A stretch of DNA of 64,000 nucleotides from Nemertoderma westbladi (Eukaryota; Animalia; Xenacoelomorpha), in the NCBI GenBank assembly GCA_032718475.1, contig JAUCBJ010007596.1:1-64000 (forward strand). Reading direction: 5' to 3'. Position numbers and translations under genes: made by a program. The notes under the pieces are model-generated. The model searched no databases. It was not told the DNA's origin and worked only from the letters and a program-made list of their open reading frames with translations. Below, one piece after another: positions 1-64,000 of this stretch. The first letter of the stretch is position 1. Each line of letters begins with the position of its first letter.

Positions 1-969
1 CAGCAATCCGTTCAGACCTAATAACAGCCAGACAACTATCCAGCCTACAAATTATTTAAATAAAATTATACGCTACCCGTACAGACTTACACAAACAAAG
101 TACAGACTAAACGATGGCAGACTACTCTCAAGCCTAAATAAACTACAGGACATGCAGACTCCGAAATGATTAGGGAGTATGCGCTCTAACCCAGTAGTGC
201 GACTTATTCTTTAGTTGGGGGTTTACCTTATAGCGTTGCTGCCCCTACTTCCTAACCGTACTTAATCGGACAAGTGCTCTACACACACTGCAATTCGTTC
301 GGACTTAACAGCAATCAGACAACAGCTCAGCCTACAAATTGTCTGTACAATCTGATCAGGTTTACACGCCTTCTGTTCAATACTGGCCTACAAACAAATA
401 AAACTGACAGAAATAGGCCTAAGTAAAATCCCAATAAAAACCAGGCGTCCCCGATTAATTATTAAGACCTACCGGCATATATAATCAAATCGAATAATAC
501 TGCTGTACTTATACGGAAGTAGGTACCGGTCCGGATGATCAGGCAGTCAGGCCTACTGGTTACCGGTCGACCGATACTTTCGACTTTATTGCTTACTGCA
601 ATAAAGAAGCTATATCCTTTAATGTTCGCGCTTTCAGACCTTTGGCAGTTTAACCCGCCAAATTAAGATGTCTTCTAGATATTAAATCTGCTTTTTAGTC
701 TATGACAAGTATTTGATTCACTACACTAGTCGAAACCAATCCGTGCGCGACCATTCACCCGCTGGATATTCCCGGGAGATTGGGTTCGACGGTTTAATTT
801 TTATTGCTATGTAAGCCTAATGTATTATTCGACTGACAGTATTATATAATCTCTGACAATATTATTCACCTTCGGTAATATTAACAGTTCCTTTAGGACG
901 TGGCGCTTTATCTATATAAACAGAGTTATGACTTAAACTACTCACAACGATATGGCTTAATTATAATTC

Positions 970-2210
970 GGGTAACAGACGTTTCGGTCTAAGACGTTTT
1001 GGCCTAGGACGTTTCGGCCCAATGAATGAAATACAAGATTTGCATGTCGGACGTTTTGGCCCAAAGATTCACTTTACTCCCTTAAATAAGCTACAGTATT
1101 AATAATAAGTTATTCAATATATTTGCTTTGTAGTTGTTACGTTCGTTACAAGAGGAGTTGTCAGTAGGAACTGCTCCAACACCTGTTTGAAAGTCGTCAA
1201 GATCGAAGTTCTACATTATATTTATAAATAATAACTAATGTAATATTATTATTACTATTTATTTATATAAATTTACACCATACTGTAACTTAAAACAAAG
1301 ATAACATGCTGACAAATTAAGTTTAGTATTATGATGATGGGGTTTCCCCCATAAAAAAAACATACGTATTTTAAAATGTGTGTCAATAAATAAAGTACAT
1401 TAAAATACACGGAATTAATATTATTACTGTATTTTAATATTGGTCTTAAAAATATAATAGATTAGAAATATTCCATTAAAGGAGCATTGCTAATAATTAT
1501 GAGACAGGCTGGATGTCATATGGAATGAGAGAAAATATATGCGTATTAAATTTAAATTTAGATGAAATGTATGCGCATTGAAAGGACCAGAGTGGATGTG
1601 AAGTGAAATAAAATATGTATTAATAAAAGCATTATACGTCGTTATCTATGGGTATAAATCAAAATCATCTATCATCGAAGATGAGAGTTATTGTTTCAAC
1701 AGATCATTAAGACATAGCTGCAATACACTGTCCAGCTACAAGAATTATCAATTGAGTAATGTTTAAAATTAATGAAGTATCTCCAAAATATATCGATCAG
1801 ACGAGATTTAAGCCCTAAATGGTTCGTGAAATTGATTCACTTTGGTAGAACTATTAGCAATGTGGTACTGGAGACCAATAGATTAGTTCTGACTTGCATT
1901 TTTTCGGCCGCATAACATAATAGATGGCGAATTGTCTATGGAACCAGAGCACCACTTCCCTAATGTTTATTTTATTTTGAAATAAAAGTAAATTAAATAG
2001 CCATTTCATGAAAGATATTTTATTAAGTGTTTGTATGTTAGTGTGAAATAATTATAATTTAAATGAATAATTATTATCATATCAAACAAGTTAGCCTTTT
2101 CATTCAGTTACAGTCATGGGCCGAAACGTCCGGGCCGAATCGTCCGGGCCGAAATGTCCGGGCCGAAACGTCCTGGACCGAAACGTCCTAGGCCGAAACG
2201 TCTGTATACC
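970..2210. mobile_element. Non-autonomous MULE/foldback-like DNA transposon inserted in the BEL LTR
   Basis: Inverted ends built of ~15-bp tandem units (GGACGTTTCGGCC / GGCCGAAACGTCC). 9-bp TSD TTATAATTC at 961-969 and 2211-2219. LTR homology resumes on both sides. Confidence 0.85.
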
Positions 2211-2609
2211 TTATAATTCACATATATGGCGCATTCTTTAGGAATTGCTTCTTTAACAGACTCACTCATACACAATGCTGCACAATACTGCACACTAATC
2301 TGCCAATCTTCACTGATTTTAGTCACATATAAAAGGAACACAGGCTGACTCATGTAGGGTCTATCAAATAACATTAGATTCACTTCAAACCACTTTAACA
2401 TAAGTCACAATCGTTATTGGTAACCTTTCTCTCTTACCTTCGGTATATCAAGAATATTGGGTTGCGGGGTTATTTATCGTTATTCCAAATATAATAATTC
2501 ATCAACCATATTATGAAGAACTGACATTAAATAGCAGTATAAAACAACAACTGAACATTTAGGTAGATCGGTACATCAGTACCGGTATGTCAGCAGTGAG
2601 ATATTTACA

Positions 2610-5059
2610 CGTTCGTGGGGCCTTCGCGCAGCACGAGGTCCAGTTATGAGATACAAATTAAAATTAAGCGACTGTATCACAAAATCAGGTTTTGAGAAAT
2701 TTACCCACACCACCAATCAATCAAAGAAAGGGGGACAGTACGTGTTCACCCCTTTTAATCCCCCCCCCCCCCCCCCACCCTTCTCAACCACCAATACATA
2801 ACCGTGACATCTACCACCCACGGAAGGGTAGAACGAACTTATTTCCAATCGCACGTTAAATATGCAAAGCCAGGTGGTGTATATGAATATAATCAACGCC
2901 GTACTCGTCTTAATTATTATAAGCGTCGTTCAATCGTTGCGCTCGTCCAGAGTAAGTCCCCCCCCCCTATCAGAAAGATTTACTCAACAAAAAATAGTGT
3001 AAATAAATAAACAACTACAAGGATAAGAGGTCATGTGTAGGAAAGCTAATCAGACGATACCTTTACTAATATATTGAGCTGCATTGATCTATACATAGTA
3101 ATGTTGGGTGATGGGGGGGGGGGGGGGGTGAGGGGTAGGGGGTGTCTGGGTGGGTTGTTAGTATTAGGGTGCACAATATCGACGCACGCGCAGGAATGTG
3201 TTGATGTTTAATAGCACCGCATTCCCGCGTTAGAAAGCATCCCCAATTGGAATAAATAAATAAATTAAACGCGTTTCGTTATGTTCCTCGACTTATATTA
3301 TTCTCTCCACGGACGAGTTATTAGCTGCTAGACAGGTAGACCTAGTCCCCCACAACAACGGTCATACCTTCAATCAATCAATCAATTGAGCTCATATGAG
3401 CTCGTATATTAGTTTTATTTATAAATTGAAATCTCACGAATTAATAGGCCTATTAGCTGATTAGTGAACTATCATATGTTAGACCATATATATATATTAT
3501 ATATTGGACCTTATCAAAATAGCGGTTGTACTGGGGCGGTATATGTTGTTCTCTAACCCACTGCAAGCGCATTTGAGGGGCCGGTATGTTTTAATAACTT
3601 CTGGTACAACGGGATGCAGTATTACAGCGCCAAGTAGATTTAATCTGATCAGAATATTCCGGACGCTAAGTTCATGTCATTCCCGATAAGTCGGGACTTT
3701 ACAAAACTCGTGGATAAAACCGCGTGTAGCAGAGAGCAGATAAATTGGGTTGAATTGCAAAACAGAATAATATGGAACTGTAAGTGGAACTGCGGCGATT
3801 TGGGTTTTTTTGTTATGGTGAATAGTCAGCCTGTCCGCGATATGTTCAGCTGCCCTTTTTAATGGGTTGCAGGTACAAATGAAATACACATTGCAGTTAC
3901 TAAAATAAAAGTGGCGCATATTATTGTACATTTACAACAACAATTATATAAATGCAATATGCCTGATCCCTATTAATGTACTTTGTACCGCCAATTCTGT
4001 AATTCAATAACGCAAAGCCGCGTTTACTGTACAGCAGCACGTAATATATTTGATACTTATTATACTAACTAAACTAACAAACCGCAAGGCCTACTTACCG
4101 AAATAAATTAACTTTCAGTTAAATACAATATACTTGTTTGCTCTGTAAAAATTTTAATTAAAAACAATCCTGCCATTTAATATACCTAATTAGCATGGTT
4201 GCGTAAGCAGTATGAATTGGAATGAAATTGTGAAATAATTTATTTAAACTATTATGTACATTTAGATTAAATAATAATACAGTAAGTTGGCCTACAGAAA
4301 TAAACATTGATATTCGGAACAGTAAAACAATTATTTATTTCATTCATTCAACTAACCAGAGAGACTCATAGCTCCAGTGAATATTAACATCCCGACGTTA
4401 CTTTAGTAATAATATTAATGTCATTGAACCCGATACACACACACCTCCAATCAGCCAGTTCAATGGAGAGTGAGTGAATGGATGGCTACTAGCAGCAGCA
4501 GCAGTCTGCCTCTTACAAGCAAGGCTGACTGAATACCTCAAGTGTTGCTGGGAATCAAGCCAACTTGGATGTTAACCAATAAATGAGCAGTATTTAATGA
4601 GAATACATTTTTTATGCCGGTTTAATTACTTTAGATCAATTAAAGACACGATTATTAAAGCAAATCACTTGAACTAATTAAAAACTATAATAGAATGGAG
4701 TATGCGGATTACATCTGTATATTTTTTAAGTATAATTATTGAAGTCTTATACTGTAAAACAATTAATTTCCTTTAAAAGGCAGGTTGAAAATGGTGTTTT
4801 TACCGTAATCAACTTAATTAACTAATTAACTGCTATTATCTTAGCTTCTCGAAGGCCACACGGAAATTCTACTTGGAAAATTTCTAAACTTTTGCCATAC
4901 AACATGTGTACCAAGTTTGGATAGATTTCATCAAAGATTGGCCGAGTTATTAACGTTTAAAATTGAACACGACAGAACGACAGAACGACAGAACGACAGA
5001 ACGACAGGTTGATTAATGGTACCACTACGCTAAGGCTCACTCACTTCGTGGCTCGCCCC
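2610..5059 (-). mobile_element. Non-autonomous 'TGT-family' DNA element (Crypton- or Helentron/HINE-like)
   Basis: Ends are reverse complements of those at 24915/28132 (GGGGCGAGCCACGAAGTGAG ... GCGCGAAGGCCCCACGAACG). Carries the (CTGTCGTT)n microsatellite and AAACTTGGTACACATG motif. Flanked by ACA on both sides. Confidence 0.75.
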
Positions 5060-7059
5060 ACAGTGAGATATTCAAGTTAAAGGATATATGCCCTTTATAA
5101 TTAAACCTACTAGTGTACGACTAAAAAGCAGTACAGCACAAAATACTTCCAAGCCGTTCTTTCTTTGGCTCAAGACTGAATGTAAACACTGCACATAGGC
5201 ATTGCGTCATTTCTCGGAAATTTTCTGTACAAGGAGCCACAAAAACGCTCTCATTGGCTGACTGAACTGAGAGACGCCGTAGAACAAAGGAAATCAACAC
5301 GTATGAATGTCAGCTGTTAACCGTAGTCATAGTAACTACTGTTCAAGAGTAGCTATCACCCTTTTGCGTCACGAATTGCCATAGAATCATAAAATATGCC
5401 TTTCTCAGTACACATACGGAGGAAATAGGTCTTAGATCCCCTAAAAACACAGATACAGCAATAATACGGTCTCTTACACTTATTAAATCAACTACAGAGT
5501 ATTTTAATGTAAAAGATAATAAAAATAACGGGGCAATTCAGCAAAGGCTTTTACATATTACGTAGCCATTCATACATTTAAAAAATGTTCCAGAATATGG
5601 TTTATTTATTAAATAGAATAAAATAGCCTCGCGCCGGTGCAAAACCATGCACCATTTGAACGCCCATATCTCAGCTATTTGTCAACAAAATTCAAATTGT
5701 GTTAGATATTTGGAATCCTTGCATGAGCAGCTTTCCATTGGTACCATATAAGGTAGAAGAATAACTGCGGTATAACTGGTGTAATATCGCTGGAGACACT
5801 TTATTTAAACGCTTGTAGCTAAAAATTGAAAGCAAAAATAAAAATTTTGGCTCACCCAGTCAGTGGTAGGGAGGTGAAACTATCTCTGTTTCAAATTTCA
5901 TGCAATCTCATTAAGATTTGTAGAAAAATTAGGGGGGGGGGGGGGGGGCGTGTCACTGAATTACGACACTATATTCTGGGATATGGTGTACTCTAGTGTC
6001 TGAAGTAACAACCACAATATGTTTTTATATTAAAATACAGTATGTTAGTAGTTCATCCAAGTGAATGGTGTGTTAAAATAATTAATCTCTGTTTTATACC
6101 AGAAATCGCGTATTTGAAATAGCGTCCATTCGACTTGCAGCCATATGGCACTGCTTAAAATCTGCATGTATAGTAGCCTATGTATAAATTATATTACAAA
6201 ATACCGCGAGTCCAAATGGTGTTGATTCATACTAATAGTCAAGGCTGTGCCCACTAACTCGAAGGAACTCGTGCGGATCAGGCTTGCATATATGAGCGTG
6301 TACGTGTAATGCAGGGCCGGCTTTAAGAACGGATTTCCTGTGATGTGACTTTTAAGCTTAGTTAGTAATGTTAGTTAAGAACTAACTACTGAAACCGTAC
6401 GTTTCTCGGGAATGCAACGTTAACATAAAAATATTATTTCAATACGTCATCAACAGAGTTTTTTTTGTTAATTTTTAATTTAAATTTATAAATAGTTACG
6501 CCCCCTTCGCTAGGGTTTGTAACTGTTCAGTGTTCATGTCGATGTTCATCACTACTTATAGCTATGCGCTTCTTACAGGGGTATTAATTGACTTTTTACA
6601 TTATTCTTCTTTATTAACGGAAATTTGGTGTTTTAAAATAAATATATTTTAGGCATGGATGCGATCGCATTTGTAAGAATTATGCCGATAGTATTGATAC
6701 TGAAATATTAATTTACCATGTCAACGCCTCAACGAAATTATTTAGCTAATTATTCTAAAGAATCACGATTAAATACTCAGCCAATCATTTTGCGAGATAA
6801 ATAATAAGCACGCTGTTTTATTAGTCTGGTTATACCTACACTAAGTATAAATAAGTATGATAAGTTTTAAGTTTACTAAGTATAACTGTCCTATAGATGT
6901 AATTATCCTTTGCTCGAGTAGTGTGGGATTAGTTGGACTGGTTCCCAGCTAGGCAATAGCAAGATGGAATGAGGGAGCTAGAAATATAGGGTGGATAGAC
7001 GGGGCTTTTTAATAACTTAATTACATTAGGCCTACGTTTAGATAAATTAAAAACACATT

Positions 7060-7468
7060 TCTTAAAGCAAATCACTTGAACTAATTAAAAACTATAATGG
7101 AATGGAGTATGGGGATTACAGCTGTATAATTTCTAAGTATAACTATTTATATCTTATACTATAAAATAATTTATTTCAATTAAAGGGCAGGCAGAAAAGT
7201 GCTGATTTTTTTTACCTTAATCAACTTGATTAACTAATTAAATGTCTTATCTTAGCCTTTCGTAGGCTACACGCATATTTTATTTGGAAAATTTCTAAAT
7301 TTTTGCCAAACAACATGTGTACCAAGTTTGGTTAGATTTCACCTAGGATTTGCTGAGTAATTAACATTTAATAACATGGATCGACAGAATGACAGATACA
7401 CAGACAAACCAATTGATATAGTGGTACCCGTATGCTAGGCTCGCTTACTTTCGTGGCTCCCCCCACAA
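7060..7468 (-). repeat. Diverged partial copy of the TGT-family element
   Basis: Similar to 4655-5060 (AAAGCAAATCACTTGAACTAATTAAAAACTATAA; CAACATGTGTACCAAGTTTGG; TTCGTGGCTCCCCCCACA). Confidence 0.65.
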
Positions 7469-8569
7469 TTATTTTTTATTATTAAACACCTCGTATAATA
7501 TTTAGAGAGGGAGAAAAGCACCAAGGTTTACGTATAACACTAACAGGTTAATATTTCCTAATTAAAAACACACGAATAAAATAAAAACTCAAGTAAAATT
7601 CAAAGCATTAATATATTTATTTACAGGTAAAATTACATACAATAGGATCTACTAGTGATACAGTATAATATATTTATTTACAAAGCTCTATTACATCTAC
7701 AATACCTCAGTCAGTTAGTAGATTAAAATTTTTTTACCTTTGAATAAAATATATCTTTGTTCGTCGAGTTTACGACATCAACCGGTAAATTATTCCATAT
7801 ATTATTAACTATTCGATTACCAAAGGAGAATTTACTAATCTGGAGCCTGGAACGTTGTTGAACTATCACAAACGAATTATCTCAAACCAGTAGTTATAAT
7901 CATACTATTGTACTGTATTTAATAATAAACAGAGGTTGGAAATCTTTGGAGTTTCGAGTTTGTGTTAGGGAGTGTGTGTGTAGGGTAGTGATTTGAGATA
8001 GTCAGATGGTAGTGGTGGAGTAATTAAAGTTAGAGATGGAGAGAATTGGTGAATGAAAATGCATGAGCCTCGGGCCCTCGGCCAGTCTGCCAGTAGGTAG
8101 TGGTAGTGGTTAGCTCAGCTCCTCAGCATAACTATACCAGTATACCTGAACCTGAAAGAAGGTTATGTGGGGACAAGTTCAATTCCAGTCGGTGCGATTT
8201 CATTTTTTCTCTTCAACAACTCAACGATCTGCTGATATTGTGATTTTCATTCAATTCAAAGTGCTGTTTAAATTAATTATTTACCAGCTGACTGACCACT
8301 AGGCAGTAGGCACTAATGACTACAGGACTAAGTGCAAAATTTTGAATACCGGTAATGGTAATTACGCGCACTTGCGCAACAGCCAATGCAGCAATGAACC
8401 AAGTGAACAATTCAGCCATCCCCTGCCTCCTACTGTTATTTTCCAAAGATTGAGCCAACGTTTGAGGGGGGTGGTATTGGTATTATAGTGGTTTACTTAA
8501 TGGCTGAATCGCCCTGAATGGTACATGCTGCTATGTAACGGCTGAACGGTAGCTTAAGGCTTAGGACAC

Positions 8570-8935
8570 CAAATCTCTGGATGGCACATTCACAAGAATG
8601 CTACGCCGGGTTCATTGTGTCAAGTACAATGCACACATCTCCAACCAGACACTATATAACTTTGGAGGTGTCTCATTGGTTCCCCCAAGCTTGACACTAG
8701 AACAAAATCGCCTCCGCTTTGCAGGACATTGCTTTCGCCGTGAGGACCAGCCAGTGCATAATCTTGTACTTTGGCTGTTTGGCAGCCTCATGGTCAGATG
8801 GTGTGAATAAGCATGGTGGACAGCCCATGTCTTTCTTGAGACGCATCCTAAAGGACACTGGCCTTAAAGATGCGGATGATCTAGCAAATGTCATGGGTGA
8901 TAGGGAGTTGTGTGTTGTGGCGGTGCAATTTTGTT
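8570..8935 (+). mobile_element. Degenerate 3' fragment of a LINE (RTE-like) ORF2
   Basis: Translates to LDGTFTRMLRRV...HISNQTLY...RLRFAGHCFRREDQPVHNLVLW, typical of the RTE-like post-RT C-terminal region; frameshifted. Confidence 0.6.
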
Positions 8936-9194
8936 GACAAGCCGGCACAGCATTCTTAAAAATGCAGCTGCAATGCAGCATGCCGATCCTACTGTCTGAC
9001 TGTAGTAGTAGTAGTAGTCAGTACTAGGTAGCTAGGTGCTAGGCGTTAGCTAAGCATAACTTTGTGCTTTGTACCTGTTGCTTAGGCCTATCAGCCTATT
9101 GCAGTATTGGCTTTTCGTTTCGAACTCTACCGGCACATTCTCTGTTTCTAGTTATTTCTACGATTTTGTCATATTCAGATATTATTTAAACATT

Positions 9195-12100
9195 ATGATG
9201 ACCTCAAAGAAAGAACGTACAACTACGTTTACTTACTGCCAGGTGGATTTGTATAACATACAAGAAAGTCGCAATAATGAAGTCATTCACAAAGACGTGG
9301 ATATACCATCGACAAGTGGAAATTCCGACAATGTTGGCGGCAGTAAAAGGCAATTAACTTTGAATGACTCCTTCAATAAAACACCAAAAAAGAGAAAAAT
9401 ATGTGCAGGTACGAATCCTCTTGAACCTAATAGAAATAGAGAAGCTGAGAGATGTTGTGAATGTCGTCAGGTTTTAAATGATACTTTACTTTCTCTTCAG
9501 TTTAACGATTGCATTGAAATGAAAGAACAACTTGTCTTACATAAGGTGTTGGGTGGTTGTCTAGATGAAGAAGATACTCCGACTGTTCTCATAAATAACT
9601 TCACCGTTTACGATAAAAAGAAGCACGTTTGTCCCTTCGATAAGGACCTCATAGAGAACAACGTGGAGTTATACCTCAGCGGATATGTTAAAGGGATTGG
9701 CGAAGAAGGTCCGGGTGTCGCCGTTAAGGGTTTGGGACCGCTGTCCTCGTGGTGGTTCATGGGAGACAATACGGACAGCCAATCTCCCGGGATATCGAAC
9801 ACAGCCCCCGGAGTGTCTACCGACACTGTCGACTACTATCTACAGGAACCGAGCGATCAGTTCAAACCCTTTATGAGTTCCGTTATCGTAAAAAGCCATC
9901 TGAGCAACGTGGTTATCAACTTCCTTCTAGAGAACACCGATCCGGAGTATGAAGACCTCATAAACCACATCGAATCCGTCGTCCCTTCCGACAAAGTCCC
10001 GGTAACTCGCTATTCCGAAGATCTTCTCATGGAACATCTCGGGTTTATCCTCGAGAATGTGAGGGAATATGACGAGGAGTACCCGGATGATCCTTTCAGT
10101 GAGACTCGCTGCATCCAATACCTAAAGGAGTGGGAACCCGTGGAGTTGGAGATTGAGAAGGAAAACGTAGCTAGGAAACCAGTCGCTAGGAGGCATAAGA
10201 AGAGCCAATCAGTCTCTAAAAAGGCGACCTCTAGTCAAGCGACTCTATCGTCCGTTGTTCTCAGTACATTCGAGTCATATTTACCGAAGTATATAATAGA
10301 GGAGCGAGGTTCTAGAATCCACAGCGAGGAACCGGACGAGGGGAGTTCGTCGATTAGCGAGGGGATTGATAAACTTGCGATTAGTTTGTGCGGGAAGGAG
10401 GCGGAGTGGATGGGCCCCCCGTTGTCTGTGGAGGGAGGGCGATCGTTCTACGGGGGTTTTGTTAGTCGGGGGGTTCGTGTGGAAGTCGGGGAGTTCGTCA
10501 ACGCCGATGGAAACCCCGAGAGAGTGGTTCGGGAGAGTCGAGAGGTTTCGGGGAATCGCGTCGGGAAGGTTCTCTATCTGTACGGGAAGGGGAGCAGAAG
10601 GTTCGCGCATTGTGGCTGGTTGGTCTACGCGCGGGACACCATCCTGGGGGACACCGCGGACAGCCGGGAACTGTTCTGCGTCGACGAATGCGAAGACGTC
10701 CCGTTGGAGAAGATTAAGTCGGTCGTATCGGTTGTTTATAAAAGGCCGGAACGTTTTGGAACAGAAGAGGTTGTGGAACGGAATTGCTACTTCTATAAAC
10801 TTCGGTACGACGCCAAGTACGGTCGGTTTGATGATATCCCAGTGGACGAGGGTAGCGAGGCCGACTACTGCTACAGTTGCAACGAGAAATATAAACGAGA
10901 TTCCTACGAGAAACCGGCAGTCTCGGAATTCTTGAAAAGGGAAAGTAAAGTTAACGGGTTAGATTGCTATAAGACGTTTACTTACAAAGGATTTACTTAC
11001 CGGGTTGGTGATTGTTTCTACGCCGCTCCTAAAACTATCAAGTTCGATTTCAAACTGAAAGTAAAGTCGTCGGTTTCAACGCCATCCATCGGTCTCCACG
11101 ACGAAAAGAAGTTCCCTGAGATGTACCGGAAGACGGATCACGTAAAGGGAAGTAACGCCAACTGCCCAGCGCCGTTGCAGATCGCGAGAATAAAGTCCAT
11201 CTACCTGCTGCACGACGAGGTTAAACTCGAGTGCGGCAAATTCTACCGGCCGGGGGACACCCACGGCGGGTCGGAGTTGGAGAGTAGCGAGGATCTAAAC
11301 TGTTTGTATTACAGCGAGGAGGCGGTTGTACTGCGGTGCGCCGCGGCGGTAGTTGGTCCGGTTCGCGTCGTCTACGCCGATAAACTCGCCGACGACACGG
11401 ATAAGTTGTTCCGCTTCGAGTGTTTCTATTTCTCAGAGATGTTCGACGCGGAAAGCCGCGGATTCACGGAGCCACCTGAAGCCGCTAAACGGTTTTACAA
11501 CTCGGACGAAGTCGATAAGGAGATCGAAGTTCGAGGAAACGTCGAAAAGTTGCGGAGTCTGGATGTGTTCGCTGGATGCGGGGGTTTGTCGGAGGGGTTC
11601 CACCAGTCGGGAGTCGCGGAGACTCGGTGGGCCATAGAGATGGACCAATCAGCGGCCGGGGCCTTCCGCGAGAACAACCCGGGGGCGACTGTCTACGCGG
11701 AGGATTGCAACAAACTGCTACGTAGCGCGATGGACGGGGACTTGGTTTCGGAGTCCGGGTTGCGACTGCCGGAACGGGGCCAGGTGGACCTGCTGTGCGG
11801 CGGACCTCCGTGTCAGGGGTTCAGCGGGATGAACCGATTCAACACGAAGGAATACTCCGTCTTCAAGAACTCGTTAGTTCCGACTTACCTGAGTTACTGC
11901 GACTTCTACAGGCCGAGGTTTTTCCTTCTAGAAAACGTTCGCAATTTCGTTTCTTTCAAAAATTCCGTGGTTCTAAAGTTGACGATGCGTTGTCTCGTCG
12001 CTATGGGTTACCAGTGTAGGTTCGCGGTGCTGCAAGCCGGTCACTACGGTGTGTCCCAGACGCGACGTCGCGCTATCCTACTGGCTGCGGCGCCGGGGGA

Positions 12101-12932
12101 ACGGTTGCCTAGCTATCCGGAGCCCCGGCACTGCTTCATGGACACGACGCTGACGGTGAACGTGGACGGGAGGGGCTACGAGTCCGGTCTCACTCGGGTG
12201 GGCAGCGCCCCCTTCCGGACGGTGACGATACGCGACGCGATGGGGGACCTCCCGGGGATACGTAACGGCGCCAACGCGGACCCCTTGGCATACAGCGGGA
12301 GACCGCGGTCCCACTTCCAGCGGTTGATCCGGGGCTGCGGGGCCAAACATCTGTTCGACCACATCTGCAAGGAGATGAATCCGCTAGTCGCTATGCGGAT
12401 GTCCCTGATACCGACAGTTCCCGGGGCCGATTGGCGCCATCTCCCCAACATTAAAGCCCAACTATCCGATAAATCTTGGTCGGAGGAGTTGACATACTCC
12501 GTTCGCGACTCTAAGAACGGTGATAGCGAGAAAGGTGCGTTGCGGGGCGTGTGCCCCTGCGCCCGGGGCGCCCAATGCGACCCAATGTACCGGCAGACCA
12601 ACACCATCATCCCGTGGTGTCTGCCGCACACGGGGAACCGACACAATCACTGGGCCGGGCTGTACGGCCGCCTCGCCTGGGAGGGTTTCTTCTCCACGAC
12701 TGTGACCAACCCGGAGCCGATGGGGAAGCAGGGCCGTGTGCTGCACCCCGAGCAGCACCGAGTAGTCAGTGTCCGTGAGTGCGCGAGATCCCAGGGGTTC
12801 CCGGATACCTACAAGTTCGTGGGTTCCGTCCTCGACAAACATCGACAGATCGGTAACGCAGTGCCCCCACCGCTGGCTGAGGCCCTCGGCGTTGAGATAC
12901 TAAAGTCTGTGATTGCTAAGCAACTCGACTGA
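9195..12932 (+). CDS. DNMT1: DNA (cytosine-5)-methyltransferase 1-like, single uninterrupted ORF
   Basis: PIP-box-like RQLTLNDSF, RFTS domain (CCEC...VYDKKKHVCPFD...ELYLSGYVK), two BAH domains, and intact MTase motifs: LDVFAGCGG, WAIE, GGPPCQGFS, LENV, QTRRRA, RECARSQGFPD, QIGNAVPP. First in-frame ATG at 9195. A possible acceptor (TTCAG, 9174-9178) means an upstream exon cannot be excluded. Confidence 0.96.
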   Translation: MMTSKKERTTTFTYCQVDLYNIQESRNNEVIHKDVDIPSTSGNSDNVGGSKRQLTLNDSFNKTPKKRKICAGTNPLEPNRNREAERCCECRQVLNDTLLSLQFNDCIEMKEQLVLHKVLGGCLDEEDTPTVLINNFTVYDKKKHVCPFDKDLIENNVELYLSGYVKGIGEEGPGVAVKGLGPLSSWWFMGDNTDSQSPGISNTAPGVSTDTVDYYLQEPSDQFKPFMSSVIVKSHLSNVVINFLLENTDPEYEDLINHIESVVPSDKVPVTRYSEDLLMEHLGFILENVREYDEEYPDDPFSETRCIQYLKEWEPVELEIEKENVARKPVARRHKKSQSVSKKATSSQATLSSVVLSTFESYLPKYIIEERGSRIHSEEPDEGSSSISEGIDKLAISLCGKEAEWMGPPLSVEGGRSFYGGFVSRGVRVEVGEFVNADGNPERVVRESREVSGNRVGKVLYLYGKGSRRFAHCGWLVYARDTILGDTADSRELFCVDECEDVPLEKIKSVVSVVYKRPERFGTEEVVERNCYFYKLRYDAKYGRFDDIPVDEGSEADYCYSCNEKYKRDSYEKPAVSEFLKRESKVNGLDCYKTFTYKGFTYRVGDCFYAAPKTIKFDFKLKVKSSVSTPSIGLHDEKKFPEMYRKTDHVKGSNANCPAPLQIARIKSIYLLHDEVKLECGKFYRPGDTHGGSELESSEDLNCLYYSEEAVVLRCAAAVVGPVRVVYADKLADDTDKLFRFECFYFSEMFDAESRGFTEPPEAAKRFYNSDEVDKEIEVRGNVEKLRSLDVFAGCGGLSEGFHQSGVAETRWAIEMDQSAAGAFRENNPGATVYAEDCNKLLRSAMDGDLVSESGLRLPERGQVDLLCGGPPCQGFSGMNRFNTKEYSVFKNSLVPTYLSYCDFYRPRFFLLENVRNFVSFKNSVVLKLTMRCLVAMGYQCRFAVLQAGHYGVSQTRRRAILLAAAPGERLPSYPEPRHCFMDTTLTVNVDGRGYESGLTRVGSAPFRTVTIRDAMGDLPGIRNGANADPLAYSGRPRSHFQRLIRGCGAKHLFDHICKEMNPLVAMRMSLIPTVPGADWRHLPNIKAQLSDKSWSEELTYSVRDSKNGDSEKGALRGVCPCARGAQCDPMYRQTNTIIPWCLPHTGNRHNHWAGLYGRLAWEGFFSTTVTNPEPMGKQGRVLHPEQHRVVSVRECARSQGFPDTYKFVGSVLDKHRQIGNAVPPPLAEALGVEILKSVIAKQLD

Positions 12933-15900
12933 TATGTAACCCAACTGTTGAGATCGTTTCCTGGACTACTAATATAAGTGTAAGGACTAAGGAGTCAAGC
13001 TTTTTGTTTTTCGAGGAACTCCTAACATTTTAGGTAAGTGCTTTATTAATAGGCAACGTCATTCGAATTGTTTAGTGGTCGTTTACATTTACTATATATT
13101 TTTGACATATTACTTGACATTATCTTTTTCTGGACATCGTTGAGAGGGAATTTGTCAGATTATGAATCAGCAATTCTATTTTTGCAATCTGAGAGTTGAG
13201 TATTCCCAAAATTCGTGACTAAAGAGTCAGAAAAAGCATGCCACAATATTAAAAGCAACATTTTTGTTAATCAAAAGTATGCAAGATGGGGTTATGTTGT
13301 AATCCTAGAATCCATTCAGTGTCCATTAGAAAATATTGAGATAATAGAACCAGAACAACCCACACAGCATTAATGGTGTAAAATATCAGAGGTAAAAAGA
13401 ACCCACACAACATACACACAAGTCGTGGAAATTCTGTGGGTTGTTCTACCTCTCTGATAAAATCAGCCCTATGATAAAATTAAAACAACCCACACTGGTA
13501 GAGAGTAGTTTTAATTTTCATATTTATCGTGAACCAGCCCCTATTTTATAATTTACTCATTTTTACTTCCCAGACCTCGAGACCTCCGTGAAAAAATAAT
13601 TATGAGATGCAATCCACACACACACACAAAATGAAAGTATCTCTAAATAATACTTTTTGGTGTGTGTTGCTCTGGCTCTGTGGTCACGATATGTCTTATT
13701 TATTCATTAGAAATATAATGTGAAAGTTCGGGGCATCCATAAATACCATCACGACATTTTTGGAACATTTTTCTACCCACCACTACCTTCGCCCATTGTC
13801 ACTAATTATCCCTCACTGGCAAATTTTAAGATATTTTTGAGTTTTATTAGTTTTTTGTTTCCTGTTAGTGTTAAATATATATTTATGCAATATGTTTTTC
13901 TGCTTAAACGCTTAAATTCTCTTATTTTATTCATTAATGCTTTTATATTCTGATATTCGCCGTAAATATGCTATGTTAACTTATAGCTGCAGCCAGCCTA
14001 TATTATTATCTTACAATTACGACAGATTCAATTTTTACTATCTATATAATATGTTTAGAAACATCTGCCTATTTGTGAATTTAAATTTCCGTATCATTTC
14101 GGTTCGGTATTCTTCCGTATCTGTTCGCGTGTTCTCCCAAACTTATGGGTCTGTGCAATATTTCGTTGTTCGTCGTATCAATTAATTCATTTATTATCGT
14201 AATAATTAATTAGTTATCATTATTATTGTTGTGTTATATTCATTTTATTCATAGTAATTATATTGGTTTTTATTGATTTGACATATTAACATCAATGTTT
14301 TAATTAATTGATTCAACTAGTTATTAGATGGACCTACGATGGTGGTTTATAACCAGACGCGAGCGAGATTTATTGTGTACCAGCATTTTAGGAAGTGCTT
14401 GACTACTGACTTTTCACGAATAACACAGGTGTAGTGATCAGTATGGCCGTCACCTGACTGTCATACTCGTGACTCGATACACCTTATAATCCTTCAAAAA
14501 GCATGGAATATTACTTAATATCACTTAATATCCCGCTGGGATGATGAGCGATAATATTATTGTTGTTAAATAGCAAGAATAATAAAGTCTGTCTGTGGGT
14601 CGAATGAAAAATAGCGCCCCTCTCAGGTCTTATTACAGCAGTTTTAACGGCATATGTTTTGTGCCACCATACCCGATGTAAAAAGCATCATTATTTTCAC
14701 TGTTAGACGCGGGCGAAGTTTGCTGCGTAACGTTTTACGAGGACTCAGTAATGAAACGAACTTATGTTCCATGCCATGACCTGATACAATTATAGTTTTA
14801 TTGATGTAAATTAAAAGTTAGTTAGTAATTAAAATATTAAAAGTTAGTCAGACAGGCAGGCCGTAGGTCACCGGTTAAACTGAAAGTTATTATTGTAGTA
14901 GTTTGGTCATTCAACAAAAGAAAACCCAACAGAACCGCGTTCTTGCCGAAAATCGTTTATGAATAACCGGTTTATTGAAAATCACTGAAAATTTAAAAAT
15001 ATTGACAACTTATCAAAACCCTTGCCAAGGACTGCATACTAGTCAGTCAGAAACACTATTTTAACACAGTCAATGAAAACCAATAGTAAGTAACAGGGCA
15101 AGGCTTTGTCCAAAATGAATAATTTTTGATATAAGGGTCAATCGATAACTTAAGGTTGATTAAAATAAATTTTTTTGTAATTTAGTTACAATAAGCTCTT
15201 ATTTAGTAGCCTAATATTATTACTATTAGGTAATAAAAACACTAAAACACTACAGTAGGCTTACTCTTCGAACAAACACTACAGTAGGCCTACTCTTCGA
15301 ACAAACATTAGTTATATAACTAGTTATTTCGTACAGTATATATAATTAGGATATAGTGTTGAATAAAAGTTTTTGGTCAAAATGTTTTTATATTGATTAT
15401 TTCCAATTTTATTATCAAATTAATTAATTATTTTCATATTTTTTTAAAAAATTCGCATTTTTCACATTTCGAAGCCAATAAAATGAGTTAGGATCAAAAT
15501 TTTAAAATTCGTGACCAATACTTTTGAAGACACCAAGCTTGTGATTATACTGTGTCCAAATTTCATCAAAAAATATTAAAAATTGGCAGAAGAGTAGCAT
15601 TTTCATTTCGTAGGAATGAAAAAATTCCATTCCGAGATAATTGCCTTTAAAGTTTGAACCTTCCCGCGCAAAAACTGTCTGTTAATATATGAGAATGTCT
15701 GTCAATAGATATCTAGCAAGAAGAGGCACAAACTCATTCTAAGATTTTTGCTATGGGGTTTTCCTGGTCGCTGATTTCATTTCTGAGGTCAGTTTTCATT
15801 TTAATGAAATCTAGTTTGTCTGTATGTCTGTCTGTCGATCTTTCTGACTATCCGACATCTGTTGTCAAATATAAGAAAATGGCACACCATCAAGCTAAAT

Positions 15901-16783
15901 GTTAAGCTATAGGGGTTTTCCTTGTCGCAGAATTCATTTCGAGTGTCAATTTTAACATTTGATGACTTCAAAATTGTCTGTTTTTAAGTTTTTTTTTGTA
16001 GTATTTGTAAAAATATTTGTTGTAAAAAATTATTGAAATAGCGCTAACCCCCCCCCCCCCCCCCCCCCCCCCCTTAACTTCACAAAAACGTATGATTTTT
16101 ATAATTATTTATTTTATACTTTATATTATATATATTATAATATACTATATTATTTATGGTAAATAATGTAGAACATTTGTTTTCACTCGAGATATTTCAT
16201 TTACCGAGCGTAGTTGGTCTGTATGCCTGTCTTTCCGTCCAAGTAAAAGAAAAGCACACAACCATATCAACACAACATATTTTGACGCACAGACCGACAC
16301 CGACAGGCATACACACAGACACCATACCGCCGAATTTGAAAACAACTGACATCGGAAATTAAATCACCGACAGTCAAGGAAAATCCCTGAAAGGCATTTT
16401 TTTAGGCAGATAAATTGCTTTCCAATTTTTTACGGACAGACAACCATATCTCGAGAAGAAAAAGAGATCTTCCTGTCCTGTACCGATGTAGAAAGAGTCT
16501 CAGTTTAAAAAAGTCTCTCCGGTACTCTGGGCACTGACACAACGTGTCGTGTGAATCCCGTAGAGAAATATATCAGTTTAAAGAGTCTCTCTTGGGTAGT
16601 AGTAAGAGTAACACGAGGGAAGCTCGTAGGAAAGGTTCACATGCAGGTCGTCGTCTACAGTTAGATAGTGGTGTAACTGAAGGAATTCCCAAAAATTAAC
16701 CTGCACTGCTGCACTCCAATAATATGGAATCCGAACAGCACCAATAATGGGTACGTACTGGCGTAACTGCCTGGTAGGCAGTG

Positions 16784-17515
16784 GGTACGTACTAAAAAGC
16801 GGAAACACCTAGTTTAAGGACGGAAACATCTAGAAACACCTAGATTTATCAAGAATCAGGCAGAAAACTATGGTTCGCTATATTTTTTCAGCGAAAATTC
16901 AACATTGATTAAATGTCATAATTAACTACAGTACAGTACAGTACAAGTACATATCTGTTAAGCTCTGGAAATTTGATCGGGAGTTTTAAATTGCAGAATT
17001 GATTCAAGCAGTAAGTAGAATGAGTAAAATACAAAGCAAAAAAGGCTTGGTTGAACATAACAAGAAGTAAAAGTAAACCCGAGAACAAAGTAGGCGAGTC
17101 CAAATAAATCCGGAATGGCAGACTGAGTCCAATAAACTCGGTTCATTTAGACTCCATGTGGTTTTCACCCAACGGAGCTTTTTTCGCTTTGAATGCTACA
17201 CAGTACTCATCGTGAAGCTCTCAGGTTGTGTTTATTCTGACTCGTTCCTACAGTAGTCTAGTCTATTACCGGTGTATTTCACTGCATTACTGGGTGAATT
17301 GTTATCAATTCTGCAATTTAAAAATCCCGCCTGGTAAACATAACAACGGACATACAGTATTTAAATAATTATGATGCTTAATTTCGAATTTTCGCCCAAC
17401 AAATATACCGAACCATTGTTTTCTGCCTCAATACAGTATTTAAAAATCCAGGTGTGTCTAGATGTTTCTGCCATTAAAACTTGTTTCCAGGTGTTTCCGC
17501 TTTTTAGTACGTACC
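16784..17515. mobile_element. Non-autonomous TIR DNA transposon (MULE-like MITE)
   Basis: TIR GGTACGTACTAAAAAGCGGAAACACCT / AGGTGTTTCCGCTTTTTAGTACGTACC. Imperfect 9-bp flanking repeat (taGGCAGTG / gtGGCAGTG). Confidence 0.75.
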
Positions 17516-18352
17516 GTGGCAGTGACGTCTTCATCTGTCTTGACTGCAGGGTGCTGTTGGGTTTTTGGCATTACTCGGTCGCTACCGAGATTGTGTAATA
17601 TTTGGTTTGATATATGAGTAATGTATGAACCATGCGCTGCATACTGGTGGGAGCCGCTAGTGAGAACATTGTGAATGAGTGAGAATATTATAAATTTATT
17701 CTATAATATTGTATTCTAGACAATATTCTATTTGAATATTATTTATTTCTCGACAAAAACCGCTTTCATGGAAGAGTTAATTATGTCAAAATTAATTATA
17801 TGGTCAAATTGTGTAACCCATATAGTAGGCCTAGTTACTTTTTACTTATAATATTTAATTATAATTTGGTAGGCCTACATACATGGAAGTCTACTTTATT
17901 TAGGACTATTATTTTCATATTTGAGATTGTTATGGGTAAGTCTAAGAGGTTGGAACGATCAGGATAGTTTGTCCTTAACATTTGTGTCTTACGACCTACA
18001 CGTACACTACACACCCTGCCGTGAACGTATCTTTGTAAATTCCACCTCTTTTTGTTTTATCCCTCCAAGAATATTGATTATACCTCATATTATAACTAAG
18101 AAGTTGTTGGATGGAAAGGTGTAAAGGTTCTGACAAACTGTTTTATTATCTTCTCTCTAGTGGTATATAAATGAAACTGTAAGTGAGATTAGTAGATATA
18201 TTTACATGCACCATTCTGCGGTTGATATTAGTATTTGTATTAGTCTAACAATACCCCCTCGCAATGAATGATACTTGCACTAACGTAACGCTAAGTTTGT
18301 ATAACACACTCATGCAAATATATCTCGCGTAATTATTTAATAATATATATAT

Positions 18353-20339
18353 CTAAATATGTATAGTGTATTGTTTTCCACTTATTAAAGTTTTTGTAAC
18401 CGTATTAGTTCGTGGTGGATGATCTGTGTTCTGCGATACGGGTTGTATTATTTCTTCCCTTTCTCCTTCTCGACGTTGATGTGTCATTCCTTCTTGTAAT
18501 CGACTTAATCTTGGTTGTCTATTTGTAGATGGAGGAAGTTGTAGACGTGTTCTTCTTTCTTCTTGATGTATCCACGGGGTGTTTCTTCTTCGTAGCTGAT
18601 TTACGTTCCTTTTCAACTCGATATCTCCAATGCGAACTTTGTACACTCGTGATCCTTGGTGAGCTATAATTTTCCCCGGTAACCAATGTTCTACAACCTG
18701 ACCTCTTCCTTGCTTTGCGTAATTCTTTACCCACACAGCTTCGCCCGTGTCGAATTTTCCTTTTGTTTCTGTGTGAGGATTGACCGGATAGTTGATTAAT
18801 CGTTGTAATCGGTTTTTAATCTGCGCTTTAAATATTGTCGCATTTGGTGTAAAACCTGTAGGTGAGTAAATGGAATTTCTATCTTGTAATAGAAAGTCAC
18901 TTATGCGATCGTACATTGGTTTATCATTTCCTTGTTTCTTGAGCGATTGTTTCATCGTTTGTACCATTCGTTCAGCTGCTCCATTTGATGATGGTGAATA
19001 TGGTGCTGACGTCCAATGTGTAATTCCATTGTTGGTAAAGAATGTTTCAATCTCATTTGAAACGAATTGAGGTCCATTATCCGTAAATATAATTTCCGGT
19101 ACTCCAATGAAAGATAGAATATTCTTCAATTGGGAAATTACTGCAGTGGATGTTGTAGTTTTAATTAATCGTATGTCTTTCCAACCTGAATAAACATCAA
19201 CTAATCCTAATAGCTGACATCCTTCCAATTCTGCTAAGTCTATGTGGACTCTTTGGAAAGGTTCAGTTGACTTTTGTAATGGCGTGTACGTCTTTGATGG
19301 CGAATTGGCAAATTGCTGACAAGCAATGCATGGCTGTATGTAAAGTTTGATATCTTCTGCCATCCCTGGCCACCAACAAACTTCTGATACTTGATGTATC
19401 ATGCGTTTTTCACCAATATGAGCTGAATGAAGTTCATTTAGAATCTTCGTACGTAGTATTTCCGGAATAATAATACGCGTTCCATGTATTATTATACCTT
19501 CATTAACTGCTAATTCATTTTCAATCGATTTGTAAAATCGTAATTGAGGTGTTCCTTTGATTCCATGAATACTTTCTCCACATTCAATAGCATTCTTTAG
19601 ATGTCCTAAAGTACTATCAGTGTGTGTAGCTTCTCTGATATTTTGTTTACTTATAGGAAAGTCGTCAATAAGTTGTTTACGTTGTAAATCTATACTATGC
19701 AAATCAATATCGTCATCGTAATATGTTGAAACTGATGGCGGTGTAAGACGTGATAACGAATCTGTGATGTTCTCGTTTGATCTTACTGTCTCAACTGTGT
19801 AATCGTAAGCGGCTAACTCAACTGCCCAATGTTGTAATCGTGATATCGTTGTAACTGGTAATGATTTCGAAGGTGATAATATCCGTTTCAAAGGAGCATT
19901 ATCTGTAATTAATTTGAATTTTCTTCCGAGCAGATAGTGTTTGAATTTTCGTACACCAAATATTATTGCTAATCCTTCTCTATCTAACTGAGAATAAGCT
20001 TGTTGTCTTTTATCTAAGTTCTCAGATGCGAATGCAATCGGTTTAAATTCACCCTCCTCGTCTTTTTGTCCAAGTATTGCTGATACTGTATATTCCGAAG
20101 CATCTGTTATAATTAATGGTATTCTATCTGGATTGTAATGGTGTAAAAGTGTTGCTTGCGCAATAGCTGTTTTAAGTAAGTTGTAACTTTCTGTAGCTTT
20201 CTCATTCCATGTAAATGTATTGCCTTGTAGTAATTTATACAATGGATGGGATAATTCAGCATATTTGGGGATGTATTTTCGTAAATAATTCATTGTACCC
20301 ATCACACTTTGTAATTCCTTTTTCGTGGAAGGTATTTGT
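18353..20339 (-). pseudogene. Gypsy pol 3' half: RT thumb, RNase H, integrase
   Basis: TDASEY and YSQLDREGLAI (RNase H); HSAH...CIAC, HIDL, TDNGPQF and SNGAAERMV (integrase). Joins in frame to the 5' half (AIQEL|QIPS) once the 20340-22564 insert is removed. Confidence 0.9.
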
Positions 20340-22561
20340 GGGGCGAGACACGTATGGCGAGCCATCAGCGAACTGATATAATTATACTATGGCCGTTTCT
20401 CAAAAGTCTGTGTGTGACGTGTGTGTGTGTGTGTGTGTGTCGGTAGCCATAAATGTCGGAAGCCATAATCGAAGTTAATATCTTCAGCTAAATTGTATGG
20501 TTGAATCGAATTATTTCGATTCTTCTATCGGTAATTAATTATTTAGGGGGGTAACATTTATCCCATCTGGTATAAAATTAACATGGGTAGATTCGCCGTG
20601 TCCCATTCTATCAAAGTCTTTACTTTATACTCGAGATTAATGTCAAGTTTTATAGTTATTTATTGATTTACAATTAAAATTGCATTTTTATCAATTAATT
20701 CACACGCAGGCTCTAACCGCCTAATGACAGTCAATACGGAGTAATTCCTTCCCGTGTCTTAGCAACGCTGAGAATGTCCTGGCCTGTTAGAGGCAGACTG
20801 CTGCTGGTTGGGGATGGTAGGATAGCATTAATTCCCTATCCATTCACTCACTCTCCATAGAACTGGCTGACGGGGGGGGTGTGTGTGTGTTTAGGTATCA
20901 GTTATTCAATGACATTAATATTATTACTAATGAAGGAATAGTGCTCCTTCAATACATCTCAACAGACATCAATTCATTGCCTGTGCCTACCAACGCGTGC
21001 TCCATAACATAACAACATATATCCTTGATTTCCATCACCTCTCACCACAATTATTATTAGTAATTAAAAGTTTCAATTCGGTTTGTCGTTCCGTTATCTG
21101 GTTATTCAGTTATTGCATTATTAATAAATAAATGTTTTAAAATATATCTTACGAAATATGGTTAATAAATTAAAACTTGTCGCTAACATTCTTACTATGG
21201 GGGTTTTAAGGAGTGCTGATTACATTTCTGATGTCAGTTTTCACGTTTACATAAATCTAGTCTGTCTGTCTGTCGGTCATTCTGTCAGTCAGTCTGTCAA
21301 AACATAAAAGAGAATTAAAATTAACTAACATTCTCGCTATGGGGGTTTTAAGGGATGCTGATTTCATTTCTGATGTCAGTTTACACGTTTACATAAATCT
21401 AGTCTGTCTGTCTGTCGGTCTCTCTGTCAGTCTGAACTACTGTACTGTGGTTGGCATTACGCCATATACCTAACACTAATAATACAGTCTACAATACAGC
21501 CTATCTACAGTACAGAATGGATTTTTTGCCACGAAGAGCAATAAATGTCATTAATACTATCCACCAGTATACCTACTCCAAGAGCCTTCCAATAAAACAT
21601 GTATTCCAGCATGACGTCCACTGCACGTCTTCGTGCTGTCCATTGTGACGTGCAGTGGACGTCATAGGCTCTAAGGGGTTAAGCAACACGGTCCCTACTT
21701 CGCCCTGTCGACACCCCAGCCATTTTTCACCAATCCTTTTTTAGAGTTTTTTAATTTTTTTGGTATTGGTGAAAGTTCTACAACATTAGTAGATATGTTT
21801 TTTATGATAGCTAGTGATTTTTTGCTAGCTAGTATTTTTTGAAATTATAAAAAATGTGAAAGTCCATGATATTTCAGGTTAAACTGTTGAAGAATATATT
21901 AATGACCAAAATAATTTCCAAAAATTACTAGCCAGTAAAAAATACTAGCTATATACCATTAAAAATCTACTAAGGTTCTAGAATATTCACTAGTATAAAA
22001 AAAGCACTCAAAATCACAAAAAATAAAGGTTAAAAAACTCATTCGGGACCCTTTTGCTTAAGGAGTCAAAATTGTAGAAAAAATTCCCGAAGTTTGCGAC
22101 GTTTGCGAAATTCGCGAAGAATCCGTCAGTTTCTGTGCCCTAATGGTTTCGTGACGAAACAATCAAATCTTACACACTTAACAAACGCGAACTAATTAAA
22201 TGTGTGTATTAGTATGCATGAATCATTAAATAGAAATTAAATTAATGAACGCTATTTCAACATGAAATCTACGGAATCAATACACAACACACCCACACTA
22301 CTGAATTTAAAAATTTATATAGATTGCAACTTATATTTGGCTACCTTTTAGGCCTAAATGGGTGACTAATTTAATTATTCACCCATATATATTTGTAGCC
22401 TTTTTAATTTGTGCCTCTAATTGAATCAAACATTAAACTAAAATATATGTCACAATATTGGTCTGTCGGTAGCTGGTCAATGAATCTCTCATAAATTTGT
22501 TAATTAGTCGCTGCTCAGTCATTGAACATTTGAACACGTGCTGCTCGAAGACCCCACAACG
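20340..22561 (+). mobile_element. TGT-family element inserted in Gypsy pol
   Basis: Starts GGGGCGAGACACG, has a (TG)n microsatellite, ends TGCTGCTCGAAGACCCCACAACG. TGT at 20337-20339 and 22562-22564. Excision restores the pol frame. Confidence 0.85.
21683..22057. mobile_element. Small TTAA-flanked MITE (Kolobok/piggyBac-like)
   Basis: TTAA|GCAACACGGTCCC ... GGGACCCTTTTGC|TTAA with internal inverted repeats. Confidence 0.5.
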
Positions 22562-22564
22562 TGT

Positions 22565-24720
22565 AACTCTTGTATTGCTGTCACTTTTCTTGGATCAGCC
22601 GTAAATCCCTTGTCATTTATTATGTGGCCACAGAATTCTATTTCTGTTTGCAGGAATTGACATTTCTTGAGGCCTAAGGTTATCCCTGCTTGTTTGCATG
22701 CCTCAAAAACAGACTGTAATGTCTCGAAATGTTCCTGTATATTCGGTGATCCTATCAGAATTTCATCAACATATGTTACTGATTTAGTTTCATGTAATAC
22801 CCGGTTAACAACCTTTAAACATTTCGAAGCAGCAGGGGTGATCCCAAAGGGTAGTCTGGTTGGTTTCAATAAACCCAATGGTGTAGCTAATGTTAGTAAC
22901 GTTTGACTGTTTTTATCTATGGGAAGCTGATTATATGCGGCTGCCATATCCAATTTTGAAAATATTTTGTTGCCTTGGAATTTCATAGATAACTCTTCAG
23001 TGGTCATGAGTGGAAATTGGTCTTCTATGAGGTAAGGATTAACTGTACTCTTGTAATCCCCACATATTCTCACTGAACCGTCTGGCTTTGGAGTTACCAC
23101 CAAGGGTGTTGCCCATTCTATATTTTCGTTTAACTCAGGTGGAACTAATCTATGCTCTGCTATGTCGTGCTTTAACTGAGCAATGACCTTTTCCTTGAAT
23201 GCCTGCGGTACCGTTCTGGCCTGTAAAAATTTTGGTTTCGTATTCTCATCTTTTAAACGAATGCAGGTTTCTTGCCCTTTGTAACAGCCAATGCCTGTAA
23301 GAACGTCCCGATATTCTTCCAGTAAACTTTGTAGTCGTTTGTCGTAACCCTCAGAATTTATCACTTGGTGTACCTTAGTAATATCCTGTTCTATCATGTC
23401 ATCTATGCTGTAACCCATTAATTTCATTCGTTTGATCCAATACAAACCGAATAGTGGTATGTGTTCACAATTTTCAGCAACAATAAGTGGCATTGCGATC
23501 AATTCTGGCGCATTCTCTATTTTCACTGTAACATAAATTACGCCTCGTATTTCCGCAATCCCTTTGCAAAATCCTCGTAATTTTGATGTACATTCATGTA
23601 ATTGTTCATTGCTGAATTTGTTTTTGTATATTTCGTATGATATGACACTGTGTTTTGCCCCTGGATCATATTCCATTGTAAGAGGTATTTCATTAATTCG
23701 TGTTTGTAACACGATCGAATCCACTTTTGGAAGCTGTACTTTATCTATGGTATGTGGATCGCTTATTTCCGTACTTTGCAAATATATGTTATCGTTGTTT
23801 CCTTCATTGTTATCTCCCATAACATTCTCAATGTCTACAGCATGGGATGTAGGTTTTTTGTCCTGAAAGCGAACACTTTTAGTCTTTTGTTTTTTAATGC
23901 ACGCTTTTTCTACATGACCTTTTATGTTGCAAAATGAGCAAACAATGTTAGGATTTAGTCGACAATGGTTTGATTTGTGTCCTTGTTTCCCACACCGATA
24001 ACATGTTATAGAATATTGATTGTAATTTTCTGTAGATTTGTAAGGTTTATATGAAGGAGATCTTACCTTTGTATGGCGATATTTATCTTTCGGAAATCCT
24101 GAACTTTGTGTAGTGACGCGAAACGTGTCAAATTCTGGTTCCCTACCTGATTGTGCCACTTTATATGCCTCTTCATAATTTTTTGCTGTAATCAAAGCTT
24201 CTGAAAATGAAATGTCTTTCGCGTGTATTAGTTCTGCTGCAACATGTTCGTCTCGTACCCCAGTAATTAGTTGTTCTCGTAAACGGTCATCTAATGCTTC
24301 TTGAAATTCGCAATTTCTTGAAATATTTCTTAGACGTTTGGCGAAATCCGTGATGTTTTCTCCCGATGTCTGAGTCGCTTGTATGAATCGTTTTCTTTCG
24401 ACTTCTTTTGATTTACCTTTTCTGAAATATTTTGTAAGTGATTTTTCTAAATTTTCGAATGGTTCTTTAGAAATGTCTGCTGGAAACATCAAATCAGATA
24501 GTAAATCTAAAGTTTGTAAACCACAATTGGCGATGAACATGTTTGTTTCAGCCTGTAATATTTCGTTCGGTTCCATTAAATTTCCATCGGTTCTTCTCCA
24601 TGTAGTTGTACGTAGAATTGTATTGAACATTAATAGATAAGTGTCCCATCTATCTGAATCTGGATTAAATGCCTTGCAAATGTTTGTAAATTTAGTTCCC
24701 ATTGCAGGTGCGTTTGCCAT
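22565..24720 (-). pseudogene. Gypsy gag-protease-RT 5' half
   Basis: Two CCHC knuckles (CYRCGKQGHKSNHC, CSFCNIKGHVEKAC), protease-like EYDPGA, RT motifs RICGDYK, SKLDMAAAYNQ and RLPFG. Catalytic YVDD reads YVDE. Confidence 0.9.
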
Positions 24721-24914
24721 TCTCGTAAGTTTGTACCGTAATTTGAGTTTGAGTTACACAATCACAATTAATTATCAAAGTTAATTTGATTTGTAAGATT
24801 TCAAATTGTAATTTGAAATTAAATTATGTAATTAATATATGTAAAATGTGAATGTGAATCTGTACTCGCAGCGCCAATGTTGGATGGAAAGGTGTAAAGG
24901 TTCTGACAAACTGT

Positions 24915-27900
24915 GGGGCGAGCCACGAAGTGAGTGAGCCTTAGCGTAGGGGTACCATTAATCAACCTGTGGGGCGAGCCACGAAGTGAGTGAGCCTTAG
25001 CGTAGGGGTACCATTAATCAACCTGTCGTTCTGTCGTTCTGTCGCGTTTTTTTTCAGTATTTTATTTTAAACGTTAATAACTCGGCCAATCCTTGATGAA
25101 ATCTATCCAAACTTGGTACACATGTTGTTTGGCAAAAGTTTGAAAATTTTCCAAGTAGAATTTGCCTGGGGCCTTCGTGCAGCATCAGTGTAACTGTTAT
25201 TGCAGTTATAATAAATTTATTTATCCAAATTTAAAATGCGTTAAATTATTATTACTGTAGGATAAATCAGCTGGGTTTCTGACAAATTTTGCAATACATA
25301 CATTTCCAATCTGCATGTACCATGTGTACCGGTACTGCCAGGCTGTACTCAATCCCTGAATCGAGAATCCTGCAATCAGTCAATACTGCAATACTGGTCA
25401 GCCGGTACCATACACTGCAGACATGCCATATCATGTAATCTAATTAAACATGGCCCCCGGCAACCCTTGCGGTGATTATAGTTTAGGCCTAATTAGCCCA
25501 GTACCGGCACCGGTAATAATAATATAATAGTTTAGATAGTTACCGCTAATCATTCAGTCATTGCTGCATTGGCACGGTACACTGTATTGCTGTACCGCCG
25601 TTGTAGTGCGCACCGTAGGTACCACCCTACTACCGGCACCGGCGACCGTTGGCAACTAGCACTTCAGCACTTTCACAGCAACAGCACTACCGGCGATATA
25701 CAGGTTGGAATTTATGTAGAGTTTGCTCAACAGTACAGATATAAAATAGTTATCTAAATTATATATATTACTATTGACAAGTATTGAAATATATACCGTT
25801 ATTCGTGTTATCAGTATTTGCAACATCTGACATTGAAGAGGTGAGAGAAGATGAATACCGGCACTCAACAAAACCAACGCTTATCACAGGTCGGTATGGT
25901 TACCTCGAAACCGGCGCGACTGTCCACTCGAATACAACTTCAAAACACAAACGCCAACAATAAACTGAAAGCGAATCGAACGTCTTCAGAAGAATCTGTC
26001 ATTGGGACGAAGAAAAGGAAGCCGAAACCACGGGAATGGACCACAGCTAAGATTGAATGCTCCCATTGTCAGAGTTCTTGGACCGAAATTGAAACACCAA
26101 TTGCCGATGGGCTTGATCTCTCAAACCAAAACTTCCTCTGCGGGGTTTGCGCGGCAGTAAAGATTGAAAGTCTGGAAGCTGGCATCCCTAGGTATTATTA
26201 TTATAAAGAGCGTCAGCCTGCGTTTAATAAATATATTTTAATACAAAACAGGTCGAACGCAATGAGGCTTATAATGAAGACGAGTACTGCATTGATTATA
26301 TTCCTATAAACCACCTGGCTTTGCATATTGAACGTGCGTTTGGAAATAAGTTCGTGCTACCCTTCCGTGGGTGGTAGATGTCGCGGTTATGTATTGGGGG
26401 GATGGGGGGGGGGGGGGGGGTGCAGATTAAAAGGGGTGAACACGTACTGTCCCCCTTTCTTTGATTAATTGGTGGTGTGGGTTAATCTCTCATAACCTGA
26501 TTTTGGGATACAGTCGCACAATTTTAATTTATATCTCATAACTGGGCCTCGTGCTGCGCGAAGGCCCCACCAATGTGTCGTTCTGTCGTTCTGTCGCGTT
26601 TTTTTTCAGTATTTTATTTTAAACGTTAATAACTCGGCCAATCCTTGATGAAATCTATCCAAACTTGGTACACATGTTGTTTGGCAAAAGTTTGCAAATT
26701 TTCCAAGTAGAATTTGCGTGGGGCCTTCGTGCAGCATCAGTGTAACTGTTATTGCAGTTATAATAAATTTATTTATCCAAATTTAAAATGCGTTAAATTA
26801 TTATTACTGTAGGATAAATCAGCTGGGTTTCTGACAAATTTTGCAATACGTTGGGGCTGTCTGCATGTACCATGTGTACCGGTACTGTCAGGCTGTACTC
26901 AATCCCTGAATCGAGAATCCTGCAATCAGTCAATACTGCAATACTGGTCAGCCGGTACCATACACTGCAGACATGCCATATCATGTAATCTAATTAAACA
27001 TGGCCCTGGCCTGGCAACCCTTGCGGTGATTATAGTTTAGGCCTAATAGCCCAGTACCGGCACCGGTAATAATAATATAATAGTTTAGATAGTTACCGCT
27101 AATCATTCAGTCATTGGCACGGTACACCGTATTGCTGTACTGCCGTTGTAGTGCGCACCGTAGGTACCACCCTACTACCGGTACCGGCTGACCGGTGGCA
27201 ACTAGCACTTCAGCACACTTGCACAGCACTGCAGCAACAGCACTACCGGCGATACACAGGTTGGAATTTATGTAGAGTTTGCTCAACAGTACAGATATAA
27301 AATAGTTATCTAAATTATATATATTACTATTGACAAGTATTGAAATATATACCGTTATTCGTGTTATCAGTATTTGCAACATCTGACATTGAAGAGGTGA
27401 GAGAAGATGAATACCGGCACTCAACAAAACCAACGCTTATCACAGGTCGGTATGGTTACCTCGAAACCGGCGCGACTGTCCACTCGAATACAACTTCAAA
27501 ACACAAACGCCAACAATAAACTGAAAGCGAATCGAACGTCTTCAGAAGAATCTGTCATTGGGACGAAGAAAAGGAAGCCGAAACCACGGGAATGGACCAC
27601 AGCTAAGATTGAATGCTCCCATTGTCAGAGTTCCTGGACCGAAATTGAAACACCAATTGCCGATGGGCTTGATCTCTCAAACCAAAACTTCCTCTGCGGG
27701 GTTTGCGTGGCAGTAAAGATTGAAAGTCTGGAAGCTGGCATCCCTAGGTATTATTATTATAAAGAGCGTCAGCCTGCGTTTAATAAATATATTTTAATAC
27801 AAAACAGGTCGAACGCAAAGAGGCTTATAATGAAGACGAGTACTGCATTGATTATATTCCTATAAACCACCTGGCTTTGCATATTGAACGTGCGTTTGGA

Positions 27901-28132
27901 AATAAGTTCGTGCTACCCTTCCGTGGGTGGTAGATGTCGCGGTTATGTATTGGTGGGTGGGGGGAGGGGGGGGGGGGTGCAGATTAAAAGGGGTGAACAC
28001 GTACTGTCCCCCTTTCTTTGATTAATTGGTGGTGTGGGTTAATCTCTCATAACCTGATTTTGTGATACAGTCGCACAATTTTAATTTGTATCTCATAACT
28101 GGGCCTCGTGCTGCGCGAAGGCCCCACGAACG
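24915..28132 (+). mobile_element. TGT-family element inserted in the Gypsy 5' LTR, itself containing a near-identical copy (24971-26575)
   Basis: Outer head 24915-24970, inner full copy 24971-26575, outer remainder 26579-28132. TGT at each junction. The two ~1.6-kb bodies are near-identical, with duplicated ORFs 25851-26309 and 27407-27865. Confidence 0.85.
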
Positions 28133-28585
28133 TGTTTTATTATCTTCTCTCTAGTGGTATATAAATGAAACTGTAAGTGAGATTACTAGATATATTTACA
28201 TGCGCCATCCTGCGGTTGATATTAGTATTTGTATTAGTCTAACAGAAGTACTGTTATGTGATGACAGTACTACCAACAACGGCTTATTGATTAAGAGGTG
28301 GTTTAGCGATTTGGCGCCAACTCTCAAAAAATTACCGTAGTAACTGCTTTACAGGTAAACAAGTTCATTTATACAACAGCCTAACTTGATATCTTGATCT
28401 ATCTATCTTGATATACACAGTATAACAACACAAATATATCATTCCGACAGTTATTCCTCCCAATATAATATTCAATGGTCTGTTTATTGGCTTAAAGGTT
28501 TATAGGCTTCCTGATTAACTTATTACGACAAATTAAACATAAAAATATTGGATAAATTTTAAATAAACATCAAAATAATGGATAG

Positions 28586-31098
28586 TACTCTACACGACGA
28601 ATCTGGACCGAACTGGATCGAAAGTGTGGCGAACTGGATGGAACTGGACCGCCAAATGAAAGATAATCTGAAAACAACCATCCTATGCAGACAAGTGAAA
28701 ATAAATATTGAATTATTGTGGTCGTTTCATTCGTTCCATTGTAAATTTAGTTGCTTTTAAGATGTCGCTAAATTAAGATTACTTGCTTCACATAAAACGC
28801 TGCTGTGCTGCTTTTACCAGTAGGCCAACCGGTAGCACGTACCTGCGTTTATAGATTGCAGTATTTTGGTACGTACTACTGTACTAAAAGGTAAAACGAT
28901 CTATAACGGGCTAGAACGATCTATAACGGGCTATAACTTCCTATAACAGGCTATAACCACCTATTACGAACTATAATATGAAAATTTACATAAAAAAACG
29001 CCACTTGGATGTGTTTAACTTTTGGATTACACGGTGGTCTGAAAAATACCGCAGGTTAAAAATTAGGGTAGGCCTATGCCTGATGCTGGTCAGTTTTTAT
29101 TGGCCTATCTTCCTATATTGCTCGCTATATTCTATATCAACCACAACAACACAAAGACTATACTGCTATATCAACGTACTACTATTTTACTTACCCCTTC
29201 CGCGTCTGCGTCTGGTACCATATAAGGCTTCTTATCGAACACACTAGAAACACTGACATATTTTGAAATTGATCGCCGTTATATCTCTACCGGTAAGATT
29301 TCCCATTCTCTTGGTTATATTTGAGATGTTCCTATAGTGCAGTGACGAGTCGGGAGAAACCCGGATGAGAGGAGAACGACAAGCAAACCAGGTCAGCCTT
29401 ACGTAGGTGATGATGCGCGAATAAACCTTGGGACGTGACCCCCACTACAACCGATGGGAAACAGTCAAGTCGAGCAGTCCATCCAAACAACGACGCGTAT
29501 AGAGAGACAATAAACTCATACGAGGAGGAAGCGCTGGTGTTTAAAATGCATAGTTGAAATAATGTAATGTAGACTAAGTGTAAATAAATTTGCGTTTCCA
29601 GCTATGATTTATTATAGTATTATTATTATACATTATTAATATTATTATTGTTAATATTATTGTTAATTTTTGCATATAGCTGAAGTTTTTTTTTTATTGT
29701 TTAGCACCAGTGATTATTTATTATTATCAACAATATATTATTATCATATTAATATTAGTATTACATTAAACCAATTATAATAATAGAGGTCTCCTTGAGT
29801 TTGTTGATAGCAGCAGGTTTACCTTCGGCTGTTGTCCCATTGTTTATACTGTTGGTTGCCGTTTCGAACTCGATTGGTTTCGGCGCTTTTGGTTTTGCTC
29901 CTTTCAGCGTCCAACGAAAGAACTCCGGGGCCTCTGAAAAGGCGCTAAGCACGCTCAGAGAGGTCGTGGCCTCTGAGCCCCGACCTATATATTTTATAGC
30001 TAAAGTTACAACAGCTAAATAAAATTATATTTTTGTATAATTGTAAATATATGTCAGAATGTTCTATTTTGTTATTTTCTCAAAATGTATCTCGTATAAA
30101 CTGGAACTAGGAGACATATCCCCGTTAAGCAGAACGTCCATTTCAATGAGAATGACAGACAAATTAACCCACAGTAGCATAATAACCTCGGCTTACAGCC
30201 ACCGTAATTATACAGGTTAATTTACTTCTGGAACGGCATCTGTGATTATTCAGTATTCACATTACTCAGTATTCGCTTCAGGTATTATTTCCGTATATTA
30301 ACTCTAGAATATGACAATATTGTTTGTATCCCTATGCTTTATACAGTGAGTGGGAATGTAATAAAGTTTAAAAATATCACCAGTAAAAGGTGTCGGGTTA
30401 TTTATGTTCTGGAACATACTGTACTGTCGACTACATATTAAATTTTCATGGTAGCTAGTGATATAAACATTTATGTGAGGGAGCTGCTTCTTGGGATCCA
30501 AAGGCCAAATGTGAAACAAATTTTTAAAATGTTATTACACTCATCTTTTACTATTAAACATAATAAAAACAACCATTAAAATGTACCAAAACAATCAACG
30601 CCAATACAATTAAAACTTCAAGCACGAATTAAAGCAGGAACAATCAAATTTAAATTATTTCATAATTAATTAATTAACACAATAAATTCAATATAAATTC
30701 ATTCCCACAGGGCGCAGGCTTCTGACCAAATTTGACAACAAATTGGAATTGGCCTCCCAATTTCGCGTCGCAGAGAATGTAGGTAGTCCGTACCAAACCC
30801 CAAGGCGATCCGGTCCGCCGCTAAACCCAGATCGCATTCCTCGTCGTCGTCGACGTATGTCTAACTCTTCCCGCCGCTCCAATTGTTATTCAAAAGTGAA
30901 AGGAAGGTCAAGACAAACCCAAAAATAGTATTTTTAAAATATTCTGACATTTGGTTTTCGATATATCGGCATTTTTCATTTTTTTGAAATAATACTGGTG
31001 GCAATTTTCAAAATTATGTGCCGGACAAAATTAAATCATGTCAAATTGTTATTCAAAATTGAAAGTTTCATCATAATACAATAATTAAATACAATCTA

Positions 31099-31129
<31 letters not shown>

Positions 31130-34100
31130 GTGAGGATACCACGGACTATGAGATAGTAGGCCTACTTACTGCTGTAAGGTAAGTCAGGCTGATTTGACTG
31201 GTACATATATATTTGGGATGCCATCCCATTGATTATTATTATTATTATTATATGGGGGTTATGGAGATTATATACCTTCCTCTTATTCACATATGGCGCA
31301 GTTTGTAGTTGATCCTACGCAAAGTACCAACAAACTCATCAAGACACTCATGCCTACAGGTATTTACCGGTACCATTTATAAATTCGGGACTCTGGTTCA
31401 CCATGCAGCGTGGGCGGTCTGGCAAGAAGGTACGCCCAGGCCAAGAGCAGTCTGACTCTGGAAGTGACGCTGAAACTGTGGCTGCAACAGGAGGATTTGT
31501 TTTCGCCGCTCTTACACACATGTTTCAGGAGCAACTAGCGGCTCAAAATACTGCCTCTGAACGGCGGCGCCTGGCCGAAATCCAGGGTGCTGCCCTCGAG
31601 CCACAAACTGTGGCCCATGAACGCATTGCTCATCTACTTGCTACCATACAGCAACAACATGTGGAACCGACTCAACCAGTGCTGAATTGCCAGGCGACCA
31701 ATGCCGACCTCCCAAAACGACGCACCATCGATATTAAGGATATCAACAAACTTGGAGATGATGTCGACCTCCCCACATTCCGGAAGTGGTGGAAGTCCTG
31801 GGATGTTAGGATATTCAGCAAACCCTAGAGATCACTCTCCACATCGACCTCAACTCCGATGATACAATGATGGCGATAATACTCGACACTCTTCAGGCTC
31901 ACCTCCACGCCAAACGATCAATTGCTCTAGATCGGATCAAGTTCCACAGCGCTACTCTGGGGCCCAACCAGTCATTTGAATCTTTTAGGCAACCCCTTGA
32001 GGAGTTGGCTGATAATGCAGAGATGTGCATACACTGCAGACAGGACCCAATCGTAACTCGGATTATAATCGGGATTTGATCCTCAGAGATCCGGACTAAA
32101 CTCCTCCGCATACTTCCTGCTCCAACCCTGGAAAATGCCACCACAATCTGCCAATCTATGGAATCGAGTGAAAGAAATGAATCTATATTTGGAAGTGGAC
32201 GTCCCATTCAGCAGATTTCTCGGACAGGCCAATATCAATGGGGACGGAGTTTATCAAATCCTCGTGATCATAACCACGGTCGCTCACCAAGCTCGGAACG
32301 CGCTGGTTCTTGCAGAAATTGCGGTCACCCCTATAATCTAGGGAGATCCCACTGCCCTGCACGAGAATCGAAATGTGGTGGATGTGGGAAACGGGAGCAT
32401 TTCAGACGCGTATGCCGGAGCTCGAAAGCCAACCCACGCCCAATGGACTCTAAACCTACAGGTAACGTTTCTAATCTAAACACTGTTCTTCCACCATGTG
32501 CTGGAATAAACCATGTTTAGGTTCAGTCTACCAAACATGTTTCTTCCACCATATGCGACCTGCGATACAACCAGGTTACAGTTCATGATGGGAAAACGGG
32601 ACAGTGGCTTCAGTCGATTAAAGCCCCCCCAGACAGTGGTGCGGCTGCTTCAATCATAAGTTGGAAAGTTTTTGCTATTATGGTGGATGCCCAATCGGAA
32701 CTAATACCCACGCCAGGTGCGGATCTCCTTGCTGCTGATGGCCTTCCGCTTCAGATCCTCGAAAAACTACCTGTCTGCCTTTCTTATTCCAGTGCAACCT
32801 GCGACACCAAACTCTTTGTCTCAGAGGAAACTCAGGGATGCATCCTACCCCGACAAACTTCGCAGGTCCTAGGAATTCTCCCAGCTACATTTCCCCGGTG
32901 TATCGATGCTGTAGAGTTCCCAATACACTCAATCCACCCAGGTGATATTCCTCAGCTCAAGCAAAAGTTGATGAGCGAATTTGCAGGAGTTTTTCACGAA
33001 TCTGATAAACCTCTCCCTACGATGGATGGTCCCCCAATGCGGATAACTCTTAAGGAGGGAGCCCAACCCCTCCATATCAATGGGGCGCGACCCATTCCCT
33101 TTGTTCTCATGGATGAGGTAAAACAACTCCTCGGCGGCATGGAACAACCCCAAGTCATTGCCAAGATATCTGAGCCAACTGAGTGGGCTCATCCAATGAC
33201 TGTGGCTCGGAAACGAAGTGGGAAGCTGCGGCTTAGTGTAGACCTCTAACACCTCAACCACCAGGTCAAACCACCAGGTCTTGTACAGTCATTAACAGCA
33301 TCCCAAGCTCTGCCAAATATTTTTCTGTATTTGATGCAGCTTACGGATATTGGCAGGTGCCACAGAGTCGCAGCTCCTAACAACTTTCACAACACATTGG
33401 GGTCGTTATATCCATCACCGCAGTGTCATGGGTCTCATATCCAGTGGAGATGAATTTAGTCGCCGTAGGGATGATGCTGTCCGTGGGTTACCCAATCTCT
33501 TATAGATAGTAGACGATGTTCTCTTGTACCATGACACACTGGAGCAACACATTGCTGGAGTATGCAATTTTCTCCAAAGGTGTCGTGAACATAATATCAC
33601 TCTTCATCCTGGGAAAGTCCAATTTGCTCTTTCTTAGGTCAAGTTTTCAGGCTATCTTGTTGGGTCATCTGGAATACACGCTGACCCCACTAAGACCCAG
33701 GCAATATCCTCATTTCCACGTCCAACAAATATAACCGAACTTAGATCATTTGTGGGTCTGGTTGAGCAATTGGCTCCTTTTTTACAGGACATAGCATCAA
33801 CACTATCACCTCTTCGTCCACTTCTCAGCACAAAGAAGAAAACTTTCCCCTTATGTGTTTAACACAATCTGGAAAAAAGGTAATCCCACCCCAGCCTATA
33901 TCACAGATGATGGTGAAACCTCGCACTGCATTCAGGCTGTCACATCCCATGCCGCTAATCTCTTAGGGTCCCTTGGGTCAAATCCCCCTATACTGGATTC
34001 GGAGATACCAGCGCACCTGGCTGACCCAGTACTCACTTCACTGTTTAAGTCAGCTCGGGAGGACCCTGATTATGTAACCCTTCTAGAAGCTGTTCATTCT

Positions 34101-36190
34101 GGTTTCCAACCTTCTTCACGATCTCACCCTGGAGTTGCTCCATTCTGGTAAATCTGGGATGATCTTACCACAGATCAAGATCTGGTACTATATAGGATAG
34201 TGATTCCTAAATCCTGGAGAAGGGAAACCCTCATTAAACTCCATGCTGCCCACCAGGGTGTATCACGTACCCTCCAGCATGCAAGGTAGGTTATTTACTG
34301 GCCAGGGATCACCTCTGACTTTCACAACACAGTGAGCTCATGCGCGAAATGCCTCAACTTTCAACCCAGTCATCCAAAGGAGCCCCTCCTCAACGACCCA
34401 CTGCCAATGAGGCCCTTTGAAGACATATCCGGAGACTTTTATTTGCTCGATGGACACGACTTTCTGGCCACTTTCTGACCGGTATTCAGGCTGGCCTGTG
34501 GTGTTCCCTTTTGCAAACCCACCAACAGCCAATAAAACAGCCTCCTGTCTACGGAACAAATTTATACAATATGGTGTCCCAGCATGGTTCCGTTCTGATG
34601 GAGTTTCTCGACTTCCTGGAGTTGTTGTTGTTGTGGGGTGTTACCCCAGTCCGGTCCAGCCCAGAGAACCCGCAGAGTAATGGCCATGCTGAATCTGCTG
34701 TAAAGGCCATTAAACACCTCACTAAAACGGGTGGCAATATAAACTCTGATGAATTCCAAAAAGGTCTGCTGGAACTTTGTAACTCTCCCCATGGTAGCGG
34801 TCAATCACCAGCTCAGATATTGTATGGGCACCCCATGCGTACTCGTGTGCCCTCACACAGCCGAGCATTCTTAACCACACATCAGGAAACCCGTACTCGT
34901 TTAGATGCAGTGGCCCCAGAATTCCAAGAAAAGGCCACGGCCTACTACAACGGAGGGAAGAAACCTCTGCTGGAATTATCAGTACAAACCCCAGTTCTAA
35001 TTCAGAACCCTTCTACCAAGAGATGGGACCGCATGGGAACTGTAGTGGAGTGCTCTCCATATCGCGCTTACAAAGACGGGGTGTCTGGTCGAATCCTCAC
35101 GCGCAACCGCCGTCTCCTTGAAGAACACCGCAATGGTTAGTGACAGTACTCCCATTGGGGAAATAGACACAACACCACCAACACCTCCTCGGACAAACAC
35201 TCCCAACACACTTCGCTGGGATCCGAACCTTTTTTCAATGCAGCTAATCCCAGCTAGGAGAAAGAATACCCGACTCGTTCACGTCGGTCCTCTGACAGAC
35301 TTGTGGTTCAAAAATAAGCTCGTTGCATAGCAACAAGCTAGAGAGGGGGTGTGAGGATACCACGGACTATGAGACAGTACTTACTGCTGTATGGTAAGTC
35401 AGGCTGATTTGTCTGGTACATATATATTGGGGATGCGATTGTATTTAATGCTACTACAACTACGATTATTACTACGATTAAACTTTGACTTTTAAATAAC
35501 AATTGGACATGATGATGTAATTTTTTCCAGCACATAATTTTGAAAAGTGCCGCCGTTATTTTTTCAAAAAATGAAAAATGCCGATATCTCGAAACCCAAA
35601 AGTCAGAATATTTTAAAAATACTATTTTTGGGATTGTCTTGAGCTTAATTTCACTTTTGAATATGGACATGGTGATTCAATTTTTTCAGGCACATAATTT
35701 TGAAAAGTGCCGGTATTTTTTCAAAAATTGAAAAATGGCAATATCTCGAAAACCAAAAGACAGAATATTTTAAATTTACTATTTTTGTGTTTATCTTGAC
35801 CTGACTTTTAATTTTGAATAACAATCGGACATGGTGATTTAATTTTTTCAGGCACATAATTTTGAAAATTGCCGGTATTTTTTCAAAAAATGCAAAATGA
35901 AACATGCTGACGCGCGACTGGCAGACTGGTAAAAGCTGTGAATAGCAGCTGTGTTAAGAAGAAACTAATCTTAATTTAGCGATATTTTAAAAGCAACTAA
36001 ATTTACAATGTGTGAAAAGCCCAAATGAAATTCAATATTAATTTTCGCCCATGTGAAGAATACCAGGATTTCACTTTTCGGTCGACGTTTGAATGGAATT
36101 TTATATATGAAGATTTATCATTTTTTTTAATTTATCTTTATTAAGTTCGCCACATTTTCGATCCAGTTCGGTCCAGATTCGTGTAGAGTA
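28586..36190. mobile_element. Large DNA element with long (~250-bp) imperfect TIRs, enclosing a Gypsy element
   Basis: TACTCTACACG..GAATCTGGACCGAACTGGATCGAAA at 28586 is inverted to 36140-36190. 28741-28820 is inverted to 35925-36006. Further inverted similarity between 30900-31096 and 35437-35900. Confidence 0.6.
31129..35436 (+). mobile_element. Degenerate Gypsy LTR retrotransposon
   Basis: 5' LTR 31129-31291 (TGTGAGGATACCACGG...CACA), PBS TGGCGCAG at 31294, PPT GAGAGGGGG and truncated 3' LTR 35350-35436. Fragmented gag (CRNCG..C, CGGCGKREHFRRVC), protease PDSGA, RT and integrase (PQSNGHAESAVK) with many stops and frameshifts. Confidence 0.9.
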
Positions 36191-36270
36191 CAGTACTGTA
36201 CTATTCCAAAATAATCTGAATAGTAATAAACTTTATTGTCAACTTCCGATCAATTCTGGAAAACTATAAC

Positions 36271-37239
36271 ATGGCTCAACAAGTTTTCTATAGAGATGCG
36301 GTTGACATTCCATGGCCTGACCATGGGGACTCTGATGTTACCCCTGACAACCGAATGGTTTCACTTAGAAGATGGTGGGTTGGAGTTGTTGGTGGTATTA
36401 TCATTGTGTTGCTAGTGGGAGCGGCGTTAGCAACATTGTTTGTTATAATGTCAACCAAATCCACCACAGATGAATTGGAAAACCAGATTGCAATTCACAA
36501 TAACAATGTTGTGGAACATATTGGGAAAATAGATGAAAGTATTGGTGATCTGAAGGAAACAAATAAGAACTTATTGAAAAAGTTGTCGCAGCTTCACCCT
36601 GTTTTAGTTTGTTTAAATACTGAAGTAAACACTGTCGCCATCGTCAACTATATTAATGGACTCAATGGACTCATTCGATGCGACAACACAGTCCCTGGCG
36701 GGGCCGGGCCCTGGGCGGTGATACAAAGACGCGTAGATGGATCAGAAGATTTCTTCCGCGATTGGGACAGTTACGTCTCCGGCTTTGGAGATGTGGAGAC
36801 GGAGTTCTTTCTGGGATTAGAAAATATTCACAAACTTACCAAAGATGGCGCCGTCGTACGGGTCGATCTGTGGTACCAAGGTGAACACAAGTTTGCTGAG
36901 TACCAAAACTTTAGTATTGGAGGTCCTAAGGATAATTACGCGCTAGATATATCTGGGTATAGCGGCACGGCTGGTGACTCTATACTCTATGGGAGCCCCG
37001 ATACCGATGAGAACATCTATGGATCGTCATTCTCGACTCACGATAGAGATAACGATGCTACTCCAGGTAACTGTGCTGCCGTCCACAAAGCGGGTTGGTG
37101 GTATCGGAGATGCTCCGCCTCAAATATAAACGGCGTCTACGGAGGAGAGTTTACAGAGGGACCGTATTGGTTCACATTCACAGAGAGTTACGTTCCGATG
37201 GATAAAGTGGAGATCAAGATTGGAGTAGTAAATCCATAA
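36271..37239 (+). CDS. Fibrinogen-related domain protein (FReD), type II membrane topology (FIBCD1/ficolin-like), intronless
   Basis: N-terminal tail, hydrophobic TM segment (WWVGVVGGIIIVLLVGAALATLFVIM), coiled-coil stalk, and FBG domain motifs WAVIQRRVDGS, FFRDW..Y..GFG, EFFLGLENIH, FSTHDRDND, NCA...GWWYRRC. Confidence 0.92.
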   Translation: MAQQVFYRDAVDIPWPDHGDSDVTPDNRMVSLRRWWVGVVGGIIIVLLVGAALATLFVIMSTKSTTDELENQIAIHNNNVVEHIGKIDESIGDLKETNKNLLKKLSQLHPVLVCLNTEVNTVAIVNYINGLNGLIRCDNTVPGGAGPWAVIQRRVDGSEDFFRDWDSYVSGFGDVETEFFLGLENIHKLTKDGAVVRVDLWYQGEHKFAEYQNFSIGGPKDNYALDISGYSGTAGDSILYGSPDTDENIYGSSFSTHDRDNDATPGNCAAVHKAGWWYRRCSASNINGVYGGEFTEGPYWFTFTESYVPMDKVEIKIGVVNP

Positions 37240-37899
37240 TCGCCAAACATTAACTATACCGACAATTCGTGTGTTTAGTATTTTAGTATAACAAATAATT
37301 GTACAGTAGTAAAGAACTACCTTAATTGGTAGTTTACATTGAGTCATAACAATTCAGAAAACTATTATAGATATTGTTATATACAATCAAAACTTCCTCT
37401 TAACTGGGTAAGGTGGGTAAGGTCTGGCTATGATATTATTGCTAATTGATTGCTTGAATGGTGAAAATAAAAAGTGAATTACATTGAGAGTACCATGACA
37501 TGGAGCGGGGAGGATATCTAAAAATACTTAACATACTGCCCAGATCTGGCAATGCTTACTTTCAGATAGGGTGGAAAACTGGACGCAATAAAAATTCATG
37601 CCTCTCCGGGGGAAATTGGACACAAATAACAGGTGGTTACTCTCAAGAATAAAACTGTAACCTGTTCTATTGTGTTTAGTTTATTGTTTTGGTTAAAATA
37701 ACGTGCCATTGTAACCTGCTCCTTTACCTAAATTGAGAATTTAACATTGAGTCGGGATATTAATTCGCCAAGATGGGATTTGCGTACAGTCCCCCCACCC
37801 CCCTGTCTCATTACTTTATTATAAATGAATTAATCATAAGTTTTATTTGTTCGATCGATTTATTGCTCTTGGGTTTACCTTTCTTCAGCCCAACAGCGA

Positions 37900-39086
37900 T
37901 GTAAAAGCTTTTGCGGATATACTCAGTCCCCCTCGCCCGCAAGGTACCGTTATAGGTGTTTTAACGGACATAAAAGTCATTCTTCGATATGTGTGCTTTG
38001 GTGGACATGGTAAGGCAAAAAACCCGCAATGCGTAAAATACCCTGGCACAGCTTAGCCTTGATGATTCAGATTACGACATCTAACAGCTGGTTGCTGACA
38101 TGGAAACGGCCATTGGACACATGGTTCTTTGTTTAGCTTAACAGCCAATCAGAGCGATTTTTTCTGTCGATGTGGAGATTTTTGGCAGATCATGCTAGGA
38201 GTGTTCAGTCTTACTGTTATTCTTGATACTGTTGTGTTGTTTCTATCTAGGCCAGGAACACCGGCTCTAGAGTCAATTCGTTTCAGACTTTAGAAGAAAC
38301 ATTAGTAGGCTTAAGATTATAGAGCGTATAACTGTTATCAGTCCAGTTCATATCATAACATATCTTGTCATATCATATCTTAACCTACCGTCTTAATGCT
38401 TTTTACTGTTGTCATATTTTGTATCAGTTGGTTGAATATTATTTGGAGAACATTTATAAAGAACCCAAATTTCCCAATTTTCTTGATACACTACAGGTTA
38501 GAGAGACAGGTTACATATAGCGATTGCGACTTACATTATTGTGGTTTGTAGTGAATTTAATGCTATTTGATAAGCACTACATGAGTCAGTTGCTGTTCTC
38601 TTTATATATGATAAAATTCATTGACGGTCGGCAAATTAGTGAGCAGTATTGTGTGTTACCGGTAGTGTGCATGATTGTGACTGATAACTAAGCATTTCCT
38701 AAAGAATGCGCCTCATACGTGAATCATAAGCCTTACCGACTTACCGTTGTGTTTAGTACAAGTCATATCTCTGTTTACCTAGATAGAGCGCCACGTCCTA
38801 AAGGAACTGTTAATATTTCCCGAAAGTGAATAATATTGGTCAGAAATTATTTATTAACAATCAATCGAATAATACAGTAAGCTTACACTGCAATAATAAT
38901 CTAAGCCCTCAGAATCCAGTCTCCCGGGTATATCCAGCGGGTGAATGGACGCGCACTAGGCTGGCTTCTGCTAATGTTGTGTTTATGGGTATTAAATATT
39001 TGTCAATTTCTAAAGTCTATTTATAAACCAAAAGACATATAAATTTTGGCAGGTTAAACTGCTAAAGGTCTTCAAAAGCGCGTACA
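37900..39086 (+). repeat. BEL 5' LTR
   Basis: Direct repeat of 54258-55444. CCAAT box (AGCCAATC ~38143) and Inr-like TTCAGTCTT (~38204) are conserved with the diverged copy at 623-5478. Confidence 0.97.
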
Positions 39087-39097
39087 ATAACAGTTAT
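39087..39097 (+). promoter_or_regulatory. Non-tRNA primer-binding site candidate (ATAACAGTTAT), complementary to LTR positions 38328-38338
   Basis: No TGG-type PBS follows the LTR. Perfect 11-nt complement within the LTR. A covarying equivalent exists in the second element (611-622 versus 5077-5088). Confidence 0.7.
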
Positions 39098-39151
39098 TGT
39101 CTTTATTGTAGTAAGCAATAAAGTTGAAAGTACCGGTCGACCGGTAAACCT

Positions 39152-39352
39152 GAACCGGTACTGCTGTAGGTCCGTAGGCCCAACTGCCAGAACCGGTACT
39201 GCTGTAGGTCCGTAGGCCCAACTGCCAGAACCGGTACTGCTGTAGGTCCGTAGGCCCAACTGCCAGAACCGGTACTGCTGTAGGTCCGTAGGCCTAACTG
39301 CCTGAACCGGTACTGCTGTAGGTCTGTAGGCCCAACTGTCCTAACCGGTACT
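39152..39352 (+). repeat. 38-bp tandem repeat (~5.3 units) in BEL leader
   Basis: GAACCGGTACTGCTGTAGGTCCGTAGGCCCAACTGCCA repeated at 38-nt period. Confidence 0.9.
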
Positions 39353-39529
39353 TCCAGTATAAGTACATTAGTATTATTCGATTTTGATTATTGTATACCG
39401 GTAGGTCTTAGTATTTAATCAGGGACTGCAGCCCTGGTTTTTTATTGAGATTTTACTTATTTCTGTCAGTTTTATTTCCTAGTAAGTTAATATTGAGCTG
39501 AAGACGTGTAAGTCTGCTCAGATTGTTCA

Positions 39530-40110
39530 GATAACTGTAGGCCGGACTGTTGTCGGATTGTTGTTGGGTTTGGAGAGATTACGGCGTGTGTAGAGTTTGT
39601 CTGATAAAGTGCCAGTTAGTAAGTTGGGGCAGCCAGAGCTGTAAGGTCAATCCCCTCTTAAAGAATAAGTCGTACTACCGTGTTAGAACGCATACTAACT
39701 AACCATTTTGGAATCTGCACATACTGTAGTTTATTTAGGCTTGACAGTATTCTGCCAGCGTTTTGGCCTGTGTTTGTTTGTGTGGTCTGTTCAGGTACCG
39801 TAATAGTTATTACTCAGATATTTTGTAGGCTGGATTGTTGTCTAGCTATTATTAGGTCTGAAGAGATTGCTGCGTGTGTAGAGTTTGTCTGATAAAGTGC
39901 CAGTTAGTAAGTTGGGGCAGCCAGAGCTGTAAGGTCAATCCCCTCTTAAAGAATAAGTCGTAATACCGTGTTAGAACGCATACTAACTAACCATTTTGGA
40001 ATCTGCACATACTGTAGTTTATTTAGGCTTGGTGGTAGTCTGCCAGCGTTTGGTTTGTATTTTGTTTGAGTATTCTGTACGGGTAGCGTAATATTTATTA
40101 TTCAGAGTTT
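39530..40110 (+). repeat. ~288-bp tandem duplication in BEL leader
   Basis: GCGTGTGTAGAGTTTGTCTGATAAAGTGCC... at 39584 and 39872. Homologous units are also present at 1-350 on the minus strand. Confidence 0.85.
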
Positions 40111-41403
40111 ATGCGATTATTCGCAACATTCATGTCCCCAAGTTTATTCCTACAGTAATTGTGCTTGTTACACATACCGTTATAGTTAAATTAACCCCGG
40201 TACTACACGGGCTGCTTGGCGTAGGTAAAGACTGGGGACTTTGTGCTCCGGTCACTCCAGCAGATGCCGTGGTTCTTTTAACTGTTCAAGTATATTTAAC
40301 TACTGATTATTTGTTGTACCAGTACTTGTACCTAATTTAGGGTTTAGTGTACAGTGCTTTCCGAAGGTAATTAGTGTGTAGGCAGTATATTTGTGTTGTA
40401 AAGTGGTTAATAGGCACGTTGGATCTGGTAGTCCGCGGTAATTAACTTCCAGGTAGGAACACTCCGTGATACATAACGTAGTACCTATAGCGATACGGCT
40501 ATAGGTCGTCAGGCGGTGGTATTTTCCTATCTGGACAGTGCAATATATTTACTACTACTTATTATTTTCAAATACCGTAGTACCCTGTCCGTTGTAATAA
40601 CCAGAATTCTAACACTTTGTTAGGCTGGTTTGTAGACTTCCTGTAAAATTACCCTAAAAATTTCGTACGTAATATTTTGTTGTGTTTAATTAGAGATTTA
40701 ATCTCACCCATATCGTAAGTAATTTGTAGTATTAAGTAACTTAGGTAAATTAGAATTATCTGTTTTAGTGTCCCATAAGTAGCACTTCACTGAGAGCGCA
40801 CAGCTTCTGTGTAGTGACTTCCCCCAGAAATAATAACATTTATTTCAAATATTGACAAAAAAAACCCATTTTAAACGGGTATATAAATATTATAAATCAA
40901 CTCAAACGATTTATAAATAGTAGGCCTGCCATACAACAACTAGGTCTCAATATCAGTTGGACTACTGCTTAAATAACGGTAATAAAGTAAGTTAAAGTAA
41001 CCAAGTAACCCTAAAATATTCAGAAATTCAATTATTCTAAAATAATTGACATACCGGTATTTACCATAGGCTTATTATATTTATTTCTATAAATTTGTGC
41101 TGAAATCATACCGGTATTCTGTAATTAATTCTAGTTCATAATTATACTTATATATCCTATAAGTGTAAGCTGCATACCGGTATTCACGATAGGCTTATTA
41201 TATATTTATATATATTTGTGCTAAAATTATATACCGGTACTCTGTGACAAACCTAGTTTACAATACTTATATATACTATAAGTGTATACCGGTATTCTAA
41301 TATACTGTAATAAATTACCGGTACTAGGCCAACGGTCATACTGAATTACTAGACTTGCTTTAACTGTAACTATAGCAGTAAGCATTCAACTGTATAGCTA
41401 AAC

Positions 41404-44400
41404 ATGTCTGACACCCAGCAAAACCTGTCAGACAGTCTAATCGATACAACCATCTGTGACACAGATAGGAGTGTGGAGCGATTAAGAAAGGAGTTCAGCT
41501 CACCTCCTACTGAAAGAAAGGTCATCCCTCCAGTAGTAGTATCAGACCCTAAGCTAATCCAACACCGTAGGTCTATCATCGGCACTCGGGCCCAAGTCAA
41601 ACGGAACCAGGAAGCAGCTGTCCAACAGCAGCAACATCCTAGTCAAGAAACTTGTTCCCAGCGATCCGATAGCTCCAGTAGTTCGGATACTGTAGAGCTG
41701 ACCCCCGAACGCGGAGTGCAGATGACTGCTACAGCCTACTCGGATCCCCTTCTCACCCTTCCTGCCGCAGTGCTAACTACTATATTGATTGCGGTGGAGG
41801 AACATCAAGCCGATTGGGCGAGAAGTATGTGAGCGACCCAAGATAGTTATGCGGGATATGCCAGGGAAGAATTGATGTCTATTGTCGAGTCACAATGGAA
41901 CTTTCCCGGACCCGGACTCCCGTTAGATTTGTCCGAAGCTACTTGGGAAGACATACACAGGATGGGAGTAACTAAAGATACGATGGATCCAGCTGTTTGG
42001 AAGAGGTCGGCAGCAGGATATGTGCAGGGATTCTTCGGCTCCTTAGAGTGATTAGAAGAACAACTGTTTCGACAACCCCAAGGACCTCAAGAGCAGGAAG
42101 AGCTGCTATATCAAGTACGCGAAAGAACCCTACGCATTAGACTAATCTTGTCAGCCTTTGAGGAAACTTCCAAAAGTAGACAGGACACGTCGCTGCAGGT
42201 TGCTGTCAAGACTTGGTTCCAGCGGGTAAGTCTCAAAGTACAAGAAACTGCCCAGTGGAAATCCCAGCTGGCTGAGAGACCAACCTATGAAGAACCAACC
42301 GATGCCACCCTTTCTCAAGCGGAAAGCGAAGTGACAGCAGAGAGACCGCGAACTAGAGACGCTATCGACATTTATCTGTCCGACTATCAGCGATTCCTAG
42401 GAGACGAAGAGTTGAGGAGACGGCTGTCTGGACTTTCCCCTAATAGTGAAGGAACCCAACTTGTGTTGGACGCAATCGATACTGAGATGATAGCTGCGGA
42501 CCAAGCTAAATTTGATGAACGTCTCCGCATAGCTAGAGCTCAAGAAGAACAAGTAAAGAAAAGGCGGATTGAAGACAAAAAGGCAGCAGCAATAGCAGCG
42601 GCAATGGCAACAGCAGAAGCAGACAGAAAGGCGGAAAGAAAGGCGGCAGAAGCAGCGGCCGAAGCGGAAATAAAAGCGGCGGAGGCAAAAGCAGAAGCAG
42701 ACAGAAAGGCGGCAGAAGCAGCGGCCGAAGCAGACAGAAAGGCGGAAAGAAAGGCGGCGGAGGCAGTGGCAGAAGCAGAACAGAGAGCGTCTGAGGAGAC
42801 CGCCCAGCTGGAGTTAGAAAATCTGCAGGAGACGCAAGACAGCATCGGTAGGCAGTTAACAGACAGTCGAATGCAGATGATGAGTCGATCTACTTCCAAA
42901 CACCAAGGCTATACATCATCGGAGGAAGGGGATACCACCGATCCTGAAGGTGGAGGAAATCAATCTCGTCTCAGTAGACGTAGAAGAACATCTCACCGTC
43001 ATAAATTGCCTGATTTGCCCCCAGCTGTTAGAAGACAATTAGCTAGCACAACAGTAGGTAGTGCAGAACCCACAGACCGAATTATTACCGTCAACAGACT
43101 CCCTACTATAACAGATGAGCCTGAAATAATTAGGCCTTTTCTCGAAGCCACCCCTTCGGTGCTAGAGACACCTGTACTCCCTGAAACAAACTCTAAATTC
43201 CATTTACACAGTACTACACTGCATGTACCCGGTAGAACAGTCCGTGAGAATATCCCTGTCCTGGACGCTGAGAGAGAAATCAAAGATTTGTCTCCCGTCG
43301 TCCCGCGTCAGTCCGCTACAATGTTGGCGACTCCCGCTTTGGCGGTCGAGTGGGTAGAGGAGGGACGGCGGGGGATGAATCTCCTGCTCGGACAGATGCA
43401 GGAGACTGTCCACCAACTTAAGGGAACAGTAAGGGAAGGTAGGGCCGAATTGCAAGAAGTGCAGCAAAGTATCGCGCTAGAACGCGACAAATTAGTCAAC
43501 ATACAAAAGGGTATACCCATACCCCCTGTAACATTGTGTCAACCTGTTAGGTCTGAAGTATTACATGCGCAAGGTGTGGAGCCTACACGCATCTATACTG
43601 CTAGTGAAGTAGAAACTCCTATAGCAAACCCTATTAAGGGTGATTATAAACCTGTTGTTAATGATATTCCCTATAGACCTGATAATGATCCGAGAAATTT
43701 ATATACCGATAATTCGATATTAAATAACACGATGGCCCAAGAAAGCTTTACGCATCAGATGGCTAGAACAGAAGCCCGCCAAGCGGTCAAAGTGGGAGAG
43801 ATCGTCAAATTCAATGGAGATGAGATGAAATGGTTACCTTTCAATGAATATTACAAAGACAGCATACAGAACTCTGTACTATCTAACGGAGAGAAACTTA
43901 GGTTCCTCATCAAGTGCTTGGAAGGACCTCCCAAGTTAATGGCGTTGAAGTTCATTGGACATCCAGAAGGATTAAGACAAGTTTGGGATACATTAAACAT
44001 CAGGTATGGTAACAAGGATAACATAGCTAAGTATTTGTATGCAAAATTAGTAGCCCCCCGAAACTTCCTTAGTAGCGGGATTATAGAGTTTTCTGATGAG
44101 ATTCAGGAGATCTGTAGACAATTGGACTGGTTAGGTAAGTCTCATGAATATCAGAGTTCCATGGTTATTGGAGCAGTAGTCTCTACTTTACCAAAGGGTG
44201 GAGTATGTACACGCTGGGACAAGAAAGTGTTGTATATGAATGAGCAGCAACGACGAAGCCCTACCATGGCTGATCTCATGTCCTTCTTAGATGGTGAAGT
44301 AAAACTACAACTCATCAAGCAGTCCAGAGAAAAAACATCGGAAAATAAGGTAAGTGAGAAACCCGTTTCTAGGAGAAGAGTCACACCGGTGTGTTACACT

Positions 44401-47400
44401 GACGACGGCGAAAGCCAAGCTTCTCAAGAAGAGGACAGCGGGAAAGACACTGATCGATCTTACTACGTTGGCAAAACCTCAAAAGACGTAAGTAAATACA
44501 AGGCTCGAACCAACGATAGGAGAGAACAGGTTGCCAAGACCCCTCCTCAGTCTCCTAACAGAATGCACGGAAGAAAACCCGAAGAAAGAACGAGAGTGCA
44601 TCAGGTTACCCAAGGTAAAGTGAGTAACATAAAACCTAACTGTGCGCTGTGCGACGGGACCCACCGTTTGAGTGCGTGTGCTGAATTTCTAAAGAAATCC
44701 CTTGTAGACAGACGTGCAGTCGTGTGGGATAAGCGGTTATGCTATAATTGCCTCAGACCAGGACACCAACGGCGAACCTGTTACTCCGACGTAAAGTGTG
44801 CAAAGTGTGACGCGAAACATCACATCTTGTTACACAGTGAGTTCGAACGAAACAACCCGAGTAAGGTAAGTGAGCCCGAACTACATGTCCAATTCAGTGA
44901 TGTAAACGACACTGATCAAGAATCTGAGATGGAAGGATTCTATACTGACGAATTCTCCGACGCCAACGAATCCTGTTATCTAATCAATACCGCGGTGTAT
45001 CGAGCACTTACTTATGAAAAGGACACCGACAATGAGTTCCCCCCAACTACTTTTGCCAGACAACCATCTTGGAAAGCTCCAACTTCCAACGTAGGAATCA
45101 GAGAATTTCCTGTAGTGCAGGTAAGAGTTCACGGTCCTAGCAAAAGCTACATAGTGAACGCACTCCTTGACTCCGGCAGCACAGGAACATTCATCGATCA
45201 AGAACTAGCCGAAGATATCTTTGCTGGACAACCAAAATTCCGGACTAAATTGAATATGTCAGGAATTATGCAGGTTTGGAAATCTACCCTAACGGCAGAC
45301 TACTATGTAGGTGTGTTGTCCACCCCCCAGGATAAATTAGGAGCACAAGGTATAAGGTCGGTAAAAATGGTGGCTATAAAGAACTTCGCTACTACTCAAG
45401 CAGACCTTTATAATTGGGACGAGGATGAGAGCATCCAACATCTTAAGATACCTCGATTCCAGACAGATTAGCCTGGAGTGCAAATACTCATCGGCCAAAA
45501 CGCGCATGAGGCGCTCGAGACATTGGAGAAACGGCCTGCTCAACCACAGCCACTGCAAACCTATGCGGTAAGAACTAGAGTAGGTTGGTACTTTACTGGC
45601 CCTTCCCGCAAAACTCTCGAAGAGAGAATGCCACAAGAACGAATATACCAAGTAAACGATTGGGAAGTGGAGAGCAGTGAGGTGGACGAACTAACTGAGG
45701 GAACACCATACTCCTCAGATAATGACGACATCTACCAACTCTTCGATGAAGAGAACACAATCGACCTACTTACAGAAAACAAAACGTGGAAAAACCAGGT
45801 GAACCTATGTCAACTGATTCGCCCATCGGGACCCATTGATTACAATGACGAACTAAATGATGAGATAGAGCGCTACAACGCTAGAACTCGGGACGAACTA
45901 GCCGTACGATTCTTTACTCAAGAACTGGTAGAGCCCAATTCATACGATAAGGCCCTATCGATAGAAGAAGAAAGAGCCAAGCAAATCCAGGAAACAACTA
46001 CACGTTTTTTAAAGGACCAAGGTAGATATGAAATCGGCCTACCATTTCGAAAACGAGAACCTAGATTTATAAATAACAGACCCTTGGCAGAGAAAAGAAT
46101 CGCTCAATTACATAGACGCCTTACGGCTAATGCTTCAGCTAAAGAAATGTACCAAACTCAGTTGAAGAAATTTATAACAAAGGGATACGCGGAGCGAGTA
46201 CCGGAAGGAACACCAGTGACTGAGAGAACGTATTACTTAACACATCATTACGTTCCCAAACCCGGTAAACCCCATGAAGTACGAGTCGTATTCGATGGCT
46301 CTGCTCTATATATGGGCCAATCCCTCAATTCCGATTTGTTACCAGGACCCAACTTACTCCAATCTTTGTTGGGAATACTTTTGAGATTAAGACAATATTC
46401 CATCGCGTTCGCCTCCGATATAGAAGGAATGTTCTTACAAGTCAAGGCGCTGGATAGAGATAGAGACAGCCTGAGATTTCTGTGGTGGCCTGAAGGAGAC
46501 CTCAACCAGAAACCAGTAGAGTACTGGATGACCATCCAGGCTTTTGGGATCATATCAAGCCCTTCCAACGCCTGCTCCGTGGTGCGAACCACTGCGAATG
46601 ACAACCGAGACGCCTTCTCCAAAGAGGTGATAGACAACATCAAACGTAATATATACATGGACGACAATTTAAGGTCCCTTCCATCAGTAGAAGAAGCCAT
46701 AGATGTCGCGAAAGGAACGGTAGAGTGTTTGAAAAGAGGTGGATTTCGACTGAAGAAATTCACCAGCAACTCCCGTGAGTTTCTGGAAGCGATACCGGTA
46801 GAAGACCGAGGAGCGAAAGACCTAGATTTAATAAAGGACGATCTTCCAGAAACCAAGACGCTTGGCTTGAAGTGGGACACTGAAAGAGACATCCTGTTTT
46901 TTCAGCTCAAACAGCGAGATAATCCAGTTCGGACCAAACGGATTTGTTTAAGCATCCTGAGCACTTATTTCGACCCATTGGGATTTATTAGCCCAGTTAT
47001 ATTGATTGCTCGGAGTTTAGTACAACAAATGTGGCTTGAAAACCACTCATGGGACGATCCACTTAAGGGAGAACTGTTAAAGAAATGGATGAAATGGGAA
47101 GATTCTCTACCTGCCATCGAGAGCTTTATAATTTCCCGTGCATATTTTGGTCATGTTCTCCCTACTTATTCCTATCAACTCCATGTGTTTGGAGACGCCA
47201 GCGACATGGGAATAGGTATAGTGGCATATCTGCGAGTCGAAACTCCGGATGGAATCAAGGTCGCCTTGGTTACCTCTAAGGCATTGATTAACAACAAGTT
47301 AAAGGTTCCTCGAGCGGAGTTAAAGGTGGCTTTATACGCTACAGCCATCGGCCGGAACGTAACAGAACAAATCGACTATCCACTGGAGAAAACTGTTTAT

Positions 47401-49539
47401 TGGACCGACGCTTTACTCGTGTTGGAGTATATAACCAATGAAGTCTGTCAGTTCAGCGTTTTTGTTACTAACAGGGTAGCTATTATTCTTAGTCGCACAA
47501 AGATAGATCAATGGAGACATTGCCCTAGTACGATTAATCCAGCCGATATCGCCTCCAGGGGAGCGACTCCACAGGAACTGATAGATACTCCAGACTGGTT
47601 GGGTGGACCCGACTTCCTGAGCAAGGAAGAAGATGAATGGCCTCCTCACCTTACTACGGCGGAGATTAGACAAGCCAAGGGAGCGGAGACAGTCAAACCT
47701 AAAACCCGGGCGAGTAAATCGAAGTTATTTAAACCGACGATCGATCTATCTGTATTACATACTTCCGGGAATGATGCTTCGGATCCACAATCCCTCAACA
47801 CAAATAAGTCTGTTGTGGAAATTAGAGATAGAGATTGGAAATCTGGAATACCAGACGTCTCGCAAGGAATCTCACCCATGCTGCAGAGAGCAATGCATCA
47901 CTACAGTTCCTGGAATCGGCTCTGTAAAGCCGTCACGTATTTAAGGAGATGTTTTCATCATCACTACTCCAGGACGAAGACCATTAGTGATACCGCTCCA
48001 TTGACATCTGCACAAGTTCATGTTATTAAAAATTTACCCAAATATAAAACATCCGACCGGTTTCTAAAGGAGAAAATTAGTCACCAGGAGCATGAAGAAA
48101 CAAATAAGCAGATACTGAGACTCCTGCAATGCTATGAGGATTCCGATAAGTATTTCCTGTTGTTGAGAAATCCGCAGATGCGCTTAAGGGATCGATTCTC
48201 TAGCACAATGATAGATGGGTTAATACGTGTTGGAGGAAGGCTCACCAATGCGCCATTATCCTTTGACACTAAATTCCCCATACTCATTAGAAATCTTGAA
48301 GTACAAATCAAGATGATTGTAGATGTTCACAGTAAACTTTATCATGCTGGTAGAGAACGAGTTCTTAGCGAAATTCGAACGCGCTATTATTTTGATAAAC
48401 CCCGTAGAGCTCTGAACCAAGTTCTTAGGAACTGCATACCCTGTAGGAAAGCATTCAGTAGGCCTTTAACACAGCGAGAGGCAGAATTACCTAGGGAACG
48501 AGTAAGCTTCTATGAACCACCTTTTACTAATACTGGTGTAGATTTATTTGGCCCTATTGAAGTATATCGTGCTAGAACTATAGTCAAGAGATGGTGTGTC
48601 ATCTTCATATGCATGACTTGTAGAGCCATCCATCTCGATATGGTGAACGATCTATCTACCAACAGCTTCGTCTTAAGTTTACGCCGACAGATCGCTCGCT
48701 TTGGGACGAGTAATACCATGAGATCGGATAAGGGAACGAATTTCATTGGTGCCAATAACGAAATACAGGCTTACGTGAAGGACTGGAACCAAAGACAGGT
48801 GGACGATCAGCTAAGGATAACAGCGTCTAGCTGGACCTTCAACGCCGCCGACGCCCCTTGGTGGGGAGGAAGTTGGAGGAGATTAATTAGAAGTGTCAAG
48901 ACCGCATTTCACTTTATAGTGCCATGCCGCGCGTATCTCACCGACGAACTTTTGCGGACATTAATGGAGGAAATAGCTGCCTATCTTAACGAGAGACCGC
49001 TTATGCCAGTCTCATCGAGTCCCGATTCCCTGGAAGCGCTAACACCCGCGCACTTCCTACTGAAGAAACCTGTAGCCATGCTCCCACGATCGGAGATTGC
49101 CGACGGAGACGAATACTGCCGTCGAACTTGGCAACTTATGCAGTTGCTATCCCGTCGTTTCGCTGACCATTTCGAGAAACATTATCTGCCCACGCTACAA
49201 CTTCGAACTAAGTGGTTTGCGCAGAAAGAAAATGTCAGCGCCGGAGATATGGTGCTTATTGTAGATTCAGACCTCCCACGTAAACGGTGGCAGACAGGTC
49301 GTATCATCGAGACTCACATCTCGGATGATGGTTTAGTACGCTCGGTAGAACTCGTCGTCATGCGGCGTAACTTCAAGAAGCCAGGCATAATCTTTGAGAC
49401 GCAACAACTCAACCGCCCAGTTGGTCGTTTATGTTTACTGGAAAGAGACAGAGAACTCTCCGGAAACTATGGAAGGCAAGACACTCTTCCCACGACCACC
49501 TCCCTAATTCCTCAAACATCTAGGGACTCCCCAACGTGA
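41404..49539 (+). pseudogene. BEL/Pao gag-pol polyprotein, single frame with three in-frame stops
   Basis: ORFs 41404, 42148 and 45478 share one frame, with stops TGA 41830, TGA 42049 and TAG 45469. BEL gag core (KFNGDEMKWLPF), three zinc knuckles (CALCDGTH, CYNCLRPGH, CAKCDAKHH), protease ALLDSGS, RT VVFDGS / DIEGMFLQV / YMDD, RNase H FGDAS / PRAEL / NPADIASRG, integrase H..H..CIPC, GVDLFGP and SDKGTNF. Confidence 0.95.
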
Positions 49540-50405
49540 TACGTCTGGAGTGGGTGTATGACTATATTGTTTTATCTATTTTTATTATATTTTTATATGC
49601 GAACTTTATTATGTACTTTATTATAATCGTTTTTATTCAATTTTATTTAGTAGAAGGTTATTTTAGATTATTTGGTAGATTAGTGCAATATATTAGTGTT
49701 TATTACGTAATTACATATATAATATATATTTAGTATGACGGCGAGAAATAATTTTTCTCTTTCCTTACTGTCCGTATCATATTATAAATACGTGACTACA
49801 GTAAGATGAAATGTCCGTACTTATTAAAGTACAATAAAGCCACTACTATATTCAAGTATTATTGGTAGGCAGAGTATTAGGAATGCAAAGTTCAGATCCT
49901 CGTGTCTCGGCTAAACCAAGCTCTGGGTAGACCTTGGAAACGACTTGCCTCTTCACACTGACATTGCTTCGTGCGATATTGCTCTTCTACCTTATATTAA
50001 ATAATACATATAGTAGCGTGATGTACATATAACAGTAGCGTAAAACGCAAATAAATCTGTTAAACCTTTTGACCATCTGTAATTCTAGTCGATTAAGATA
50101 TCGCGGCACCCACCGATATACTTGAAAGACAAATTCTAGAATCAGTGGTTGACGTCCCCAGACAAGTTCTGGAATAAATCGGTGCCCATCTTAAATATTA
50201 ATTTAATATTTATTAAAATCTGTAAAATTCAGATCCTTTAAAATTTCTAGTCAATTAAGATATCGTAGCACTTACCGATACTCTTAAAAGACAATTTTAG
50301 AGAATTAAGGATCCTCGGTCCCCAGACATGCTCTGGAATGAAATTGTGTCAATTTTACCATCAAATAATAAAATTCACGGGAATAAATTTAAATTCATAT
50401 CTTAA

Positions 50406-51970
50406 CCCTATTAAACCCGGGGGGGGGGGTCAATATGACCCCCCCCCCCGTGGTTTTTTTATTATAATTCTGAAACAAACGCAGTTGGGAATCTGAAATT
50501 TTATGACTTTTCCTAAAAATATATTGTCTTCATGGTAGTGAAAACCGTTTTTAAAAATATTGGGTACTTTTCGAGTTATAGCACCATTTTTTAACCCTAC
50601 TTTTGGCACTTTTTTTGAGACGTTTTTTGAAAATTACATTTCATTAAATATGAATTGTAACATCTCTATTTTTGATTTACACCGGTTTTTTGGTGTTAGA
50701 AATTGGATGGAATTCATATAAATTGATTTAGAAATTTCAAACTTGTTTTTTTCGATGTGTGCCAAATTTTGGTGCCAGCACCAAATTTTGAAATAAGTCA
50801 ATTTTGTAAATTGATTGTTTGAAACTTGTTTTTTACGCAATTGGGGTTTTTTGGGGTTCTGGATTCGATGAAATATATACGAATTGCAACAAGCGTATCA
50901 AACTTGTATTTTTCGGTGCTGTGTGCAAATTTTGGTGCTAGCACTAAATTTCGAAAATCCATTCAATATATAAAATTGCTTGTGACAATTTATTTCTTGC
51001 GTTTTATAGGTTTATGGCTGTTCTGAATTCAATGGAAAATATAATTATCGAACTAGACATCTCAAACTTGTATTTTTCGGATGTGGGTGCAAAATGTGGT
51101 GCTAGCACCAAATTTTGAAAACCATCAAATATATCAATTGATTGTGTCACCTTGTTTCTTGCGTTATACGGGTTTGTGATGGTTCTGAATTCAATGGAAT
51201 CAGTAAAAATTTCATAAGAGTTCTCAAACTTGTATTTTTCGCCGGTGGGTGAAAATTGTTGCGCCAACACCAAATTTTGGAAAATATGCAAATTGATAAG
51301 TAGATAGTATCACCTTGTTTCTTGCGTTATACGGGTTTATGAGGGTCCTGAATCCGATGGAATCAATAAAAACAGCACTGGACATCGCACACTTGTACTT
51401 TTTGGTGATGGGTACGAAATTTTGTGCTAGCACCAAAATTTGCCAAATTTCGCCGAAAAATACAAGTAGCAATGATCTGGCATATTAGAAATGTATTACA
51501 TTAGAATCAGCGCCCTCGAAAACCTGAAAATGGAAATTTATAGCATCGTATAAGTGAATTAAAAATTTTGAGTTCTAACTGAAAAGTGCTGGTTACTTGT
51601 TTTTTTCATTTTTTTCCTACGCAGAGAGGACTAAACAGCCATTTATAGTAATCATATCATTTTTAAATATTTTCCAATGTATTATGCACCCCAAAAAACC
51701 TGTATTGAAAAATAATTAGCCGAAAATGTAACTTTCAAATTTTCTGAAAATTGTGCACTACTTGTAATTTTGGTGCTGCAATATAACCACCCCAGTACAT
51801 TTTTTCGAAAATTTTTTTTTTCGGTCGGATCCAGACAAGTGATACCTACGTACAAACAAAAAATCAGACGTTTTCGTAAATATTTGTAGATTTTAGAGGG
51901 GGGGGGAGGGTCAATATGACCCCCCCCCCCGGGTATTTGTACAACATTTTATAGCCCGGTACTAATAGGG
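50406..51970. mobile_element. Non-autonomous piggyBac-like element inside the BEL 3' region
   Basis: TTAA TSD (50402-50405, 51971-51974), TIR CCCTATTA..CCGG / CCGG..TAATAGGG, subterminal GGGGTCAATATGACCCC motifs, internal ~180-bp diverged tandem units. Confidence 0.88.
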
Positions 51971-52728
51971 TTAAATGAATTTCATAAATTGTCATTTGTG
52001 CAATTTATAACATTCCCAAAATTCCATTAATTAATAGATCATGGGAGCGGAGATTCATCCTATTGAGTGTATTAGAGTGCGAGAATCTCCAACATATAGT
52101 CAATAGCCGATAAAATTAATAAAATCATGTATAAAGAGGATATTGACAATTAAAGAATTACTATTAAATAGCATTCCAGATCTGTATGCATGAGAATTAC
52201 CCTAATTCTACCGCTAGCTTTCCATAATGTCACCATAGCAACACCCACACTAGAATTAGAAGCAAGTTAAAAGAACAATAGAAAGCTTGTCCCATTGCAT
52301 AGCATAGAGTATACATAGCACACTGTTAGTATCCAAAGATACACAGTAATAACGTGACATTCTGGAAGGCACTGACTAACGGACAAATGGCCTGTATGTG
52401 TACAATTGGTGACAGTTGTGTGGAATTTGTGCGTTTATAGGTGAATGTTACTGCTAAAGTATGTTTACAGTAGCTAGTCGCAATTGTGAAAGTAACCCAA
52501 CTCTCCTATAGAAAGAACCTAAAGTGGATTCAAGCCTTTGGGACAGACAGTGGAGTGACTTGTGCCGGTTATCGTTGTCGTGCTGTTGCTACATGTTGGC
52601 GTAAACACCGCGACGACGGTACATCGGCGCTGAGAATCCCACTGTCCGGGGGCAAAGAGAGGTAGGCAGCGACGTCCGCTCGCCTAAACATAAACTCATT
52701 ACAATATTAATAAACTCAGATAGCAGAT

Positions 52729-54179
52729 ATGACGGAGTTGATAGAAGATGATCTTGGTATCAGGGAGCGATATACTCTACCTTTACAAGCATTTGTGGAT
52801 AGCTTGATACGCGGTGAAGCCGATCCAACCATTACGGAGGACGATGGTCGTTATATCGAACCGCCGATGTCCCAAGAGCAACTTACGCGTGAATTGGACT
52901 ACCGAAAATTCACCGCTCACTATACGCATCGTAATGGTACGTATATGGACTTCCTAACTACCGGCCATCCTATCGATTTACATGATACGGACGATGTAGA
53001 CACCGAAAGGGAAATGGTTCTATTTAAATATCATACCCAGCGGAGTCGTAACGATAAACCGAGAATAGATCACGAAAATTATATTCGTAACAGACTGGGA
53101 AGACGAACCAATATGCCTAGAATTTGAGGAGATTCAGCCTATCGCGCCCGGAACAGCGACAACGATTACATCCTAGAATGGTATCAAGGTCCACAGTGTC
53201 TCACTGCGTACGATTATCGCCATGCCAACTATGTTTCTCGGCAACGTTGTCGGTTATGCGCATCGAGAGACCATGTTACGCCCATGGACACAAACGTCCG
53301 CTGTTCCTATTTCCACGAACAACCGGCGATGGAAATTTATTGCGCGTATTGCAGACTCAATAACTTGCACATTTTTGCGGTTTGCCCTCAATTTATGACT
53401 CAATGTCACCATTGTCAACTAAAGGGACACGCCAGTTTCGATTGCCCTTTTTTAATCACGATTTGGAAAGCGTAGATGAAATGATCACACTACGTTACAT
53501 CAGAGCTTGGGAAGCGAACACTGATTTACATTGTGATTCGCGCCATCGTTATTATCCTGGACGCGCTTACGAAGGAGTTTATGCGTTCCATCCTTATCTA
53601 TTCGCTTATGTCGAACAGAAATCACGCATATCGAGTTACGAGCTACTGAAGCGCGTCGGAGAATGTATTTCAACCAAATTCGTACGCAAATTTCTCAGGA
53701 GTGTTAATCCTAGCGACCTTCATTCCTATAACTTAATCAATTATATCCGTCAGGATCCGGACTATGGAGACTTATTTGTTAACTCACACCCCGAGTTACA
53801 GGAAGTATATCGACGGCCTTACGAATACCGAGCCCGCGAACGCGAGTTGGAAAGAACCATTAAACCCCGGAGGTTTCTAACTGCCTATGGTCCACCCACG
53901 GCTCTCGTTCAGACCACTCGTAAAGGACCCGTAAGAGTGGCTGTCTTAAAACGAGCTCTCAAAGCCGTTAGACCCCTCTCCCCCGACGTTGATGTCAATC
54001 AACCCGGTACTTCGACTGGCGGATACACCGACCATAATCCTACACCCTCTGATGCAATCATATTGCACCCTTCACCCAGGAGTTATAGCCCTCCTTGTAA
54101 AGTGGCTCGCCCCAAAGAGAAAAAGACTCTGGCTAGCTTTAAAAAACTGCGTAAACGCCGTCCGCGCAAGAAAGACTAA
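52729..54179 (+). pseudogene. Accessory ORF of the BEL element: multi-CCHC zinc-knuckle protein with basic C-terminus (one stop, one frameshift)
   Basis: The 52729 frame continues past TGA 53125 through CRLCASRDH...C, CAYCRLNNLHIFAVC and CHHCQLKGHASFDC. It then shifts at the T-run near 53446-53452 into the 53382-54179 frame ending KKLRKRRPRKKD. Confidence 0.7.
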
Positions 54180-54257
54180 CTGTTTAGAGTATTTACATAT
54201 ATTAGAAACTGTGATTTTTGTATATTTATAAACTTGAATCCCATTTTCTGGGAGCGG

Positions 54258-55444
54258 TGTAAAAGCTTTTGCGGATATACTCAGTCCCCCTCGCCCGCAA
54301 GGTACCGTTATAGGTGTTTTAACGGACATAAAAGTCATTCTTCGATATGTGTGCTTTGGTGGACATGGTAAGGCAAAAAACCCGCAATGCGTAAAATACC
54401 CTGGCACAGCTTAGCCTTGATGATTCAGATTACGACATCTAACAGCTGGTTGCTGACATGGAAACGGCCATTGGACACATGGTTCTTTGTTTAGCTTAAC
54501 AGCCAATCAGAGCGATTTTTTCTGTCGATGTGGAGATTTTTGGCAGATCATGCTAGGAGTGTTCAGTCTTACTGTTTTTCTTGATACTGTTGTGTTGTTT
54601 CTATCTAGGCCAGGAACACCGGCTCTAGAGTCAATTCGTTTCAGACTTTAGAAGAAACATTAGTAGGCTTAAGATTATAGAGCGTATAACTGTTATCAGT
54701 CCAGTTCATATCATAACATATCTTGTCATATCATATCTTAACCTACCGTCTTAATGCTTTTTACTGTTGTCATATTTTGTATCAGTTGGTTGAATATTAT
54801 TTGGAGAACATTTATAAAGAACCCAAATTTCCCAATTTTCTTGATACACTACAGGTTAGAGAGACAGGTTACATATAGCGATTGCGACTTACATTATTGT
54901 GGTTTGTAGTGAATTTAATGCTATTTGATAAGCACTACATGAGTCAGTTGCTGTTCTCTTTATATATGATAAAATTCATTGACGGTCGGCAAATTAGTGA
55001 GCAGTATTGTGTGTTACCGGTAGTGTGCATGATTGTGACTGATAACTAAGCATTTCCTAAAGAATGCGCCTCATACGTGAATCATAAGCCTTACCGACTT
55101 ACCGTTGTGTTTAGTACAAGTCATATCTCTGTTTACCTAGATAGAGCGCCACGTCCTAAAGGAACTGTTAATATTTCCCGAAAGTGAATAATATTGGTCA
55201 GAAATTATTTATTAACGATCAATCGAATAATACAGTAAGCTTACACTGCAATAATAATCTAAGCCCTCAGAATCCAGTCTCCCGGGTATATCCAGCGGGT
55301 GAATGGACGCGCACTAGGCTGGCTTCTGCTAATGTTGTGTTTATTGGTATTAAATATTTGTCAATTTCTAAAGTCTATTTATAAACCAAAAGACATATAA
55401 ATTTTGGCAGGTTAAACTGCTAAAGGTCTTCAAAAGCGCGTACA
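54258..55444 (+). repeat. BEL 3' LTR
   Basis: Direct repeat of 37900-39086, followed by TSD AGCGA. Confidence 0.97.
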
Positions 55445-56577
55445 AGCGAAAACGACTAAAATGGTGGGAATTTGCCGTGACCTTTGACGGCAAATCTAGA
55501 TGACTCTTTGTCATGGAATGCCACTGCAAAATCTATTTGCCGTGAAAATACACGACACCTGTATTTGCCGTGAAATATCACTGTAAAAAATATTTGTCGT
55601 GGATATTTGCCGCTATTATTCCACGGCAAATCTACTTGCCCGATTTTGTGTGGAACGAATGTGCCGGTGAATTTCGATATTTACTGTATTACGAAGGTAT
55701 GCTTGGATCGCGGCCATTATTTCACCATTCTTGTTCCACGATCGGTTTCTAATCGGATACTACTCGATAACCCTACTCGTTCTATACAATCGATATAATA
55801 GCTGTCTATGGTAATTGGACTACTGTTAGTACTACTGAGTTTAAACAACAATATAAGTCGAGACCAGCCATCTACTTAGGCGTGGATGGCGAAGCCCATC
55901 AGCTTCAGCTGACCATAACCATCTGTGTGCCAGACGGTATTACGGACCAAGGGATAAACACGACGATTATCTGTTGTTCGGTTTCGGCGACTTAAAATTT
56001 AGTTCTGCATCTACATTTATGTTGTCTCTAGAATGGAGAACTGTTACAATCTCAGAATATGTCAAGCCAAGTCTGAAATATGTGGTTATTTTTTCAGTTA
56101 GGCCTACATTATGCATTAGTTGGCCCAAATCGGCTAAGATTTTCGGCTTAGATTTCGATCAAGATATCTAAGCTGAAATGTTGGCCGAAATCTAAACCAG
56201 TCGCCGACATTTTCATATTTTTGAAGCCCACGGCGCCCCATACACATACATTTTTTTAATGTGGCCAATCTGGGCCACCGTACGTACAGTACATAAAAGC
56301 ATACATACAATGTACAGTACAATGCGGCGTGTTTTACGAACTCCTGGCTGCCAGGGTGGGGCGCTATCAGATTCCAGATAGGTCAACGGTCCCCATTACA
56401 GTGATTACACTTACACATTGCGGTTGCCACTTAACAGTTCACGTGTTCGGGTTCGTGGCCGTATGGCGTAGTAAATAGTAACGTACAATAAATCAAAGAG
56501 GAAAAAGGATGATAGGATGCCGCGCAGAGCGAATTTATGAGTATGGGAATAAACCGTTGAGCAACCATCGTCGCCTT

Positions 56578-56608
<31 letters not shown>

Positions 56609-56891
56609 GGGGTGGCAATAAATCCATATGCTTGTCACTCACGTCGCCAAAAACTGTGGTTACTAAAACATATGTTGAATTAAAACAAATACTGAAATAA
56701 TAATAAAGTACAAAAATAGAGACTCGGTATTTATCATCTGGACTGGGACCTGTTTATTGTGACAATGACAATAAATTGTAGACGTCATCATAATTATTAA
56801 TACGACGCATCACTAGTCACTACTAATCAGCTAATAGGATGTACGTCTCTCACTTGTGATTGGCTGTAACCTGGGATTATTGATTTGTATA

Positions 56892-58655
56892 GGGTAAACT
56901 GGGGTAATTTGGGACAAAATCGTCCTTTAAAGCTTTTTTCAGAATCTTAAAAACATTTTTTTGATAATCTGACCTTATCAAGTTGCACCATGTACCCATT
57001 CTATCAAACTAATTACTTAATTTTTATTTTCAAATAATTAATTACCCTTTTTTAATTAATATTCATCAGTGTCCCAAATTAACCCAGCATGGGGTAATTT
57101 GGGACAGTTGGGGGAATTTGGGACATAACATAAATCGAACAGTAGTAGCCCATTGTAATTGACACAAACTTTGTTGAGAAATTTTACAATGCATCAATAA
57201 GACCAAAAGTTGGGATTTTAGAGCCTGTTCGACACCATCAGTACAACAGTCTCCCGCTAGAGGGCTACATGTCAAACATTAACAATTAATAAATGTCCTC
57301 CCATCTGCCATCTCTCTGCATTTAATCCGACCAAAAGACAATGCTGAAACTTGTCATACTTGTATTAGACCAACCATTAGCTCATAACTGTCGAATGTGT
57401 CATTCAAAGGGGGCTAATCTGCATGCAGTTCTTTAGTCTGCCGCTAGAGGGCCGAATATCTGAAAGTGAAATCCTTGGCTCATTCCGTTATTTATGATCC
57501 GTTCAAGCAGTCAAGCTGAAACTTGTCAAAAATATGTTGTATTGTCTGTCTGTCTTTATCTGGTCTTTATGCCAGTATGTGCTCGGCCAGAATACACCCT
57601 GCATCAATGTGCTGCAGCAGCACTGCTGCTGCTGCTGTGTCTTGGAGGGGTCGGTAAGTGGTCTGCATTTCTTCAGTCTACCACTAGAGGGCAAAATGTA
57701 TGAAAGTGATCCTTCCACTTCCCCTGTACCCATTCTGCCATTTACTTGATCTAATCTGTTTAAGTTGAGTCTTGGAATATAGTACCAGATCACGACTACA
57801 TGATGTGTCTTTTTGAGGACGGTGATTCATCTGCAGTTCTCCAGTCTGCTCCTAGAGGGCGAAATGTCTGAAAGTGAAAACCTTCTCCCATTTCTGTGAT
57901 TCTAATTCGATTACCTTTAGCTGAATGTTGGCATAGTATGTACTACGGTATACTGGTATAGGCCCTGCTACTATACCACATGTTGAATCTTTGGGAAGAA
58001 GGTTATCGGTCATCTGTTCTCCAGTCTGCCGGTAGAGGGCAAAAATGTCTGAAAGTGACATCCTTGACTCATTCCATTATTTATGATCCGTCCTAGCTGA
58101 AACTTGTCAAATATGTTGTCTGTCTGTCTGTATGTATCAGTATGTGCTCTCTTTAGAATACATCCTGCGTCAGTAATGCAGTAATGTGCCTTGCAGTCTT
58201 GGTGGGGTCGGTAATTGGTCTGCAGTTCTGTTCTCCAGTCCTGCTCCTAGAGGGTAAAATGTATGAAAGTGATCTTCCGCTTACCCATGTCTCAATTTTC
58301 TTCATATTAATCTGTTTAAGATGAGTCTTGGAATATAAGTACCTGACCACGACTACATGCTGTGTCTTTTTGAGGAAGGTGATTAATCTGCTGCTGCTGC
58401 AGTTCTCGAGTCTGCTGCTAGAGGGCGAAATATCTGAAAGCGAACACCTTACACTTGCGACTTACCTGTGGCTGTGACGGCTAGTCTACCCGACAGCCCT
58501 ACAGAATTTAAAAGAGCTAGAGAAAGTATGAAGCTAAGTGTAGGCCTATAATTTAAACAACCCACCAAACCCCACTGCCTACAAGAAAAGACTTGTCCCA
58601 AATTACCCCAGCCTGTCCCAAATTCCCCCATGTCCCAAATTACCCCAGTTTACCC
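56892..58655. mobile_element. Non-autonomous Tc1/mariner (pogo-like) element with internal repeat array
   Basis: TA|GGGTAAACTGGGGTAATTTGGGACA ... TGTCCCAAATTACCCCAGTTTACCC|TA perfect TIR, subterminal repeats of the TIR core, internal ~600-bp diverged duplication. Confidence 0.9.
57245..58430 (+). promoter_or_regulatory. Array of seven co-oriented CTCF-like motifs
   Basis: Cores CCGCTAGAGGGC (~57254, ~57441), CCACTAGAGGGC (57681), CTCCTAGAGGGC (~57849), CCGGTAGAGGGC (~58029), CTCCTAGAGGGT (~58244) and CTGCTAGAGGGC (~58415). Several are preceded by TGCAGTTCT. Confidence 0.55.
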
Positions 58656-58923
58656 TAGTATAATATTTAACACCTCGGCATACTGTCTGACTGTCATACC
58701 GAACCCTGGAACCAGTATGCCAGCAGCTTCTGACTTCAGGGCTTCAATTACCGGTACCATCTAAATAATAATTGTATAATGACGTAAACTCTGAAACTGG
58801 TACCGGTAAACGACAAACGGCAATCACGAAGTCTGCAGTGGGCCTACTTTAGTTCAGTACCGGTACGGCCAGACGCGGGGGCCCTGTACATGATTGAGTA
58901 AAAAATATAAGAAATAGGAAAAA

Positions 58924-61655
58924 ATGCAGACGTCAAATGCATTGTCAACTGTAAGTTGTTTTTGTTTGCTGGTTTACCGGTAACCGATAGTCCAGTAGTC
59001 TGGTAGCTGGGTAGTGTTAGGCCTGTTCAGTACGTCTTCTGTCGTGCTGTCTTGTTCATCGGTAACCTGGTACCAGGACCAGCAGACCAGTGGTACCGGC
59101 AGTGGCAGACCGGACGGCAGGTGGCAGGACGGTCACAGCTAATGAAATCTGGAAATGGTACTGCCTGTACTGAAATAGTAATACAGAAATACTGCAATAG
59201 GCTACTGGCTGACTGGATGACTGGCCTACCGTAAAACAAGGCAGCGAGGTGGGTTTTGAGCTGGGGTGTCTAGATACATTGAGGTGACTTGATACAGCAA
59301 GTTAAGTTCTACTTTTTTCTTTAACGGATTGTAGGTGATAGCGTGATTTTATGATAAAAATTGAATGAAGTGAAAATTTTATGAAATTATAGACAAATAG
59401 CTGAATAGCAGAATAGATGAGAATTAGGCCTAGTAAAATACATTTTGCGATTGGTTCGCATTTATGCAGTTATGCGCAGGATACAGGGATAAGAAATAAT
59501 TTTACAAAAATTATTTTTGCATAGATAGGCTACCTAGCGGAGCGCTTAGATGGGCCTATAACAACATGACAGTATTGTAGTATTAAGAATATTAGATTAG
59601 GCCTATGTTCCCGTTCTTAAAAAAATCAAAAACTTACTTCTGTAGCCTACTTGTTTTAGCTACACCAATACACCTTCTGCACATCTTAATCTTACCTATC
59701 ATCAGCCTATTTGGGAATATCGCATCGCCATTCTGCCATTGGTTGGTGGTACCGTACCACCAATGGACCAATGTACGGTACCGTACCTAAAAAGTACTTT
59801 AGGCCTACCCAACCACCATCAAAGTTGGTTAATCAAATATTACAGAGTGGCGGCTCAAACCCTAATTAAAATTAAGGTTCCCCCCCAGAGCCCATTACCA
59901 CATTCATTAGTGTATTGGTACTATTGATATTGGCCCTTTGGGCTAATGGCATTTACCCCCGAATTAAGTTATGTTGGTAGTTGGTTGAGTGCGAATATCT
60001 CGCATCAGTGGCCCTAGTTAATAATTGTATTAAACTTTAAAGCAAAATGGTGGGTTATCTATTATCGCACAATTTTGAGCACATTATATTATATTTTTCG
60101 CATCTAAACAGAGTCGAAAAGTCAATAGAATATAAGAATACACCTACCTTTGTGTTAATAAATAAAGGAAATATATTATACCGCAGGCTGCTTTACTTTC
60201 GGTTGGTGGGATTCCGTTGTTGAGGATATGGCAGTGCCTACAGAAACCCGCCCCTAACAAACACAGATGCAACAAAAATAAACACAAGCCGGTCCCGTCT
60301 GCTGCAGTTCTAGACGACCCAGAGGTCCCCCTACTGGGAACCCCACAACTCCTTGATATTGCCGAGCCGTTATCAGCTACAAACATTAATTATTCTTCGT
60401 CAAACACTTTCTACGAGAACAAACATGGTAATTATTATAACCTAAACTGCTATCTTAGGAACAAAAACCTTCTAGCTTATTGGTTTCTAACTGTTACCGT
60501 TGGAGTTACTACTTAGCAATATATTTATTATTATATATTACATAGTTAGTGTACAGGAGGTATGTTAATATGTGACAGTACATAATTTATATATGACAGT
60601 TCATTTTCCATGTATCAACCCCCCTCTAAATGTTTGTATGATTGCAGGGCATCCTCAGACAGCTGTTACTAACCCACCCACACAGAGACACGGGTCCTGG
60701 CTTACCAGACCCTCCCTGACCCAGCACAGACCCCTACTACTACGTACCTACACGACAGTGCCCCGGAGATACTTCCAGTCTAGAGCGGCGCCGAAGGGGG
60801 ATTCACGTAGATCATCAGAGTTTACGGTATGTTTTATCTGAACCAACCACTGCATATAACTACAGTTAATCGTTTCCAACACGATTATAAATAAGTTGAA
60901 CAACCGGAATTACGTTTGAAGCTTTGAACACCGTTATTCATTTTTTTTATTAATATTGATAGAAATCACAACAGTTTCCTTTCATAATTAATTGCTATTC
61001 CAGTTCTCCAATTCTGCCTGACTGTTCTATATCTGCCTATTTGCGTTGCGGTATAGTAATTATGCCCCGTATTGCGCCTTTGTAGATTTATGTTGAGATA
61101 TACACTTCCAAACACAATCCATTTTTCCAAGATAACTAGGCCTATTTACAATGTCTATTTCACCCAAGTACTACAACACCCTCTTCTTATAGAACCATTT
61201 ATTAAGTCCATTCAACTCCAACCCCCTCTCGAGAACAGTAAACACCTAACAACTTTACCCACTGCGGTTGTTCGCAGTTTACAATATATTATATTTTATT
61301 ATCCTCGTAGGACTCAGAACGGGGACACAGTTCGAGCAGCGGTGAAACCGAGGGGGAGTTCTCGGCTATCCAGTTGCTGAGTCGTCGTATAGACGACCTC
61401 CGTTCCGAGGTGGACCGTCTCCGGACCGGCCGGACGCGGTACTTCTGGAACGCGTTCCGGGTCGGTCTCTACGTCCTCATCATTTACCTGCTCGTCGGCG
61501 ACTCCATAATCAATCTATTCCGGTCGGACGAGCCCGGAGACGAGAAGAAGCCCGGACGCCTGTCCGGAATAAAGTTCCGGTTGTTCGACGATTCGCCCAC
61601 CGATGATTTCGACTTCGTCGCCGATACCGGCGTCCGATTCGGCGATGTTAAAGGG
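58924..61655 (+). CDS. YME1L1: YME1L1/FtsH-like mitochondrial AAA protease, first four coding exons (58924-58950, 60187-60427, 60648-60826, 61311-61655); gene continues downstream
   Basis: GT-AG boundaries with compatible phases (0,1,0). The last exon encodes a TM helix (NAFRVGLYVLIIYLLVG) followed by DTGVRFGDVKG, the FtsH-family motif just before the AAA domain. The AAA domain itself is not in the window. Confidence 0.7.
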
Positions 61656-62108
61656 GTTCGTGAGAATTTATTAAATGATTACTTTTTTATTTATTTAATA
61701 ATTATTGTTCCAACTTTTACGGTTCATTTAGTTGGAGTGAACAGTGTATGTGGGAGGTCTACGTGTGAAGTAGAACAAACGATCGTAGTGAGTTACAATA
61801 AATCAACGAGTTCATAACATTTAAATTACTTTGCCTTGATTATATTCTTAGTTTCATTCGAAAATTGAATCGTTAACGAAACTGAAAAATAAAATAGATT
61901 TTGTTTTTGGGCAATTTTTTTGTGGAATTTCAAGTTTCGCAGACATGTTATTGGATGATACAAGTTATTGCAGTTTATTATCTCCGGTACATAACCGGAA
62001 TATATATTTTTGTTTTTGTTATTGCCACTGCAATATTTCTGACTTATTATATATATTTATTGAAATACTATGATTAACTGATTAAAGATATCTCAAGACT
62101 CTATAGTT

Positions 62109-63635
62109 ATGTCCTCGGCAGATCCCGATATTGCTACCGACAACAGCCACAGGTTCGTACGCTGCAGCGAGGCAATCCGCGCCCTGTTTCGCGTTCCGAA
62201 ACAAAATAAATCTGTCTCTCAAGACGACGAAAAATCCTTTTCTGACTTACTGACTACAATGCAAACTCTGCACAATAAGCTTTACTCCGATGTTTCTCGC
62301 GCCCGTGCCGATACTGTTTCAGCCGCCCACAAAAACGCCATCGCTGCCAAAGACCAACTGATTTCTACCCTCCACTATACCCCGGTCAGGGTGGAAGACA
62401 GTACGCAGTTATCAATCCCCGTCAATCCACCACTCATACCTACTTTTAGTGATGTTGTACGAGGTACAAGTACCAGTTCCAGCAGAAACCCACGATCAAC
62501 TACACCTCTCCAAAACAATAACACCAACATCACTACTCCCCCCACCATCCATGAGAACTCTCCTACCAATCAGCAAACCCAACGCACATACCACCGCCCT
62601 CCACCAATTATTGGAGCAAGATTGGGAACATCGTTAACAGTCGCTCGTAATACTCGCCAGAGATCGCGCAACTTAGCCCATATTTACATCGGTGGACTAG
62701 CCCCTTCAGTGAGCCCTGCTGATATTAAAGCCTACCTTCAAGACCAAAATCTACACTACCATGAGATCATCCGCAACTGCCACCTCCAGAGATTCATGGC
62801 GACAATGAATAGAACAATGGCGCTCCGATTTATTTCATCTAACGTGCAATCAGGAGGACCGAGACACACTGATGGACCCGCAGGTTTGGCAAGAAGGAGT
62901 AAATATACGGAACTACTACAGGCTCTCGGACCAAGAACGAATAGATCTGAATCTCAGACCACGCAGACAGAACGCAAATCGCAATTCACTAAATTAGCAA
63001 ACCCAATGACAACTACCCGAGTCTACTACCGGTAACCGTAGAAAACAATCTATTTTCATTTGTTTTTGCAATCCTTGGTCTGTAGTGAATAAGACTATTG
63101 AAACCAATCGCTTCATCATAGACAACGAGTTTCATATTCTAGCTCTCGCAGAAACCTGGCTTACTTCGAATGATTTCAATAATGCAGTCACCAATAAAAT
63201 GACACCACCTTCCTACTCCTTCGATCATGTACCTCGATTGACGGGGGGGGGGGGGGGTTTGGAATATTTCATCGTGACAACCTCCATGGAGAAAATCTCC
63301 CATTAGTACACTTTACCGCTTTAGAATCAATGGGGCTACAATTCAGAACACCAGCAGGACCACTGCGTATAATTGTTGTTTATCGTCCAGAGCCAACCAC
63401 AAGTGGAAATTCCTACAAACAATTCTTAGACGAATTCGAAGGTTATATGACACAGACCTTCATCAGTCAACACCATTGTTCGTGGAGATTTAAACCTACA
63501 CTTAGATACAAAGTCGCGTCCTATAGAACGCTTTAACAATATTCTAGAAAGACTAATATGCCTTACTCGATTTCTACACCAACCAACGCATCGCGCTGGT
63601 CATACAATATATGTCATTATTACACACATTGACCT
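62109..63635 (+). mobile_element. 5' part of a LINE (CR1/L2-like): ORF1 and degenerate APE endonuclease, within a YME1L1 intron
   Basis: ORF1 with RRM-like HIYIGGLAPSVSPADIKAYL. Endonuclease motifs NPWSVVNK, LALAETWL, RLTGGGGG, IVVYRP, GDLNLH and THRAGHT, with frameshifts. Confidence 0.85.
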
Positions 63636-64000
63636 ACACTGAAAAAAGTAAGTGGTGGTATTTTGTTAAAAAACTGCCGGTTTGCAAGAACTACCTGGGG
63701 TTGTTTTGCAACGAAAACCACCGCAGGTTGTTTTAACAAACCGGCGGTAAATAAACGTTGCCAAGAACTGGCAGTTGTGCAAACCGGGGGTTGATTATCT
63801 CTCGTAAAACCGGCGGTTCCTTAACCCCCAGTTGTTTAGAACCTAAAAATGCGTTGTAAAACCTCTGGTATTTTTTATCGCAAGGAACTGCCGGTTTCTG
63901 TAACCTCAGGTTCTGGTTTAACGCAAATTCCCGGTCGAATACTTAATCGGCATTTATTAACCTATGGTTAACTGCTGGTAACTGGCGTTTCAACTATTTA
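63636..64000. repeat. Start of a probable non-autonomous DNA transposon truncating the LINE
   Basis: LINE homology ends abruptly at TACACTGAAAAAA, followed by diverged short tandem units (AACTGCCGGTTT / AAACCGGCGG). The other end lies outside the window. Confidence 0.45.

Follow-up and report, generated by a model that had tools for sequence, protein, structure and literature searches.

The window, i.e. the whole 64,000-nt stretch of DNA that was analysed, contains a 17.5-kb BEL/Pao retrotransposon on the plus strand (element 1, 37900-55444), a diverged relative on the minus strand (element 2), and two broken Gypsy elements (18105-24878 on the minus strand and 31129-35500 on the plus strand) with LTRs of 146 and 163 nt. 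Outside these elements, positions 9060-12932 (plus strand) encode a DNMT1-type DNA methyltransferase in one unbroken 1290-codon frame, with RFD, BAH and methylase domains and no CXXC match; its catalytic part is 62–69% identical to all of the top animal matches, so that the host, an animal, has no close relative in the protein collection searched. The intron-free state is unusual for DNMT1 and could mean that this is a retrocopy or that the host lineage has this trait. At 36220-37239 (plus strand), 660 nt before element 1, lies a fibrinogen-domain gene that lacks introns and has a hydrophobic stretch close to its start. A tandem 1.55-kb repeat occurs at 25024-28135, 2607-5063 and 7037-7467, with ends that match an insertion in the element 2 LTR, and represents a small mobile element family. 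Structurally, element 1 is organized as follows.

37895..37899, plus strand: left target-site duplication, 5 bp, identical to 55445-55449
37900..39086, plus strand: 5' LTR of element 1, 1187 bp, TG...CA
39149..39352, plus strand: 38-nt tandem repeats inside the 3-kb leader of element 1
42052..45471, plus strand: gag-protease frame with DUF1759 and Cys-His boxes, and an in-frame stop at 45469-45471
45472..49539, plus strand: pol, with RT, RNase H (Peptidase_A17), integrase and DUF5641
53364..54179, plus strand: extra 271-codon frame before the 3' LTR, of no known family
54250..54257, plus strand: polypurine tract abutting the 3' LTR
54258..55444, plus strand: 3' LTR of element 1, also holding a second primer-segment copy at 54686-54696
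55445..55449, plus strand: right target-site duplication, 5 bp, AGCGA

The LTR pair shows 3 differences over 1187 bp and is bordered by the AGCGA duplication on both sides; thus, element 1 was inserted recently, and 39086 is the certain end of its 5' LTR. This copy is broken, with its in-frame stop and a final integrase catalytic position that deviates from the motif seen in one of the relatives described below (L064); the RNase H motif was found. Taxonomically, element 1 encodes the domains that define BEL/Pao (DUF1759, Peptidase_A17, Integrase_H2C2 and DUF5641, in the order Gag-PR-RT-RH-IN), has the corresponding structure (TG...CA LTRs, target duplication, short polypurine tract), and does not have the proteins of Ty3/gypsy chromoviruses. 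Its closest protein relatives share 37–42% identity and the same domains, and those that are named come from corals, molluscs, a ribbon worm, echinoderms, a tunicate, a barnacle and fishes. Elements 1 and 2 are BEL/Pao, a membership decided by proteins and not by the primer site. The element 1 family is very abundant among host contigs, a protein scan of viral contigs found no relative, and LTR-derived DNA patterns found no match in metagenome or viral contigs. The non-coding bulk of element 1 consists of the 3-kb leader and a 4.7-kb 3' region with ~162-nt repeats. The 271-codon frame (53364-54179) has a basic end and gave no match in a Pfam search and no usable match in an Atlas search. A GTAGGY hexamer, possibly a protein-binding or packaging motif, has 17 sense copies and 1 on the opposite strand in leader 1 (39087-42051, plus strand), some of them stemming from the 38-nt repeats, 5 copies within the 622 nt of leader 2 (1-622, minus strand), and 1 copy in the LTR immediately upstream of the primer segment.

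The window family has only two readable members, elements 1 and 2. The features of element 2 and the primer-related segments of both elements are listed here.

623..5555, minus strand: 5' LTR of element 2, beginning at 5555 and ending at 623, ~78% alike to element 1 where aligned
about 5063-2607 and about 2200-990, minus strand: two nested insertions interrupting the element 2 5' LTR
5077..5088, minus strand: predicted self-primer segment of element 2, 12 nt, then C
611..622, minus strand: primer-binding site of element 2, without TGG
38328..38338, plus strand: predicted self-primer segment of element 1, exact complement of 39087-39097, 3' end at 38338, then C
39087..39097, plus strand: primer-binding site of element 1, without TGG, immediately behind the LTR

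According to textbooks, LTR elements prime from a host tRNA. Both window Gypsy elements have TGG sites, as a first-pass annotation of this DNA had noted; the TGG follows 1 and 2 spacer bases. That annotation had also claimed that the two BEL/Pao elements pair instead with a piece of their own LTR, and this reading was borne out: TGG is absent after the element 1 5' LTR, the next 11 nt exactly complement 38328-38338, and in element 2 the pairing is kept with different letters, 12 nt at 622-611 matching 5088-5077 exactly. The segments lie at homologous LTR places behind a conserved TAGTAGGYTTAA block (pairwise alignment score of 143 vs a maximum of 112 in 200 shuffles), at real depths of 429 nt in element 1 and 468 nt in element 2 rather than the 390–430 nt first given. 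The element 2 LTR start at 5555 shows the same TG-motif as that of element 1, and the match is retained at offset 0 in both elements with letters that differ, so that both partners did change together, as had been proposed. All four match strings are unique in the window, bar the expected 3' LTR copy at 54686-54696, and the complement of the element 1 site is confined to its LTRs within the window. An exact complement anywhere arose in 23/20,000 shuffles of LTR 1 and in 4/20,000 shuffles of the 5' part (495 nt) of LTR 2; the longest self-complements in the window Gypsy controls were 4 and 5 nt. Loose contig ends at the site give a weak hint: of the seven listed, four start at 39095-39097, and neither a start at the LTR end nor one with TGG is among them.

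Evidence on how widely the match is spread came from relatives found in Pol-alignment scans, which yielded 88 loci (10 in genome bins and 78 in metagenome contigs, the latter retained out of 543 confirmed) that collapse into 63 families at 80% identity; the 13 families with both LTR ends fixed by a repeat form the main test set, and the distant families are 33–41% identical in protein. All 13 carry a 10–15-nt pure Watson–Crick match at an offset of 0–4 nt, which spans a predicted GT-AG splice junction in 11 families and is contiguous in 2. Under a fixed rule (an exact complement starting 0–5 nt behind the LTR, either contiguous or across a GT-AG pair with consensus-like sites, the splice-site part being set after inspection of the loci and all introns being predicted), 11/13 passed, nine across a junction and two contiguously (L039 and L040); L038 and L064 fail the acceptor filter and reach 10 and 11 nt once it is relaxed. 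Matches of at least 10 nt were reached by 4/210 cross-family controls, two of these four being two families that share a site, and by 3/480 downstream leader-window controls. Among loci with only the LTR start fixed, 8/8 match over 10–15 nt across a junction, 0–5 nt behind ACA. A looser search of 25 partial loci, run without a control and in which chance matches of 10–12 nt arose, gave 12 with a 10–15-nt match behind a credible LTR end (across a junction in 7 and contiguous in 5, one of the latter without its donor region) and 13 without a clear match, mostly missing LTR parts. The remaining 42/88 loci, being copies of tested families or without LTR sequence, were left out. In two families (L016 and L022) the LTRs terminate in TA rather than CA and the self-match is intact, and ten contigs in bacterial genome bins (L079–L088) carry BEL/Pao proteins, some with LTRs, and are probably mis-binned host DNA.

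Subfamilies with a normal TGG site or without complementarity, which the first-pass annotation had named as grounds against its own proposal, did not appear: TGG is absent from both window elements and from all 21 relatives with a located LTR end, and the match is present in every family of the main test set. A second case it had named, a host tRNA that fits both sites, likewise loses its footing, since there are more than 20 unrelated site sequences, each matching its own LTR and not the LTRs of other families, and no single host RNA could serve all of them. Within the window, the primer site is the most diverged portion of the aligned LTR end and leader between elements 1 and 2, with both flanks conserved, a pattern that is not compatible with a fixed host primer. 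That a host tRNA fragment or other small RNA primes, the LTR match being a coincidence, might draw on the AT-rich, near-palindromic element 1 site and on the ICTV text, which calls the family tRNA-primed (PMC8742986). We consider this very improbable, as the site differs between the elements and among the families, each fitting its own LTR only, and chance is excluded by the shuffles and controls. Self-priming stays our preferred reading. The self-match is real, clade-wide, well above chance and at odds with the standing description of BEL/Pao.

Compositionally, G-U pairs are absent from the interior of the 15 duplexes, which hold 177 pairs, and 14/15 runs stop at a mismatch; neighbouring hairpins do contain G-U pairs. 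In retroviruses, plus-strand synthesis copies the tRNA into the primer site, and a plus-strand synthesis that likewise copied the self-primer into its site would keep the match always purely Watson–Crick and leave its sequence free to drift. The primer 3' end is AC in 11/15 duplexes and the next base is C in 12/15; both window elements have the following C, but their primers end in AT and AA. Sixteen relatives have a spacer of at least 2 nt (2–5 nt) between LTR and site, and all 16 have extra bases ending in A between the polypurine tract and the 3' LTR. In 8/16 of these, the two bases that open the spacer mirror the other end, as against 0/5 relatives without a spacer. This mirroring fits a linear DNA whose ends begin at the paired boundary, and lends modest support to a minus-strand DNA start there.

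The same observations bear on the idea that the pairing acts as an RNA switch (for packaging, dimer or splice sensing) and that something else primes DNA synthesis. Long-range U5-leader pairings are common among retroelements, and the conserved flanking hairpins do offer alternative folds; against this stand the match beginning 0–5 nt behind the LTR in every case, the purity of its pairs, unlike those of the hairpins, the conserved AC/C boundary, which resembles a cut site, and the absence of a tRNA-like site beside the match. We therefore regard a switch as improbable, and a primer as the better account of the pairing.

Whether the segment could enter the element's RNA depends on where transcription starts, for which the following features near the 5' LTR and site are pertinent.

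38145..38149, plus strand: CCAAT box, candidate promoter of putative function, also in element 2 at 5257-5253
38204..38212, plus strand: initiator-like TTCAGTCTT, candidate transcription start by its letters
38303..38324, plus strand: conserved block upstream of the primer, terminating in a TATA-like hexamer
39044..39067, plus strand: predicted U5 hairpin, retained in element 2 with one-sided changes only
39101..39123, plus strand: predicted leader hairpin immediately behind the site, retained in element 2

Two details of the first-pass annotation need correction here: the CCAAT box lies 183 nt (element 1) and 169 nt (element 2) upstream of the primer segment rather than ~90–120 nt, and the initiator-like TTCAGTCTT, described as conserved, is not recovered as such, the two copies having failed to align with each other. 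Two promoter readings can be drawn. The one we favour takes the CCAAT box, 61–80 nt before the initiator-like motif, as directing an RNA start 90–125 nt upstream of the primer; alternatively, the TATA-like hexamer, which sits 10–11 nt upstream of the primer segment in both elements, could direct a start 7–13 nt downstream of that segment, the kind of start that the first-pass annotation had named as its third ground against the proposal. In both elements the hexamer can pair with the leader (at 39101-39106 in element 1) and keeps the register of the primer duplex in doing so, which would explain its conservation at the RNA level, and three relatives (L016, L039 and L065) have a TATA box 36–170 nt upstream of donor or primer, so that their primer segment lies in R; it is for these two reasons that the upstream start is favoured. 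The suggestion that the primer is internal also fits the relatives, in which the primer is preceded by a TATA box or an intron. A poly(A) signal is found downstream of the primer in 12/13 distant families and in element 1.

Thermodynamically, the element 1 primer duplex is weak (−10.1 kcal/mol), and a local hairpin competes with it, the site being a near-palindrome able to fold on itself. In a whole-fragment equilibrium fold of element 1, the long-range pair has a probability of at most 0.08 over a 748-nt loop; this fold does not predict the pair. Chaperoning by Gag, or pairing between two RNAs, would be needed to offset this low predicted cis pairing. Low cis pairing is also one of the points that speak for a primer that is element-encoded but comes from another RNA or end, whether a short LTR transcript (from solo LTRs or early polyadenylation), the dimer partner genome or, if the segment lies in U3, the 3' LTR copy. 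The TATA-like hexamer just upstream of the segment, the second segment copy at 54686-54696 and the abundance of the family in host contigs would suit such a source, and a spliced primer acting on an unspliced template would explain why the intron persists. The hexamer, though, is explained by the leader pairing, which itself needs the block to be transcribed, the segment lies in R in the three relatives with an upstream TATA box, and Tf1 acts in cis (PMC7175516). Taken together, a primer from another RNA seems to us unlikely, if more credible than a switch.

Thus, we posit that elements 1 and 2 prime reverse transcription in cis with their own RNA in a Tf1-like manner, from an internal primer cut out of the R region, and assign this reading a probability of about 0.68. 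Self-priming from the element's own transcript, as originally proposed, is supported by the exact covarying match, the distant families and the controls, with the mechanism read from DNA. Transcription would start upstream of the primer segment, and the 5' part of the RNA would fold back onto the primer site and be cut just 3' of the paired segment, usually before a C and in element 1 after 38338, probably by the element's own RNase H, as in Tf1. The freed 3' end would then be extended by RT into minus-strand DNA, and plus-strand synthesis would copy the primer into the site of the next generation. The primer would be internal, about 100–130 nt from the cap in element 1, and not the first 11 nt. 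In the intron-bearing families, splicing would join a split segment into the primer, and the intron could be kept, as the 3' LTR or an unspliced copy would serve as template for the DNA upstream of the cut.

A splice junction matching the primer site is absent from both window LTRs (in element 2, within the 495 nt before the first insertion), which makes elements 1 and 2 of the contiguous, intron-free type, and a comparison with four host contig sets listed no GT-AG joint. Donor-like and acceptor-like sites, judged by eye, do occur at matching LTR places downstream of the primer (38497-38782, plus strand, and 2437-912, minus strand) and may mark a possible second LTR intron. Evolutionarily, a tree of 45 of the 88 loci and 16 proteins, built by a quick method with relatives left unnamed, places element 1 on a long branch among intron-bearing families, a position of which we are unsure, and three labelled contiguous elements fall in three places of the tree, which fits repeated intron loss. 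The window family is probably an intron-free form that arose by intron loss. More broadly, it appears likely that a large BEL/Pao branch in aquatic animals swapped the tRNA for a self-primer, in most families built by the host spliceosome across an LTR intron so that only spliced RNA starts reverse transcription, with the window family as a derived, intron-free form.

To our knowledge, self-priming was previously known from one Gypsy group. If our reading is true, self-priming would have arisen among LTR elements a second time, independently, in BEL/Pao and across many families there, which bears on primer-site evolution. BEL/Pao would also hold the first primer made by splicing, which would couple the onset of reverse transcription to host RNA processing and give a reason for LTR introns. 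Practically, annotation tools that insist on a tRNA site will overlook or misread such elements, and LTR ends, introns and cut sites can all be predicted to the single base from the complement rule.

Among known systems, the BEL/Pao element Cer7 of Caenorhabditis elegans is said to encode its own tRNA-like primer, and thus resembles the window elements in being proposed to supply its own primer. It differs in that this primer would be a separate tRNA-like RNA outside the LTR, whereas the element 1 complement lies only in its LTRs, and neither ARAGORN nor Rfam found a tRNA-like RNA in element 1 (two weak Rfam matches fell below threshold). In the ICTV profile of Belpaoviridae, the primer site is 18 nt long and complements tRNA-Arg or tRNA-Gly, and the genome measures 4.2–10 kb (PMC8742986). 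Element 1 shares the Gag-PR-RT-RH-IN order, the family domains, LTRs of ~1.2 kb and the short polypurine tract with that profile, but lacks the 18-nt tRNA site and spans 17.5 kb (PMC8742986). TGG is likewise absent from element 2 and from the 21 relatives with a located LTR end, and we take the view that the tRNA-site feature is over-generalised in the ICTV text. A literature search, with most subscription papers and Repbase outside its scope, found no report of BEL/Pao self-priming. In the accessible portions of their main texts, a 2011 BEL/Pao survey does not mention primer, PBS, tRNA or intron (PMC3118150) and the Sinbad paper does not mention PBS or tRNA (PMC554778). Two further papers, in the parts available, mention self-priming only for chromoviruses or in a reference (PMC3601003, PMC5443660), and according to one of them hairpin priming has been put forward as the ancestral state (PMC3601003).

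The closest mechanistic likeness is to the Tf1/sushi group, which includes Tf1/Tf2 of Schizosaccharomyces pombe and Tj1; they too lack a tRNA site, and ~11 nt of their own LTR RNA complement the site behind the LTR. Lin and Levin in 1998 reportedly found that a U5 stem-loop is needed in Tf1; the window elements have a predicted U5 hairpin, with one-sided changes between just two sequences. The first 11 bases of Tf1 pair with the site, with cleavage by RNase H following base 11 (PMC7175516), and Tj1 is proposed to prime as Tf1 does (PMC4600332). Unlike Tf1, whose primer is the first 11 nt, the window elements probably have an internal primer, judging by the promoter-like motifs, and a loop of up to 750 nt; a predicted splice junction runs through the primer of most relatives. 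Priming in Tf1 is proven by experiment, whereas BEL/Pao self-priming is deduced here from DNA, and Tf1/sushi belongs to Ty3/gypsy, whereas the window elements belong to another superfamily, BEL/Pao. The window elements therefore likely work like Tf1 without belonging to the Tf1/sushi group.
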